Both the position numbers and the translations under genes were made by a program. From a virus, in IMG/VR virus record IMGVR_UViG_3300034190_002630: 64,000 bases of DNA; one strand, given 5' to 3'. The first letter of the stretch is position 1; each line of letters opens with the position of its first letter. A model generated the notes under the pieces. That model had not been told where the DNA came from. It searched no databases and was given only the letters and a program-made list of their open reading frames with translations. Shown here one piece after another: positions 1 to 64,000 of the stretch.

Positions 1-1
1 T

Positions 2-1405
2 ACATTCGGAACATCAATACTACCAGTTAGCGCCGACGGTACTACATTGGGTTCTGCTTCAAAAGAATTCTCAGATTTATTTCTGGCCGATGGTGGCACT
101 ATTCAATTTGGTAATGATCAAGATGTAATAGTTACACACGACCCAGATGATGGTCTATTTTTTAAATCAGCCGCAACAGGTGATGATAATCCTTTTGTAT
201 TAACACTACAAACAGGTGAAACAGACATTGCCGCTGATGATGTTATTGGTGCGATTAACTTCCAAGCACCAGATGAAGGAACAGGCACAGACGCAATCTT
301 AGTTGCCGCAGGTATCGAAGCTGTATCTGAAGGTGATTTTAGTTCTTCATCTAATGCAACAAAATTAAGTTTTAAAACTGGTGCCTCTGAAGCAGCTGCT
401 GAAAAGATGTCATTATCTTCAGCAGGTCTTTTGACAGTAACAGATGACATTGTAATTAAATCAGCTGGAACAATTGGTGGTGCAAACGATACTGACTTAT
501 TAACACTTGGTAACGGTGCATTGACAGTGGCTGGAACTATTGCTGGAACAACTATTACTGCAAGTGGTAGATTAATTACAGATGACACTACTGAAGCAAC
601 AAGCACAACTGATGGTTCACTTCAAACAGATGGTGGACTTTCTGTAGCAAAAGATGCTGTGATTGGTGATGACTTATTGTTATTATCTGATGCCGCAGTA
701 ATTAAGTTTGGTGCAGACTCAGATGTCACATTGACTCACGTTGCTGATGCAGGTCTTACTCTTTCTGTACCTGCAACTGCTGACAATAGTTTTCCAAAGT
801 TTAACTTATCAGCGGGTGATAACGATATCGCCGCAGATGATGTCTTAGGACAGATTGACTTCCAAGCACCTGCCGAGGGAGCTGGAACAGATGCGATATT
901 AGTTGGAGCCACAATTAAGGCTGTGTCTGAAGGTAACTTTGCCGCAGATAACAACGCAACAACATTATTCTTTGAAACTGGTAAATCTGCAGCCGCAGGA
1001 ACTGATGGTGGTAGATTAACATTGACTTCAACAGGTAAGATGGTTCTTAAAGATCTAGCAACAGCAGACGGATCATCAGCCACAATTACTTTACAATCAG
1101 GTGATACTGATATTGCGGCTAACGATGTGCTAGGTGGAATATTATTCCAAGCACCTGATGAAGGAACAGGAACCGATGCTATATTAGTAGCAGGTGCTGT
1201 TGAGTGTGTTTCTGAGGGAGACTTCTCATCATCAAACAATGCAACTAAGATTTCATTTAGATGTGGTAACTCTGAAACTGCAACAGAAAAAGCAAAGATT
1301 GTTGGATCTACTGGTAAGTTCCACGCAACACCAGATTCAATTCTTTTAATTAAGAACTCAGCTGGTTCTACATTAAAAACTGTGAACGGACACGCTGCAA
1401 TTTAA
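2..1405 (+). CDS. Tail fibre/adhesin-like virion protein, 5'-truncated by the window edge; three internal ~60-aa repeats
   Basis: Frame is open from base 2. Gly/Thr/Ala/Asp-rich; module DIAAxDVxGxIxFQAPxEGxGTDAILV...AVSEGxF occurs three times. Confidence 0.7.
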   Translation, partial: TFGTSILPVSADGTTLGSASKEFSDLFLADGGTIQFGNDQDVIVTHDPDDGLFFKSAATGDDNPFVLTLQTGETDIAADDVIGAINFQAPDEGTGTDAILVAAGIEAVSEGDFSSSSNATKLSFKTGASEAAAEKMSLSSAGLLTVTDDIVIKSAGTIGGANDTDLLTLGNGALTVAGTIAGTTITASGRLITDDTTEATSTTDGSLQTDGGLSVAKDAVIGDDLLLLSDAAVIKFGADSDVTLTHVADAGLTLSVPATADNSFPKFNLSAGDNDIAADDVLGQIDFQAPAEGAGTDAILVGATIKAVSEGNFAADNNATTLFFETGKSAAAGTDGGRLTLTSTGKMVLKDLATADGSSATITLQSGDTDIAANDVLGGILFQAPDEGTGTDAILVAGAVECVSEGDFSSSNNATKISFRCGNSETATEKAKIVGSTGKFHATPDSILLIKNSAGSTLKTVNGHAAI

Positions 1406-1408
1406 TAG

Positions 1409-1437
1409 TTGACAAAACGTTGAAAATAGTATAGATT
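1409..1437 (+). promoter_or_regulatory. Sigma70-like promoter
   Basis: TTGACA-17 nt-TAGATT in the gap before ORF 1448. Confidence 0.5.
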
Positions 1438-1447
1438 AGGAGATATT

Positions 1448-2407
1448 ATGACAGCAAGAACACCTTTATATTACGATGGCACTAATTTAGTCGAGATGTC
1501 AGCAGCAGAAATTGTTGAATATCAAAGACAAGCAATTTTTCAATATGCCTCAAACCCATCAGTGACTTTGACAGTTGTTGCAAACAGTGGTGCTGGTTTT
1601 GATGCGATAGATGATACTAGATTCAAATCTAGTGCAGCCGTTCAACAAGCCTCTTCACACCCTGGTTCTGGTGCATTACAAACCACAACAACTTCATTTG
1701 ATAAATTAAATCAAGCAAAGGCATCTGTAAGTGTAACAGGCGATACAAATAATATTCATTTTCCTGTTTACTATGACGGTTCAGGTTCCATACAATCAAT
1801 GACAGAAGCAGATTTTGTTGACACGTTTATTAAACCTGCGATTGATCTAATGGTAGCAAGTAGTGAAGCAGTTGCTGGTGACTATGGTGGAACATTTACA
1901 ATTCATACTGGCACATCATTGACAAATCACACTTTGATTTCATCAACAGCAGTTTTTATTGATACTAGAGCAGATACTGCTTCATATGCAGCTGATCAAA
2001 TAGGAACTGCTGGATCATTTCAAACTCACAACGAAGTAATAAACAGTTTCTTCTTACATAGAAGAGATGCAGTTGATAACACACCTGCCAGAACTATGTT
2101 GTTTATTGAAAATGATAGTGGTGATCACAATTTAAAACAATATGCTGATGCTGATATTGAAAGTTTACTTGCAGAGTACATAAGAAATCTTGCAGTAAGT
2201 GATACAGTAGCTGCAGATCATCAAATTGATTATAATATTAACGGATCTGGTGATCCGAGAGGAACAGCGATGACTGATACTAAACTTGACGGATCAGGTT
2301 CAGAAACAAATAGATTTGTTAGCGCAGATGATTATAGATCACAGAAGTTCCCAAATGGTTCTGCTACAACAATAAGCACATTTACATTTAAAATTAATAA
2401 ATCATAA
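1448..2407 (+). CDS. Hypothetical virion structural protein
   Basis: AGGAG SD; Thr/Ser/Asp-rich; internal duplication PLYYDG/PVYYDG; follows a fibre gene. Confidence 0.5.
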   Translation: MTARTPLYYDGTNLVEMSAAEIVEYQRQAIFQYASNPSVTLTVVANSGAGFDAIDDTRFKSSAAVQQASSHPGSGALQTTTTSFDKLNQAKASVSVTGDTNNIHFPVYYDGSGSIQSMTEADFVDTFIKPAIDLMVASSEAVAGDYGGTFTIHTGTSLTNHTLISSTAVFIDTRADTASYAADQIGTAGSFQTHNEVINSFFLHRRDAVDNTPARTMLFIENDSGDHNLKQYADADIESLLAEYIRNLAVSDTVAADHQIDYNINGSGDPRGTAMTDTKLDGSGSETNRFVSADDYRSQKFPNGSATTISTFTFKINKS

Positions 2408-2429
2408 TTTTTATTATTAGGAGTACATT

Positions 2430-3047
2430 ATGGAATTAAAAGATATACCATTGAAAGGATACAAACCTTTACCTGCTGTTGAAAGACAACCAACAAACGC
2501 TTTACAAGAAGATCATGATACATCTCTAAATTTGTGGAATAAAGATAATTTTATTCGTGCAGAATTTACCAATAGCGATAGAACTCATGTTAGAGTTTAT
2601 TACACAAATGATATGGGTAAAGAAGACGAGTTCAATTTTGTTTTTGATGAAACACACAAATATACAAAAAAACTTTTAGAACTAACTGATCTTGATACAA
2701 TGCATGAGTTGACATACAAAAGAATCAAACAAGAAGAAAAATATTTCAAAGAGTTTGCAGTGCGTGTAGGAAAAGAACAAGGTTTATTAATCGATCCGAT
2801 TGCATATTATGATAGTGAAACTCAATCATCTAAAGTTGATACAAAGTTTTACTCTTATGGTTTAAAATTATTTTTTGAAGATTTTGATTCTGATAAACAA
2901 AAAGAAGATTTGTTTATTGTAAAACTTGCAGCCTTTGAATTAGATTTAGTAAAAAATTCTGAAAACAGAGATTTAAAATCTAAGATTAGAAAAGCAAAAG
3001 ATCCGATTGAAATATTAAAGATATTATTAGAACTCAAAGAAAGTTAA
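2430..3047 (+). CDS. Hypothetical protein
   Basis: 205-aa ORF with AGGAG SD; no recognised motif. Confidence 0.6.
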   Translation: MELKDIPLKGYKPLPAVERQPTNALQEDHDTSLNLWNKDNFIRAEFTNSDRTHVRVYYTNDMGKEDEFNFVFDETHKYTKKLLELTDLDTMHELTYKRIKQEEKYFKEFAVRVGKEQGLLIDPIAYYDSETQSSKVDTKFYSYGLKLFFEDFDSDKQKEDLFIVKLAAFELDLVKNSENRDLKSKIRKAKDPIEILKILLELKES

Positions 3048-3849
3048 AAACATTTTCAAAGTCTTTGTTGATCACATGAATTAATGAAGATGTTTTACAT
3101 ATTTTTAGATTTGTATCACTAAGAATTAGTTGATGCCAATGAGTTGGTAAATTTTCTAAAGGCACATTATATTTTTCAATCATGTATGTTAACATTGTTT
3201 CATTATTATAAAAATATCTATCATCAATCTGTTTCACTTCATCAACTACTTTTTTAACCTCATTTAATCTATCACTAAATCTAAGTTCATCTCTAACTTT
3301 TTTATTACCACCAAATGTGCCTGTGTTCATCATCCATTCATTTTTAGGTTGACATAGTTGTGAGTACATCATATCTTTATATTGTTTTGTTTTGATTACC
3401 CAATGATATTTGTCAAGTGTTTTAATAAATGAATCTTTATCTTCTAAATCAAATCTAGATTGAACAAATCTAGGAATAGGTGTTGGAGTCATATAAGTCA
3501 CTAAACTATTGAAGTTAAATTTTTTAAATATGTTTTTATTTGTGTTTGGTATAATATCAAAATCAAGATACATTACTTCATCATAATCATCAAGATATTT
3601 TTCCCACATCTTGATTTTTTCTATATTTAAGTCATCATAATTTTTAGTCGTAAAGGTTGTTAGATTAAAATCAGCATTACAATTTTCAGCATATTTTTTT
3701 AAACCCTCACGTAATTTAGAACTAAATTTTTTAAATTGATTTGCGTTATGTAATCTTTTTTCTGTGATATCAGAAACTTCAGTTCCAATACTAAAGATTA
3801 ATCTTTTTTTCAAATCGCCAGACATAATCAAATTCCTTGTTGATAGCAT
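3034..3849 (-). CDS. GT-A fold glycosyltransferase-like protein
   Basis: YDEVMYLDFDI (DxD), NTG, NETM and HVINK motifs; paralogous to the adjacent ORF. Confidence 0.65.
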   Translation of the reverse strand: MLSTRNLIMSGDLKKRLIFSIGTEVSDITEKRLHNANQFKKFSSKLREGLKKYAENCNADFNLTTFTTKNYDDLNIEKIKMWEKYLDDYDEVMYLDFDIIPNTNKNIFKKFNFNSLVTYMTPTPIPRFVQSRFDLEDKDSFIKTLDKYHWVIKTKQYKDMMYSQLCQPKNEWMMNTGTFGGNKKVRDELRFSDRLNEVKKVVDEVKQIDDRYFYNNETMLTYMIEKYNVPLENLPTHWHQLILSDTNLKICKTSSLIHVINKDFENVFNFL

Positions 3850-4678
3850 GAACTATTTTAGTATCTTGTGGTATATATAATTCTGTATCATAAAAATAGT
3901 GCCACTGTTTGTTTAACCATTGTATTGAAACATCATTTTCTTTTATCTTATATGAAAATATTGTTTCGTTGTCATATCCAAAAGTATCTGTTATATTTCT
4001 TGGATACATTGATTCTTTTTCGTAAACATCACTTCTTAAATAATGCATGAGATCAAACAGATTAACAAGACCATTCCAATAGTCTAATTTTTTCCAATGA
4101 TATTTATTTGCACCAATGATACCTGTATTGATAACATCACACTGAGGTGAGTATCCATTTTCTTCTAACATGGCCATCGTGTTAAAGTACTTTGCAGATG
4201 GCGATCTTATAGTGCCCTTTACCATATCTAAAGGCATATGTGTTGGTCTAATATTATTATTGTTATTATAAACAGCAATACCTTTTGATAAATCCCATGC
4301 ATCAAAAAAATTATCTTTAGTTACAGGTATCGCATCAAAATCAAGATACAATACCTCATCATAATCATGTAGATAATTATTCATAAGTTCTAATTTGTAA
4401 AAGTTTACAATGTTATACATTGTAATAAACGGATAGTGTGTTTTGAAATATTTTACATAATGTTTGAAGTTCTCATCATTCTCATGTAAAAAATAATCAA
4501 CACCTATATTATCTGCATATTGTTTTTTATTATCAACTATCTTTTGATGATGTTCTTTAAATTGGTTTTTTGTATTGATATTAGTTGGTATTTGATCCTT
4601 TTTTATGATATTTTTGTCAAAAAAATCAAGATCATCCTCAGGTATATCAATGTATAAACTATAAATTACCCTTGACAT
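3791..4678 (-). CDS. GT-A fold glycosyltransferase-like protein
   Basis: YDEVLYLDFDA (DxD), INTGIIG, DNETIF and HAINK motifs. Confidence 0.65.
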   Translation of the reverse strand: MSRVIYSLYIDIPEDDLDFFDKNIIKKDQIPTNINTKNQFKEHHQKIVDNKKQYADNIGVDYFLHENDENFKHYVKYFKTHYPFITMYNIVNFYKLELMNNYLHDYDEVLYLDFDAIPVTKDNFFDAWDLSKGIAVYNNNNNIRPTHMPLDMVKGTIRSPSAKYFNTMAMLEENGYSPQCDVINTGIIGANKYHWKKLDYWNGLVNLFDLMHYLRSDVYEKESMYPRNITDTFGYDNETIFSYKIKENDVSIQWLNKQWHYFYDTELYIPQDTKIVHAINKEFDYVWRFEKKINL

Positions 4679-4695
4679 TTGTTATCCATGTGTGA

Positions 4696-4703
4696 TATAA
4701 ATA
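4696..4703 (+). promoter_or_regulatory. T4-type late promoter, also readable as a sigma70 -10 paired with TTGACA at 4672
   Basis: TATAAATA upstream of the epimerase-gp13 operon. Confidence 0.6.
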
Positions 4704-4733
4704 TACTTATAACATATTGAGAGATTATTGTCA

Positions 4734-5528
4734 ATGAAAATATTAGTCACTGGTGACAAAGGATTTATTGGAAGTCATTTGTCTAAATCACTTATTAATG
4801 ATGGTCATGAAGTTATCGGTTGGGATAAAAAAGATGATAAAGATATACTTCATATAACATCTGATGATATTGGTTATGCAGAGAGGATAGTGCATCTTGC
4901 GGCAAAGGCAAATGTAAAACAAAGTTTAAAATATCCAACAAGTTATCATATAACAAATACTCTAGGAACTAGAGCAGTTTTTGAAGCAGCAGAGTATGTT
5001 GGTGTGCCCGTAATTTTCGCATCATCATCTACTGCAAAACAATGGTGGTTATCACCATACGGAACGACTAAAAAAATGACAGAGGTTATCTCAGATAACT
5101 ATTTACAAAATGTGGCATTGAGATTCTCAAATGTTTATGGTGATGGTCAAAGAGACACGATGTTGTTTCAAAGAATGATTGATAATAAATTAGAATATAT
5201 TAGTAACAATCATATCAGAGACTTTGTACATGTCGATGATGTCGTGGATGCAATAAAAATATTTTTATATGCAAAAGATTTTGAATTTGATAGAATATAT
5301 GACGTAGGATCAGGTGAAGGTCTTATTGTAAATAATTTAGTAGAATATTATGGATTTAATGTTGAAGAAAGAGTTGGTGAGTCTTGTGAAATGTTAGATA
5401 ATACGTCTGATATTACGAAATTGACTAGATTAGGGTGGTCACCAAAAAATGATATACATAAATACTTAAAAAGGAAATTAGATGGCAGAACCAAACTCAA
5501 AAACAACGCTCAAGGATTATTGTCTTAG
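4734..5528 (+). CDS. NAD-dependent NDP-sugar epimerase/dehydratase (extended SDR)
   Basis: ILVTGDKGFIG Rossmann motif, HLAA, ASSS, YGTTK (YxxxK), RFSNVYG, RDFVHVDD. Confidence 0.9.
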   Translation: MKILVTGDKGFIGSHLSKSLINDGHEVIGWDKKDDKDILHITSDDIGYAERIVHLAAKANVKQSLKYPTSYHITNTLGTRAVFEAAEYVGVPVIFASSSTAKQWWLSPYGTTKKMTEVISDNYLQNVALRFSNVYGDGQRDTMLFQRMIDNKLEYISNNHIRDFVHVDDVVDAIKIFLYAKDFEFDRIYDVGSGEGLIVNNLVEYYGFNVEERVGESCEMLDNTSDITKLTRLGWSPKNDIHKYLKRKLDGRTKLKNNAQGLLS

Positions 5529-6294
5529 GAATTTAGGATTTGGTGTCATTGATATTAACGTATCAGATGATCAGATTGATGACAGAATAGATGAAGCAGT
5601 TCAATATTTCGCACACTACTATTATGATAATATTGAAAAAATGTATCTTAAATATAAAATTACTACCGATGATATCACAAGGTTTAAAACAAACGCCACT
5701 ACAACAGCGACAGATAGATCAGATAGTTCACTAAGTTTTTCATTCTTAGAAGGTAAAAATTTTATATCGATGCCCTCAAGTGTTGTATCAGTATTAAGAA
5801 TATTCTCATTCGATAATGCAGCCACAAATAATATGTTTGATATTCGTTATCAACTAAGACTCAATGATCTATATGATTTTTCATCTACATCAATCATACA
5901 CTACGAAATGACAATGCAACATTTGGATTACTTATCACATTTGTTAGTTGGTGAAACACCAATAAGATTCTATGAACATCAAGGTAGATTATATCTTGAT
6001 ATGAATGTTGATGGTGATATAAATGCTGATGATTTTTTAATTATTGAGTGTTATAGAAAATTAGACCCAGAGACATATACAGACATTTATAATAACATGC
6101 ATTTAAAACGATATGCAACATCTTTGATCAAAAGACAATGGGGTGCAAATTTATCAAAGTTTCAAAACGTCACATTACTTGGTGGAGTGACAATGAATGG
6201 TGATCAAATATATTCACAAGCAGTAGAAGAAATAGAAAGATTAGAAACTTATATAGAAAATTTACAATACCCAGACATGATCATAAAGGGATAG
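5482..6294 (+). CDS. gp13: Neck protein gp13
   Basis: LKDYCLRNLG...INVSDDQIDDRIDEA; KRQWGANLSKF...GGVTMNG; synteny. Confidence 0.92.
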   Translation: MAEPNSKTTLKDYCLRNLGFGVIDINVSDDQIDDRIDEAVQYFAHYYYDNIEKMYLKYKITTDDITRFKTNATTTATDRSDSSLSFSFLEGKNFISMPSSVVSVLRIFSFDNAATNNMFDIRYQLRLNDLYDFSSTSIIHYEMTMQHLDYLSHLLVGETPIRFYEHQGRLYLDMNVDGDINADDFLIIECYRKLDPETYTDIYNNMHLKRYATSLIKRQWGANLSKFQNVTLLGGVTMNGDQIYSQAVEEIERLETYIENLQYPDMIIKG

Positions 6295-6295
6295 T

Positions 6296-7309
6296 ATGGC
6301 TGTTAATCAAGCATTTACGACATCAGGTAAACTCGCAACAACTGCCGAACAAAATCTATATGCTGATTTAGTTAAAGAAGCGATACAGATTCATGGGCAT
6401 GATGTTAATTATGTTGATAGAACTCTAACAGCAAGAGATGATATTTTTGGTGAAGACTCACTATCTACATTTAGTAAACAACAAACAATAGAAATGTATG
6501 TTGAGGATGCAGATGGTGGATATCAAGGTGAAAAAGAACTCATACAACAATTTGGATTAGAGAATAGAAATGAAATTACTTTTGTTGTGAGTAGAACAAG
6601 ATTTGACGATGTTGCTCATCAAATGGATTTAGAAACTGCGACTGCATCTACTCAAGGTTCAATACTTTTAGAATCAGGTACGATCACATCTTCACTGACA
6701 AACAAAATTAGTGCATCATTTGGAACTGCGTATTTAAGAGGTGAAGCTGCATCCACAAGTTTATATGCAAATAGACCAAAAGAAGGTGATCTTATTTTTC
6801 ACCCTGTTTTAAATAAAATATTTGAAGTTGCATTTGTTGATGAGGATGAACCATTTCATCAACTTGACAATAACCCTGTATATAAGTTAAGATGTAAATC
6901 ATTTGAATATAGTTCTGAAGTGCTTGATACAGGTATTACAGCGATTGATGCTGTTGAGGATGCATTGACAGGTGATGCATTACAACATCAAGTAACACTT
7001 GAACAAACAAGTGCTTACACACAAAGTTTTGCTCTTGAGTTTTTTACACAAAAGAGTTATACAGACACTTTACTTGCAGAGACAGGCGATACTTTAGTTT
7101 CTGAATCAGATGATTCTTCTGCTGGTGAAAGCATACTTCTTGAAAACCCTGCTGATAGTGGTGTCGATAGTTATATCATTCAAGAAGACTATATAGTAGG
7201 AGATATGTCAACTGATACAACTGCTCAAAATGAATTGTTTGAGTCAGAGGACGAAGATATATTAGACTTCAGCGAATCTAATCCATTCGGTGATGCTGGG
7301 AGAACATAA
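6296..7309 (+). CDS. gp14: Neck protein gp14
   Basis: EAIQIHGHDV, IFGED, RPKEGDLIF, EPFHQL, FEYSSE, FSESNPFG; synteny. Confidence 0.9.
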   Translation: MAVNQAFTTSGKLATTAEQNLYADLVKEAIQIHGHDVNYVDRTLTARDDIFGEDSLSTFSKQQTIEMYVEDADGGYQGEKELIQQFGLENRNEITFVVSRTRFDDVAHQMDLETATASTQGSILLESGTITSSLTNKISASFGTAYLRGEAASTSLYANRPKEGDLIFHPVLNKIFEVAFVDEDEPFHQLDNNPVYKLRCKSFEYSSEVLDTGITAIDAVEDALTGDALQHQVTLEQTSAYTQSFALEFFTQKSYTDTLLAETGDTLVSESDDSSAGESILLENPADSGVDSYIIQEDYIVGDMSTDTTAQNELFESEDEDILDFSESNPFGDAGRT

Positions 7310-8115
7310 TGTTAGGAACACAATTTTATCATGAAACAATAAGAAAAATGGTCGTGACTTTTGGTACGATATTTAACAATATTAATATTGTTAGAAAAGA
7401 CAATAATGGAAACATAACTCAAAAAATGAAAGTTCCATTAGCATATGGACCAAAACAAAAATTTTTAGTAAGATTAGATCAAGATGCTAATTTAGATTCA
7501 AAGGTTGCAATAACTTTACCACGTATGGGTTTTGAAATACAAAACTTAACTTACGATGCAACAAGAAAATTAAATCGTGTTCAAAAATTTAAAAAAGTAA
7601 AAGGTTCCAAAGCAAATCAATTAGATACTCAGTTTATGCCTGTTCCATATAATCTTGATTTTGAATTGTATGCAATGGCAAAACAATCAGATGATGCTTT
7701 ACAAATAGTTGAACAAATACTTCCATACTTCCAACCAGATTACACAGTAACAATGAATGACATGGCTGATATGGGGATCAAAAGAGATATCCCTATAATA
7801 CTAAACTCTATAAGTTATGAAGATAGTTATAGAGGAGATTTCAATGAAAGAAGAGCAATAATTTATACTTTGACATTCACTGCTAAATTTTATCTATATG
7901 GCCCAGTTGTATCAAGTAAAGTTATCAAACAAGTTCAAGTTGATCAATACGCAGATATGCCTGTAAAAGCACCAACTAGAGAACAAAGATATACAGTGAC
8001 ACCTAATCCTACAACTGCTGATGCTGATGATGATTTTGGATTTAACGAAACAGTATCATTTTTTGAAGATGCAAAAAACTTTAATCCAGCAACAGGTGAG
8101 GATGAACCTAAATGA
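7309..8115 (+). CDS. gp15: Tail sheath stabiliser/completion protein gp15
   Basis: FYHETIRK..FGTIFN, KVPLAYGP, LPRMGFE, PVPYN, EQILPYFQP. Confidence 0.93.
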   Translation: MLGTQFYHETIRKMVVTFGTIFNNINIVRKDNNGNITQKMKVPLAYGPKQKFLVRLDQDANLDSKVAITLPRMGFEIQNLTYDATRKLNRVQKFKKVKGSKANQLDTQFMPVPYNLDFELYAMAKQSDDALQIVEQILPYFQPDYTVTMNDMADMGIKRDIPIILNSISYEDSYRGDFNERRAIIYTLTFTAKFYLYGPVVSSKVIKQVQVDQYADMPVKAPTREQRYTVTPNPTTADADDDFGFNETVSFFEDAKNFNPATGEDEPK

Positions 8116-8121
8116 TGATAA

Positions 8122-9012
8122 ATGATATTCAAATCAAAAACAGTTAACTTAGATATAACACATAGATGTACTTTACAATGTGCTAAGTGTTCAAGACAAG
8201 ATCCTAACTATGTTTATGATAAGAGAGATACGACACTTGAAGAGTTTGATAAAATAACAGATTATTATCAAGAGATAATTTTTTGTGGACAAATTTCTGA
8301 TCCTATTTTTCATCCACAGTTTGATGAGTTTTTAAAAATGTGTAAGGATAAAAAAGTCTTTGCAGAGGTTCATACTGCAGCCAGTCATCGTAAAAAAGAA
8401 CAATATAAAAAATTTTTTGAAGCAAACACAGATGCCAAATGGGTTTTTGGTATAGACGGATTGCCAAAAGATAGTCATAAGTATAGAATAAATCAAGACG
8501 GTGAATATCTTTTTGATATAATGTTATTGGCAAAAAAAGAATATGATATAAACGTGTCTTGGCAATATATTGTTTTTCCTTACAATGAAGACGATTTATT
8601 TACTGCAATGGGTATTGCAAGAGATAATGATATCAACTTTTTAATTATTGAGTCATCTAGATTTGATGATGAAGAACAATTACCTGATCTTAATAATAAA
8701 CAGTATGAAATGGTATATGATTTTAAACCTCAGTGTATAAGTGCTGAAAAAGAACATGGACACACATCAAAAGGATTTGTTTTGCCTTGTTGTTGGTCTG
8801 ATGTAAATAAAAATCAGATACCTGAATTGACGTTAGATCATTTATCATTGACAAATGCAGATAATATAGATACAATAATTACGTCAAAAGAATGGACAGA
8901 TTTTGCAGAAAGACTAAAAACTAATCCACCAGAATATTGTAAAAGATATTGTGGATATAAAAAGAAAACAAGTATAAGATCAGAGATAAATTTTAATGAC
9001 AGAAAATATTGA
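8122..9012 (+). CDS. Radical SAM protein with C-terminal SPASM/twitch-like Cys motif
   Basis: CTLQCAKC; FCGQISDP; C-terminal C...PCCW...CKRYC. Confidence 0.85.
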   Translation: MIFKSKTVNLDITHRCTLQCAKCSRQDPNYVYDKRDTTLEEFDKITDYYQEIIFCGQISDPIFHPQFDEFLKMCKDKKVFAEVHTAASHRKKEQYKKFFEANTDAKWVFGIDGLPKDSHKYRINQDGEYLFDIMLLAKKEYDINVSWQYIVFPYNEDDLFTAMGIARDNDINFLIIESSRFDDEEQLPDLNNKQYEMVYDFKPQCISAEKEHGHTSKGFVLPCCWSDVNKNQIPELTLDHLSLTNADNIDTIITSKEWTDFAERLKTNPPEYCKRYCGYKKKTSIRSEINFNDRKY

Positions 9013-9403
9013 TAAAATAATAGACAAAGCATTAGGTGTTGTTGAGGAAGAAAAGAAACAATCTAAAAAACAAGTTGTAATACCTAGACCAAAAGAAAAT
9101 GATGATGTTGATGCTGATTATCAATATCAAAGAGAAAATTTTTATGCTCTTATTGAAAGAGGCCAAGATGCTGTTGAAGGCATATTAGAACTTGCTCAAG
9201 AATCTGATCATCCACGTGCATATGAAGTTGCAGGTAATCTAATAAAGTCAGTCGCAGATGTAACAGAAAAACTTGTTGATTTACAAACAAAAATGAAAAA
9301 ATTAAAAGAAGTTCCTAATAAAGGCCCTAACAATGTGACAAATGCTTTGTTCGTTGGATCTACTACAGAGTTACAAAAAATGTTAAAAAAGAAAGATGAT
9401 TAA
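8996..9403 (+). CDS. gp16: Terminase small subunit gp16
   Basis: DYQYQRENF, HPRAYEV, NALFVGSTTELQKML. Confidence 0.92.
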   Translation: MTENIDKIIDKALGVVEEEKKQSKKQVVIPRPKENDDVDADYQYQRENFYALIERGQDAVEGILELAQESDHPRAYEVAGNLIKSVADVTEKLVDLQTKMKKLKEVPNKGPNNVTNALFVGSTTELQKMLKKKDD

Positions 9404-10361
9404 TTTAGAAAACTCTACAGTTGATCTAGACATATCAAACAAATGCACTTTAGAATGTAATAGATGTGAACGTCAAGAATTACGTAGTTTGAATATGGAT
9501 GTGCCTGGTGGTGACATGTCTGTTGATGATTTTATTAAAGTTTGTGACTATTATGGAAGTGATGAAAATTATATAGCATTCTGTGGACCTATTAGTGATC
9601 CTATATTCAATCCAAATATTTTAGAATTTTTAAAAATCGCATATGAAAAAAATAAACGTGTTAAGATTCATACTGCTGCAACATCAAAAAATAAAAAGAT
9701 TGATTGGTATGAAAAGGCATTTGATATCAATCCAAATGCAAGGTGGATATTTGGTTTAGACGGACTACCTAACAAAAGTTGGATTTACAGAGTTAATCAA
9801 GATAGTGATTTAATCTATGATGCAATGATATTATGTGCAAAAAAGAATATGGATGTAATATGGCAGTATCTAGTCTTTGGTTATAATGAAGATCAAATAG
9901 AAGAAGCAAAAGATATTGCTGAGAATAATAATATTACATTAGAGATAAATCATACATCTAGATATATTGATCACGACATATACAAACCAACAAATGATGT
10001 TGTCAACGAAACAAAAAAAACTGTAGAGTATGGATTTTATCCAAGATGTTTATCAAACAATAGACCACCATACGTAAGCGCAACAGGTCAAATACTTCCT
10101 TGTTGTTGGGTTGATCAACCCACTGTAAATTTATTAAAAAATGATCCTGTGTTGGCAACGTTAAACAGAGAAGATTTTAATATTAAAAATGTTGAAAATA
10201 TAAAAGACGTATATAAACATGAAGTATATAAAAAGTTTTACAATGATTTAATAAATAATCATGATAGTTGTTCAGAATATTGTAAAAAAAAATGTTCGCA
10301 AAAAATGGAAAACCCAACTAGAATTAAAAAACGTTATGGAAAATTATCTAGGAAATCCTAA
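9396..10361 (+). CDS. Radical SAM protein with SPASM/twitch-like domain (paralogue of 8122)
   Basis: CTLECNRC; FCGPISDP; GQILPCCW; CKKKC. Confidence 0.85.
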   Translation: MINLENSTVDLDISNKCTLECNRCERQELRSLNMDVPGGDMSVDDFIKVCDYYGSDENYIAFCGPISDPIFNPNILEFLKIAYEKNKRVKIHTAATSKNKKIDWYEKAFDINPNARWIFGLDGLPNKSWIYRVNQDSDLIYDAMILCAKKNMDVIWQYLVFGYNEDQIEEAKDIAENNNITLEINHTSRYIDHDIYKPTNDVVNETKKTVEYGFYPRCLSNNRPPYVSATGQILPCCWVDQPTVNLLKNDPVLATLNREDFNIKNVENIKDVYKHEVYKKFYNDLINNHDSCSEYCKKKCSQKMENPTRIKKRYGKLSRKS

Positions 10362-11964
10362 TTTAAAAAAAGTTAACACTGTTCAAGAATATACAAAAGA
10401 ACAAATTGTTGAATATCAGAAGTGTATGGATGACCCTTTATATTTCATAGAGACATATATAAAAATTATATCTCTTGATGAGGGATTGATAGACTTCAAA
10501 CCATATAACTTTCAAAAAGAAATGATTGGCACATTTCATAAAAATCGTTTTACAATTTGTAAACTTCCAAGACAATCAGGTAAATCTACAATCATGTTGT
10601 CATATCTTTTACATTATGCTTTGTTCAATGCAAATATTAACATTGCAATATTGGCAAACAAAGCTGCAACTGCCAGAGATTTATTAGGTAGATTACAACT
10701 TGCGTATGAAAATCTACCGACATGGTTACAACAAGGGATAATGTCATGGAACAAAGGTTCTCTTGAATTAGAAAATGGATCTAAAATATTAGCATCATCA
10801 ACATCAGCATCTGCTGTTCGTGGTAGTTCATACAACATAATATTCTTAGATGAGTTTGCATATGTTCCAGCAACGATTGCCGATGAGTTTTTTAGTTCAG
10901 TTTATCCTACGATATCATCTGGTACGTCAACAAAAGTCATAATCGTATCAACACCTCACGGTATGAATATGTTTTATAAATTATGGAACGATGCGATACA
11001 CAAAAGAAATACATACGTTCCTATTGAGGTACATTGGAGTGAAGTACCTGGTCGTGATGAGAAATGGAAAGAAGAGACAATAAAAAATACAAGTGAACAA
11101 CAATTTAGAACAGAGTTTGAATGTGAGTTTCTAGGATCAACAAATACATTAATTAATCCAACAAAACTAAGACAGTTGTCTTACAAAGATGCACTGACAT
11201 ATAACGCAGGGTTATCAGTATATGAGAATCCAATAAAAGACCATATCTATTTTATGACGTGTGATGTATCTAGAGGAACTAAAAATGACTGTTCTGCGTT
11301 TACTGTGATAGATGTAACACAAATACCATACAAAATAGTTGCATGTTTTAAAGACAATGAGATAAAACCACTAATGTTTCCTCATAAAATTAACAATGTT
11401 GCAAAAGCGTACAATCATGCGTTTGTATTAGTTGAAGTAAATGATATTGGAGAGCAAGTATCTAATAATTTACACTATGATTTAGAGTATGATAATATCG
11501 TTATGTGTTATATGCGTGGACGTGCAGGTCAGATTATGGGTGGTGGATACTCTGGTGGTAAAGCACAAATGGGAGTTCGCACAACAAAGGCAGTAAAAAA
11601 ACTAGGATGTTCTAATTTAAAACAAATTGTGGAGTCTGATAAACTTATTATAGAGGATTTTGATATAATCAATGAATTATCAACGTTTATTGTCAAAGGT
11701 AATCAAATACAGGCCGAAGAAGGATGTAATGATGATCTTGCAATGTGTTTAGTATTATTTTCATGGGCATGTGATCAAACATACTTCAAAGAACTAACAG
11801 ATGTTAACATACGTGCAAAGTTATACGCAGAAACACAAAATCAACTTGAGTCAGATATGTCACCTTTTGGATTTGTTGATAATGGTGTTGACGATCCTTA
11901 TGAGACAAGTGAATATGGTCAAGTATGGACTACAGTCGATATCCCTAGATTTGATGATGATTAA
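10336..11964 (+). CDS. gp17: Terminase large subunit gp17
   Basis: Probable start MENYLGNPNLK; Walker A PRQSGKS, Walker B IFLDEFA, STPHG, nuclease DDLAM. Confidence 0.96.
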   Translation: MENYLGNPNLKKVNTVQEYTKEQIVEYQKCMDDPLYFIETYIKIISLDEGLIDFKPYNFQKEMIGTFHKNRFTICKLPRQSGKSTIMLSYLLHYALFNANINIAILANKAATARDLLGRLQLAYENLPTWLQQGIMSWNKGSLELENGSKILASSTSASAVRGSSYNIIFLDEFAYVPATIADEFFSSVYPTISSGTSTKVIIVSTPHGMNMFYKLWNDAIHKRNTYVPIEVHWSEVPGRDEKWKEETIKNTSEQQFRTEFECEFLGSTNTLINPTKLRQLSYKDALTYNAGLSVYENPIKDHIYFMTCDVSRGTKNDCSAFTVIDVTQIPYKIVACFKDNEIKPLMFPHKINNVAKAYNHAFVLVEVNDIGEQVSNNLHYDLEYDNIVMCYMRGRAGQIMGGGYSGGKAQMGVRTTKAVKKLGCSNLKQIVESDKLIIEDFDIINELSTFIVKGNQIQAEEGCNDDLAMCLVLFSWACDQTYFKELTDVNIRAKLYAETQNQLESDMSPFGFVDNGVDDPYETSEYGQVWTTVDIPRFDDD

Positions 11965-12257
11965 AGTAGTTCAATCAAATCATTATCTAATTTTATCCAA
12001 CAATTATGACAAAGTATTTTAGAACCATTCATAAGTTCTATTATTTCTTCTCTTGATCCATTTATTGCAGTTGTTTTTGATTTTTTACGTATCTCGGAGT
12101 CATGTGGATGAAATTTAAGACATACAGTTTCAGACTCACCACAACTTGTACAAGACTTATCAGATAAATGAGTATTCAACCATGCAACACGTTTATTGTA
12201 GTGCCTTCTTGCGACTTTCTTAATAGTCTCTTTGTATTTTTCATAATGTGTTTGCAT
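11961..12257 (-). CDS. Small HNH-like zinc-binding protein (possibly degenerate homing endonuclease)
   Basis: CTSCGE...FHPH...LCHNC pattern; free-standing antisense ORF between gp17 and gp18. Confidence 0.55.
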   Translation of the reverse strand: MQTHYEKYKETIKKVARRHYNKRVAWLNTHLSDKSCTSCGESETVCLKFHPHDSEIRKKSKTTAINGSREEIIELMNGSKILCHNCWIKLDNDLIELL

Positions 12258-12262
12258 AATTA

Positions 12263-12270
12263 TATTTATA
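12263..12270 (-). promoter_or_regulatory. Late promoter for the HNH-like gene
   Basis: TATAAATA on the minus strand, 5 nt before the ATG at 12257. Confidence 0.5.
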
Positions 12271-12313
12271 TATACATAGTATATAAAAAGCGTGTTGTAG
12301 AAAAATTAATTTC

Positions 12314-12321
12314 TATAAATA
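12314..12321 (+). promoter_or_regulatory. T4-type late promoter (gp18)
   Basis: TATAAATA, then AAGGAG SD and the gp18 start. Confidence 0.8.
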
Positions 12322-12362
12322 ATCATGAAATTACAAAGATATTATCTTAAAAGGAGACAATC

Positions 12363-14384
12363 ATGCCTAGTACATTCGGCGTTTCACCTGGCGTTCAGGT
12401 AAGAGAAGTAGATTTAACGAATGTAGTACCTGCAGTTGCAACATCTATTGGTGCAATCGCTGGACCATTCGAAAAAGGCCCTGTTTCTAGTGTCACAACA
12501 ATTAGTTCCGAAGAGGAGTTAGTAGAGATTTTTGGTAAACCAAATGCTGAAAATTTTGAAGTTTTCTTTACTGCGGCAAACTTCTTAGGATATACAAATG
12601 CCCTAAAAGTTGTTAGAACGGAATCTGGTGTTTTAAACGCTGGTGCGAACAGTGGAATATTAATCAGAGATACAGACCATTATTTAAACTCATTTGCAGA
12701 CGGTTCAGGTTCACATGGTGAGTGGACTGCAAGAACTGCTGGAACATGGGGTAATTCACTTGGTGTTTCATTATGTCCAAGTGCAACTGCATACGAACAA
12801 ATGATTAGTTCATCAAGTCAAACAGTTGGTGAAGATGCTGCAGGTTCAACATCTATCGCTGTTGACGATATAGATTTAGCAAATAATGTTATCGCAGTTG
12901 GTGACATTGTATCATTCTTCCAAGATTCAGCAGGTGCGACACCTGTGACTGGTGAGACTGGTAAACAATATGAAGTTACTGCTGTTGATACAAGTGCCAA
13001 CACAATGACAATCAAAAGATTAGATGATCCAAACGGTGGTGGAACATTTAATATCATACCTGATAATTCATTTATTAAAAGACGTTGGAGATTTTACGAT
13101 TTATTCAATGGTGCTCCAGGCACATCATCATACGCAACAAACAATCAAAGAGGTACAAATGACGAACTTCATTTTGTTGTTTATGACAGAACTGGTGCAA
13201 CAACAGGGTTTTCTGTAGATTCAAACGGACAGAGAACAAACTCAGTTATTGAGACATTCTCAAACTTATCAAAACACCCTAATGCAAAAAATGAATCTGG
13301 TTCATCAATCTATTACCCAGATTATGTTTACGCAAACTCAGAGTTCATTTATTGGACTGATCATATTTCTGCAGGCACAAATTGGGGAACTAATTTAACA
13401 GGAACAACAGCATTTACAGACGTTATTGTTGTTGTTGTAGATGAACTAACTGGTGGAACAGATGATTATGCTGTGACTGCTGGTGAAACAAAAACTGCAT
13501 ATGAAAAGTTTGAAGATGATGCAACTGAAGATGTAAACTTAATTCTTGGTGGTGAGTCATCAATCGTAGCAGATACACAGTCTGCATATGATACACATGC
13601 AACAATGATTAATGATATCGTAACAGCAAGAAAAGATTGTTTAGGTTTTGTATCACCTCGTAGAGGTGCTGTTGTAGGAGTCACAGACTCAGCAACACAA
13701 ACCAAAAACGTATCTGATGATGCTGCAACTGTTCCAAGTTCATCATTTTTAGTTCTTGACAGTGGATACAAATACATGTACGACAAATACAACGATACAT
13801 TTAGATTTGTACCTTTAAACGGCGATGTTGCTGGAACATGTGCTAGAACTGATGCAGTAGCAGATTCATTCTTCTCACCTGCTGGATATAATAGAGGTAG
13901 AATTAGAAATGCAATCAAACTTGCTTACAACCCAAATCAAACACAAAGAGATGAGTTGTACAGAGGAAGAGTCAACCCAGTTATCAATCAACCAGGTCAA
14001 GGTGTTGTCCTATTTGGTGATAAAACAGCATTGACAAATCCTTCAGCATTTGATAGAATAAACGTTAGAAGATTGTTTATCTTATTAGAAAAAGCAATCT
14101 CAACAGCTGCTAAATTCCAACTCTTTGAGTTCAATGATGAATTTACAAGAGCACAATTTAGAAGTTTGATAGAACCTTTCCTAAGAGACGTACAAGGTAG
14201 AAGAGGTATCACAGACTTTAGAGTTATAGCAGATGCAACAAATAACACAGGTGAAGTTATTGATAGAAACGAATTTGTCGCAGACATCTTTGTAAAACCA
14301 AATAGATCAATCAACTTTATCCAACTAAACTTCGTTGCGACACGAACAGGTGTAGCGTTCACTGAAGTAGCAGGAGCAGTATAA
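12363..14384 (+). CDS. gp18: Tail sheath protein gp18
   Basis: SPGVQVREVDLT, SPAGYNRG, FDRINVRRLF, FEFNDEFTR, KPNRSINFI. Confidence 0.97.
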   Translation: MPSTFGVSPGVQVREVDLTNVVPAVATSIGAIAGPFEKGPVSSVTTISSEEELVEIFGKPNAENFEVFFTAANFLGYTNALKVVRTESGVLNAGANSGILIRDTDHYLNSFADGSGSHGEWTARTAGTWGNSLGVSLCPSATAYEQMISSSSQTVGEDAAGSTSIAVDDIDLANNVIAVGDIVSFFQDSAGATPVTGETGKQYEVTAVDTSANTMTIKRLDDPNGGGTFNIIPDNSFIKRRWRFYDLFNGAPGTSSYATNNQRGTNDELHFVVYDRTGATTGFSVDSNGQRTNSVIETFSNLSKHPNAKNESGSSIYYPDYVYANSEFIYWTDHISAGTNWGTNLTGTTAFTDVIVVVVDELTGGTDDYAVTAGETKTAYEKFEDDATEDVNLILGGESSIVADTQSAYDTHATMINDIVTARKDCLGFVSPRRGAVVGVTDSATQTKNVSDDAATVPSSSFLVLDSGYKYMYDKYNDTFRFVPLNGDVAGTCARTDAVADSFFSPAGYNRGRIRNAIKLAYNPNQTQRDELYRGRVNPVINQPGQGVVLFGDKTALTNPSAFDRINVRRLFILLEKAISTAAKFQLFEFNDEFTRAQFRSLIEPFLRDVQGRRGITDFRVIADATNNTGEVIDRNEFVADIFVKPNRSINFIQLNFVATRTGVAFTEVAGAV

Positions 14385-14914
14385 TGGCAAACATAGACGA
14401 TTTTAAAGCTAATCTTGCAGGTGGTGGTGCTCGTGCTAATCAGTTCAGAGTAACTATTACACCTCCAACAGGTATTGCAATTGGTTTAGATGTTAGAAAT
14501 GCTTCATTCTTATGTAAGGCATCGAACTTACCAGGTCAAACACTTGGTGAGATACCTGTGCCTTTCAGAGGAAGAAATGTATATATCGCAGGTGATAGAG
14601 AGTTTGAAACTTGGTCAACCACTTTCATCAACGATACAACTTTCAATGTAAGAAATGCTATTGAAAGGTGGATGAACGGTATCAACGATCTTGCAGAAAA
14701 CACAGGTGTTACTTCTGCAACTGATTATCAAGCAGACTTGTTTGTTGATCAATTAGATAGAGATGATACAGTTCTTAAAACTTATATTTTAAGAGCATGT
14801 TTTCCACAGTCAATAGGACAGGTTGATTTATCTTACGATACAACTAATGCATTGGAAGAATTTGAGGTGACTTGGAGATATCAACACTTTGAAACAAGTG
14901 GCGTGAACTTCTAA
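14384..14914 (+). CDS. gp19: Tail tube protein gp19
   Basis: GGARANQF, FRGR..IAGDREF..W, EEFEVTW. Confidence 0.95.
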   Translation: MANIDDFKANLAGGGARANQFRVTITPPTGIAIGLDVRNASFLCKASNLPGQTLGEIPVPFRGRNVYIAGDREFETWSTTFINDTTFNVRNAIERWMNGINDLAENTGVTSATDYQADLFVDQLDRDDTVLKTYILRACFPQSIGQVDLSYDTTNALEEFEVTWRYQHFETSGVNF

Positions 14915-14918
14915 TTTA

Positions 14919-14942
14919 CCTACTATAAATAGAAAGTAGGAG
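14919..14942 (+). promoter_or_regulatory. Late promoter inside a hairpin overlapping the gp20 SD
   Basis: TATAAATA 14924-14931; CCTACT (14919-24) pairs with AGTAGG (14935-40); SD AGGAG 14938-42. Confidence 0.65.
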
Positions 14943-14949
14943 CTTAATT

Positions 14950-16509
14950 ATGGCAGAACTATTCGGATTTAAATTCGAAAGAATCAAAGATAGCGGTAGT
15001 ACAGAGAAATTTACTCAACCCTCAGCTGATGACGGTACAGTTGAAGTCGCAGGTGGGGGTCACTACGCTACTGTCTTAGATCAAGATGGTAGAGATAGAA
15101 GCGAGTATGATCTTATCAAACGTTACCGAGATATTTCACAACAACCAGAGTGTGACAGTGCGATTGAAGACATCGTAAATGAAGCAATTGTTTCAAACGA
15201 AAGAGATCAATCAGTAAGCATTATATTAGATCAACTTCCATATAGAAAAAATGTAAAAGATAAAATCAGAGAGTGTTTTGATGAGACACTATCACTTCTA
15301 GACTTTGATACAAAAGGTCATGACATTTTTAGAAGATGGTATATCGATGGTAGAATTTATTATCACAAAGTTATTGATACCAAAAATCCAAGAATGGGAA
15401 TAAAAGAAGTTAGATATATTGATCCAAGAAAAATTAAAAAAGTAAAAGAAGTAACAAAAGTTCCTAAATCATCTGGGCCAGAGTTGATCAAGAAGTCAGT
15501 TGATTATTATGTCTATAATGAAAAAGGTCATAATATGAACTCAACACAAGGTGTAAGAATATCACCTGATGCAATTACGTATTGTGTATCTGGTCTTACT
15601 GATGCAAATAAAAATATAGTTTTATCTTATTTACATAAAGCAATCAAACCTGTTAATCAGTTAAGAATGATTGAAGACTCTTTAGTCATTTATAGAATAT
15701 CAAGAGCACCAGAAAGAAGAATCTTTTATATTGATGTTGGTAATTTACCAAAAGTAAAAGCAGAACAATATTTAAAAGATGTGATGCAAAGATATAGAAA
15801 CAAACTTGTTTACGATGCAAAGACAGGTGAGATTCGTGATGATAGAAATCATATGTCAATGTTAGAAGACTTTTGGTTACCAAGAAGAGAAGGTGGAAGA
15901 GGAACAGAAATATCAACACTACCTGGTGGACAAAACTTAGGTGAGATAGATGATATAATTTATTTTCAAAGAAAATTATATCGATCTTTAAATGTTCCAA
16001 TCTCAAGATTAGAAGCAGAACAAAACTTTTCTCTTGGTAGAACAACTGAGATAACAAGAGATGAATTAAAGTTTTCTAAATTTGTGCAAAGAATAAGAAA
16101 AAAGTTTACACCATTATTCAATGACATTTTAAAATCACAATTAGTTTTAAAGAACGTCATTAATATTGAAGAATGGAATAACATCAAAGAGCATATACAA
16201 TATGACTTTATGAAAGACGGACATTTTGCTGAGTTGAAAGATGCAGAGATACTAAGAGAACAGTTGGATCAACTTGGTCAAGTCGAAGGTTACATAGGAA
16301 CATTTTTTTCAAAATCGTGGGTTCAAAAGAATATTTTAAAAATGACAGACTACGAGATTGAAGAAATGAGAAAACAAATAAACATTGAAGCAGGTAATCC
16401 ACCAGATGAAGGTGGTGTAAATATTGGCGATAACGATGGTATAACAAATGAACCATTGAAGACGCAACAAGAACCTGAAGAACCACAAGGAGATAATAAT
16501 GAGCAGTAA
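14950..16509 (+). CDS. gp20: Portal protein gp20
   Basis: YLHKAIKPVNQLRMIEDSLVIYRISRAPERRIFYIDVGN; EDFWLPRREGGRGTEI. Confidence 0.98.
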   Translation: MAELFGFKFERIKDSGSTEKFTQPSADDGTVEVAGGGHYATVLDQDGRDRSEYDLIKRYRDISQQPECDSAIEDIVNEAIVSNERDQSVSIILDQLPYRKNVKDKIRECFDETLSLLDFDTKGHDIFRRWYIDGRIYYHKVIDTKNPRMGIKEVRYIDPRKIKKVKEVTKVPKSSGPELIKKSVDYYVYNEKGHNMNSTQGVRISPDAITYCVSGLTDANKNIVLSYLHKAIKPVNQLRMIEDSLVIYRISRAPERRIFYIDVGNLPKVKAEQYLKDVMQRYRNKLVYDAKTGEIRDDRNHMSMLEDFWLPRREGGRGTEISTLPGGQNLGEIDDIIYFQRKLYRSLNVPISRLEAEQNFSLGRTTEITRDELKFSKFVQRIRKKFTPLFNDILKSQLVLKNVINIEEWNNIKEHIQYDFMKDGHFAELKDAEILREQLDQLGQVEGYIGTFFSKSWVQKNILKMTDYEIEEMRKQINIEAGNPPDEGGVNIGDNDGITNEPLKTQQEPEEPQGDNNEQ

Positions 16510-16699
16510 AGATGTAGTTGATGCACTTGCAAAAGGAAAAACATTAGACGCTGAAGACGCATTCAAAGATACAATGAAAGATAAAGTTGCAGATGCACTT
16601 GAGACAAAAAAAGTAGAAGTTGCACAAAGTTTTGTCAAAAATCACTTACCTGATGAAACACAAAGTGAAACTCAACCAGAAGAAAAGGAAGATGAGTAA
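16499..16699 (+). CDS. Small prohead core protein (gp67-like position)
   Basis: Acidic 66-aa ORF directly after gp20, with AGGAG SD. Confidence 0.55.
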   Translation: MSSKDVVDALAKGKTLDAEDAFKDTMKDKVADALETKKVEVAQSFVKNHLPDETQSETQPEEKEDE

Positions 16700-16943
16700 G
16701 TTCAACGATTTATATACATCGATTTTCGAGAAAGATGAACATAAAAAAACGAAATCTTATCGAAAACTTGCGCCAAAAATGAAGAAAGCGGTAGATGAAT
16801 TGTTTAAAAAGCTTGATACCAAGGGCTCAAATTTCCTAAATAATTTTGAGAAAACAATAACAGATGTCTCAAAAAGGTATCGTGTACCCGAAAAACAGTT
16901 ATACGATTATTTTGAGAATGAGGCAATGGATATATTAAAGTAA
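16692..16943 (+). CDS. Small prohead-region protein
   Basis: Probable start MSKFNDLY overlapping the previous stop; lies between gp20 and gp21. Confidence 0.5.
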   Translation: MSKFNDLYTSIFEKDEHKKTKSYRKLAPKMKKAVDELFKKLDTKGSNFLNNFEKTITDVSKRYRVPEKQLYDYFENEAMDILK

Positions 16944-16950
16944 GGAAAAC

Positions 16951-17334
16951 ATGGCACTAGTAGTACAAACACTAAGAGATTCAGACTTTGAAACAGTAAT
17001 CAAGGTTACAACAACATCAACAAATTCAGCTGCGAGTATCCTAGATGCTTCTGCATTGGCAGGTGCATCAACTGATCCTAGACTATCGATAGTATCATGT
17101 AGTTGGTCTGTCGCTTCGACAACTGATATTTTATTTGATGCAACATCTAATGTCGTTGCATTATCACTAAATGGTAGTGGTCATTTTAATACACAAGCAG
17201 TAGGATTACCTGCAATAGCAAACAATGCTGGTAGTGGTATTAGTGGTGACGTATTGTTAACAAACGGATCTGCATCAGTAGGATTCGTAATATTAAAATT
17301 TAGAAAGACTTCGGGGTTTGATAACTTAAGCTAA
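16951..17334 (+). CDS. Hypothetical beta-rich structural protein
   Basis: 127-aa ORF with SD in the head operon. Confidence 0.55.
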   Translation: MALVVQTLRDSDFETVIKVTTTSTNSAASILDASALAGASTDPRLSIVSCSWSVASTTDILFDATSNVVALSLNGSGHFNTQAVGLPAIANNAGSGISGDVLLTNGSASVGFVILKFRKTSGFDNLS

Positions 17335-17996
17335 TGAATACAGTAAAACTTATAACAGAGGCGAATGATTTTAGTACATCAAACTATATTATTGAACAAA
17401 AAGAAGACGGCAAAAAAGATTACAAAATAAAAGGTATCTTTATGCAATCTAACATAAAGAATAGAAACGGAAGAGTATATCCGAGAGAAGTTCTTATGAA
17501 AGAGGTAAAGAACTATGATTCTAAGTTCATACAAAAAAATAGAGCATTTGGTGAACTTGGACACCCAGATGGTCCAACTGTAAATTTAGACAGAGTATCA
17601 CATATGATTACAAGTCTAAAACCAGAGGGTGATAATTTTATAGGAGAAGCGAAGATAATGTCAACACCTATGGGTGAGATTGTAAAATCACTCATGGATG
17701 AAGGTGCGACATTAGGAGTTTCATCAAGAGGTATGGGGAGTTTAGACCAAAGAGGTGGTGTAAACTATGTGAAAAATGATTTTAAACTTGCAACCGCAGG
17801 TGATATCGTGGCAGATCCATCGGCACCTTCCGCCTTCGTAGAGGGAATAATGGAAGGTAAGGAATGGGTTTGGGATCACGGATCATTGGTTGAAGCACAA
17901 GTTTATGAAATGAAAGAAAGAATTGAAAAAAGAGTTAGAGCAAGACAAAACAAGGAACAAGCATTAGAGTTTGCGAAGTTTCTTAAAATGCTTTAA
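17334..17996 (+). CDS. gp21: Prohead core protease gp21
   Basis: NRNGRVYP, GELGHP, LGVSSRGMGS, DIVADPSAP. Confidence 0.96.
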   Translation: MNTVKLITEANDFSTSNYIIEQKEDGKKDYKIKGIFMQSNIKNRNGRVYPREVLMKEVKNYDSKFIQKNRAFGELGHPDGPTVNLDRVSHMITSLKPEGDNFIGEAKIMSTPMGEIVKSLMDEGATLGVSSRGMGSLDQRGGVNYVKNDFKLATAGDIVADPSAPSAFVEGIMEGKEWVWDHGSLVEAQVYEMKERIEKRVRARQNKEQALEFAKFLKML

Positions 17997-17998
17997 TT

Positions 17999-18020
17999 TA
18001 TAAATAATTATGTATAAATA
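17999..18020 (+). promoter_or_regulatory. Tandem T4-type late promoters (gp22)
   Basis: TATAAATA at 17999-18006 and 18013-18020. Confidence 0.75.
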
Positions 18021-18041
18021 TAAAAAAAGGAGAACATCCCC

Positions 18042-19448
18042 ATGGCTAACGAACTAGACAAAACCATTGAGGAATTAGAAGCGGAAGTTTTGGCTGAACT
18101 AGAGGAAGCCGCACATGATGCTCCTAAAAAGAATGCTGCTCCTGCCGAACCTATGGTAGCAGCTCCAAAAGATGGTGCAACAAACGTAGAAAAAGGTGCT
18201 AAACCTGCCGAGGTAGGTGCCGCTTCTGTCGCTGCTGGGAAATCTGGTAAAGAGATTACGAATGACCCTGCACAAAAAGGCGAAGTAAAACCTGAACCTG
18301 CCCCAAAACTCAAAGAAAAGAAGCACAAAGAAGAAGGTATGCATGACTTAAACAAAGAAGGTATGCATAAAATGGAAAAAGTCCATAAAGAAGGTGCTCA
18401 CGAAGACGATGAAGAAGAGGGCGAAGACGATAGTGGTATGGAAGGTATGCACAAAGAAATAGATCATGGCAAAATGAAAGAAGATATGATGAAGGCTATG
18501 AAGTCAATGAAAAAAGACGACATGGTTGAATTATATGCTCAATATATGAAGAACGCTATGAACATGACTAAAGATGAAATGTATAAAGAAATGATGAATG
18601 GCATGGACAAAATGTCAAAAGGCAAAATGGAAAAACTTCACGCTGCCTATCATTCAGAAATGGGTCATCCAAACGATGACGAGAAAGATGCAAAGACTGA
18701 AGAAAGACTAGCATCTGTAAACGTTAAAGAACACGTTGACGCATTACTATCATCTGATAGCAATCTTTCAGAAGAATTTAAAGTTAAAGCTGCAACAATT
18801 TTTGAAACTGCTGTAAAATCTAAGATCAGAGAAGAGATCAAAAGATTAGAAGAAGAGTATCAGTCAGAATTAAGAACTGAAGTTGCTGATGTACATGAAA
18901 CACTAACAAACAAAGTTGACAACTACTTAAACTATGTGGTTGAAGAGTGGATGAAAGAAAACGAACTTGCTCTTGAGCGTGGTCTCAAAGGCGAAATCGC
19001 TGAAGATTTCATCTCAGGTCTAAAAACATTGTTTGAAGATCATTACATTGATGTGCCAAACGAGAAGTACGATGTACTTGAGGCACAAGCTGAAAAAATT
19101 TCTAAGTTAGAAGAGAAGTTAGAAAAAACAATTCAAGAAGTTGTTGATGCGAAGAAATCTAACGGATCACTAATAAAAGAAAAGGTTATTAAAGATGTAA
19201 CATCTGATTTAACCGACACAGAAATTGAAAAATTTGAGTCTCTTGCTCAAGACGTAGAATACACTGAAGAGGGAGTTTATACTGAAAAGTTAAACACACT
19301 TAAAGAATCCTACTTCCCAAAACAGAAGGTTCAAACCGAAACACATGATGAAGTAGAAACTGGCACCGCTGTAGAGGACTTGAATGAAGACAGTTCAATT
19401 GCAGCCTATATGTCTGCGATTGGCAGAACAGTCAAGAGTGCGAAATAA
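18042..19448 (+). CDS. gp22: Prohead core scaffold gp22 with a Met/His-rich insertion
   Basis: LSEEFKVKAATIFE, YLNYVVEEWMKEN, LFEDHYIDVP, LKESYF; between gp21 and gp23. Confidence 0.92.
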   Translation: MANELDKTIEELEAEVLAELEEAAHDAPKKNAAPAEPMVAAPKDGATNVEKGAKPAEVGAASVAAGKSGKEITNDPAQKGEVKPEPAPKLKEKKHKEEGMHDLNKEGMHKMEKVHKEGAHEDDEEEGEDDSGMEGMHKEIDHGKMKEDMMKAMKSMKKDDMVELYAQYMKNAMNMTKDEMYKEMMNGMDKMSKGKMEKLHAAYHSEMGHPNDDEKDAKTEERLASVNVKEHVDALLSSDSNLSEEFKVKAATIFETAVKSKIREEIKRLEEEYQSELRTEVADVHETLTNKVDNYLNYVVEEWMKENELALERGLKGEIAEDFISGLKTLFEDHYIDVPNEKYDVLEAQAEKISKLEEKLEKTIQEVVDAKKSNGSLIKEKVIKDVTSDLTDTEIEKFESLAQDVEYTEEGVYTEKLNTLKESYFPKQKVQTETHDEVETGTAVEDLNEDSSIAAYMSAIGRTVKSAK

Positions 19449-19478
19449 TAAATAGTAAGATATAAAAGAGGAGAGACA

Positions 19479-20798
19479 ATGTTTCAATCAAAAAACTTAC
19501 AAGAGAAGTGGCAGCCAGTCCTTGAGCATCCCGAATTACCAAAAATCGATGATGCCTACAGACGAGCTGTTACTACTGTCATCTTGGAAAACCAAGAAAA
19601 AGCGTTAAGAGAAGACAGAGCGTTCTTAGGTGAAGCTGCACCAACAAACGCAACTGGTTCTTCAATTGACAATTGGGACCCAATCCTAATTTCATTAGTA
19701 AGACAATCAATGCCAAATCTTATTGCGTATGATGTCTGTGGTGTTCAGCCAATGACTGGCCCAACAGGTCTTATCTTTGCAATGAGAGCAAGAGCAAAAT
19801 CACAAGCAGGCGCACAAGCGTTGTTTGACGAGGAAATTCCATTTCTATCAAACCAAGACGCTGCAGGCGACACAGGTGCTGGTGATCAGTCAGGTACTAA
19901 CCCTGCTGTTCTAAACGATTCACCTGCTGGAACTTACAGTTCTGCTACTGGTATGACAACAGCACAGGTTGAAGCATTAGGTGATACAACCGCTGATGCT
20001 TTCGCAGAAATGGCTTTCTCAATCGAGAAGCACACTGTGACTGCCGTATCAAGAGCTTTAAAAGCAGAATACACAATGGAACTTGCACAAGACTTAAAAG
20101 CAATCCATGGTTTAGATGCAGAGACAGAGCTTGCTAACATTTTATCAGCAGAAATCTTAACAGAGATCAACAGAGAAGTGATCAGAAACATCTACTTCTC
20201 AGCTGTAAAAGGTGCTCAAGTAAACACAACAAACGCAGGTATCTTTGACTTAGACACAGACTCAAACGGTCGTTGGTCAGTTGAAAAGTTCAAAGGACTT
20301 CTTTTCGGTCTTGAAAGAGATGCAAACGCAATCGGACAAGAAACACGAAGAGGTAAAGGTAATATCATCATTACATCTGCTGACGTTGCTTCTGCTTTAC
20401 AAATGGCTGGTGTTCTAGATTACACACCTGCATTATCAACTAACTTAAACGTAGATGATACATCAACAACTTTCGCTGGTGTATTAAACGGTAGATACAG
20501 AGTGTATGTAGATCCATATGCTGCAAACGTATCTGCATCACAATACTACATTGTTGGTTACAAAGGTACATCACCTTATGATGCTGGTATGTTCTATTGC
20601 CCATATGTTCCACTACAAATGGTGAGAGCAGTTGGTGAGAACACATTCCAACCAAAGATTGGCTTTAAGACAAGATATGGTATCGCCGCAAACCCATTCC
20701 ACACTGGTAAAAGAGCTGCTGGTCAAGATGGTGCGATCTCTATCGATGCTAACTCTAACAAATACTACAGAAGAGTTAAAGTCGCAAACTTAATGTAA
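19479..20798 (+). CDS. gp23: Major capsid protein gp23
   Basis: GVQPMTGPTGLIFAMR, RALKAEYTMELAQDLKAIHGLDAE, FQPKIGFKTRYG. Confidence 0.99.
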   Translation: MFQSKNLQEKWQPVLEHPELPKIDDAYRRAVTTVILENQEKALREDRAFLGEAAPTNATGSSIDNWDPILISLVRQSMPNLIAYDVCGVQPMTGPTGLIFAMRARAKSQAGAQALFDEEIPFLSNQDAAGDTGAGDQSGTNPAVLNDSPAGTYSSATGMTTAQVEALGDTTADAFAEMAFSIEKHTVTAVSRALKAEYTMELAQDLKAIHGLDAETELANILSAEILTEINREVIRNIYFSAVKGAQVNTTNAGIFDLDTDSNGRWSVEKFKGLLFGLERDANAIGQETRRGKGNIIITSADVASALQMAGVLDYTPALSTNLNVDDTSTTFAGVLNGRYRVYVDPYAANVSASQYYIVGYKGTSPYDAGMFYCPYVPLQMVRAVGENTFQPKIGFKTRYGIAANPFHTGKRAAGQDGAISIDANSNKYYRRVKVANLM

Positions 20799-20816
20799 TC
20801 TTACTATACAAAAATT

Positions 20817-20843
20817 AAGAGGGGGCTTCGGCCCCCTTTTTTA
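20817..20843 (+). terminator. Rho-independent terminator after gp23
   Basis: AGGGGGC-TTCG-GCCCCCT followed by a T run. Confidence 0.92.
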
Positions 20844-20861
20844 TTTCTACTAAATAATATC

Positions 20862-21443
20862 ATGGCGACAGTTTCAAGACAACCAACTACAATGGACTAT
20901 GTTAGTCCTACACAGTTTAAATTTACAATCACTCAACTTCCAAAAGTAGAGTTCTTTGTTACAAACTGCAATCTACCTGGCATTAGTCTTGGTGAAACTA
21001 TATTTCCTACACCTTTCAAACCAATACCTGTACAAGGAGACGAACTTACTTTTGATAATCTATCAATAGGTTTCCAAGTATCAGAGAATCTAGAAAACTA
21101 TATTGAATTACATAACTGGTTATTAGCGATTGGATTTCCTAAGTCAAGACAACAATTCGCAACACATAGAAGTACAACATCAAATACTTCAAATACAACT
21201 AGAGGTGGAACGACAAATGATATTGGTAAAGTCGAGTTGCAAACACCTGCTAATCCAATGTTTTCTGATGCAACGCTTACAATTTTATCAAACAAAAACA
21301 ATCCGTTAGTTGAGGTAAGATTTGAGGATTTATATCCAACAACGTTGTCTGCATTAGAATTTACACAAGAAGAAACAGATGTTACTTACATAAAAGCAAC
21401 ATCAGAATTTACATATAAATATTACGAAATAATTACATTATAA
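20862..21443 (+). CDS. gp3: Tail completion protein gp3-like
   Basis: PKVEFF...NLPGISLG, ENLENYIELHNW, SDATLTIL; position after gp23. Confidence 0.8.
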   Translation: MATVSRQPTTMDYVSPTQFKFTITQLPKVEFFVTNCNLPGISLGETIFPTPFKPIPVQGDELTFDNLSIGFQVSENLENYIELHNWLLAIGFPKSRQQFATHRSTTSNTSNTTRGGTTNDIGKVELQTPANPMFSDATLTILSNKNNPLVEVRFEDLYPTTLSALEFTQEETDVTYIKATSEFTYKYYEIITL

Positions 21444-21472
21444 TTGACTTTTAGTTAATATTATGTTAGGAT
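21444..21472 (+). promoter_or_regulatory. Sigma70-like promoter (uvsY)
   Basis: TTGACT-17 nt-TAGGAT with extended TGn. Confidence 0.6.
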
Positions 21473-21479
21473 ACTTATT

Positions 21480-21908
21480 ATGACCTTAGATGAATTAAAA
21501 CAAATCGTTTACAAACAATTACCCGTAGATAAAGATCACTTAGATACAGAGTCTTTGAGAAACCAAGAACTATATGCAAAGTTCATAGATTATAAAACTA
21601 ACTTTGATTTTTTACTTGCAAAAGCAAAAGGTGAATACAAAGTTTTATATAAAGAAAAATGGGAATATTATGGTGGAAAAGCAGACGCAAAAATATATGT
21701 CACAAAACCATTTGATCTCAAAGTTTTGAAAAATGATTTACATATCTACATAGAATCTGATAAAGAAATAATTGATGCAGAAAATAAAATAGTTTATTTA
21801 GAAACTACTGTAAAATACATTGATTATGTTCTGAAATCAATTCAGTCTAGAGGGTGGGATATAAAAAATGCAATTGAGTGGAAAAAGTTTGAAGCCGGAA
21901 TGGTTTAG
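21480..21908 (+). CDS. uvsY: Recombination mediator UvsY
   Basis: KWEYYGGK, PFDLKVLK, RGWDIKNAIEW; synteny. Confidence 0.88.
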   Translation: MTLDELKQIVYKQLPVDKDHLDTESLRNQELYAKFIDYKTNFDFLLAKAKGEYKVLYKEKWEYYGGKADAKIYVTKPFDLKVLKNDLHIYIESDKEIIDAENKIVYLETTVKYIDYVLKSIQSRGWDIKNAIEWKKFEAGMV

Positions 21909-22383
21909 TAAAGTTCAACAAATGAGAAACGAGGAAGTTGACTTCCTCTATGAAATGGTTGAACAAACTGAAGGTGACATACTTGAGATAGGTATGGGTG
22001 GTTCTACTTTTGCATTTTTAGATGCCACAAAGGATACAGATAGACAAGTTTGGTCAATCGATATGAAAAATAAACTTGAAAAATATTATGATTATATTCC
22101 ACAAGACTATCAAGAGAGATTAAATTTTATTCAAGCAGATTCACATCAAACAGTATTGCGAAAAGAGTTTGGATTATTATTGATTGATGGTGATCATCAT
22201 TTTGATGCAGTTAGAAAAGATACAATGTCATTTTGGTCAAACGTAAATGATGACGGACTAATTTTGTATCATGATTATGATTTAAAAGAAGTAAATCAAT
22301 TTGTTGATTCATGGATATATGATTTCGAATATGCCTTAGTTCATAAAATACAAAACAATCTCATCGCACTAAAAAAAGTATGA
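21868..22383 (+). CDS. Class I SAM-dependent methyltransferase (start uncertain)
   Basis: ILEIGMGGS, SID, LLIDGDH, HDY motifs (Methyltransf_24-like). Confidence 0.75.
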   Translation: MQLSGKSLKPEWFSKVQQMRNEEVDFLYEMVEQTEGDILEIGMGGSTFAFLDATKDTDRQVWSIDMKNKLEKYYDYIPQDYQERLNFIQADSHQTVLRKEFGLLLIDGDHHFDAVRKDTMSFWSNVNDDGLILYHDYDLKEVNQFVDSWIYDFEYALVHKIQNNLIALKKV

Positions 22384-23813
22384 TCTTTGTACATAAACTA
22401 AATGATGTCTACCTTCAGGTAGAATGTGAACCACATGTTTCAAGAGAGTTAAGTTCGTTCTTTGAGTTTGAAGTGCCTGGTGCAAGATTCATGCCTGCCT
22501 ATCGTAATAGAATGTGGGATGGTAAGATTAGATTATTCTCACAAAAAACAAACAAAATTTATGTTGGATTACTTTCATATCTTGAAGATTTTTTTAAAAA
22601 TAATGAACTAGAATATGTTTTGCATGAAAATGTAGAAGATAAAAAGTTGATAAATGTAAATGATGTGAATGGATTTGTTAAGTCTTTGAAGATCCCTTTT
22701 GAAGCAAGAGATTATCAATTTGGTGCAATATGCACTGCGATTGAAAAATCAAGAAGATTATTTTTATCACCAACTGCATCTGGTAAGTCTTTTATCATCT
22801 ATTGTTTAGTTCGTTATTATAGAATGATGAACAAAAAAATATTAATATTAGTTCCAACGACATCGCTTGTAGAACAAATGACAAGTGATTTTATATCATA
22901 TGGTTGGGATGATGATAACATACATAAAGTTTATTCGGGTTATGATAAACAAACAGATAAACCTGTTGTGATATCTACATGGCAATCGCTTTACAAACTT
23001 CCTAAAAAATATTTTGAACAATACCAATGTATCTTTGGTGATGAGGCACACACGTTTAAAGCAAAGTCACTTACTAGCATCATGGAAAAATTAGAAGATT
23101 GTCCTTATCGTTTTGGTTTTACTGGTACACTTGACGGAACACAAACACATAGATTAGTTTTGGAAGGTTTATTTGGAAAGGTAGAAAAAGTTATTTCTAC
23201 AAAAGAACTTATGGATAAAAAAACATTGGCAAAATTAGATGCAAACTGCATCGTGCTTAAATATGGTGAAGATGAAAGTAAACAAATTAAAGATCATAAA
23301 TATTCTGAAGAAATAAATTTTCTTGTAAGTCACAATAAAAGAAATACGTTCATCATTAATTTATGTAAAAGATTGAAAGGCAACACCCTATGTCTATTTC
23401 AGTTAGTCGAAAAACATGGTAATGTATTATACGATATGATGAAAGGTGATAATACTCATTATGTACATGGAGGCACAAGTGCTGAAGACAGAGAGAGAGT
23501 TAGAGAACTTGTTAACAATTCAAATAATTCAATTATTATTGCATCGTATGGTACTTTCTCTACTGGTATTAATATTCCTAATCTTAATAACATCGTGTTC
23601 GCAAGTCCAAGTAAAAGCAGAATACGTGTGTTACAATCGATTGGCCGTGGATTGCGTAAGTCCACAAATAAAGATTCCGTATTAATTTATGACATATGCG
23701 ATGATCTATCATACAAAGGTAAGAAGAACTTTACATTATTACATTTTGAAGAAAGAATAAATATATACAACGAGGAAAGTTTCTCATATAGGATAAACAC
23801 AGTAAACATATGA
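22380..23813 (+). CDS. uvsW: SF2 helicase UvsW
   Basis: SPTASGKS, DEAH, TGT, QSIGRGLR. Confidence 0.95.
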   Translation: MIFVHKLNDVYLQVECEPHVSRELSSFFEFEVPGARFMPAYRNRMWDGKIRLFSQKTNKIYVGLLSYLEDFFKNNELEYVLHENVEDKKLINVNDVNGFVKSLKIPFEARDYQFGAICTAIEKSRRLFLSPTASGKSFIIYCLVRYYRMMNKKILILVPTTSLVEQMTSDFISYGWDDDNIHKVYSGYDKQTDKPVVISTWQSLYKLPKKYFEQYQCIFGDEAHTFKAKSLTSIMEKLEDCPYRFGFTGTLDGTQTHRLVLEGLFGKVEKVISTKELMDKKTLAKLDANCIVLKYGEDESKQIKDHKYSEEINFLVSHNKRNTFIINLCKRLKGNTLCLFQLVEKHGNVLYDMMKGDNTHYVHGGTSAEDRERVRELVNNSNNSIIIASYGTFSTGINIPNLNNIVFASPSKSRIRVLQSIGRGLRKSTNKDSVLIYDICDDLSYKGKKNFTLLHFEERINIYNEESFSYRINTVNI

Positions 23814-24217
23814 CACAACAAATAATAAAATTTAATTCAGGTGATCAAGTGATTTGTGATGTTATCAAAGATTCAGGTGATTATCTATCTATCGAAAACC
23901 CAATGAAAATGGATACAGTACCAAGAGTAACAAGAAAAGGTATTGTTGAATCGTTAACATTATCAAGATGGTTATATCCTTATAGTGAACAAAAGATATG
24001 CAAAGTAAGAAAAGATTCAATTACAACAATAATGTCTGCATCTGAAGGTATGAAAACATTTTATAGAAGACAACTAGATCAAGGTGTAAAAACTGAACTA
24101 AAAGTTCATGATTGGGATGCAAAAGATTTAGGAGAAGATTTTGATGAAGATGAAGTTAGAAGATACCTTGAAAGTTTAGAACCTTCAAAGTCTGTAAAGA
24201 AAAAGATACTTCATTAA
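23810..24217 (+). CDS. Hypothetical protein, Sm-like N-terminus
   Basis: IIKFNSGDQVIC...IENP; located between uvsW and gp55. Confidence 0.55.
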   Translation: MTQQIIKFNSGDQVICDVIKDSGDYLSIENPMKMDTVPRVTRKGIVESLTLSRWLYPYSEQKICKVRKDSITTIMSASEGMKTFYRRQLDQGVKTELKVHDWDAKDLGEDFDEDEVRRYLESLEPSKSVKKKILH

Positions 24218-24285
24218 CTCATACAGGACAAGCCTGATTATACAGGTTTAAAAAATAAAGTCAAGGGTAAATAAAATTTTTTTGA

Positions 24286-24314
24286 TTGACATTTATCCCA
24301 TAAAGTGATAGATT
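24286..24314 (+). promoter_or_regulatory. Sigma70-like promoter (gp55)
   Basis: TTGACA-17 nt-TAGATT with extended TGn. Confidence 0.6.
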
Positions 24315-24319
24315 ATTAC

Positions 24320-24859
24320 ATGGCCAGAACTAAGAAAAATCCACAACATTATGTAGATAATAAAAAACTTTTAGAAGAAATGAAAAAGTTTAAAAAGGAT
24401 TGTAAAGATGCTGATGCAGTTGGTGATAACATGCCACCTGTACCTGATTATATTGGCGAGTGTTTTTTAAAAATTGCAAATGGATTATCATTTAGACCTA
24501 ACTTTATTAATTATACTTATAGAGATGAGATGATATCAGATGGCATAGAAAATTGTTTACAATACGTATATAATTTTGATCCAAATAAATCTAATAATCC
24601 TTTTGCATATTTTACTCAGATAATATATTTTGCGTTTATTAGACGTATTCAAAAAGAAAAAAAACAAACACATATCAAACATAAAATAATTGAGAAAGAA
24701 GAATATAGAACACATGATACTTTGGCAATGGATTCAACAAATTATAGTATTCATGGTTTTGATCCTACTATCATGTTACCTGATGAACCAGTTTACAAAA
24801 CAAAAGAAAAAGAAAAATCACAACAACCGTCTGGTCTTGAGGAGTTTATGGAAGATTAA
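24320..24859 (+). CDS. gp55: Late-transcription sigma factor gp55
   Basis: HYVDNK, YIGECFLKIA, NFINYTYRDEMISDGIENC, NPFAYFTQI. Confidence 0.95.
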   Translation: MARTKKNPQHYVDNKKLLEEMKKFKKDCKDADAVGDNMPPVPDYIGECFLKIANGLSFRPNFINYTYRDEMISDGIENCLQYVYNFDPNKSNNPFAYFTQIIYFAFIRRIQKEKKQTHIKHKIIEKEEYRTHDTLAMDSTNYSIHGFDPTIMLPDEPVYKTKEKEKSQQPSGLEEFMED

Positions 24860-25920
24860 TGAAAGTTGCTATATTATGTGATTCGCACTTTGGTGCAAGA
24901 AATGATAATTCTTTTTTTCTAGAATATATGTTACAATTCTATGAGGGAATATTCTTTCCTTATTTACAACAACACGATATCAAAACTGTAATTCATTTAG
25001 GTGACTTAATGGATAGAAGAAAATATGTATCTATTAAAACTGCGAAAGAATTTAGAGAAAGATTTATGCTTCCTATAAATCATTTGAAGTTAGACTTTCA
25101 TTGTCTTGTTGGTAATCATGATATCTTTTTTAAAAATACAAATGATGTAAATTCTTTAAGAGAACTAATTGATGGTAGATCAAATAAAATTAAAATATAT
25201 GAAGATCCAACTGAAGTCAATATAGGTGGACTAGATATTTTATTTTTACCATGGATTACACCACAGAATCAAATATACGCTGAGGGTATGATAGATTCTA
25301 CAGATGCTTCTATCGTAATGGGTCATCTAGAAATAAAAGGTTTTCAAATGTACAAAGGGATACAAAGTGATCATGGTATCGATAAAAGTTTATTCTCAAA
25401 GTTTCAATCAGTGTTTTCAGGTCATTATCATCATAAATCAGATGATGGTCAGATATATTATCTTGGAGCACCTTATGAGATTTATTGGAATGATTACAAT
25501 GATCCAAAAGGATTTCATATATTTGATACAGAAACTTTAGAACTAACAAGAGTTTTAAATCCTTTCAGAATGCATGAAAAAATATTTTATGATGATACAC
25601 AAACAGCATATGAAAATCATGATGTCACACAATATACAAATAAATTTGTAAAGGTAGTAGTTGTTAATAAAAAAGATCTCTATCAGTTTGATAGATTTAT
25701 GGAAAGACTAATGAAGGCAAACTGTCATGATGTCAAAGTAATTGAAGACTTTTCTGATTTATCTGCTGATTCAGTATCAGATGATATAGTTCAGTATGCA
25801 GAAGACACTACGACATTAATAAACAAATATGTTGATGAACTTGAGATAGAATTAGATAAAGATAGAATCAAAAGAATTATGAGAGGATTATATAATGAGG
25901 CACAAGATTTAGAGTTATGA
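24859..25920 (+). CDS. gp47: Recombination endonuclease gp47 (Mre11-like)
   Basis: DSHFG, GD..D, GNHD, GH, SGHYH phosphoesterase motifs. Confidence 0.95.
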   Translation: MKVAILCDSHFGARNDNSFFLEYMLQFYEGIFFPYLQQHDIKTVIHLGDLMDRRKYVSIKTAKEFRERFMLPINHLKLDFHCLVGNHDIFFKNTNDVNSLRELIDGRSNKIKIYEDPTEVNIGGLDILFLPWITPQNQIYAEGMIDSTDASIVMGHLEIKGFQMYKGIQSDHGIDKSLFSKFQSVFSGHYHHKSDDGQIYYLGAPYEIYWNDYNDPKGFHIFDTETLELTRVLNPFRMHEKIFYDDTQTAYENHDVTQYTNKFVKVVVVNKKDLYQFDRFMERLMKANCHDVKVIEDFSDLSADSVSDDIVQYAEDTTTLINKYVDELEIELDKDRIKRIMRGLYNEAQDLEL

Positions 25921-27626
25921 TTAATTTTAAAACTGTGCGTTGGAAAAATTTTCTTTCTACTGGTAATCAATTCACAGAGATACCTTTAGATAAAAATGCG
26001 ACAACACTTATCGTTGGCGAAAACGGTGCAGGCAAATCAACAATATTAGATGCACTATGTTTTTCACTATTTGGAAAACCTTTTAGAGTGATTAGTAAAT
26101 CACAATTAGTAAATTCTATTAATGATAGAGAGACAGTTGTTGAAGTTGAGTTTAGTATAGGAACTAAAGAATGGAAGATCGTAAGAGGTATTAGACCAAA
26201 TACTTTTGAGATATATTGTGATAATATTTTAATTAATCAAGATGCAAACTCAAGAGATTATCAAAAATTTTTAGAACAAAATGTTTTAAGATTAAATTAT
26301 AGATCATTTACACAAGTTGTCATTTTAGGATCATCTACGTTTGTTCCTTTTATGCAACTCAAAGCATCTCATCGTAGAGAAGTTGTTGAAGAGATACTTG
26401 ACATAAAAATATTTTCTATCATGGGTATGTTACTAAAACAAAAGATAAAAGATATCGCAGATGAAATAAAAGAGTTGGATTATCAGTTTGAACTTGCAGT
26501 AGAAAAGATTGCAATGCAACAAAATTACATTGATGATATGAAAGCAAATAAAGAACAAATCATATCAGATAAACAAGTCACACATAAAAATAATAAAACT
26601 GTTTTAGATGAAAGAACTGAAGAGTTTGATTTTATTGGTGATGAAAGTATTGACTTGATGAAACAAGTAGATGATCAAGATATCGTAAAAAATAAACTAC
26701 AAAAGTTTAATAATCTTAGGGCTACACTGATTGAAAAACATAAACAGTTAACAAAAGATGCAGATTTTTTTAAGAATAATGATAACTGCCCAGTATGTTT
26801 ACAAGATATAGAGTCTTCACACAAACAATCAATGTTAACAGATAAAGAAAATAAAATAAAAGAAATAGTTGATGGCGCAACTAAACTTAAAGATGAATTA
26901 ACAGATGTTGAAAATAGATTGAATGAGATCAATGATATAATGACAAAAGTTCGTGATAATGAAGTTAGAAGAGCAGAGTTATCATCATCGATTACAGAAT
27001 TAGAAAAATATAATAAAAAACTAGAAGATGAGATTGCATCATTTGAGGCAGGTTCAGTATCAGAGACAGACATTGATAAATTATCAAATATGAAAGATGA
27101 ATGCAAGGGTATCGAGAATACTAGAAGTACAAAGAAAGAAGAGAGAACTTACGTACACGCAGCCAGAGATATGTTAGATGATGCAGGTATCAAAACAAAA
27201 ATCATCAAACAATATCTGCCAATTATGAATCAATTAATTAATAAGTATTTAATGTCTATGGAGTTTTATGTAAACTTTAATCTAGATGAAAACTTTAATG
27301 AAACTATTAGATCAAGATTTAGAGATGCGTTTAATTATGCGTCATTTAGTGAAGGTGAAAAAATGCGTATTGATCTTGCTTTACTTTTTACATGGAGAGC
27401 GATTGCAAAGATGAAAAATTCTACAAATACAAATCTTTTAATACTTGATGAGATATTTGACAGTTCACTTGATGGTCAAGGAACAGATGAATTTTTAAGA
27501 ATATTAAATACACTTGATAATGAAAATGTATTCGTAATAAGTCACAAAGGTGATCAACTTGTAGATAAATTTAGAAATAGTATCAAGTTTGAAAAGACAC
27601 AAAACTTTAGTAGGATAGCATCATGA
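25917..27626 (+). CDS. gp46: Recombination ATPase gp46 (Rad50-like)
   Basis: GENGAGKS, zinc hook CPVC, FSEGEKMRID, LDEIFD. Confidence 0.96.
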   Translation: MINFKTVRWKNFLSTGNQFTEIPLDKNATTLIVGENGAGKSTILDALCFSLFGKPFRVISKSQLVNSINDRETVVEVEFSIGTKEWKIVRGIRPNTFEIYCDNILINQDANSRDYQKFLEQNVLRLNYRSFTQVVILGSSTFVPFMQLKASHRREVVEEILDIKIFSIMGMLLKQKIKDIADEIKELDYQFELAVEKIAMQQNYIDDMKANKEQIISDKQVTHKNNKTVLDERTEEFDFIGDESIDLMKQVDDQDIVKNKLQKFNNLRATLIEKHKQLTKDADFFKNNDNCPVCLQDIESSHKQSMLTDKENKIKEIVDGATKLKDELTDVENRLNEINDIMTKVRDNEVRRAELSSSITELEKYNKKLEDEIASFEAGSVSETDIDKLSNMKDECKGIENTRSTKKEERTYVHAARDMLDDAGIKTKIIKQYLPIMNQLINKYLMSMEFYVNFNLDENFNETIRSRFRDAFNYASFSEGEKMRIDLALLFTWRAIAKMKNSTNTNLLILDEIFDSSLDGQGTDEFLRILNTLDNENVFVISHKGDQLVDKFRNSIKFEKTQNFSRIAS

Positions 27627-27739
27627 TACATAAAAAAATTAAAAAAATAAAATTATATATTTTATTGTATTGGAATACATTCTTAAAAAGATTTAAGAAA
27701 AAAGAAAAACATGACACTTTCATCTACGAAGATAAATGA
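27623..27739 (+). CDS. 38-aa basic peptide MIHKKIKKIKLYILLYWNTFLKRFKKKEKHDTFIYEDK (not in ORF track)
   Basis: ATGA overlap with the gp46 stop; fills the gap before the radical SAM gene. Confidence 0.55.
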   Translation: MIHKKIKKIKLYILLYWNTFLKRFKKKEKHDTFIYEDK

Positions 27740-28442
27740 GGTTTCAATTGGTATTACAAACTTTTGTAATGCAGGTTGTCCTCAATGTCATCGCACTAAT
27801 CCTAATGGGTTGAATACAGTTGATTGGTTGCCACTAACGTCTTGGTCACTTGATGACTTCAAAAGAGCATTTCCAACATTTAAAAATATTAATATTATTG
27901 AGTTCTGTGGTATTTGGGGCGATCCAATCATGGCAAAAGATATATTTGAAATCTGTAAATATATAATAGACAATTCAGATTGTAAAATAGAAATACTAAC
28001 AAACGGTTCTATACGAGATGAAACTTGGTGGTGGAATCTTGGAGTTATGTGTGGAAACAGACTTGAGGTTATTTTTGATATTGATGGCATAACACAAGAG
28101 ATGCATCAACAATATAGAAGAAAAACTAACCTGCAAAAGATACTTAACAATATGGAAACATTAACATCAACGTTTGCAAAAGCAAAAACATTTACAGTTG
28201 TTTTCAAACATAATGAAGATTACATTGAAGAAATAGAAAAACAAAATAAATCTCATGGTGCATTTTTTTGTGAGTTTGTTCATTCAAATAGAATATTTGA
28301 TGAGGAAGATAAGTTTCATTATGTGGATGAAAATGGCGAAAAACAATTTTTAGAAAAATCTTACAAAAAACTTCCTGTAACAACTTGGAGTTGCAGTTGT
28401 GATATTTGTAGACCAAAGAAAGATTTCAATGATAGAGTGTGA
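27711..28442 (+). CDS. Radical SAM protein (core domain only)
   Basis: CNAGCPQC; FCGIWGDP; TNGS; FDIDG; FKHNE. Confidence 0.85.
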   Translation: MTLSSTKINEVSIGITNFCNAGCPQCHRTNPNGLNTVDWLPLTSWSLDDFKRAFPTFKNINIIEFCGIWGDPIMAKDIFEICKYIIDNSDCKIEILTNGSIRDETWWWNLGVMCGNRLEVIFDIDGITQEMHQQYRRKTNLQKILNNMETLTSTFAKAKTFTVVFKHNEDYIEEIEKQNKSHGAFFCEFVHSNRIFDEEDKFHYVDENGEKQFLEKSYKKLPVTTWSCSCDICRPKKDFNDRV

Positions 28443-28761
28443 GTGGAAAAAAGAAGGTAGAGTTCAAATAAACCCAGATGGTCAAGTTTATCCATGTTGT
28501 TATCTTTGTACTCCACATTATAGATTTCTTTTAGGTTTCAAGTCAAATTTAACACATAAAGAGCATAAAGATGAACATACTCAACACATTTGGGATGAGT
28601 ATAACGATAATAAAGAAAAATTTAATATTAATAATAGATCATTAGAAGAAATACTAAACGATAAATGGTTCACAGAAACATTACCTAAATCATGGGAGAG
28701 TGAAGATACTGCGTTAGTTCAATGTATTGAACACTGCACAGTAGATAAAAAGGATGAATAG
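28429..28761 (+). CDS. Stand-alone SPASM/twitch Fe-S domain protein
   Basis: C...INPDGQVYPCCY...SLEEIL...CIEHC. Confidence 0.7.
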   Translation: MIECEWKKEGRVQINPDGQVYPCCYLCTPHYRFLLGFKSNLTHKEHKDEHTQHIWDEYNDNKEKFNINNRSLEEILNDKWFTETLPKSWESEDTALVQCIEHCTVDKKDE

Positions 28762-29695
28762 TAATTTATGTAAAGCACCTCATACAAATATGTATTGTTC
28801 AGTGGAAGGTTTTGTTTCGCCTTGTTGGTTGACTATTGGTAATTGTGATCAATGGTCTGAAACTAGATCACTTAAAGATATTTGGTTTGGGGAACATTTT
28901 GATAAGTATAGAAACAAATGTTGTAGTTTACATAAAGACTTCACTATTGCAGATGCGTATAAAGACAATGTAGTGAAAAAATATCCTAGTATGATAGAAC
29001 TTGAATTATCAAATCAATGTAACTTTGAATGTATTATGTGTAATGAAAGATTGTCTTCTGGTATTAGAAAAAATAAAGGTCTTGCACCAATGCCTATGGC
29101 ATATACAAATAAATTTGTCGATGAGGTAGAAGAGTTGTTACCACATTTAGATGAGATTAGATTTAATGGAGGTGAACCTTTTGCTCAGAAAATAGTTTTT
29201 GATATTATAGATCGTGTCACTGATGATACTAAAATTAATATTGCAACTAACGGAAGCATATTAAACAAAAGAGTAAAAGATTATATTAAAAAGAAAAATA
29301 TAAGATTAAATATTAGTATTGATGCTTTAACAAAAGATTTATATGATCAAATTAGAGTGAATGGTGACTTTAATAATGTTATGGAAAATTTTCAGATATT
29401 TAAACAATATTGCGATATTGCAGTTATGGTAAATCCAATGACAAATAATTGGTTTCAGATGAAAGATTTTGTTGACTTCTGTAATGAAAATAATGTATAT
29501 TTAGGATACAACACTGTAAGATATCCAAAACATCTTTCAATACAACATATGCCTGTTGATATGATTGAGGATGTATATCTTACTTTACATAAACAAGTTA
29601 ATACATATCCAAATAAAAATCATAATTGGAAAAGATTTGAGTATTTGGTTGAAACACAAATAAAAAATTGGATGTTGGAAAAATGGAATGGTTAA
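28754..29695 (+). CDS. Radical SAM protein with N-terminal twitch-like domain
   Basis: N-terminal CKAP...G.VSPC; CNFECIMC; GGEPF; ATNGS; ISID. Confidence 0.85.
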   Translation: MNSNLCKAPHTNMYCSVEGFVSPCWLTIGNCDQWSETRSLKDIWFGEHFDKYRNKCCSLHKDFTIADAYKDNVVKKYPSMIELELSNQCNFECIMCNERLSSGIRKNKGLAPMPMAYTNKFVDEVEELLPHLDEIRFNGGEPFAQKIVFDIIDRVTDDTKINIATNGSILNKRVKDYIKKKNIRLNISIDALTKDLYDQIRVNGDFNNVMENFQIFKQYCDIAVMVNPMTNNWFQMKDFVDFCNENNVYLGYNTVRYPKHLSIQHMPVDMIEDVYLTLHKQVNTYPNKNHNWKRFEYLVETQIKNWMLEKWNG

Positions 29696-31004
29696 TTTAG
29701 GAATATCAGAAGGATTTCATGATGCAGGCGTAACTGTATTAGACGGACAAGAAATTAAATACGCATCTCATAGTGAAAGATATAGTAGAAAGAAAGGTGA
29801 TAAATGGATTCATCCAAAACAAATGAAAATAGGTTATCACAATATCGCATATTACGAAAAACCATTTTGGAAAAACACTAGAAGATTTTATGCAAATCAA
29901 TCACTCCAATGGCCAAGAAGAAAATATGACTACTATTTTAAACATCATCAATCACATGCTGCGGCAGGATATTTTACTGCACCATTTCATAATTGCAATA
30001 TTATTGTTGTAGATGCTATTGGTGAATGGGATACTGTTTCGATATGGGATAATATGAAAAAAATTAAGTCATTTAAATATCCATATTCATTAGGATTATT
30101 ATATTCAGCAATTACGCATAGACTTGGTTTGAAACCAAACGAGGATGAATATATCACAATGGGAATGGCTGCATATGGTGAACCTAAATATGATTTAGAA
30201 TATCTTTTGCAAAAGAACAATCATTGGGGTGTAGGAAATTTGTTACCGAATGCACGTGATGAAGATTTGGCCGCATCGATTCAAAATCTTTATGAATCAA
30301 AACTTTTAGAACTGTTGAAATATACGACAAAAAATAATTTGATATTAATGGGTGGATGTGCTTTAAATTGTGTTGCAAACAGTAAGATACCAGATCGATA
30401 TAATATATGGATAATGCCATCACCAGGTGATGCAGGTTCTTCTCTTGGTGCGGCTGCATTGATTAATAAAGTAAGATTAAATTGGAAACATCCATATCTC
30501 GGCCATAACATTGATAGAACTATAAATCCAAAAGAAGTTGTTAGACATTTATTAGAACACAAATATTGTGGGATTGCAAATGGACGTGCTGAGTTTGGAC
30601 CAAGAGCATTAGGAAATCGTTCACTAATTGCTGATCCTAGATATCCTATAAAAGACACAATAAATCAAATTAAAAGACGACAAAAATATCGTCCTTTTGC
30701 ACCCATGATATTAGAAGAACACTTTGACAAATATTTCAAAGGAAGAAAGAATAGATATATGCAATTTGTATCAAAAGCACTACATGATTATAAGTCTGTT
30801 ACGCATGTTGATGGCACTGCCCGTGTACAAGTCGTAGAAAGATCAAATCCGTCTGTAGCCCGCCTTATATTGGAAGAATGGTATGAAAAAACAGGGTGTC
30901 CTATGTTATTGAATACATCCTTGAATATAAAAGGTCAACCTATAGTTAATACATGGGATGATGCAATAGATTTTCAGAAAGAATATAATGTCAAAGTCTT
31001 CTAA
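29688..31004 (+). CDS. O-carbamoyltransferase (CmcH/NodU/TobZ family)
   Basis: FHDAG, ERYSRKK, HHQSHAA, DAIGE, GGCALN, EFGPRALGNRS, RPFAP, HVDGTARVQ, LNTSLN. Confidence 0.93.
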   Translation: MVNLGISEGFHDAGVTVLDGQEIKYASHSERYSRKKGDKWIHPKQMKIGYHNIAYYEKPFWKNTRRFYANQSLQWPRRKYDYYFKHHQSHAAAGYFTAPFHNCNIIVVDAIGEWDTVSIWDNMKKIKSFKYPYSLGLLYSAITHRLGLKPNEDEYITMGMAAYGEPKYDLEYLLQKNNHWGVGNLLPNARDEDLAASIQNLYESKLLELLKYTTKNNLILMGGCALNCVANSKIPDRYNIWIMPSPGDAGSSLGAAALINKVRLNWKHPYLGHNIDRTINPKEVVRHLLEHKYCGIANGRAEFGPRALGNRSLIADPRYPIKDTINQIKRRQKYRPFAPMILEEHFDKYFKGRKNRYMQFVSKALHDYKSVTHVDGTARVQVVERSNPSVARLILEEWYEKTGCPMLLNTSLNIKGQPIVNTWDDAIDFQKEYNVKVF

Positions 31005-31761
31005 GATTATTGTCGGTGGATGTAGTTTTACAGATAAAGATTTTTCAATAAAAACAAAACCTAAAATTAATCCGTTTCCAAGTTGGCCTGAACAGTTAGC
31101 AAAGAAAACAGGCAAAGAAGTTATTAACACTGCAAAGTGTGGATCAGGTAATCGTAGAATTTATCAAACAGTTTTGAATGAAATAATAAAACATGATGAC
31201 GTAGAGCAAGTTATCATAGGTTGGTCTGAATGGACTAGACAAGATTTTTTAGTGAAAGAAGGTCGTAATAAAGATGGTTGGCATTCAGTTATACCAAGAA
31301 AACCTGATACAAAAGATCGTGCAAACTTTGTAAAAGTTGTTGATCAAGAAGTTTTGTTTGATTTTTATATGAACGCTTTTAATTTTGATTATCCGACACC
31401 AAGTCAGATTGTTGATGAAAATTTAAATCATTTCTATTCACTACAATGCATATGCAAAGAAAGAAATATTAAACTCAGTATGTTTCAAATGTTTTATCCG
31501 ATAAATGGAATATTTAATGATGATGAGAGAACTAACTTATATCAAATGGCTTTTGTAAAGAGTATGTTATCAAATCCATTATTACTTGAAATGGATGACA
31601 CTTTTTGGGGTTGGCCTATATTTGAACATATTGGAGGTAAGAATCTAATGAGACATCTTGATAAGAAAAATATGTGGAAAGAAGTAAGTCATTTTGATGC
31701 TCATCCTAATGAAGAAACTCATAAAAATATCATGGAACTTATATATGGTGTGACAAGTTGA
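30988..31761 (+). CDS. SGNH/GDSL-like hydrolase or acyltransferase
   Basis: GGCSFT, SWP, N.A..GSGN, C-terminal DAHPN (DxH). Confidence 0.6.
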   Translation: MSKSSKIIVGGCSFTDKDFSIKTKPKINPFPSWPEQLAKKTGKEVINTAKCGSGNRRIYQTVLNEIIKHDDVEQVIIGWSEWTRQDFLVKEGRNKDGWHSVIPRKPDTKDRANFVKVVDQEVLFDFYMNAFNFDYPTPSQIVDENLNHFYSLQCICKERNIKLSMFQMFYPINGIFNDDERTNLYQMAFVKSMLSNPLLLEMDDTFWGWPIFEHIGGKNLMRHLDKKNMWKEVSHFDAHPNEETHKNIMELIYGVTS

Positions 31762-31817
31762 CACATAAATAGTTTTAAAATGCCCGATAATACTAGGATT
31801 TTTAAGACCTATTTAAC

Positions 31818-31860
31818 CCTTGACAATCACCCCATATACCTGTCATTATATAATTAGATG
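31818..31860 (+). promoter_or_regulatory. Conserved early-type promoter, copy 1
   Basis: CCTTGACAAT-N9-TACCTG-N2-ATTATATAATTAGATG; aligns without gaps to 34105-34147. Confidence 0.7.
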
Positions 31861-34098
31861 ATGACTAAAAAATCCACAATTGCGAAACTTCTCTCTGAAG
31901 AGAATATTATTGTTAGACATAAAAAAGCAGATACTGCTTCATTTAATGTTGAAACAAGAGAGTTAGTTTTACCTATATTCAAAGAAGAAATTAGTAATGA
32001 TGTTTATGACATGTTTGTTTGTCATGAAGTTGGTCATGCATTATATACACCTATGGATTTATTAGAGAGAGGTGTTCATCAAGGTATTAATCATTCTGTT
32101 ATCAATGTTTTAGAGGATGCTCGTATTGAGAAAATGTTTCAAAAGAAATACCCTGGTTCAGTAAAAAATTTCAAACAAGGTTACAAAGAATTAGTAGAAG
32201 GTGACTTCTTCAAATTAAAAGATAAAGATTTATCTAAATTAAATATTATTGATAAGATTAATATCTTTTACAAAACTGGTCTTATTGGTAATGTAAATGA
32301 AGAAGAACAAAAATTTATTGACGAAGTTGATACTTTAAAAAGTGTTGAAGACGTAATATCACTTGCCGCAAGATTATCTCAGTATCACAAAGAACAACAA
32401 AAAGATCAAGATGGTGATGGTCGACAAGATCAGTCAGGCAATCAAGAACAAGAAGAAACTGGTAGTCAATCTCAATCAGATCAATCAGAGTCAAGTGAAG
32501 GTCAAGAACAAGTTCAAAGTTCAGAGGGTTCAGAAGAGTCTGAAGAAAAAATTGATGAGGGTGCATCTGAGTCTGAAGAAAAAATTGATGAGGGTGCATC
32601 TGAGTCTGATAGTGGTGAGGAAGAGTCAAAAGATGATTCAAACGATGTAGGATCACAAGGTGCAGGTCTAGGAAATGGTGGCGAGCTTAAATCATCTACT
32701 GATAAAGCATATCAAGATGCCATGAACAAAAACAATGATACTGATGCAAAAGATAGAATCTATACTCAAACACCTAAAAAATTAAACTTAAATAAATTAA
32801 TCTATTCTCACAAAGAGATTGCTGACGATTTGATAGAAACATATACAAATAAACATAATGAGGCATTTGATGCTTACATACATGAAGACTATAAAAAAGT
32901 TTTTAATGATAACAAAAAAGTTGTTCAATATATGGTCAAAGAGTTTGAAATGAAAAAGTCTGCTGATCAATACAAAAGAGCATCTACTTCCAAGACTGGT
33001 TCTCTTGATATGACTAAATTACACAACTATAAATTTGACGAAGACTTATTTGCAAAAATGACTACTTTGCCTGGAGCGACTAATCATGGTATGATCATGT
33101 ATCTTGATTGGTCTGGTTCAATGGCAGATAACATGAGATTTACTTTGATACAGTTATTCAATCTAATTTGGTTTTGTCAGAGAGTAAAGATACCTTATCA
33201 AGTTCTTGCATTTACAGATCGTATTCATACAAGTTCACTCAATGAGATTCAAGATGAAGTTGTTGGTGATCATAACTTTCAATATTTACGTTTACTTGAA
33301 TTTTTTTCAAGTGATCAAACAAAACAACAGACTCAAACAATGATGACTAATTTATTAGGTTTCACTAAGGAATGGGCACGTGATACTAATATATATGACG
33401 CAAATCATATATATTCTACTTATGTTCCTAGAAAATACAATCTTGGTGGTACACCATTAAACACTGCTTTATTAACTACATACAGAGTCGTTAAAAGATT
33501 TCAAGAGAAACACAAAGTACAAAAATTAAATATGGTTATCCTAACTGATGGTGAGAGTCATCATCATGAAAGTGTATTTTCACAAAGATCAAGTTTTTGG
33601 AGAAATAGTGAACACAATAAACTTAGTAAACAATTAAATCATAATGATTTTGGTAAAGACTTATATATTCAGTGTTCAGATACTAAAGTTCAAACTCAAC
33701 TTAAAACCTATCAAACTGAGTCTTTCTTAAAATTTGTGAGACTTCAGTTGCCTAATATTTCAATAACAGGTTTCTATGTATCGGGCACTGGTAAACAAGG
33801 TAGAGTGCCTCTTAGAGATATTTGTAGAAAATTTGGATTAAGTGAGTATAGTGATAAAGAAAAGATTGTTGCGGTACAAAAAGAATTAAGAGAGAAGAAA
33901 GTTGCGATATCAAAAGTCGCTGGATTTGATGAGTATTACATATTACCAAGAGGTCCAAAAGAGACCGATGAAGAACAAGAATTGACATTCAAAAAGGGTG
34001 CAAGAGCGGCTGGAATGGCAAGAGAGTTCTTAAAATTTGCTCAGAAAAAGACTTTGAATAGACAATTATTGAATAAATTCATTGAAAAAGTTGCCTAA
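31858..34098 (+). CDS. Metallopeptidase-like + vWA domain protein (CobT-like partner of the MoxR ATPase)
   Basis: HEVGH, NVLEDARIE, acidic linker, MIDAS DWSGS, GGTPL, LTDGE. Confidence 0.8.
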   Translation: MMTKKSTIAKLLSEENIIVRHKKADTASFNVETRELVLPIFKEEISNDVYDMFVCHEVGHALYTPMDLLERGVHQGINHSVINVLEDARIEKMFQKKYPGSVKNFKQGYKELVEGDFFKLKDKDLSKLNIIDKINIFYKTGLIGNVNEEEQKFIDEVDTLKSVEDVISLAARLSQYHKEQQKDQDGDGRQDQSGNQEQEETGSQSQSDQSESSEGQEQVQSSEGSEESEEKIDEGASESEEKIDEGASESDSGEEESKDDSNDVGSQGAGLGNGGELKSSTDKAYQDAMNKNNDTDAKDRIYTQTPKKLNLNKLIYSHKEIADDLIETYTNKHNEAFDAYIHEDYKKVFNDNKKVVQYMVKEFEMKKSADQYKRASTSKTGSLDMTKLHNYKFDEDLFAKMTTLPGATNHGMIMYLDWSGSMADNMRFTLIQLFNLIWFCQRVKIPYQVLAFTDRIHTSSLNEIQDEVVGDHNFQYLRLLEFFSSDQTKQQTQTMMTNLLGFTKEWARDTNIYDANHIYSTYVPRKYNLGGTPLNTALLTTYRVVKRFQEKHKVQKLNMVILTDGESHHHESVFSQRSSFWRNSEHNKLSKQLNHNDFGKDLYIQCSDTKVQTQLKTYQTESFLKFVRLQLPNISITGFYVSGTGKQGRVPLRDICRKFGLSEYSDKEKIVAVQKELREKKVAISKVAGFDEYYILPRGPKETDEEQELTFKKGARAAGMAREFLKFAQKKTLNRQLLNKFIEKVA
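32536..32609 (+). repeat. Perfect 33-bp tandem repeat (about 2.2 copies, ESEEKIDEGAS)
   Basis: GAGTCTGAAGAAAAAATTGATGAGGGTGCATCT at 32536 and 32569. Confidence 0.95.
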
Positions 34099-34104
34099 AT
34101 TAGG

Positions 34105-34147
34105 CCTTGACAATATATCAGATTACCTGATATTATATAATTAGATG
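34105..34147 (+). promoter_or_regulatory. Conserved early-type promoter, copy 2
   Basis: Same motif as 31818-31860; TTGACA-18 nt-TATTAT with TGn. Confidence 0.7.
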
Positions 34148-34169
34148 TTGAAAAAGAGAGGTATATATT

Positions 34170-35330
34170 ATGTTAACACCTAAAAAACAAGAGTTCGTTA
34201 ATGCGATGTCTAAAGAATATGGCGAAGGTGCCGTAGTCTCTAGATTTGAGATTAATGAGTTCGCATCTAAGAATGGATTTAACAATCCTTCTTGGTTAAA
34301 GAAACCACAATACAAATGTGGTCACGGTAAGTATCAGTTACCTACCGAAGAATCAGAGGTTACTCAAGTTGTAAGTAAACCTATTCAACCTGTTCAGACA
34401 CCTGAACAGACTTCAGTAAATTTAATTGCTAATGCATTCGAAGTTCAAAACTTAGTTCCTTCAAAGTTCGAAGGTTTTGTTCCTTGGGGTCATTACAATA
34501 CTATCAAACAGATTTCTAAATCTGGTATGTTCTACCCAGTATTTGTTACTGGTCTATCTGGTAACGGTAAAACTTTGATGATCGAACAGATTCACGCTGA
34601 GTTAAAGAAAGAACTTATCAGAGTTAACATCACTATCGAAACAGACGAAGACGATTTACTTGGTGGTTTCAGACTTGTTAACGGTGAGACAAAGTTTGTA
34701 CCTGGGCCTGTTATCGATGCAATGGAAAGAGGTTGTACTCTTTTACTTGATGAGTGCGACTTAGGTTCAAATAAACTTATGTGTTTACAACCTGTCTTAG
34801 AAGGCAAGGGTGTTTATCTTAAAAAAGTAAACAAGTGGGTGACACCTAAACAAGGATTCAATGTGATGGCGACTGCCAACACTAAAGGTAAAGGTTCTGA
34901 AGACGGTAGATTTATCGGAACTAATGTTCTTAACGAAGCATTTCTAGAAAGATTTGCAATCACTATCGAGCAACCTTATGCAGACAAGAAAGTTGAAAGT
35001 AAGATTGTCATCGGTTCTATGAATAAGTATGGCAAAGTCGATGAGAAGTTTGCAGAAAACTTAGTGACTTGGGCAGAGGTTATTAGAAAAACCTTTTACG
35101 AAGGTGGAGTTGATGAGATCATCTCTACCAGAAGACTTGATCACGTTGTCAAGGCATATTCAATCTTCAAAGACAAAGTGAAAGCGATTGACCTTTGTGT
35201 TGCAAGATTTGATGATGACACCAAAGAGTCATTCTTAAATCTTTATTCAAAGATTGATGCTGGGGTGGATGTATCTGCCCCTGCCGTAGAGAATGAAGTC
35301 GAACAAGACGAAGTGGTCGATGAAGAATAA
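34170..35330 (+). CDS. MoxR/CobS-like AAA+ ATPase
   Basis: GLSGNGKT, LLLDECD, ATANTKG, NEAFLERF, ISTRRL. Confidence 0.9.
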   Translation: MLTPKKQEFVNAMSKEYGEGAVVSRFEINEFASKNGFNNPSWLKKPQYKCGHGKYQLPTEESEVTQVVSKPIQPVQTPEQTSVNLIANAFEVQNLVPSKFEGFVPWGHYNTIKQISKSGMFYPVFVTGLSGNGKTLMIEQIHAELKKELIRVNITIETDEDDLLGGFRLVNGETKFVPGPVIDAMERGCTLLLDECDLGSNKLMCLQPVLEGKGVYLKKVNKWVTPKQGFNVMATANTKGKGSEDGRFIGTNVLNEAFLERFAITIEQPYADKKVESKIVIGSMNKYGKVDEKFAENLVTWAEVIRKTFYEGGVDEIISTRRLDHVVKAYSIFKDKVKAIDLCVARFDDDTKESFLNLYSKIDAGVDVSAPAVENEVEQDEVVDEE

Positions 35331-35349
35331 AAAAAGTTTTGTATGGGGG

Positions 35350-35381
35350 TTGACTTTTGAAAGTTAATTCCCATATAAATA
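35350..35381 (+). promoter_or_regulatory. Composite hsp20 promoter (RpoH-like/sigma70-like plus late)
   Basis: TTGACT 35350-55, CCCATAT 35370-76, TATAAATA 35374-81. Confidence 0.5.
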
Positions 35382-35385
35382 TACG

Positions 35386-35438
35386 GAACATGCCGAAAGG
35401 GTGTTCAAATTAACTTGCTTAAAAAGGAGAAAACTATG
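35386..35438 (+). promoter_or_regulatory. ROSE-like RNA thermometer in the hsp20 5'UTR
   Basis: GAAA-loop hairpin 35386-35406; CTTGCTT (35414-20) pairs with AAGGAG SD (35424-29) leaving a bulged G. Confidence 0.6.
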
Positions 35439-35858
35439 AATGACATAACATTCTTTAATAGGCTTAGGCCTTTCACAATTGGTTTCGATGAAGTATTTGA
35501 CACTTTCGAAACTCTTTCAACATCAAACACTTTCAGTAATTCATATCCACCATACGATATTGTAAAAGTAGATGACTACAAATACAATGTGGAGTTGGCT
35601 GTTGCTGGATTTAGTAAAGACGACATTCAAGTCGATTATGCAGATAATACTCTCACAATCGAAAGCAAAAAAGAAACCAAAGAGGAAGAAGACAAATTTA
35701 TCCACAAAGGTATATCTAAGAGATACTTCAAGAGATCATTTACAATCGCAGATGATGTGGTAGTAAATGGTGCCGAACTTAAAGACGGACTCTTGACTAT
35801 TGAATTAGAAAAGATATTGCCTGAGGGTAAAAAACCTAAGACTATTGAGATTAAATAG
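35436..35858 (+). CDS. hsp20: Small heat-shock protein (Hsp20/IbpA-like)
   Basis: IGFD, YPPYDI, ELAVAGF, HKGISKR.F.RSF, A.LKDGLLTI. Confidence 0.95.
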   Translation: MNDITFFNRLRPFTIGFDEVFDTFETLSTSNTFSNSYPPYDIVKVDDYKYNVELAVAGFSKDDIQVDYADNTLTIESKKETKEEEDKFIHKGISKRYFKRSFTIADDVVVNGAELKDGLLTIELEKILPEGKKPKTIEIK

Positions 35859-35868
35859 TTTTTTTAAT

Positions 35869-35896
35869 AAAGGGGGTTGACAATAACCCCCTTTTT
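35869..35896 (+). terminator. Rho-independent terminator after hsp20, containing a TTGACA
   Basis: AAAGGGGGTT-GACAAT-AACCCCCTTT plus T run. Confidence 0.85.
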
Positions 35897-35925
35897 AGTT
35901 TATATTATCTACAAGGAGATTTATT

Positions 35926-36543
35926 ATGGCAAAAGTATTTGATTTACAACCTGGTGGTTTAAAGGACGGTGGTCAAGCAACTTTAAACGAAGAAGAATCT
36001 AACAAACTTACAAAAATTTCAGAAACAAATAAAGAACATGATGATACTAATGCAGGTTTAAAAATAGCACAAAGAAATAAGATTGCCGCTCACTTCATGC
36101 GTGTAGAAATACCTGAACCTATCGTTAATGAGATATGGGAAAATAGAGGTGTCATGTTTCAACCTGGCAATGAGGATATCAAAACAAATTTAGGAAATGT
36201 ATTACATACAATTGCTAAATCATTTATCAAACATAATTATCAACATGATGCAATACCAATTATTGATTTTAATTTATACGAAAATAATACACCACTGCAA
36301 GATATAACAATCACAGATGGTTCAGTATTTCAAATGAGAATGACTTTTGATGATAAGGGTGAAACAGTATTTCAGTGGGGTGACAAGTATGATGATCATC
36401 CATTAAGACCTGATACTTTTGAAAAAGTAAAAAGTGAAAGAGGCATACTACTTGTATATCCAAGTTATGTTAAAATAATTGAAGACAATGTAAAAGATTA
36501 CATGGAAGTAAACGGAAAGTATATCGCACAAGATAATGAGTGA
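35926..36543 (+). CDS. Hypothetical protein
   Basis: 205-aa ORF with AAGGAG SD. Confidence 0.55.
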   Translation: MAKVFDLQPGGLKDGGQATLNEEESNKLTKISETNKEHDDTNAGLKIAQRNKIAAHFMRVEIPEPIVNEIWENRGVMFQPGNEDIKTNLGNVLHTIAKSFIKHNYQHDAIPIIDFNLYENNTPLQDITITDGSVFQMRMTFDDKGETVFQWGDKYDDHPLRPDTFEKVKSERGILLVYPSYVKIIEDNVKDYMEVNGKYIAQDNE

Positions 36544-36850
36544 GTTTACGTATAAAGATATTGTAGATAAAAAAGTATATACTTACAATGAAGACAAGTA
36601 TTTAAAGGAATTGCAAGATTACATTTTAAATACTTACAAACAACACTATTCAAAAAATAAGTTTCAATCAACACAATTTATTTTAGACAGTGGGCATGGT
36701 GAGGGGTTTTGTATTGGTAATATTATGAAATACGCTCAGAGGTTTGGAAAGAAAAATGGTAAGAACAGAAATGACTTGCTTAAAATCTTGCATTATGGTA
36801 TGATTGCACTATACAATCTTGATATGGAGTTAAATAATGAAACTAAATAG
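36536..36850 (+). CDS. DUF3310-like protein (T7 gp1.7-related nucleotide kinase-like)
   Basis: HY...GEGFCIGNIMKYAQRFGKK...DLLKILHY. Confidence 0.65.
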   Translation: MSEFTYKDIVDKKVYTYNEDKYLKELQDYILNTYKQHYSKNKFQSTQFILDSGHGEGFCIGNIMKYAQRFGKKNGKNRNDLLKILHYGMIALYNLDMELNNETK

Positions 36851-37514
36851 TGGAACTTTGAATGTACTAAAAAACTTCGCAACAATTAATCAGAACTTAA
36901 TGATTAAAGAAGGTAGTACAATAACAACAATGTCTGCGATGAAAAACATTGTGGCAAAAGTAAATGTTGAAGAGACATTTCCTAAACAAATAGCAATATA
37001 TGATTTGAATGAATTTTTATCATCTACAAGTTTGTTCAAACAACCTATTATAGATTTTGATGATCAACATCTAACAATTAAAGAAGAGAATAGTAAAGGT
37101 CAAAAGTTAAAATACTTTTACTCTGATCCTTCGGTAATTACAACACCAAGTAAAATGATTACGATGCCATCAGTTGATGTCACATTTGAACTAACAAGTG
37201 ATGATTTAAATCAACTAAAAAAGGCTGCATCTGTAATACAAGCACCTGATTTAGTTTTTGAAAAGAATGATGAAGGTAGTTTTCTTACTGTCAAAGATAA
37301 GAAAAATGATACTGCAAATAACTTTTCATTAGAAGTAAATCAATCTTCACAAGGTGCTAAGTTTCAGTTCTTTTTCAAAGTAGAAAACTTAAAACTATTA
37401 CCTGGTTCATATGATGTGTCTATCTCATCAAAAAATATAAGTCATTTCAAATCAAAAACAGATAACGTAGAATATTGGATTGCACTTGAACCTGAATCAA
37501 CTTATGAGGTTTAA
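36837..37514 (+). CDS. gp45: Sliding clamp gp45
   Basis: LKNFATINQN, IYDLNEFL, ENLKLLPGSY, YWIALE. Confidence 0.95.
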   Translation: MKLNSGTLNVLKNFATINQNLMIKEGSTITTMSAMKNIVAKVNVEETFPKQIAIYDLNEFLSSTSLFKQPIIDFDDQHLTIKEENSKGQKLKYFYSDPSVITTPSKMITMPSVDVTFELTSDDLNQLKKAASVIQAPDLVFEKNDEGSFLTVKDKKNDTANNFSLEVNQSSQGAKFQFFFKVENLKLLPGSYDVSISSKNISHFKSKTDNVEYWIALEPESTYEV

Positions 37515-37517
37515 GTT

Positions 37518-38453
37518 ATGGATACGTTTCTGTGGGTTGAGAAGTATCGACCAAAAACTGTAAAAGATTGTATCTTACCTAAAAAACTAAAGGATACATT
37601 TCAAGAGTTTGTCAAAGACAAACATATTCCTAATTTAATTTTATCTGGTTCTGCTGGAACTGGCAAAACAACAATTGCAAAAGCAATGGTTGAACAGATT
37701 GGTTCTACTTGGATGATGATAAACGGATCAGAGGAATCTGGTATTGATGTTCTTAGAACTAAGATAAAAAACTTTGCATCAACTGTTTCATTAGAGGGTG
37801 GAAGAAAATATATCATATTAGATGAGGCAGATTATCTAAATCCACAATCAACACAACCTGCTCTTCGTGGTTTCATGGAAGAGTTTCACAAGAACTGTGG
37901 TTTTATTCTCACATGTAATTACAAAAATAGATTGATTGATCCTTTACAATCAAGATGTTCTAATATAGATTTTACAATTAGAAATGGTGAAAGAGTAAAA
38001 CTTGCAGATAAATTTTACAAAAGAGTTCTTGATATTCTGAAGGATGAAAAGATACAATTCAATCCACCTGCTGTTGCAGAATTAATCACTGCTCATTTTC
38101 CCGATTGGCGAAGAGTTTTAAATGAATTACAAAGATATTCTGCGTCTGGTCAAATAGATGCAGGTATATTAATTAATATTAGTAATGAAAACATAAAAGA
38201 ACTAATGAGTTTTGTTAAAAAGAAGGAGTTTACAAATGTTCGTAAGTGGATTGTTAATAATCTTGATAATGATGCCAATAGGATTTTTAGAACGATCTAT
38301 GATTCTCTCTATGATACTATCGACCACTCTACTATCCCACATGCGGTGGTAATACTTGGTGATTATCAGTACAAGTCTGCCTTTGTTGCAGATCAAGAAA
38401 TAAATCTTTTGGCATGTATGACTGAGTTGATGTCACAGGTAAAGTTCAAATGA
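37518..38453 (+). CDS. gp44: Clamp loader large subunit gp44
   Basis: [29 protein letters not shown]. Confidence 0.96.
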   Translation: MDTFLWVEKYRPKTVKDCILPKKLKDTFQEFVKDKHIPNLILSGSAGTGKTTIAKAMVEQIGSTWMMINGSEESGIDVLRTKIKNFASTVSLEGGRKYIILDEADYLNPQSTQPALRGFMEEFHKNCGFILTCNYKNRLIDPLQSRCSNIDFTIRNGERVKLADKFYKRVLDILKDEKIQFNPPAVAELITAHFPDWRRVLNELQRYSASGQIDAGILINISNENIKELMSFVKKKEFTNVRKWIVNNLDNDANRIFRTIYDSLYDTIDHSTIPHAVVILGDYQYKSAFVADQEINLLACMTELMSQVKFK

Positions 38454-39073
38454 ACAAAGAATATGAATCAGTAGATAAGTTTGAAAAAACAATAGCAGAT
38501 TTTTTTGGTGCTCCATATGCAGTTGCCACGGATTGTTGCACGAATGCATTAGAACTTTCTATCAGAATTACAGACTATGCAAATATTAAAGTGCCTGTGC
38601 ATACTTACGTTTCAGTTCCTTACATGCTAATGAAAAATGGTTGGCAGTTTACATTCACTGATGAGAAGTGGAAAGGTTATCATTATCTAACTGATCAAGT
38701 TATAGACGCAGCTGTTTATTGGAAAAAAAACGGATACATACCTGGTACTTTAATGTGTCTTAGTTTTTTTAAACGTAAACATTTATCGACTGATAGAGGT
38801 GGAATAATTTTATTGGATGACAAAGATAAATATGAAGACTTAATCAGATTAGTTTATGATGGTAGAAATAGAAGTGATACACCATATAATAAACAAAAGT
38901 GTGGCATGGGTTATCATTATTACATGACATCTGATAAAGCAAATTTAGGATTACAAAATTTTGAGAAAGTGAAAGATAAAAAACCTATAGAGAAAAATTG
39001 GGATTGGTATACACCAGTTAATCAATACTCTACGGTATTTGGTAATGAAGACATTATTTTTAGTTCAGAGTAA
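38450..39073 (+). CDS. Short DegT/DnrJ/EryC1/StrS PLP-dependent sugar aminotransferase
   Basis: FFGAPYAVATDCCTNAL, VIDAA, CLSFFKRKHL..GG, GYHYYM; lacks the usual C-terminal domain. Confidence 0.75.
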   Translation: MNKEYESVDKFEKTIADFFGAPYAVATDCCTNALELSIRITDYANIKVPVHTYVSVPYMLMKNGWQFTFTDEKWKGYHYLTDQVIDAAVYWKKNGYIPGTLMCLSFFKRKHLSTDRGGIILLDDKDKYEDLIRLVYDGRNRSDTPYNKQKCGMGYHYYMTSDKANLGLQNFEKVKDKKPIEKNWDWYTPVNQYSTVFGNEDIIFSSE

Positions 39074-40088
39074 TACTGGGTATGGTCATATCAATAGAGT
39101 AAAATCATTTTGTGATCATATCAATGAAAATTTAATTATTACAAAACCTGTTCTAGGTCACGACACTGAGTTTTTTGATAAGTGGCATAATGACTTGTTT
39201 GTAAAATATGTTGAGTATAACCCAGACGTGATTGTTACTGAGGGTTTTCCTTTTGGAAGATATGGTTGGCATTCACATTTCAATAAAAATTTAAGAAGAC
39301 ACAAAGGTATCATGGATATCTTAGATCATGCAAAAAACAAAAAGATATATTCTTTAGAGAGAGATATACCATGGATTAGACCAAGTGAAAATTGGTTTCA
39401 TAGTGACATACTAAATGAATATTATGACGGCATAATTTTTCATACTGATAATAATTTTATTGATCCAAAAGAATTTTTACATAATCAAATTATAGATGTT
39501 CCAATAATTAGTTCTTCATATGTCACTAAACCATTTCAATATAATACTCATAGAAATGGATATTTAGTTTCTGGTGGTGATTGGTATCCACATATAGAAA
39601 AATATTACAATGTGGCATTAGATGTAAGGAAAAGAATTGGTGGAGATTGGACATTTATCGTTGGTGATAAAACACCAAATAAATTATTAGATAGATTACA
39701 AAAAGAAAATGTAAATATTGTATCAAGACCAGACACAAATGGTTACAGAGTTTTACTTGCATCTCATGAATTATCGATAAGTCAATTTGGTGCGATGTCA
39801 TTTTTAGATATAAATATCACAAAAACACCTGCGATTATGATCCCAAATGACTTAACATCAAATGATGTATATGATAGTAATGGTGTAGTAATTGATAAAG
39901 AAGAAAATTATAGAGCAAAAAGATATGAACAACTCGGTGGTGGGAAAGTAATATCAATTGATGATGTCACAGTTGACTCTTTGACAGATTCAATTTATAA
40001 AGTTGTTCACTGTAAACCCACCACTTTTGATATGAATGGAGCGAAGTTTGTTAAAGAATTTTTCAACGGAACAAATACAGTCCATTAA
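39045..40088 (+). CDS. GT-B fold glycosyltransferase
   Basis: GYGHINR, PDVIVTEGFPFGR, RDI, VSGG, SISQFG. Confidence 0.75.
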   Translation: MKTLFLVQSNTGYGHINRVKSFCDHINENLIITKPVLGHDTEFFDKWHNDLFVKYVEYNPDVIVTEGFPFGRYGWHSHFNKNLRRHKGIMDILDHAKNKKIYSLERDIPWIRPSENWFHSDILNEYYDGIIFHTDNNFIDPKEFLHNQIIDVPIISSSYVTKPFQYNTHRNGYLVSGGDWYPHIEKYYNVALDVRKRIGGDWTFIVGDKTPNKLLDRLQKENVNIVSRPDTNGYRVLLASHELSISQFGAMSFLDINITKTPAIMIPNDLTSNDVYDSNGVVIDKEENYRAKRYEQLGGGKVISIDDVTVDSLTDSIYKVVHCKPTTFDMNGAKFVKEFFNGTNTVH

Positions 40089-41079
40089 AGAGTTTGGATC
40101 ACACATGGACGCAGCCATAAAAGGTGAATATCACTATCCACACACAATAGTTTTTGTACCTGGTATATCTTGCATGTACAAATGCACTTTTTGTGGTCGA
40201 AACTATGATGCAAAATTTGAAAAACAAGATAAACATTATGAAGTTTATAGAGATGTCATATATCAAAACAAAGGAAGAGGACAAATAAACATTGGTGGTG
40301 GTCTTGAACCCATGACAAGTCCATATTTGAATCAGATATGTAAAGACTTGCATGACGTTGGTATGAAATCAAGAATGATAACAAATGGATTTATGTTAAC
40401 ACAAAATTACATAAAAAAGAATCCTTATGTTGCAAATTTAGATACTTTGAGAATATCTTTATATGGAATTGATGAAGAGGAGTATAATTCAGTATCTAGA
40501 AATAAAAAAGGTTATCAGGTAGTTAAAAACAATTTAAAATTATTAGACAGAAAAGTAAAACTTAATTATGTTGTATTACCACAAAATGTTGAAAAGATAG
40601 CAAAAATTTTAGATTACATAGATGACATTGGTGGTATAGACGAATTAAGTTTAAGAGAAGATTTTTCATTTCAGTATGAAATAAATGATCGAAATAAGTT
40701 TCAAGATATTCTAAATGAATTTGATATATTAGCAAAACAACGTGGTGTCAAAGTTCATTATGGATATGCGATGTATGATTTACTAAGAGGAAGAAAAAGT
40801 AAATTAATTAAATGTGATTATTTACATTTAGATAAAAAACAATCACCACAAACTAAAATATATCTTGATCCAAACGGTGATTTGTATTATTATAGTGAGG
40901 CGGCATTTTTAGATCGAGAAGGTAGTGAACGTCACATTCTAGGTAATACATGGAGGTCATCAATTGATGATGCACTAAAAGGTATGAAAGAAATAGAACC
41001 ACGTAAAGATGATATAAAGTTCATGGATACTTTAACTCATCTCATAGAATATTATAAATGGAGTGTTCGTAATGTATGA
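40036..41079 (+). CDS. DesII-like radical SAM enzyme (TDP-amino-sugar ammonia-lyase/dehydrogenase family)
   Basis: YP....PG.SCMYKCTFCGR, GGLEPMT, TNGF, LRISLYG, LREDFS match motifs I recall for DesII. Confidence 0.7.
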   Translation: MERSLLKNFSTEQIQSIKEFGSHMDAAIKGEYHYPHTIVFVPGISCMYKCTFCGRNYDAKFEKQDKHYEVYRDVIYQNKGRGQINIGGGLEPMTSPYLNQICKDLHDVGMKSRMITNGFMLTQNYIKKNPYVANLDTLRISLYGIDEEEYNSVSRNKKGYQVVKNNLKLLDRKVKLNYVVLPQNVEKIAKILDYIDDIGGIDELSLREDFSFQYEINDRNKFQDILNEFDILAKQRGVKVHYGYAMYDLLRGRKSKLIKCDYLHLDKKQSPQTKIYLDPNGDLYYYSEAAFLDREGSERHILGNTWRSSIDDALKGMKEIEPRKDDIKFMDTLTHLIEYYKWSVRNV

Positions 41080-41467
41080 ATTGAAAGAATATCTTAACTC
41101 TATAAATTATCAAAAAAATAATTTAATGGAAAGTGATGACGTTATGTGGGAAAAAAAGTACCCTGCATATGTTGTTAATAAGTGTTTAGCACCATTTGGT
41201 GATACGATTATGTTAATAAATGAAATGAATAGATTACATCATTTAGATAACAAACTACAATATGATTTCTTACTAAATAGTCTAAGAACTCGAAAGAGAT
41301 TTGCATCGTGGATGAAGTCAAGCAAATCTAAGGATATAGAGTGTGTAAAAGAGTATTATGGTTATAGTAATGAGAAATCCAAGTCTGCTCTAAGCATACT
41401 TAACGATGAACAAATAAAAATGATAAAGGAAAAATTGAATAAAGGCGGACAACATGGAAAACGTTAG
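41072..41467 (+). CDS. gp62: Clamp loader small subunit gp62
   Basis: YLNSIN, YVVNKCL, NEMN, QYDFLLNSLR.RKRF, KEYYGYS. Confidence 0.92.
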   Translation: MYELKEYLNSINYQKNNLMESDDVMWEKKYPAYVVNKCLAPFGDTIMLINEMNRLHHLDNKLQYDFLLNSLRTRKRFASWMKSSKSKDIECVKEYYGYSNEKSKSALSILNDEQIKMIKEKLNKGGQHGKR

Positions 41468-41867
41468 TTTTAATAAAGACAATATGCTTGAAGTGACTCT
41501 TAAAGAACCTGATGATTTTTTAAAGGTTAGAGAGACACTATCTAGAATCGGTGTGGCTTCAAGAAAAGAAAAAAAATTATATCAGTCTTGTCATATTCTT
41601 CACAAACAAGGTAAGTATTACATTGTTCACTTCAAAGAACTATTTGCACTTGATGGTAAAGAAACAAACTTAACAGAGAATGATATAGGAAGAAGAAACA
41701 GAATTGCTAGTCTATTGAAAGATTGGGGTTTGATTAATATCAGTAGTGAAGTACAAAACATGTCACCACTTAGTCAAATCAAAATTATAAGTTTCAAAGA
41801 AAAGTCTGAATGGACTTTAGAAACAAAATATAATATTGGAAAGACTAAAGATGAGAACAGTATATGA
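41454..41867 (+). CDS. regA: Translational repressor RegA
   Basis: PDDFLKVRETLSRIG, LYQSCHILHKQGKYYIVHFKELF. Confidence 0.97.
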   Translation: MENVSFNKDNMLEVTLKEPDDFLKVRETLSRIGVASRKEKKLYQSCHILHKQGKYYIVHFKELFALDGKETNLTENDIGRRNRIASLLKDWGLINISSEVQNMSPLSQIKIISFKEKSEWTLETKYNIGKTKDENSI

Positions 41868-43032
41868 TGAATGGACAAGGTTACAAAAAGTAATCATTGG
41901 TCGATCATTTGATCTAAGTAATTTTAATATAGATTATAAAAATAAAATATTATTTAATTATGATAAGACAATATCAGAAAGACATCAACACTTTTCAAAT
42001 ATAGAATATGACGGTAATAGAACTACAACTGATAGTTTACTAGATTTAGTTGAGGGTAATTTATCAGGTTTAAAAAAAATACATGATGAAACTAATGAAG
42101 ACTTAGATGTATTAGCAGACATATGTAAACAGTTTGGTACGTTTGTTGTAAGACCAGATATATTATATCCAATAGAAACTGAGTGGCGTCATCCCATGCA
42201 AGTTAGAGATACGATTGGTAAAATAGGTGATACAGTCTTTGAGGTTTACACTTCATCTTGGGATAGGATGTATGAAAATCTAAACTGTAGAAATATTTTG
42301 ATAGATGAATTTGAAGAGGGTGCTAGATATATTTCGATGCCATTTCCCATATATGAAAGAAAACCAACAAATACTATAGATGATATTGATATAAAAAATG
42401 AGATATCCAATAAAGAAATACAATCATATGATAATCAAGGACAAATATTAGGTGATACAGCTGCATTTATGAAATGTGGAAAACATATTTTTCATACTCA
42501 TTCAAATCCAAAAACAAAACTAAAAAAACAACATTCTCATATTAGTATGACTAATAATGGTAGAGAGTGGTGGAAGAGAGAGTTTCCAAGACATGAATTT
42601 GTGGAAATGAACGCATATGGTCACGTTGACGGAAAGATTTCTATTCTAAGACCAGGTTTAGTATTGGCATGGAATAAAGATCACATACCAGAGATTATGA
42701 AAGATTGGGATGTAATATTGATTGAAAATAAAGCAACATATTCTGGCAAACAAATAAAAGATTTATGTGAGGAAAGAGGTGTTAAAAATTATCCATGGCA
42801 CCATCTATTAGGTGTATCACAAGAAACAAGGTTTGATGCAAACTGTTTATCACTTGATGAAAATACAGTGATCACATCTGGTTATGATAAAGATTTATCA
42901 GATAAATTAAAAAAGTATAACATTGAAATGATACCTTGGGTTAATCGTTGGAACTTTCTTTGGTCTGGTGGTGCTCATTGTTGTTCTGTTGACTTGGCAA
43001 GAGAAGGAAAACTTATTGACTATTTTTCATAA
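41851..43032 (+). CDS. Amidinotransferase (glycine/inosamine-phosphate amidinotransferase family)
   Basis: EW..L..VIIGR, VRD, GHVDG...LRPGL, C-terminal GGAHC catalytic Cys. Confidence 0.8.
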   Translation: MRTVYDEWTRLQKVIIGRSFDLSNFNIDYKNKILFNYDKTISERHQHFSNIEYDGNRTTTDSLLDLVEGNLSGLKKIHDETNEDLDVLADICKQFGTFVVRPDILYPIETEWRHPMQVRDTIGKIGDTVFEVYTSSWDRMYENLNCRNILIDEFEEGARYISMPFPIYERKPTNTIDDIDIKNEISNKEIQSYDNQGQILGDTAAFMKCGKHIFHTHSNPKTKLKKQHSHISMTNNGREWWKREFPRHEFVEMNAYGHVDGKISILRPGLVLAWNKDHIPEIMKDWDVILIENKATYSGKQIKDLCEERGVKNYPWHHLLGVSQETRFDANCLSLDENTVITSGYDKDLSDKLKKYNIEMIPWVNRWNFLWSGGAHCCSVDLAREGKLIDYFS

Positions 43033-43044
43033 TTATGGTATAAT
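43016..43044 (+). promoter_or_regulatory. Near-consensus sigma70 promoter (gp43)
   Basis: TTGACT-17 nt-TATAAT with extended TGn; ATG begins 7 nt after the -10. Confidence 0.75.
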
Positions 43045-43050
43045 ATCCAC

Positions 43051-45525
43051 ATGAGGTTTTATACAAACATTTCTCAATGGGGAAATAATTTATTATTACG
43101 TGAAGTCATAGATGGTAAGAGAGTAAATCGAAAAGTAAAATATTCGCCAACTCTGTATTGTCCTGTGATGCGTGAGACAAATTTTAAAACTTTAGAAGGT
43201 AAGTATGTTACGCCTATAAAACATCAAACAATGAGAGATGCCAAAGAGTGGGTTGAACAATATAAAGAACAACCACATTTATTATATGGTAATACGCAAT
43301 ATCAATATTCTTTTTTATATGAAAACTATCCAAACTTAGAATGGTCATTAGATGATGTATTGATCGCAACGATTGATATTGAAGTTGCTTGTGAAAATGG
43401 TTTTCCTAATCCACAAGATGCTATTGAACCTTTACTTTCTATCACTGTAAAAAATCATGCTAATAAACAAATATTTGTTTGGGGTGTTGGTGAGTACAAA
43501 ACAACTCGACCAGACGTTGCTTATGTCAATTGTGAAAATGAAAAAGAACTTATCTATGAGTTTTTAAAGTTCTGGCAAATGAACCAACCTGATGTTATCA
43601 CTGGTTGGAATACAGAATTTTTTGACATACCATATCTTTGTAATAGAATAAAAAAACTTTGTGGTGAAGATGACTTAAAAAAATTATCACCATGGAAATC
43701 TGTTTCATCAAAAAACATTTACTCAATGGGTCGAAGTCACCAAGTTTGGGATATACAAGGTATCGCTGCTTTAGATTATTATGATTTGTATCGAAAGTTT
43801 ACATATACAAATCAAGAGTCATATCGTTTAGATCATATCGCATACGTAGAACTAGGTGAAAGAAAAGACGGAAATCCTTATGATACTTTTAGAGATTGGT
43901 ACACAAATGATTTTCAATCTTTCATTGACTATAATATAACAGATGTTGAGATTGTTGATAAACTTGAAGAGAAAATGAAACTTATCGACTTGTGTTTGAC
44001 AATGGCCTACGAGGCAAAGGTTAATTATACAGATGTTTTAGGATCAGTTAAGTATTGGGATATTTTAATACACAACTATTTAATGGATAAAGGTATTGTT
44101 GTTCCACAAAAAGTAGAAAGAGAAAAGTCTGAGAAGTATGAAGGTGCATATGTAAAAGATCCACAGACAGGTATGCATGAATGGGTATTGTCTTTTGATT
44201 TAAATTCACTATATCCACATTTAATTATGCAATATAATATTTCACCTGAAACAATGAAAAGTGAACAGACAGTTCCTAATATGTCGGTTGATAAACTATT
44301 AGATAAACAAATAGACACATCTGTTTTAAAAAACACAACTATGACACCAAATGGTGCTTTATTTCGCACTGACAAAAAAGGATTCTTGCCTGAGATGATG
44401 CAAAAAATGTATGATGATAGAGTTAGATATAAAAAGGCAATGTTAGAGGCAAAACAAAATCTTGTTAACACAAAAGATAAAAAGTATGAAAAACAAATTT
44501 CTACGTTTAATAATATACAAATGGCAAAAAAGATTGCACTTAACTCAGCATATGGTGCTATTGGAAACAATTGGTTTAGATATTATTCACACACAATGGC
44601 AGAAGCGATTACTACATCTGGTCAATTATCTATTCGTTGGATTGAAAAAAAGATAAACAGTTATATGAATGGATTACTAAAAACTAAAGATAAAGATTAT
44701 GTTATTGCATCTGACACTGACTCTGTTTATATTACATTTGATGAACTAATTAAAAAACTTAATCCAAAATATCCTATTGACTTCCTTGATACAATTGCAA
44801 AAGAAAAGGTTGAACCTTTCATTGATCAATCATATCAAGAACTTGCAAACTATCTACATGCATATGAACAAAAGATGCAAATGAAAAGAGAAGTGATTGC
44901 AGATAAAGGTATTTGGACTGCAAAGAAAAGATATATTTTAAACGCATACGATATTGAAGGTGTTAGATATAAAGAACCAACATTGAAGATTATGGGTATC
45001 GAAGCAGTGAAGTCATCAACACCTGCACCATGTCGTGAAAAAATTAAAGAGGCTTTGAAGATTATGATGTCTGGTGATGAAAAAGAACTAAATAAATTTA
45101 TACAAAATTTTCGTGAAGAGTTTCTTACACTTCCACCAGAAGACATTGCATATCCAAGAAGTGTAAATGGTTTGAACAAATGGTCTGAGACACATACATT
45201 ATTTAAGAAAGGTGCTCCGATACATGTCAAAGGTGGAATATTATATAATCATTTAGTAAAGAAAAATAAACTTACAAGATACTATCCTTTAATACAAGAA
45301 GGTGATAAGATAAAGTTTTTATATTTAAAACTTCCTAACATTTATCAATCATCATCTATATCATTTATTACAACACTTCCAAAACAACTTGACTTTAAAG
45401 TTGATTGTGAATTACAGTTTGAAAAGTCATTTATTGAACCACTTAATTTTATTATTGAAAAGATTGGATGGTTTGTTGATAGAACTTATGGAACACAAGG
45501 AACACTAGAAGATTTTTTTGCATGA
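43051..45525 (+). CDS. gp43: Family B DNA polymerase gp43
   Basis: DIE exonuclease motif, FDLNSLYP, KIALNSAYG, SDTDS, KKRY. Confidence 0.98.
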   Translation: MRFYTNISQWGNNLLLREVIDGKRVNRKVKYSPTLYCPVMRETNFKTLEGKYVTPIKHQTMRDAKEWVEQYKEQPHLLYGNTQYQYSFLYENYPNLEWSLDDVLIATIDIEVACENGFPNPQDAIEPLLSITVKNHANKQIFVWGVGEYKTTRPDVAYVNCENEKELIYEFLKFWQMNQPDVITGWNTEFFDIPYLCNRIKKLCGEDDLKKLSPWKSVSSKNIYSMGRSHQVWDIQGIAALDYYDLYRKFTYTNQESYRLDHIAYVELGERKDGNPYDTFRDWYTNDFQSFIDYNITDVEIVDKLEEKMKLIDLCLTMAYEAKVNYTDVLGSVKYWDILIHNYLMDKGIVVPQKVEREKSEKYEGAYVKDPQTGMHEWVLSFDLNSLYPHLIMQYNISPETMKSEQTVPNMSVDKLLDKQIDTSVLKNTTMTPNGALFRTDKKGFLPEMMQKMYDDRVRYKKAMLEAKQNLVNTKDKKYEKQISTFNNIQMAKKIALNSAYGAIGNNWFRYYSHTMAEAITTSGQLSIRWIEKKINSYMNGLLKTKDKDYVIASDTDSVYITFDELIKKLNPKYPIDFLDTIAKEKVEPFIDQSYQELANYLHAYEQKMQMKREVIADKGIWTAKKRYILNAYDIEGVRYKEPTLKIMGIEAVKSSTPAPCREKIKEALKIMMSGDEKELNKFIQNFREEFLTLPPEDIAYPRSVNGLNKWSETHTLFKKGAPIHVKGGILYNHLVKKNKLTRYYPLIQEGDKIKFLYLKLPNIYQSSSISFITTLPKQLDFKVDCELQFEKSFIEPLNFIIEKIGWFVDRTYGTQGTLEDFFA

Positions 45526-46343
45526 TACACAAATTACTAGAAACAATAATAACAAAGGAGTCACAAAATGAAACTGAAGTTGCTATTCTCTTATCTGGCG
45601 GCGTTGACAGTAACACTTGCTTATTTACTTCTAACCGTCTCGGTTTAAAAGTACATGGATATTCTTTTTATATAAAAGATAATCCTACTTACGACTCACT
45701 AAAAGCACAAGAGGTATGTGAGAAGTTTGGATTTAATTTTACAAGTATTGAGGTGCCGACTGAAAATTTAGTCGAGGACTTTAAAACGTTGGCACACAAA
45801 TATAGTTGTAAAAAGAAAGTTCAGTTTGAATGCACTTGGCCATTCATGTACATGTATCCTAAGATAAAAGAGAAAGTTATTATATCTGGTGTTGCCGCAG
45901 ACGGACATTATGGTCTAAGTAAAAAAGCAATGATACACTTCAAACACACAAAACAAAAGTTTGATAAGTTTAGAACAGATTATTTTTCATCTGATAATCC
46001 AGCAGGTGTCAGACAACTTGAAATGTTAAGTAAAGAATATGATAAAATACTGATTGCACCCTATTTGAATAAAGATGTATTTAATTATTTTATACAGTTT
46101 GATTGGGATCAGATTAATAAACCATATGAAAAACATTTAATCAGACAACATTTTCATGAGTTTGATGAACTTAAACTTAAAAAACATCTTAATTTACAAC
46201 TTGTGGCAGAAATACCAACTATATTTGAGAATCTTCTTGACAATAAAGAGATAAACATATATGATAGGAAAAGAATTATGGATGTGTGTCGTGACTGGTC
46301 AAAAATAGTTGACAGTAAAGGCACTTTGGAAAACTTTATATGA
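45522..46343 (+). CDS. Asparagine-synthase-like N-type ATP pyrophosphatase (amide ligase), no glutaminase domain
   Basis: LLSGGVDS PP-loop, SG.AADG..G, APYL, EKHLIR. Confidence 0.75.
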   Translation: MIHKLLETIITKESQNETEVAILLSGGVDSNTCLFTSNRLGLKVHGYSFYIKDNPTYDSLKAQEVCEKFGFNFTSIEVPTENLVEDFKTLAHKYSCKKKVQFECTWPFMYMYPKIKEKVIISGVAADGHYGLSKKAMIHFKHTKQKFDKFRTDYFSSDNPAGVRQLEMLSKEYDKILIAPYLNKDVFNYFIQFDWDQINKPYEKHLIRQHFHEFDELKLKKHLNLQLVAEIPTIFENLLDNKEINIYDRKRIMDVCRDWSKIVDSKGTLENFI

Positions 46344-47476
46344 AATACAAACCCTACTTAATGAAAGACGTATTAGACGGAGAGGCACAAGAAAAGTTTC
46401 GTGTTATATCTACTTTCGCAGGTGGTGGTGGAAGTTCTACAGGTTATCGTCTTGCAGGTGGAAAAATACTTGCAATAAATGAGTTTGTTGAAGAAGCAAG
46501 AAATACTTACAGAGATAATTATCCAAACACACCTATTCTTGATGGTGATATCAAAGAACTAGAGGGAAAAGATTTTTTAGAGATTGCAAATATAAAAGAA
46601 GGTGAACTTGAATTATTAGACGGATCGCCTCCATGTTCAGCATTTAGTATGTGTGGAACATTGGCAAGAGAAGGAACAGTTCATAGTGACGGATTTGGTA
46701 AAACTAAATCTTACTCAGACGGAAAGATAGTTACGAATATTGAAGACTTATTCTTTGAATTTTTAAGAGTCGCAGATAAGATTAGACCAAAGACTATCAT
46801 CGCAGAGAATGTTGAAGGTCTTACAGTTGGAGAAGCAAAACAATATTTTAATAAAATACAAAATACATTTGAGGATATTGGATATCAAGTAGTTGCAAAA
46901 GTACATGATTGTTCACAGTTTGGAGTTCCACAAAGAAGACGAAGAGTTTTCTTTATGGCAGTTAGAGATGACATTATGGATCAAGTTGGTTTGAATTTTA
47001 TGACTCTATCATCAATATTTCCAAAAGAAAATAAAACAATTACTACTTTACAAGGTGCATTTGATGATTTAGATTATGATCAAGATGAAGTTGAAATGCT
47101 TACTACAAAATGGAAAGAGACAGCATACTATAAACAAACATGCGTATTAATGCCAAGAAACCCAGATAAAGTAATTACAGGAACAGACTATCATCCAAAA
47201 GGATGGCATTTTAATTTAAAGATTGCATCTGAGTTTCAACCTTCACCAACAATTACAGCAATGGGTGCTACAGAAAAAACTGCTGGAGTGTGTCATTGGG
47301 AAGAAGACAGAAAATTTACTTTAGGTGAATTAAAAAGAGTGACATCATTACCTGATGATTTTAAGTTAACAGGAAAATGGGCACAAAGAGCAGAACGATG
47401 TGGACGTATGGTGCCATCATTAATGATGAAAGCACTTGCAGAATCCATGTACAATAATGTATTAAGGAATATATAA
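46340..47476 (+). CDS. C5-cytosine DNA methyltransferase-family enzyme, probable carboxymethyltransferase
   Basis: FAGGGG (I), GSPPC (IV), ENV (VI), PQRRRR (VIII), motif X CGRMVP instead of GN(A/S)VP. Confidence 0.85.
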   Translation: MKYKPYLMKDVLDGEAQEKFRVISTFAGGGGSSTGYRLAGGKILAINEFVEEARNTYRDNYPNTPILDGDIKELEGKDFLEIANIKEGELELLDGSPPCSAFSMCGTLAREGTVHSDGFGKTKSYSDGKIVTNIEDLFFEFLRVADKIRPKTIIAENVEGLTVGEAKQYFNKIQNTFEDIGYQVVAKVHDCSQFGVPQRRRRVFFMAVRDDIMDQVGLNFMTLSSIFPKENKTITTLQGAFDDLDYDQDEVEMLTTKWKETAYYKQTCVLMPRNPDKVITGTDYHPKGWHFNLKIASEFQPSPTITAMGATEKTAGVCHWEEDRKFTLGELKRVTSLPDDFKLTGKWAQRAERCGRMVPSLMMKALAESMYNNVLRNI

Positions 47477-48183
47477 TGAACGATTTTACTTTTGCACATA
47501 GAGAAGAAGGATTTGACAATCATATTGATCAATCTATTCGAGGTTATAGAGATTTACTCAACGATGTAGTTTCTTTTTCAAGATACTTCGTTGAAGAACA
47601 CACCACAGTCTTAGACATAGGTTGTTCTACAGGAAAACTAACAAAACGAATTATGCAAGAAAATGTAAAACACAAACCATTTGTTTGTTATGAGGGTGTT
47701 GAGTATGCTGAAGGATTTAAGGAAGACTTAGATAAAAGACTAAGAGAATTAAATTCGATGTTTCCCGATATGGATAATTTAGTTAGTTTTCTACAAAAAG
47801 ACATTAGAGAATACAGATGGCGACCAGAAGTTAACTCTTTTGTTACATCAATTTTTACTTTACAATTTATGCCAAAAAAAGACAGAGCAGATTTGTTAAG
47901 AGAAATATATCATAGTTTAATACCTGGTGGTGCATTTGTATTTTCTGAAAAAGTCTTTTCTGAGAATGCACATATTCAAGACATGATGACTTTCATGTAC
48001 TATGATCACAAAAGAGAACACTTTGATGACAAAGATATTCTTGATAAAGAAAAGACACTAAGACACATGTTGAAACCTAACACATGGCCAGAATTGAAAG
48101 ATCATTTAGAAAAAGCAGGTTTCATAGACGTACAAGTGTTTTGGCGTAATCACAATTTTATAGGAGCAATAGCAATAAAATGA
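47476..48183 (+). CDS. cmoA: CmoA-like carboxy-SAM synthase
   Basis: [33 protein letters not shown] parallel bacterial CmoA motifs. Confidence 0.75.
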
Positions 48184-49208
48184 CAAACGATTTTCTTAAA
48201 GATATAATTAAAACAACTGGCAATGAATATGCTAATCTAGTGGAAGACGGAGTTGAATCAGGTGATGTTGAAAACTTTATCGACACAGGTTCTTATATTT
48301 TAAATGGAATGTTAAGTGGTTCACTCTATGGTGGACTTCCACAGAATAAAATAACAGCACTTGCAGGTGAATCTGCAACAGGTAAAACATTTTTTCTTAT
48401 GGGAATGTGTAAACACTTTTTAGATGCAAACCCAGATGGTGGTATTGTTTACTTTGAGTCAGAATCAGCAGTAACTAAAAAAATGATCGTTGATAGAGGT
48501 ATTGATGCATCAAGAATGGTAGTCTTACCTGTTTCAACTGTACAAGAGTTTAGAACACAGGCAATAAAAGTTCTTGATAGATACATGCAACAAGACGTTG
48601 ATATTAGAAGACCAATGTTTATGTGTCTTGATTCTCTAGGTATGTTATCTACAACTAAAGAAGTTGAAGATACAGCAGAGGGAAAAGAAACAAGAGATAT
48701 GACAAGAGCTCAAGTTCTAAAGGCTGCATTTAGAATACTTACACTTAAATTAGGAAAAGCAAAAGTTCCTATGGTCGTCACTAATCATACTTATGATGTT
48801 GTTGGATCATATATTCCAATGAAAGAAATGGGTGGTGGTAGTGGACTTAAATATGCCGCAAGTAGTATTGTTTATCTAAGTAAGAAAAAAGAAAAAGACG
48901 GAACTGAAGTTATTGGTAATATTATCAAAGCAAAAAATCAAAAGTCTAGACTAACAAAAGAAAACTCAGATTGTGAAGTTAGATTAACATACAATAAAGG
49001 ACTTGACAAATATTATGGATTACTTCAACTTGCTGAAAAATATGATATATTTAAAAAAGTATCTACGAAGTTTGAATTACCAGATGGTCGAAAAGTATTT
49101 GGTAAAACTATAAATGATGATCCACAGTCATACTTCACAGATGAAGTTATGGAAAAACTAGAAGAAGCGGCAATGAAAGAATACTCATATGGAGGCAACA
49201 ATGAGTGA
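48180..49208 (+). CDS. uvsX: RecA-like recombinase UvsX
   Basis: [33 protein letters not shown]. Confidence 0.95.
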
Positions 49209-49485
49209 AATGAAACAAGGTGATTTAGTATCTGTTTTAACGCCACATGGTGAATTTGTTGGAAGACTAGAAAAAAATGATGATACAGGCGTACATCTAA
49301 GTAATCCAAAAATGATGGTTAGCACTAAAGAAGGAAACATGGGTTTTGCAAGAGGTGTTTGTATGACAGGTGAGGAAAATCCTAAATCAATAATTTTTAG
49401 AAGTGGTGGTATTATATTAGTCACACCATCAAATCAAAATATAAACAAAGCATATACTGAAGTTGTAAGTGGATTAGTCACTTGA
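49201..49485 (+). CDS. Hypothetical Sm-like protein
   Basis: GDLVSV....GEFVGRL....NP; GGAGG SD. Confidence 0.55.
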
Positions 49486-49772
49486 CAAAAAAGAAATTCA
49501 GTTATATCGAATCAGCAAACTACCCAGATCAAACTTGCATAGGGATCAACGAGGGAGAGTTTGCTGGTGTAATTTATAAATATGGTAAAGTCACACCAAT
49601 AGAAAAAGATGATAAATTGACAATGCAATTTGAATATGATATTATAGAAAACAATGCAATACCTAGAGAAAAGTTTGGCGATAATTTTTTTAATTTAATA
49701 GGTGATATACTAATGGATATACTTGATGAAAAATATAACACTAACGATACTAGAAAACTTAGTAGCAAATGA
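49482..49772 (+). CDS. gp40-like protein
   Basis: G.F.GVIYKYGKV...FEYDI; T4 gp40 position between uvsX and gp41. Confidence 0.55.
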   Translation: MTKKKFSYIESANYPDQTCIGINEGEFAGVIYKYGKVTPIEKDDKLTMQFEYDIIENNAIPREKFGDNFFNLIGDILMDILDEKYNTNDTRKLSSK

Positions 49773-51114
49773 AGAATATGCTAGAAAAGTTTTACCATTT
49801 TTAAAAGAAGAATACTTTCAAGATAGAAATCAAAGAATCGTATTCAAAGAGATAAGTTCTTTTGCGTTAAAGTATTCAAAACTTCCAACAAAAACATCTT
49901 TGGAAGTTGAACTTGATAACCGAAAAGATTTAACTGAACAACAATATAAAGACATAACAAATATTGTTAGCAACTTTACAGATGATGCAGTTGATATAGA
50001 GTGGTTAACTGATACTACCGAAACATTCTGTAAAGATAGGGCAATCTATAATGCCGTCGTGGACGGAATCTCTATTATTGAAGGTAGAGATTCCACACGT
50101 AAACCTGATGCACTTCCAAGTCTTTTGACAGATGCATTATCTGTTTCTTTTGATAATAGAGTTGGTCATGATTATATAGAGGATGCGTCAGATAGATTTG
50201 AATACTTACATCGTAAAGAAGAACGTATTCCATTTGACTTAGAATATTTCAATAAAATTACAAAAGGTGGACTCCCACAAAAAACATTAAACATTGCACT
50301 TGCTGGAACTGGTGTCGGTAAATCTTTGTTCATGTGTCACATGGCTGCAAACTGCATAAATCAAGGACGAAATGTTCTTTACATTACACTAGAAATGGCA
50401 GAGGAAAGAATCGCAGAAAGAATAGATGCGAATCTTATGAATGTAAGTATGGATGCACTTCAAGATTTACCTAAACCAATGTACGATGATAAGATCGAAA
50501 AGATCATGAACAAAGTAAAAGGTAAACTGATTATAAAAGAATATCCAACAGCATCAGCACATACTAATCACTTTCGTTCATTACTACAAGAACTATCAAT
50601 CAAAAAAAGTTTTAAACCAGAGATAATCTTTGTAGATTACTTAAATATATGTGCTTCAAGTCGTTTTAAAGGGGGCTCAAACATTAATTCATATACACTA
50701 ATCAAATCTATCGCAGAGGAATTAAGGGGTCTAGCAGTCGAAAATAACGTGCCTATCGTGTCTGCTACACAGACAACTAGAGGTGGATATGTATCAACGG
50801 ATATAGGACTTGAGGATACATCTGAGTCATTTGGATTGCCTGCAACAGCAGATTTTATGTTTGCATTAATTACCTCTGAAGAATTAGAAGAACTTCAACA
50901 GATACAAGTTAAACAGTTGAAGAACAGATACAATGACCCAACAATCAACAAAAGATTTATTCTAGGAATTGACAGATCAAAAATGAAACTGTATGATGTA
51001 GAACTAAACGCTCAAGATGATCTAGTTGATAGTGGACAAGAAGACAAAATACCAGCACTAGATAAATCCACTAGTGGTGAAAGATATGCGAAATTTCAAG
51101 AAATTAAAGTCTAG
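49726..51114 (+). CDS. gp41: Replicative helicase gp41
   Basis: AGTGVGKS, ITLEM, FVDYLN, SATQTTR, SESFGLPATAD, KNRY. Confidence 0.96.
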   Translation: MKNITLTILENLVANEEYARKVLPFLKEEYFQDRNQRIVFKEISSFALKYSKLPTKTSLEVELDNRKDLTEQQYKDITNIVSNFTDDAVDIEWLTDTTETFCKDRAIYNAVVDGISIIEGRDSTRKPDALPSLLTDALSVSFDNRVGHDYIEDASDRFEYLHRKEERIPFDLEYFNKITKGGLPQKTLNIALAGTGVGKSLFMCHMAANCINQGRNVLYITLEMAEERIAERIDANLMNVSMDALQDLPKPMYDDKIEKIMNKVKGKLIIKEYPTASAHTNHFRSLLQELSIKKSFKPEIIFVDYLNICASSRFKGGSNINSYTLIKSIAEELRGLAVENNVPIVSATQTTRGGYVSTDIGLEDTSESFGLPATADFMFALITSEELEELQQIQVKQLKNRYNDPTINKRFILGIDRSKMKLYDVELNAQDDLVDSGQEDKIPALDKSTSGERYAKFQEIKV

Positions 51115-51301
51115 ATATTATGTGGATTTAGATGATTCTAATTTAAATTATCCATATAATTGTATAGATGTAAAGACAAATGAGGTGGTATGGAACTTTG
51201 AATTTGAGGAAGACGCTTTAGAATGGTGTAAGAATCAAAATAAAAAACCAACTTTTGGTAAGGATAGAATACCTCCACATATGAGGATGTATAAAACATA
51301 A
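51086..51301 (+). CDS. Hypothetical protein
   Basis: Short ORF overlapping the end of gp41. Confidence 0.45.
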   Translation: MRNFKKLKSRYYVDLDDSNLNYPYNCIDVKTNEVVWNFEFEEDALEWCKNQNKKPTFGKDRIPPHMRMYKT

Positions 51302-51327
51302 ATATATAAGTAATAAATGGGGGAGCG

Positions 51328-52653
51328 ATGTCTATTAGAAAGTTTGTACAACAAGTAAGACCTAGAGAACAATCATACAAACCTAAATTAATTATTGTTG
51401 AAGAACTTCTTGCTGAAGAAGAACTTCCAAAAGATATTATGAGGGGTTTAAGTTATGAGAAGTCTGAGAAACAATCTACATCTAAAAGAGATGTTTATAT
51501 TGTTCGTTCATCAGATAGAGAAACTGATAGAGATGAGATTCTAAGAAATCTTAATCAAGCAGGCATCAAGGCATCACTTGGTTCGAGTTCATCATCAGTT
51601 GATCCGATTGATGGCATATATCAAAATAGAAATTTTAGGATTTTTGTAAAACCACTATCTGGTGGCATGGGTGAAACTACTTTAAACTCTAGTATCACAG
51701 AGTTATTTCCCTTAATCGCATTCGAAAAAAAATATAATCCAAAAGATATCATATCATTTCATCAATTTTTACTAGGTGTTGATGTTTCAAAACTTAAATG
51801 TGTTGGCCCAAAAGATATTAAAGCCGCAGAGGAAACAATAAACAAAGCAGATACATCTACTAAGTTTAAAAAAAAAATGGCAAACGCTATTGGTGTTCTT
51901 AAATACATTCAACAAGAAGATAAAAATAAAAAGATAAAAAGTTTGTTTTGGGGATACAGAGCAAAGCCTGCAGGTGTGCCTAGTAAACACCCAGGTGATA
52001 TGTTTATTACTTACAACGATAACAAAATTTTAGGTGTTAGTTTAAAAGCAGGTGGAAAGAAAACATCTGAACCACAATTAAACACTTACATAGGAAAAGT
52101 TTTTGATGAGTTCAAAGATAGAAACTATGGTAAACTAATATCATTGGCATACAAATCAGTTTACTCTAAAATACCAGGTATGCCACCTGAGAGATCATTT
52201 ATTAGAGATAGAAAAACAAAAGATATATTAAGAGACTTTGATAAAAAAAATAATGCACAATATGAAAAATTTTACAATGATTACCTTGAGATTATGAGAC
52301 AAGGAATAGTCAAATTATTTAATAAAAATAAAGATAATACAATAAAATATATTAAAACAAATATACTTAGAGATGCACCTGATGTTCCTACTATAGTGAT
52401 TAAAGCAGTTGGTAGTGATTACGAAGAAGTGACAGATAAAGATCAACTAGGTGTTTTTTTACCACAAGTAAAATTTATTAGGGCAACATCATCTCAATCA
52501 TCTAAACAAAATTGGTTTATAGAATTGACATCTGGCCCAGATACTTTGAAAATGAGTATGTCTATTCGAACAAATAAATCAGGTCATGCTGGATTAAAAA
52601 AGTTAGGTCAATTTAGTCTTGCAGTAAAATACAATGGATTGTCAAAAAAATGA
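51328..52653 (+). CDS. Hypothetical protein with a PD-(D/E)xK-like nuclease motif
   Basis: KHPGDMFI...GVSLK; CATAAATA late-like element at 51297. Confidence 0.45.
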   Translation: MSIRKFVQQVRPREQSYKPKLIIVEELLAEEELPKDIMRGLSYEKSEKQSTSKRDVYIVRSSDRETDRDEILRNLNQAGIKASLGSSSSSVDPIDGIYQNRNFRIFVKPLSGGMGETTLNSSITELFPLIAFEKKYNPKDIISFHQFLLGVDVSKLKCVGPKDIKAAEETINKADTSTKFKKKMANAIGVLKYIQQEDKNKKIKSLFWGYRAKPAGVPSKHPGDMFITYNDNKILGVSLKAGGKKTSEPQLNTYIGKVFDEFKDRNYGKLISLAYKSVYSKIPGMPPERSFIRDRKTKDILRDFDKKNNAQYEKFYNDYLEIMRQGIVKLFNKNKDNTIKYIKTNILRDAPDVPTIVIKAVGSDYEEVTDKDQLGVFLPQVKFIRATSSQSSKQNWFIELTSGPDTLKMSMSIRTNKSGHAGLKKLGQFSLAVKYNGLSKK

Positions 52654-53882
52654 TACAATTTTTAGAGGAACAAGCAGGTAAGAATCTACATTTAGAACAT
52701 ATCGAAGATGAGATAATAAACTTTGGTGTGCCAGGTGGTCGAGCTGCTATAAACTTTTTAAGAAGTTTAAGAGATATGTTAGCAGGTGCGAGTAGATCAT
52801 CTGTTAATATGACTGTTAAATGGGATGGCGCTCCAGCGATATTCGCAGGTATAGACCCAGAGGACGGAAAGTTTTTTGTTGCAAAAAAGTCAGTATTCAA
52901 CGTAAATCCAAAGTTATATAAGACAAACGCAGAGATTGATGCAGATTTATCTGGTGAACTAAATGCAAAATTTAAAGTTGCACTAAAAGAGTTTGCTAAA
53001 CTAGGTATCAAAGGAGTTCTTCAAGGTGATCTTATGTTTACTAATGATCTTGAAACAGATACAATAGATGGTGAAAAAGTTTATACATTTCAACCAAACA
53101 CCATAGTTTACGCAGTGCCAGTTGATTCTGATCTAGGAAAGGTTATGAAAAAAGCAAAGATAGGAGTTGTATGGCATACAACATACTCTGGCAAATCACT
53201 ACCTGTTATGAAAGCATCTTTTGGTGCGAACATCAGTAATTTAAACAAGTCTGCTTCGGTTTGGATGGATGATGCAACATACAAAGACGTATCAGGCAAA
53301 GCCACATTCAATGCCAAAGAAACTGCACTGGTTACGAAAACATTATCAGATGTAGGAAAGACATTTCAAAAAATAAATGCACCAATGTTAAATAAATTCC
53401 TTAGACTTCAAGAATCAATGACTGGTGCGTTGGCAGGTGCATCATATAAAACTTACACAAATAGTAAAGTAAGGAGAGGGGAAAAAGTTAAGAATGCAAA
53501 CAGACATGCTGCAGAGTATGTCAATTGGGTACAAGATTCAGTAAAAAAACAGATTGATAAAGTAAAAACACCTGCTGGAAAGAAAAAATATGAGAATATA
53601 TCTAAACAATATACAATAGAAATCAAAAAACATGTAAGAAATTTGACTGAAGTCGTTAAATTTCAAAATTTTATGATTGATGCAAAAATGCAAATTGTTA
53701 GAAAACTAAATAGTGTAAAACAACTAACAGGCACATTTATTCGTACAGATAATGGATATAAAGTGGTTAACCCAGAGGGTTATGTTGCGATAGACAGAGT
53801 GTCTGGTAATGCTGTGAAATTAGTCGATAGAATGGAATTTTCGTTTAATAATTTCACTGCAATAAAGGCATGGGATAGATGA
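52650..53882 (+). CDS. Protein with ligase-type nucleotidyltransferase motifs (DUF6267-like)
   Basis: TVKWDG (KxDG), QGD, EGYV, VKLV. Confidence 0.55.
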   Translation: MIQFLEEQAGKNLHLEHIEDEIINFGVPGGRAAINFLRSLRDMLAGASRSSVNMTVKWDGAPAIFAGIDPEDGKFFVAKKSVFNVNPKLYKTNAEIDADLSGELNAKFKVALKEFAKLGIKGVLQGDLMFTNDLETDTIDGEKVYTFQPNTIVYAVPVDSDLGKVMKKAKIGVVWHTTYSGKSLPVMKASFGANISNLNKSASVWMDDATYKDVSGKATFNAKETALVTKTLSDVGKTFQKINAPMLNKFLRLQESMTGALAGASYKTYTNSKVRRGEKVKNANRHAAEYVNWVQDSVKKQIDKVKTPAGKKKYENISKQYTIEIKKHVRNLTEVVKFQNFMIDAKMQIVRKLNSVKQLTGTFIRTDNGYKVVNPEGYVAIDRVSGNAVKLVDRMEFSFNNFTAIKAWDR

Positions 53883-54256
53883 AAAACATAAAAGATTTAA
53901 TAAACGAACTCAAAGAACGAGTCGTATCAGTCGCTCAAAGAAGAAAGATCGGCAGAAGAATGGCTCGCCTCGCAAAAACATCAGCATTTAAAGCCAAAAG
54001 AGAAAGAGCAATGAAAAAGATTGCCACACCTATGAAACAACGTGTCAAGGCAACTAAGATGGCAAGAAAACTTATTCGTAAGAAATTTTATCCAAAATAT
54101 GATCAGATGGCACCAATGCAGAAGATGAAAATAGATCAAATTGTAAATGCAAAATATGGTGCTGCAATCGAAAAGATTGCAAAGAGAAATTTAATAAAAG
54201 TTAAAAAAGCAGAGATTGAAAAAGTCAAAAGAGCAAGACAGAAAAAAGATGATTAA
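53879..54256 (+). CDS. Very basic hypothetical protein
   Basis: Lys/Arg-rich, 125 aa. Confidence 0.55.
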   Translation: MKNIKDLINELKERVVSVAQRRKIGRRMARLAKTSAFKAKRERAMKKIATPMKQRVKATKMARKLIRKKFYPKYDQMAPMQKMKIDQIVNAKYGAAIEKIAKRNLIKVKKAEIEKVKRARQKKDD

Positions 54257-55889
54257 AAAATTTAATGCATATGAACAACCAGGCAAATCAGTTGTGTTTG
54301 CATTTGGTAGATTTAATCCACCAACCACAGGTCATGAAAAATTAATTAACAAAGTAAAACAAGTTGCTGGATCAGATGAATATAGAATATATCCTAGTTT
54401 CTCACAAAATCAAAATAAAGATCCATTGCCACACGCACTAAAGATTGCGTACATGAGAAAAATGTTTCCAAAACATAAAAGAAATATTATTGCTGATAGA
54501 AAAGCTATCACTGCAATAGATATTGCAACTAAATTATATGACCAAGGTTTTAGAAATTTAAAAATGGTTGCTGGTTCAGATAGAGTAAAAGAGTTTGAAA
54601 CATTATTAAAAAAGTATAATGGTGTGGAAGGTAAACGACACGGATTCTATAAGTTTGATAATATTGATGTTGTGTCTGCTGGAGAGAGAGACCCAGATGC
54701 AGAAGGTGTATCAGGTATGTCAGCATCTAAGATGAGGTATCATGCAAACAAAGGTGAATACGATGATTTTGCTGATGGTTTACCTAAAGGATTTAAAGAC
54801 GGAAGAAAATTATTTAGAGATGTTCGTAAGTACATGGGTATTAGAGAACAGAAAGACATGGGTGTCATGAATGAATATGAAGAACTCAGAGACAGATATT
54901 TAACAGGTCAGATATGGAAGATTGGTGATTTAGTAGAGGCAAAGGGTATCGAGGGAAAAATAATTCAAAGAGGAACAAACTATATTACATTTAATGATAG
55001 TCAAGGTAAAGTTCACAAAGCATGGTTGCACGAGATAAAAGTAGAACAAAAAAAAATTACAGCAGTAAGACAAGATAAAGATGTAAAAGATAAACCAGGT
55101 ACGCAACCTGCAAAATATTACTCTGGTGTAAAAAAGAAAACTAAAGACTCAAGAGCTGCACATTTTAGAAAAGGTGCAAAAATGGACGATGACAATCCAG
55201 CTGCATACAAACCAGCACCGGGTGATTCTAAAGGTAAAACTAAACCATCTCAATATACAAAGAAGTTTAAAAAAATGTTTGGTGACTCATATGATATAGG
55301 TAAAGACTATGGTGATCACACAAGATCTGTTACACCTGGCGAAAATAAAAAATTGACAAAAGAAGATATTGAAGGTTGGTATAAAAATGAGGATATACAC
55401 GAAAAGTATGAACTAAGATATGGAGACAATTGGTATATTAAATTAACAGAAACATATAATAAACTTCTTGAAAAGGTTGAAGTTGTTCATGATAATTGTG
55501 GTACACCAGATTGTTGTGGTCAGTGTGCTGATGCAAATATTACTGAACAAAAGAAAGAAACATTAGATTCTTTTGGTACTTTTATATTAAGAAATGCTTG
55601 GGGTGAAATAGTTGAGTCTGCTGAGTTTGAGGGAAGAAAAGTTAAATTAAATGATCCTATACGTACAAGTGAAAATCCTAATAAAAAATTTAAAGTATAT
55701 GTTAAAAACGAAAAAGGTAACGTAGTTGTAGTTCGTTTTGGTGATCCTAATTTAGAAATAAAAAGAGATGACCCTGCCAGAAGAAAATCATTTAGGGCAA
55801 GACATAATTGTGATAACCCAGGGCCAAAAACAAAGGCTAGATATTGGAGTTGTCAACAATGGAGAGCAGGCGCAAAGGTAGATAACTAA
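54249..55889 (+). CDS. Cytidyltransferase-like (HxGH) nucleotidyltransferase fused to small basic modules
   Basis: FGRFNPPTTGH, GSDR, SAGERDPD, MSASKMR, then modular C-terminus. Confidence 0.75.
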   Translation: MIKKFNAYEQPGKSVVFAFGRFNPPTTGHEKLINKVKQVAGSDEYRIYPSFSQNQNKDPLPHALKIAYMRKMFPKHKRNIIADRKAITAIDIATKLYDQGFRNLKMVAGSDRVKEFETLLKKYNGVEGKRHGFYKFDNIDVVSAGERDPDAEGVSGMSASKMRYHANKGEYDDFADGLPKGFKDGRKLFRDVRKYMGIREQKDMGVMNEYEELRDRYLTGQIWKIGDLVEAKGIEGKIIQRGTNYITFNDSQGKVHKAWLHEIKVEQKKITAVRQDKDVKDKPGTQPAKYYSGVKKKTKDSRAAHFRKGAKMDDDNPAAYKPAPGDSKGKTKPSQYTKKFKKMFGDSYDIGKDYGDHTRSVTPGENKKLTKEDIEGWYKNEDIHEKYELRYGDNWYIKLTETYNKLLEKVEVVHDNCGTPDCCGQCADANITEQKKETLDSFGTFILRNAWGEIVESAEFEGRKVKLNDPIRTSENPNKKFKVYVKNEKGNVVVVRFGDPNLEIKRDDPARRKSFRARHNCDNPGPKTKARYWSCQQWRAGAKVDN

Positions 55890-56746
55890 TGCAAGAACTA
55901 GGTCAATTCATGTCTCTTGTATCAGACGAAAAACAAAAAGTTCAAAAAATACAAGAGGAAAAAGATAAAAGGTTTAAACCTAGAGTTTCTGTAGGACAAT
56001 CATTATCAGAGTTTTTTAATTTAATATCTGAAGCACCTAGAATTCCTAGAAAAAAAGGACAACCTGCAGGTTCTGACAAACACTCTGATTTATACACAGA
56101 CGAAAATCCAAAAGGAACAATACATGGTTTAGGATTTAAAGATGTTGAAACTGCAAGAGCATCTGTAAAAAAAATTATCAATTCTGGTAGATCACACGCA
56201 CATAAAATACAAGCTGCGATTGCAATGGAGCAAAGAGCAAGAGTAATGGGAAAAACAGCAGAAGCTGCAGTGTATCGAAGATATATTGAAAAGATGAAAA
56301 AGAAAACTAAAGAAATGAGAAAAGAGGACATGGAACCTCAAATTATTGAGAAACATTTCACAAGAGAGATCGTAAGAGAAGTGCCAGTTGAAAAGAAACA
56401 AGAGTTTACAAAAGAAGATAATGCACAAAGAATTGATGTTCTTAAAACATTTTTTGAAAGATTAGATAGTTTCGAACAAAATTTAGAAAAAAGAGAACTG
56501 GCTCAGAAGATGACTAATTACTTACCTGAACAACCAGAACAAAATGAACTGACAAAATTAAAAGAAGATTTTAGACAATTTAAGAACATTATATCACAAC
56601 AAATGGCGACAATAGGAGGCGGTGGCGCAGTAAGACTGCAAGACTTGGACGATGTTGATACATCATCACTTGGTAATGGAAAATTTTTAGTATTTAACTC
56701 TACATCAGGCAAACTAGAATTTACAGATCAAGTGGATGGTAATTAA
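55889..56746 (+). CDS. Mosaic hypothetical protein
   Basis: Basic HSDLYTDENP module, coiled coil, fibre-like C-terminus (LQDLDDVD). Confidence 0.5.
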   Translation: MQELGQFMSLVSDEKQKVQKIQEEKDKRFKPRVSVGQSLSEFFNLISEAPRIPRKKGQPAGSDKHSDLYTDENPKGTIHGLGFKDVETARASVKKIINSGRSHAHKIQAAIAMEQRARVMGKTAEAAVYRRYIEKMKKKTKEMRKEDMEPQIIEKHFTREIVREVPVEKKQEFTKEDNAQRIDVLKTFFERLDSFEQNLEKRELAQKMTNYLPEQPEQNELTKLKEDFRQFKNIISQQMATIGGGGAVRLQDLDDVDTSSLGNGKFLVFNSTSGKLEFTDQVDGN

Positions 56747-57303
56747 TGGCACTTAAAATAAAATTAAAAAGAATTGCTGGAACTCCAACAACTTCAAATT
56801 TAGAAGACGGTGAGATAGCACATAATACAAGTGCGAATACACTTCATGTAAGAATTGGTGATACAATACACGCAGTTGGTGGAAGTGGTTCAGTAGACCT
56901 ATCTGCCGTTGATCAAGATATTATACCTGACGGAAATGGAACAAGAAACTTAGGAAGTGCAACTAAAAGATTTGCTGAATTATTTCTTACAGGAAACACA
57001 ATCAATCTTGGGGGTGCGACAATCAGTTCAGACGGAACAGGAACGATTGCTATTTCTGGTGATGGTGTAACACTTCCAAACAATTCTGCTCTTGCATCTG
57101 GTGAAAAACTTGCCGTTGCGAATAATGAAGGTGTTCCAATAAGAATAGTTAACTTATTTACTGCGGCAGGCGGATTATCTACTGCGGCAACAACACTAAA
57201 TTTTAAAGCATCAGCATCAAGAGATTTAGTTTTTACAGGATTAAAATTAACAAATGGACAAAATATAACATCAACTCAACAAACAACGTTGTTTGAGTTC
57301 TAG
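56746..57303 (+). CDS. Fibre-like virion protein
   Basis: IKLKR....P....L..GEIA; IIPD......LGSATKRFAELFL. Confidence 0.6.
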   Translation: MALKIKLKRIAGTPTTSNLEDGEIAHNTSANTLHVRIGDTIHAVGGSGSVDLSAVDQDIIPDGNGTRNLGSATKRFAELFLTGNTINLGGATISSDGTGTIAISGDGVTLPNNSALASGEKLAVANNEGVPIRIVNLFTAAGGLSTAATTLNFKASASRDLVFTGLKLTNGQNITSTQQTTLFEF

Positions 57304-57317
57304 GAATAAATAAAAAT

Positions 57318-59204
57318 ATGAGTAGTAAAACACCAGTAAGAGTAGTATTTGACGGAAGTAACAATGCGACAGGACTCGCCGAATTTCAATCAGGTGAGTT
57401 TATTCCTTTAACGCATGGTGGACTTGGTGCATCTTTATCTTTAGGAACTGCTGGACAAGTTTTAAAAGTAAACTCTGGCGCTTCTGCTTTAGAATTTGGT
57501 AATGTTGAAGCAATTTTAAATATAGACGGACTCACAGACGGATCAGGTATTACAATCGCTGATGGTGATGACTTTGCAATATCTGACGCTGGAACTGAAA
57601 AAAAAGTAAATGCATCTCAGATTTCTACTTATGTTCAAGGAACTATAAGTGGTGATATAACAATATCAGGTGGAACTGCAGCCATTGGATCTGGTGTTAT
57701 TGTTAACGCAGACATAAACTCAAGTGCGGCTATCGCCGACAGTAAACTTGATACGATATCTACCGCAGGTAAGGTTGCATTATCAGCTTTAGAAATAGAT
57801 GGTGGAACAGACATTGGTGCTGCACTAACAACTTCAGATTTAATAGTTGTTGATGATGGTGCAGGTGGAACAAATAGGAAAGCTGCATTATCAAGATTAG
57901 TTACACTTATGGAGTCAGAGATAGATGCCATTGGTGGTAACTTAACAATAACAGGTAATCTAACTGTTAACGGATCTACGACAACTGTATCTACGACAAA
58001 CACTGTAGTTTCTGATAAATTATTTGAACTCGCAAACGGACAATCAGGCACACCATCAGGTGATATTGGTCTTGTTATGGAAAGAGGAAGTTCTGATAAT
58101 GCATTTATAGGATTTGATGAATCTGCTGATAAATTTATAGTTGGAACAGGTTCGTTCACTGGTTCGACAACTGGTGATTTAACAATAACAACAGGAACAT
58201 TAGTTGCAAACATTGAGGGAAATGTAACAGGTAATGTGACAGGTAATGTAAGTGGCACAGCTGCTACAGTTACAGGTGCAGCTCAGTCAAATATTACATC
58301 ACTCGGAACATTGACAACTTTAACAGTTGATAATATTATAATCAATGGTACAACAATTGGACATACTGATGACACAGATTTAATAACCCTTGCAGATGGT
58401 ATTGCAACTGTGGCAGGTGAAATATCTGTAACAACTCTTGACATTGGTGGAACTAATGTCACATCAACTGCCGCTGAACTTAATTTAGTTGATGGTTCTA
58501 GTGCTGGAACAATTGTTAATAGTAAAGCAGTCATCTATGGTAGTTCTGGTGAGGTAAATGCAACTACGTTACAGATTGCTGGATCATCTATAACATCGAC
58601 TGCTGCTGAACTTAATCTTATGGATGGTGGAACGTCAGCTGGAACAACTGCTGTTGCAGGCGGTGATGGTATCGTGACAAATGACGGTGGAACAATGCGT
58701 CAAACAACAGTTGATACATTTGATACATACTTATCTCAAACTACTAAGACCTTAACAAATAAAAGTTTAACATCACCACAAATAAATACGCAAATAGATT
58801 TACTCGCAAGAGCAGAAGCAAGATTTCAAGATTCATCAGGTGGTCAATATGTTGCACTAAAAGCACCTGCAACTGTTTCAAGTAATGTTACATTTACATT
58901 GCCTGCAGAGGACGGATCAGCAAATCAAGTTTTAAAAACAGATGGTTCAGGCACTCTTAGTTTTGGCACAGATGAACAATCTGCTTTTGCTGATTCAACT
59001 ATAACATCAACACCTGGTGGAAGTGGGGATTTTGATTTATCAAAAACAAATAATTCTGGTAGTTCTGAATCACCTTTTGACTCAAGCGCTCTTGATGCAT
59101 TCGGTGTTATTTTAGGAGTTGTATTTGATGCAATGGAGCCAAGAGGAACAAGCACTGCGAATAACACTGATTTAGGATCAAGTGAGTCACATGTGGGTGC
59201 ATAG
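57318..59204 (+). CDS. Tail fibre-like virion protein
   Basis: Gly/Thr-rich; GNVTGNVTGNV, TSTAAELN x2, TLPAEDGSANQVLKTDGSG. Confidence 0.75.
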   Translation: MSSKTPVRVVFDGSNNATGLAEFQSGEFIPLTHGGLGASLSLGTAGQVLKVNSGASALEFGNVEAILNIDGLTDGSGITIADGDDFAISDAGTEKKVNASQISTYVQGTISGDITISGGTAAIGSGVIVNADINSSAAIADSKLDTISTAGKVALSALEIDGGTDIGAALTTSDLIVVDDGAGGTNRKAALSRLVTLMESEIDAIGGNLTITGNLTVNGSTTTVSTTNTVVSDKLFELANGQSGTPSGDIGLVMERGSSDNAFIGFDESADKFIVGTGSFTGSTTGDLTITTGTLVANIEGNVTGNVTGNVSGTAATVTGAAQSNITSLGTLTTLTVDNIIINGTTIGHTDDTDLITLADGIATVAGEISVTTLDIGGTNVTSTAAELNLVDGSSAGTIVNSKAVIYGSSGEVNATTLQIAGSSITSTAAELNLMDGGTSAGTTAVAGGDGIVTNDGGTMRQTTVDTFDTYLSQTTKTLTNKSLTSPQINTQIDLLARAEARFQDSSGGQYVALKAPATVSSNVTFTLPAEDGSANQVLKTDGSGTLSFGTDEQSAFADSTITSTPGGSGDFDLSKTNNSGSSESPFDSSALDAFGVILGVVFDAMEPRGTSTANNTDLGSSESHVGA

Positions 59205-59208
59205 GATT

Positions 59209-59216
59209 TATAAATA
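59209..59216 (+). promoter_or_regulatory. T4-type late promoter
   Basis: TATAAATA before ORF 59232. Confidence 0.75.
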
Positions 59217-59231
59217 AAGGATAGGATAAAA

Positions 59232-60803
59232 ATGACAAGATATAAAAAATCAATGTTTGACGCAACTATGGAAGTATTGAAACCTTCTATGGGCGCTGGT
59301 GCTTATATAAAAGACTTTCGAAAGTCTGATGCTCCACAATTCAAAGGAAAATCAGAAAAAGAGAGAGATAAAATGGCAATCGCCGCCTATCTAGATGCAA
59401 AAGATGAAGTCAATGAGGGCGCAAAAAACAGTGTTATATCTATGACAAAATTTAAAAATCCTAAAATAGTAAAACAAGTTTCAGATATAATTAAAAAAGT
59501 AGGAACTGATAAAATCAAAGTAAAAAAGATACCTGGTGGTATGGAAATCGCAGGTTCCAATGTTCATCTAACACAAGTCATAGATAGATTTTTTGATCAA
59601 ACAATCAAAACTTCAAAAGGTGATTTTTCAACACCTGCATTAATACGGATGAAAGAAGATTATGATTATGAAACATTTGTAATAATGGGTGAAGAAGTTG
59701 AACAACTAGATGAAAAGATTGCAGGTCTTGAGAAAAAATCAGATCAAACAGGTGTTCCATATGGCATACTAAAGAAAAGTTATGATAGAGGTGTTGCCGC
59801 ATGGAGAACAGGTCACAGACCTGGTACAACACCACAACAATGGGCGTTTGCCAGAGTGAACTCAATGTTAACAGGTGGTAAGGCAGACCCAGATTTACAG
59901 GCAAAGATCAAAGCAGGTGGATATAAGAAAAAGAAAAAAGCAAAAAAAGAAGAAACTAATTTAGATGAAGATGCTAAAATGGCAAAACAATCTGATGCTG
60001 ATTTAAAATCTATGATGAAGAAAATGCGTGATGCTGAAAAGAAAGATCCAAAGATGCCTTCTACTCAATTCATGATTAAACGTATTAGCAAAGAAATGAA
60101 AAAAAGAGGTTTAAAAGAAGAAACAATTAAAGAATTCAAAAATATGATTGTCACTATTAATGACCCTCGAAAAAGAAAAAAGGCAATCGATGATTTAGTA
60201 AAAAAGAATTTTGGTATTAAAAAAGATATTATGAACCCTAAAAAATTTAAAGTATATGGTAATGACACAGACTTAAACAAATATGCTAAAGATTTGAAAA
60301 ACTTTTATGGTGCAACTATTAAGGCTGAAGAGTTTCAAATTAAAGAAGATGGTCACATGGATGTTCCAAGTTCAATAAGAATGTGCAAGACTATCATTGA
60401 AGACGCAAACGAAATACAACAGATTTTATCATCGAAGGGTGATGAAAATATAGACACTTGGTGGACAAACAAACTTGCTGTTGCCGCCAGTTCATTGAAT
60501 AAACTTAGAGACTATATCAAAAACCCAATGGAAGAAGGTAGAAAATCTAAGTATGCTCAGGATGATGAGGATGAAGAGGGCGCAAATAAACATATCGTTA
60601 TGCAACTAAGAAAAACAGTTGATTTGAAAGGTAATTTTAAAACTGAATTTGAGGATGGTAAAAAACAAAAAATACCTTTAGAGATCGCAAGAAAATTAAG
60701 TCATAAATATAATATGCTTAAAAAACCAATCGAAAAAGAAATATTCCAAAAGAGAATATCAAAGTCATATAGAGACTTACTAAAAGTGGCAAAGGAGAAG
60801 TAA
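59232..60803 (+). CDS. Modular Lys/Glu-rich protein, probable capsid-internal polyprotein
   Basis: Short modules separated by hydrophobic-x-E motifs (LDE, LKE, IKE, MEE); includes a GHRPGTTPQQWAFARVNS module. Confidence 0.55.
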   Translation: MTRYKKSMFDATMEVLKPSMGAGAYIKDFRKSDAPQFKGKSEKERDKMAIAAYLDAKDEVNEGAKNSVISMTKFKNPKIVKQVSDIIKKVGTDKIKVKKIPGGMEIAGSNVHLTQVIDRFFDQTIKTSKGDFSTPALIRMKEDYDYETFVIMGEEVEQLDEKIAGLEKKSDQTGVPYGILKKSYDRGVAAWRTGHRPGTTPQQWAFARVNSMLTGGKADPDLQAKIKAGGYKKKKKAKKEETNLDEDAKMAKQSDADLKSMMKKMRDAEKKDPKMPSTQFMIKRISKEMKKRGLKEETIKEFKNMIVTINDPRKRKKAIDDLVKKNFGIKKDIMNPKKFKVYGNDTDLNKYAKDLKNFYGATIKAEEFQIKEDGHMDVPSSIRMCKTIIEDANEIQQILSSKGDENIDTWWTNKLAVAASSLNKLRDYIKNPMEEGRKSKYAQDDEDEEGANKHIVMQLRKTVDLKGNFKTEFEDGKKQKIPLEIARKLSHKYNMLKKPIEKEIFQKRISKSYRDLLKVAKEK

Positions 60804-61723
60804 TGAGTTATTTTAAAAACACACCCGAGAGTCTCTTAGAAAAAGTAAAAGAGATTCAAATAAAAACAGCTGCAAGAGAAGGTAATAAATTTACTAAAGC
60901 ACTTATGGCTGCGAGAGAAAATGGAAATAAATTTTTTACAGTAAATGGTAAAGAATATGAGACAGAAGCTCTTGATGATAAAGATGTAGCAATAATAAAA
61001 AAAGTTGTTGGTAAACTTAAAGGTGCATCACAAGCACACGCAGGTCAATCAAAAGATTTAGAAAAAGCATTAAGTGATGAAGTAAAATATCCTCATGACA
61101 TGTTCGATCCAAAAACAGGTAAAAAAGAAGTTGCAAAGAATGTAGATGATCATAACAGACTTTCAAAAATGGGATACACTCACGATGACCCTAAAAAGAA
61201 AGAAGACCCATCTCATTCAGTAGTTATCAAATCACAAAAGAAAAAAATGAAAGAAGACCCATCTCATTCAGTAGTTATCAAATCACAAAAGAAAAAAATG
61301 AAAGAGGATAACACTAACGACAAGTCTGATGATGGTGAGGGAATGGATAAAGTTCAACCTAAAGCGTTGAAGAAAAAATTTAAAGATAGAATAGATAAAG
61401 ATATTGATAATGACGGTGATGTAGATGATTCTGATAGATATCTTCATAGAAGAAGAAAAGCAGTTTCAAAAGCAATCAAAAAAGAAGAATCAATATCTGA
61501 TATTCAAGGTAATAAAAATCTTTCTATGAGAGAAGCACTTGCTAAAATTTGGAAGACTGATGCAGGCAAAAGTTATTTTGAAGGATTTGCATCTGATGCT
61601 CAAAGAAGAGCTGCCTTTGCACAAGGATACAAAGCAAAAGATAAAGATAAAAAAGAGCAAGTAAAAGAAAAGACTTTAACAGGTAAGAAAGAAACTAAAG
61701 TAGAGATAAATCCAAAAGTTTAA
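60803..61723 (+). CDS. Modular Lys/Asp-rich protein, probable capsid-internal polyprotein
   Basis: DKDIDNDGDVDDSD EF-hand-like motif; duplicated 17-aa module. Confidence 0.55.
   Translation: MSYFKNTPESLLEKVKEIQIKTAAREGNKFTKALMAARENGNKFFTVNGKEYETEALDDKDVAIIKKVVGKLKGASQAHAGQSKDLEKALSDEVKYPHDMFDPKTGKKEVAKNVDDHNRLSKMGYTHDDPKKKEDPSHSVVIKSQKKKMKEDPSHSVVIKSQKKKMKEDNTNDKSDDGEGMDKVQPKALKKKFKDRIDKDIDNDGDVDDSDRYLHRRRKAVSKAIKKEESISDIQGNKNLSMREALAKIWKTDAGKSYFEGFASDAQRRAAFAQGYKAKDKDKKEQVKEKTLTGKKETKVEINPKV
61198..61305 (+). repeat. Perfect 51-bp tandem repeat (about 2.1 copies, KEDPSHSVVIKSQKKKM)
   Basis: Identical units starting at 61200 and 61251. Confidence 0.95.
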
Positions 61724-61724
61724 C

Positions 61725-62246
61725 ATGAGATCACTTGTCGAAATAATGAAGACAAGTGCCGAGGACTTACCACAGATATACTGTGATATGGACGGAGTTC
61801 TTTGTGACTTTATAAAAGGGGCAAACGCCGCAGTAAATGGTTTGTTTGTCACTGCCGAAAGAGGCACCCGTTGGGATAAAATAGCAGAGAAAGGTGCGAA
61901 GTTTTGGGCAGACTTAGAGTGGATGCCTGATAGTAAAAAATTATATCAGTTTATCGCAAGATATAATCCTAAAATATTATCAGCATATTCACCTAAAATG
62001 GCATCAGGTTCTAAAAAAGGAAAGATGCAGTGGCTCCAAAAAAATACTAGAATCAAAAGAAGTGATATAAATCTAGTATTAAGAGACCAAAAACGTAAGT
62101 TTGCACAAACAAATGACAAACCTAATATACTTATAGATGACTATATAAAGAACGTTAGGGAATGGGAAAGTGCAGGTGGAATAGGAATAACGCATATAAA
62201 CGTTAGAAAAACGATATCTGAACTTAAAAAACAAGGATTTAAATAA
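61725..62246 (+). CDS. HAD-family 5'(3')-deoxyribonucleotidase-like protein
   Basis: YCDMDGVL, ILS, GK..W, LIDD. Confidence 0.8.
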   Translation: MRSLVEIMKTSAEDLPQIYCDMDGVLCDFIKGANAAVNGLFVTAERGTRWDKIAEKGAKFWADLEWMPDSKKLYQFIARYNPKILSAYSPKMASGSKKGKMQWLQKNTRIKRSDINLVLRDQKRKFAQTNDKPNILIDDYIKNVREWESAGGIGITHINVRKTISELKKQGFK

Positions 62247-62253
62247 GAATTAT

Positions 62254-62261
62254 TATAAATA
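62254..62261 (+). promoter_or_regulatory. T4-type late promoter
   Basis: TATAAATA then AAGGAG SD. Confidence 0.8.
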
Positions 62262-62283
62262 ATAATAAAAAAAGGAGACTAAC

Positions 62284-63570
62284 ATGGGCTTATGGGGAGT
62301 TACACCGAATCTAAAACCAAAGTTTTTGCCTGAAGACAAAAACGCCGCTGGTTCAACTGGTGCAAGACATCACGCAATAGCGACCAAAAGTGGTTGGGGT
62401 CTAACACCAGGCCTTGCTGCTAGTGGAAACGATAACACGGATGCACAACCAGAAATACTGGTATGTGTAAAAAATTTAGCAGAAGCATTTGGTTCTGCAT
62501 CTATTATTGGTATAAATTGGACTGATCAAACAGTCGCAGACACAGGTACATTTGATATCACTGTGACATTTGATGAGGCAGTGGATGTTACATCTGCAAC
62601 AAGAACTGCAAACCAAACAATTACAAATAAAGCATACATCTTATTATCAAGAGTTGGAAAAACAGACATGGTTGAAGACAGTACAATGGCATGTCAATAT
62701 TTTTCTGGTTCAGGTACAAACCAACTTACATTTAGAGGACTTGCACAGACAAACGCAGCTGCAGGTTTCTTAGCATTTAATGGTGAAGGAGTTGGCGATA
62801 CAGGTGTTGTCACAGGTATTAACTTTGACGGAACTGCAACAATAACTGAGGAAGACGGAAGTTCAGGTTTAAGTATTAGACTTGAAGCTGGAACAACATC
62901 TGATCCAACATTTGGTGCAAAACTTATTGCAAACGGAAGTGCCGGTAAATCTGCAACAGTAAACGGTGCAATAACAACTGCAACAACAGCATTAGTATTA
63001 GACGGTAATTCTGGTACAATCGCAGTTGGTGATGTTGTCACTGTCAAAGATACAAGTACATTATCTTTCGCAGACGCAGACGGAAACACAGCAATCTCAA
63101 CAAACAATGAATTAACAGTTGCCGCTACAAACGGATCAACATCTGTAACACTAAGTGAAGCAATCACAGTCGCAGATAATGTTGATGTTTTATTTCATAC
63201 AGACGGTGGTGAAGAAATCATCTGTGATTCATTAGCATTTAAAGTTGCAGGTCCATTGTTTGCTACAAGATCAGATATTACTACAATAACAAGAACTGGT
63301 CAAGATACAAGTGTTGCAATACTTTTAGAAGAAGGAACAGCAGACTTTGAAGGTAAAACAAATGGTGACGGAAACTTCTTTAGACTTGTACAAGAGTCAG
63401 GTAGTGCCGCATCAAATGACAGTGATGGTAGAAACGCAGAAGGTAAGACATTAAGAACTGATCCTATCGTTGTTGAAACATCATTGAATGATGCCGCAAC
63501 ATTGTCACAGACAGGTACATCAAGTGGTACAGCCAACATCCTCAAAGGTGTTGATGTCGCTGCCGCATAG
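62284..63570 (+). CDS. Virion structural protein (Ig-like/beta-rich)
   Basis: MGLWG start; ITVTFDEAVDV...Y.SGSGTNQLTF Ig-like pattern; late promoter. Confidence 0.6.
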   Translation: MGLWGVTPNLKPKFLPEDKNAAGSTGARHHAIATKSGWGLTPGLAASGNDNTDAQPEILVCVKNLAEAFGSASIIGINWTDQTVADTGTFDITVTFDEAVDVTSATRTANQTITNKAYILLSRVGKTDMVEDSTMACQYFSGSGTNQLTFRGLAQTNAAAGFLAFNGEGVGDTGVVTGINFDGTATITEEDGSSGLSIRLEAGTTSDPTFGAKLIANGSAGKSATVNGAITTATTALVLDGNSGTIAVGDVVTVKDTSTLSFADADGNTAISTNNELTVAATNGSTSVTLSEAITVADNVDVLFHTDGGEEIICDSLAFKVAGPLFATRSDITTITRTGQDTSVAILLEEGTADFEGKTNGDGNFFRLVQESGSAASNDSDGRNAEGKTLRTDPIVVETSLNDAATLSQTGTSSGTANILKGVDVAAA

Positions 63571-63572
63571 AG

Positions 63573-63687
63573 TATAAATAGTTTAGCTTGAGTCTATTAT
63601 TATAGGCTCAGTGATGTAGGATAGGGAAACTGATTTCCTACAGTAGAATCCCTCGTAAGAGGTTAATAATATAGAAGGAGACCTATA
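63573..63687 (+). promoter_or_regulatory. Late promoter plus structured leader with three hairpins
   Basis: TATAAATA 63573-80; hairpins 63589-63610, 63615-63642, 63651-63662. Confidence 0.55.
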
Positions 63688-64000
63688 ATGGCCGATCTAA
63701 AGATCACTGCATTAACTTCTCTAGCAGCTGCTTCAGCAAGAGAAGACTTATTGCATATAATCGATGATCCAAGTGGAACACCGATTAACAAAAAAGAAAC
63801 AGTTGGAGATTTCTTCAACGCATTAACAGCACCAGTAACACTTGCTGACTCAGACGTTACATTAACTGAGGCAACACACGCTGGTCGTATCGTAATTACA
63901 CCAAACGTAAGTGCAAATAGAACATACACATTACCAACACCTAAAGTTGGAATGTTATTCAGATTTATTGGCCCAACAGGTTTGGCTGCAGCTGATGGTC
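63688..64000 (+). CDS. Virion/fibre-like protein, 3'-truncated (MADLKITALT...)
   Basis: AAGGAG SD, ATG at 63688, frame open to the window end; not in ORF track. Confidence 0.7.
   Translation, partial: MADLKITALTSLAAASAREDLLHIIDDPSGTPINKKETVGDFFNALTAPVTLADSDVTLTEATHAGRIVITPNVSANRTYTLPTPKVGMLFRFIGPTGLAAADG

Follow-up and report, generated by a model that had tools for sequence, protein, structure and literature searches.

What do the three genes between gp43 and uvsX of an uncultured, marine, T4-like phage encode, and might they modify the phage DNA? An earlier note on this DNA had proposed a pathway in which carboxy-SAM (Cx-SAM) is made and used to carboxymethylate cytosine at C5, after which the product is amidated. 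This pathway is now supported by experiments on orthologous genes of Synechococcus phage S-B43. The window, by which we mean the whole 64-kb stretch of DNA analyzed here, and S-B43 have the same three enzyme families, with full-length identities of 55, 58 and 46% for CmoA, CmoX and CmoY, respectively. The S-B43 system was published in December 2025 (Yang et al., Nat Commun 2025; PMC12783734), and this is the report of a related cyanophage system that the note mentioned.

In S-B43, CmoA makes carboxy-SAM, CmoX writes 5-carboxymethylcytosine (5cxmC) at GC, and CmoY ligates glycine (PMC12783734). Formation of 5cxmC needs Cx-SAM, the CmoX mutant R350N is inactive, and 5gcxmC is present in virion DNA (PMC12783734). 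Because this chemistry has already been published for S-B43, that proposed for the window is not new, and judging from its sequence the window cassette is a further example of the known CmoA-CmoX-CmoY system and not a discovery.

Gene organization and selection

The cassette consists of three open reading frames on the plus strand, whose coordinates we re-checked (Table 1), in the order CmoY-CmoX-CmoA. A Pfam scan identified the flanking genes. Stop and start codons overlap at all four junctions from gp43 through uvsX (ATGA, ATGA, TAATG and ATGA); the final base of the stop codon of CmoX is also the first base of the CmoA start codon. The coordinates and these overlaps bear out the claim of three tightly coupled genes between gp43 and uvsX. 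The gene order in T4 is 43-imm.1-imm-42-beta-gt-segA-uvsX (NC_000866), and thus the cassette does lie at the T4 gp42/beta-gt locus, as had been proposed, and occupies the slot of imm, gene 42, beta-gt and segA.

Table 1. Positions of the cassette genes, selected motifs and neighboring features in the window.
Feature	Coordinates	Strand	Basis
DegT / GT28 / radical-SAM trio	38450-41079		
HsvA-like amidinotransferase, between regA and gp43	41836-43032		
Best sigma-70-like site, TTGACT-17-TG-TATAAT, upstream of gp43	43016..43044	+	11/12 match, extended -10
DNA polymerase B (gp43)	43051-45525		Pfam scan
CmoY-type AMP-forming amide ligase (predicted), 273 aa	45522..46343	+	PF00733, S-B43 CmoY and phrog_26038 matches
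SGGVDS PP-loop, CmoY residues 25-30	45594..45611	+	Translation
CmoX-type DNA cytosine C5-carboxymethyltransferase (predicted), 378 aa	46340..47476	+	PF00145, 8YF3, S-B43 CmoX
Catalytic Cys99 codon, SPPC motif (residues 96-99)	46634..46636	+	Equivalent to SpCmoX Cys98; aligned to 8YF3 SPPC
Arg356 codon, motif X (CGRMVP), predicted Cx-SAM carboxylate binder	47405..47407	+	Alignments
CmoA-type carboxy-SAM synthase (predicted), 235 aa, phage clade	47476..48183	+	TIGR00740, 4GEK/1IM8, SpCmoA
CmoA helix E192-K-T-L-R196	48049..48063	+	Same register against 4GEK and 1IM8, high posterior probability (HMMER)
RecA/UvsX-like protein	48180-49208		Pfam scan

The cassette genes are under purifying selection. 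Compared with four relatives (L013, L017, L021 and L039), dN/dS across all three genes is 0.06-0.22. For CmoX it is 0.06-0.13; for CmoY it is ~0.10 against close relatives and 0.20 against the swapped allele of L039. These values are comparable to those of gp43 and uvsX, and thus we regard the three open reading frames as real genes under selection. They contradict the view that the cassette is functionless, a passenger that is in decay or has only recently been imported. What that view has in its favor is that the cassette, by sequence comparison, is a recombination mosaic: positions 47100-48183 (CmoA and the 3' end of CmoX) are a foreign allele relative to contigs that are 98-100% identical elsewhere. 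However, the three genes have intact reading frames and invariant catalytic residues and have retained the start/stop overlaps, and we give a functionless passenger almost no credence.

The best sigma-70-like site in the region could be a lead to a promoter of a gp43-CmoY-CmoX-CmoA-uvsX unit. Between positions 41400 and 51400, neither promoter-like sites (60, versus 53.5 +/- 7.8 in shuffles) nor terminator-like sites (2 versus 2.6) exceed the numbers in shuffled sequence.

A predicted cytosine carboxymethyltransferase

The CmoX protein matches PF00145 (C5 DNA methylase) over its full length (E 2e-51), the structure of S-B43 CmoX (SpCmoX) with Cx-SAM (PDB 8YF3; E 4.7e-140), and the S-B43 CmoX sequence (447 bits). 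Its motifs are FAGGGG, SPPC (Cys99), ENV (Glu156), QRRRR and, as motif X, CGRMVP, an exact match to the intact PPC and ENV motifs and the motif X Arg that the earlier note had read. SPPC is invariant in 30 of 30 CmoX homologues (S96-P97-P98-C99), and ENV and QxRxR are invariant as well. Glu156 and the motif VIII residues Arg200 and Arg202, where an active-site Glu and Arg would contact cytosine, are kept in all 30.

The Arg in motif X, Arg356, aligns with Arg350 of SpCmoX (PDB 8YF3); in DNMT1 and a fungal DNMT, its counterpart is the Asn of motif X (GNAVP/GNSV). The earlier note had set the alignment of this Arg with motif X as a test of its proposal, and the alignment holds. Arg350 of SpCmoX is at the position of Asn304 in M.HhaI (PMC12783734). 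The motif X Arg is present in 29 of the 30 CmoX homologues; the Melnitz MTase alone differs, with Leu.

Could CmoX instead be an ordinary orphan C5 methyltransferase that makes 5mC, next to a CmoA that serves tRNA cmo5U modification or SAM depletion and a ligase that is unrelated? PF00145 and TIGR00675 plainly class the middle gene as a C5 DNA methylase, and the classical role of CmoA is in tRNA modification. However, the Asn of motif X is replaced by Arg, and wild-type SpCmoX took only Cx-SAM and not SAM (PMC12783734). The 64-kb window contains no tRNA genes, no CmoB-like (Methyltransf_9) match was found among the 42 window ORFs scanned with Pfam, and 22 related contigs have kept the three genes coupled and side by side. 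We consider an orphan 5mC methyltransferase very improbable.

If CmoX is a carboxymethyltransferase, then its target motif is most likely GC (GpC), given its identity to SpCmoX. The GC specificity of the window enzyme is an assumption, since the variable (target-recognition) region is less conserved than the catalytic core. About 15% of window cytosines fall in GpC context. GpC is not depleted in the window (rho 0.94), and avoidance of 4-mer palindromes containing GC is neither stronger nor weaker there than for other palindromes.

A predicted carboxy-SAM synthase

The third gene product had been described as CmoA-like, in keeping with its matches to TIGR00740 (E 1.4e-31), to the E. coli (4GEK; E 4e-22) and Haemophilus influenzae (1IM8; E 7e-21) CmoA structures over the full length, and to the biochemically active SpCmoA. 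It also matches phrog_4752 (E 1.5e-59). Its TIGR00740 score of 110 bits is below the NCBIfam equivalog cut-off of 193.3 bits. This cut-off excludes the whole phage CmoA clade, since active SpCmoA scores just 115.6 bits; an alternative allele, that of L025, scores 104.6 bits.

The SAM-binding residues are conserved in window CmoA (Y24, D47, G49, S51, E76 in place of E. coli Asp89, D109, F131 and E158). The equivalent of Asn132 in E. coli CmoA is Ile126 in the window protein and Leu in SpCmoA. Arg199 of E. coli CmoA forms a salt bridge with the cofactor carboxylate; Arg is absent from that position in window CmoA, which has Glu192 there, and Arg196 lies one helical turn (+4) further on. Glu192 and Arg196 are each present in 23 of 24 phage homologues. 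This arrangement is no argument against CmoA function, because SpCmoA, which is active with a kcat of 2.33 per second (PMC12783734), shows the same E...R pattern (DKEKELRDML).

A predicted ligase and its probable amine

The first gene product had been called an SGGVDS N-type ATP pyrophosphatase without a glutaminase domain, and this description stands. PF00733 (Asn_synthase) covers the synthetase part only (residues 3-129, E 3.8e-12), and neither Pfam nor the translation revealed a glutaminase domain in the 273 residues. S-B43 CmoY (SpCmoY) has the same architecture, a PP-loop domain without glutaminase. Among the relatives, 25 span the PP-loop, and every one of them keeps its S, G, G and D. 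The protein matches SpCmoY over its full length (248 bits, E 3e-87) and phrog_26038 (E 6.8e-34).

The amine that CmoY couples is probably glycine. By our own conversion, 248 bits for CmoY is equivalent to an EFI-type alignment score of ~70 and 447 bits for CmoX to ~129. These scores exceed the thresholds of the published networks, 56 (E 1e-56) for CmoY and 70 for CmoX, which places window CmoY and CmoX in the clusters of SpCmoY and SpCmoX.

Alternatively, the same CmoA-CmoX chemistry could be followed by addition of an amine other than glycine (another amino acid, ammonia or a polyamine), in which case the final base would not be 5gcxmC. Window CmoY is equally distant from SpCmoY (46% identity) and from two further CmoY types in IMG/VR (46-50%). 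There are at least four such types in our comparison, roughly equidistant and exchanged among close relatives, and thus the amine may differ from that of the glycine ligase. For example, CmoX of L039 and L041 is 91% identical to that of the window and their CmoY just 46%, which points to swapped ligase alleles. Ligase clusters with different pocket residues have also been described (PMC12783734). On the other side, the four main CmoY types have a strongly conserved common core (SGGxDS, ECTxPF, ADG(H/Y)YGxSKKAxIHFKHTKE, NKPxQK and HLNLQL), and by our calculation the similarity to SpCmoY is above the published threshold for the glycine/alpha-amino-acid cluster. As for ammonia, the lack of a glutaminase domain argues against glutamine-derived ammonia as the donor. 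We regard a non-glycine amine as possible but unlikely, and glycine as the amine to expect.

Other genes nearby were considered as partners of the cassette. The DegT / GT28 / radical-SAM trio is not an obligatory partner, because a related contig, L008, keeps CmoY-X-A (97% identity) without the trio between gp44 and gp62.

The HsvA-like amidinotransferase gene is conserved in the lineage and, wherever a lineage contig spans both loci, it occurs together with the cassette. We attribute this co-occurrence to shared synteny and do not take it as independent evidence of a link. The divergence of amidinotransferase alleles (56-99%) does not follow CmoY type, and further phage homologues come from the Campylobacter CP220 group alone, where identity is 23%. 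One could speculate that, in what is an abundant lineage of marine phages, the system diversifies through its ligase, with ~46% CmoY alleles swapped beside a nearly constant CmoX; that relatives add different amines to 5cxmC; that the window type adds one other than glycine; and that the amidinotransferase extends or supplies this amine to give a guanidino base. We think this combination of steps improbable.

Proposed pathway

The cassette genes are orthologous to those of S-B43, and we consider it highly likely that the cassette acts in the order CmoA, CmoX, CmoY to hypermodify phage DNA. CmoA would convert SAM and host prephenate to carboxy-SAM. CmoX would flip cytosine out of the duplex, most likely in GpC, and Cys99 would attack C6. 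With Arg356 holding the carboxylate of Cx-SAM, C5 would receive the carboxymethyl group, and the duplex phage DNA would then contain 5-carboxymethylcytosine. CmoY would then adenylate the new carboxyl group and couple an amine to it. All of this chemistry has been shown for the S-B43 orthologues only; for the window phage we infer target motif, amine and timing. The earlier note had called the amine donor and the target site unknown. Homology now gives default expectations for both, glycine and GC, which for this phage are extrapolations.

Distribution and significance

The window phage belongs to the pelagimyophage/Melnitz group rather than to the cyanophages. Its major capsid protein (MCP) is 74% identical to those of Melnitz and Mosig, and its gp43 is 63% identical to that of Melnitz and about 54% identical to those of cyanophages. 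The cassette is present in 24 IMG/VR contigs, 22 of which, including L039 and L041, have the same gp43-to-uvsX layout. The full system is absent from the cultured members of the group HTVC008M, Mosig and Melnitz.

Our results add little to the chemistry published in 2025, but they show that the full three-gene system, so far documented in cyanophages, also occurs in the pelagimyophage/Melnitz group. Phages of this group infect streamlined marine heterotrophs. According to a paper on the group, SAR11 rarely has restriction-modification systems (PMC7029224), and thus, if the host is SAR11, the selective benefit of the cassette is worth asking about. The published set contains 5,615 CmoX sequences (PMC12783734).

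The slot that holds the hydroxymethylation and glucosylation genes in T4 holds this cassette in the window, and the alleles of CmoY and CmoA are shuffled while CmoX stays nearly constant. Together, these findings suggest that T4-like replication modules have a conserved slot for DNA modification, with diversification at the ligase step. For work on amide adducts of 5cxmC, the lineage also offers a practical supply of naturally occurring ligase variants.

Comparison with known systems

The closest characterized system is that of S-B43. Both phages share the SPPC Cys, the ENV Glu, the motif VIII Arg, the motif X Arg, the PP-loop and the E...R helix of phage CmoA, and in both the genes are tightly coupled within a T4-like replication module and CmoY is without a glutaminase domain. 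However, the gene order is Y-X-A in the window and A-Y-X in S-B43, and the genes are between gp43 and uvsX in the window and downstream of the primase-helicase gene in S-B43. S-B43 is a cyanophage, whereas the window has a pelagimyophage/Melnitz backbone. Synechococcus phage S-CRM01 has an uncharacterized CmoA-CmoX pair between gp62 and regA, 55 and 58% identical to the window proteins, respectively. It keeps the Arg (GRMVP) but lacks CmoY, and 5cxmC would be its expected end product.

The engineered methyltransferase M.MpeI N374K resembles window CmoX in that a basic residue replaces the Asn of motif X, which lets this C5-MTase use Cx-SAM (PMC12783734). In contrast to CmoX, it has Lys rather than Arg, prefers CG over GC, and comes without a Cx-SAM synthase or ligase dedicated to it (PMC12783734).

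E. coli CmoA (4GEK/4IWN; PMC3663124) has the same fold as window CmoA, which has equivalents of Tyr39, Asp62, Gly64, Ser66, Asp117, Phe137 and Glu164. The window protein differs in the Glu at the Arg199 position with Arg at +4, in the Ile for Asn132, and in its score below the cut-off. In the bacterial CmoA/CmoB pathway to tRNA cmo5U the acceptor enzyme is CmoB, whereas in the window it would be a DNA C5-MTase homologue.

Lastly, T4 gene 42 and beta-gt occupy the same gp43-uvsX slot as the cassette, but the enzymes are unrelated. Both systems presumably counter restriction through C5 modification of cytosine. In T4, nucleotides are modified in the pool before the DNA is replicated, and every C is replaced, whereas the window cassette is proposed to act on the polymer, after replication and within a limited motif.

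A predicted modification cassette between gp43 and uvsX

Three plus-strand ORFs of 273, 378 and 235 amino acids occupy 45522-48183, flanked 5' by a family B DNA polymerase gene (gp43) and 3' by a gene for a RecA/UvsX-like recombinase (uvsX). ORF, profile and junction checks confirmed in every detail the families and motifs that an earlier note had assigned to them: an SGGVDS ATP pyrophosphatase (CmoY), a C5-cytosine methyltransferase homologue with arginine in motif X (CmoX) and a CmoA-like protein. The local order is gp45, gp44, (DegT, GT28, radical SAM), gp62, regA, (amidinotransferase), gp43, (CmoY, CmoX, CmoA), uvsX, two small ORFs and gp41. Stop and start codons overlap at all four junctions (ATGA at gp43/ORF1, ORF1/ORF2 and ORF3/uvsX; TAATG at ORF2/ORF3). 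Apart from a near-consensus extended -10 site upstream of gp43, signals in a promoter scan were at chance level, and none inside the unit was convincing. Because the junctions overlap and convincing internal signals are absent, we infer that the cassette is co-expressed with the replisome.

Features of the cassette, its flanks and other genes in the window
Feature	Position	Strand	Remarks
NAD-dependent sugar epimerase/dehydratase	4728-5528	+	amid neck/tail genes (T4 neck protein, gp15)
Further radical SAM protein	8122-9012	+	amid the same neck/tail genes
Radical SAM/SPASM protein (313 aa), then directly NodU/CmcH-type carbamoyltransferase (438 aa)	28754-31004	+	Carbam_trans_N, Carbam_trans_C
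Short DegT-like ORF (207 aa), GT28-type glycosyltransferase, radical SAM protein	38450-41079	+	insertion separating clamp-loader genes gp44 and gp62
Amidinotransferase homologue (398 aa)	41836-43032	+	between regA and gp43; HsvA 5WPI E 1e-13
gp43	43051-45525		family B DNA polymerase
CmoY-type ligase (ORF1)	45522-46343	+	SGGVDS; PF00733 E 3.8e-12; 46% to S-B43 CmoY
CmoX-type transferase (ORF2)	46340-47476	+	PF00145 E 2e-51; PDB 8YF3 E 4.7e-140
CmoA-type carboxy-SAM synthase (ORF3)	47476-48183	+	TIGR00740 E 1.4e-31; 55% to S-B43 CmoA
uvsX	48180-49208		RecA/UvsX-like recombinase
DUF6267 protein	52650-53882	+	E 7.5e-104; downstream of gp41 helicase
557-aa protein	54216-55889	+	weak cytidylyltransferase-like domain; downstream of gp41 helicase

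Relationship to the S-B43 system

In December 2025 Yang et al. (Nat Commun 17:281, PMC12783734) described a CmoA-CmoX-CmoY system from Synechococcus phage S-B43, which is the cyanophage system mentioned in the earlier note. SpCmoA converts SAM and prephenate into carboxy-SAM (Cx-SAM), with a kcat of 2.33 per second. SpCmoX places the carboxymethyl group on C5 of cytosines in GC sites and accepts Cx-SAM as its sole cofactor; in the crystal structure (8YF3), Arg350, which replaces Asn304 of M.HhaI, contacts the cofactor carboxylate. SpCmoY, an ATP-dependent ligase, adds glycine to yield 5-glycylcarboxymethylcytosine, which is found in S-B43 virion DNA (PMC12783734).

The window CmoX is a complete C5-cytosine methylase homologue with FAGGGG, SPPC, ENV and QRRRR motifs. 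Its motif X reads CGRMVP, with the Arg356 codon at 47405-47407, exactly where the earlier note had placed it. Aligned directly with DNMT1 and a fungal DNMT, Arg356 falls opposite the Asn of their GNAVP and GNSV motifs, respectively, and in the alignment to 8YF3 it falls on SpCmoX Arg350. Across 30 CmoX homologues (IMG/VR loci together with the window, S-B43, S-CRM01 and Melnitz), there is no change in the SPPC Cys, the ENV Glu or the motif VIII Gln/Arg residues, and 29 keep Arg356. The match of CmoY to asparagine synthase is confined to the synthetase half, with weaker PP-loop matches to QueC and MnmA; the window CmoY shares its PP-loop and an extended conserved core with SpCmoY and with more distant CmoY types. 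Given full-length pairwise identities of 58% (CmoX), 55% (CmoA) and 46% (CmoY) to the S-B43 proteins, whose gene coordinates were cross-checked against the source data of PMC12783734, and given the 8YF3 match with Arg356 on Arg350, we conclude that the three genes are orthologues of the biochemically characterised system. As far as sequence can tell, the cassette has the features that define CmoX and CmoY.

CmoA matches its bacterial relatives over its whole length (E. coli 4GEK, E 4e-22; H. influenzae 1IM8, E 7e-21). The SAM-binding residues of E. coli CmoA (PMC3663124) are kept or conservatively replaced with two exceptions: Ile stands at the Asn132 equivalent, and Glu192 at that of Arg199, a conserved Arg196 following after one helical turn. 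The window protein thus departs from bacterial CmoA in lacking Arg199 and in scoring below the NCBIfam equivalog cut-off (110 bits against 193.3), and the proven phage enzyme departs from it identically. Since active SpCmoA has the same residue pattern (DKEKELRDML) and also scores below the cut-off (115.6 bits), the low score and shifted Arg are marks of the phage CmoA clade and give no ground to doubt function.

Proposed pathway

The published S-B43 mechanism most likely applies to the window cassette, and orthology to the S-B43 enzymes supports the carboxymethylation-then-ligation pathway that the earlier note had proposed. CmoA would provide Cx-SAM, CmoX would place 5-carboxymethylcytosine on duplex DNA after replication, and CmoY would adenylate the carboxyl group and then ligate an amine. 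By homology CmoX is predicted to target GC. The window shows no avoidance of GpC (rho 0.94), a context that accounts for 15% of all its cytosines. The amine ligated by CmoY is probably glycine, as in S-B43, but this is the least secure step because CmoY identity is 46% and allele swapping is evident. It is very unlikely that CmoX carries out ordinary 5mC methylation and CmoA has a tRNA role: motif X carries the Arg signature, SpCmoX uses only Cx-SAM (PMC12783734), tRNA genes are absent from the 64-kb window, and no CmoB-like match was found among the ORFs scanned there.

Across the whole window, CpG is strongly under-represented (rho 0.56). CGCG is found 0 times against about 19 expected and CCGG 3 times against about 14, and counts of GATC, GTAC and CATG likewise fall short of expectation.

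Neighbouring genes

A functional link to the DegT/GT28/radical SAM trio was rejected because the cassette persists in a related locus (L008) that lacks the trio. The amidinotransferase homologue has no match in a Pfam search. Besides HsvA it matches StrB1, AGAT and SxtG, and a GGAHC catalytic Cys motif lies at its C terminus. All lineage contigs that cover the site have the gene, with alleles 56-99% identical, and its other phage homologues are confined to the Campylobacter CP220 group (23% identity). Shared synteny makes a functional link between this HsvA-like protein and the cassette conceivable.

Recombination and selection

CmoY relatives occur at 28 IMG/VR loci, 20 of which have the order gp43-CmoY-CmoX-CmoA-uvsX and a CmoY 80-99% identical to that of the window. 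One related contig, L025, is 98-100% identical to the window elsewhere, but nucleotide identity drops to 57-89% at 47100-48183, the 3' end of CmoX and all of CmoA. A 266-bp insert between CmoA and uvsX in L025 (region 12665-12937), with a small ORF for a hydrophobic product of about 80 aa, is missing from the window. Contig L017 (2503-3207) carries a window-type CmoA (96% identical, dS 0.07) in a background of dS 0.5-1.1. In two further loci, L039 (12052-14698) and L041 (12166-14948), CmoX is 91% identical to that of the window, gp43 78%, CmoA 64% and CmoY only 46%. These three patterns mark the cassette as a recombination hot spot. CmoY exists in at least four types (those of the window, L039, L026 and S-B43) with roughly 45-50% identity to each other, and the component that is exchanged and diversifies appears to be the ligase. 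dN/dS is 0.06-0.22 for CmoY, CmoX and CmoA against four relatives, with similar values for gp43 and uvsX; this selection analysis excludes a decaying passenger cassette.

Comparison with known systems

The phage has a T4-like backbone. For the major capsid protein, identity is 74% with Methylophilales phage Melnitz and with Pelagibacter phage Mosig, 70% with HTVC008M and about 66% with cyanophages; for gp43 it is 63% with Melnitz and about 54% with cyanophages. Because both proteins are closer to the former group, we place the phage in the pelagimyophage/Melnitz group and not among the cyanophages, the source of the published system. None of CmoY, CmoX and CmoA was found in HTVC008M or Mosig. 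The chemistry is already known from S-B43, and the cassette adds a further instance in this group. Of modest interest are the extended range of the system, the shuffling of ligase alleles against a near-constant transferase and the positional analogy with the T4 hmC genes. The T4 gp43-uvsX interval contains imm.1, imm, gene 42, beta-gt and segA; the cassette therefore lies in the T4 cytosine-modification slot, as the earlier note had held.

In Melnitz (MZ577097) the same slot, immediately downstream of gp43, holds a C5-methyltransferase gene (L003:4010-5227) whose product is 38% identical to the window CmoX. At the position of Asn in ordinary enzymes and of Arg in CmoX, this protein has Leu (IGLMVAP); its gene is followed by uncharacterised ORFs, without CmoA or CmoY. 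In S-B43 the gene order is A-Y-X, after the primase-helicase, and S-CRM01 has an A-X pair between gp62 and regA, whereas the window has Y-X-A between gp43 and uvsX.
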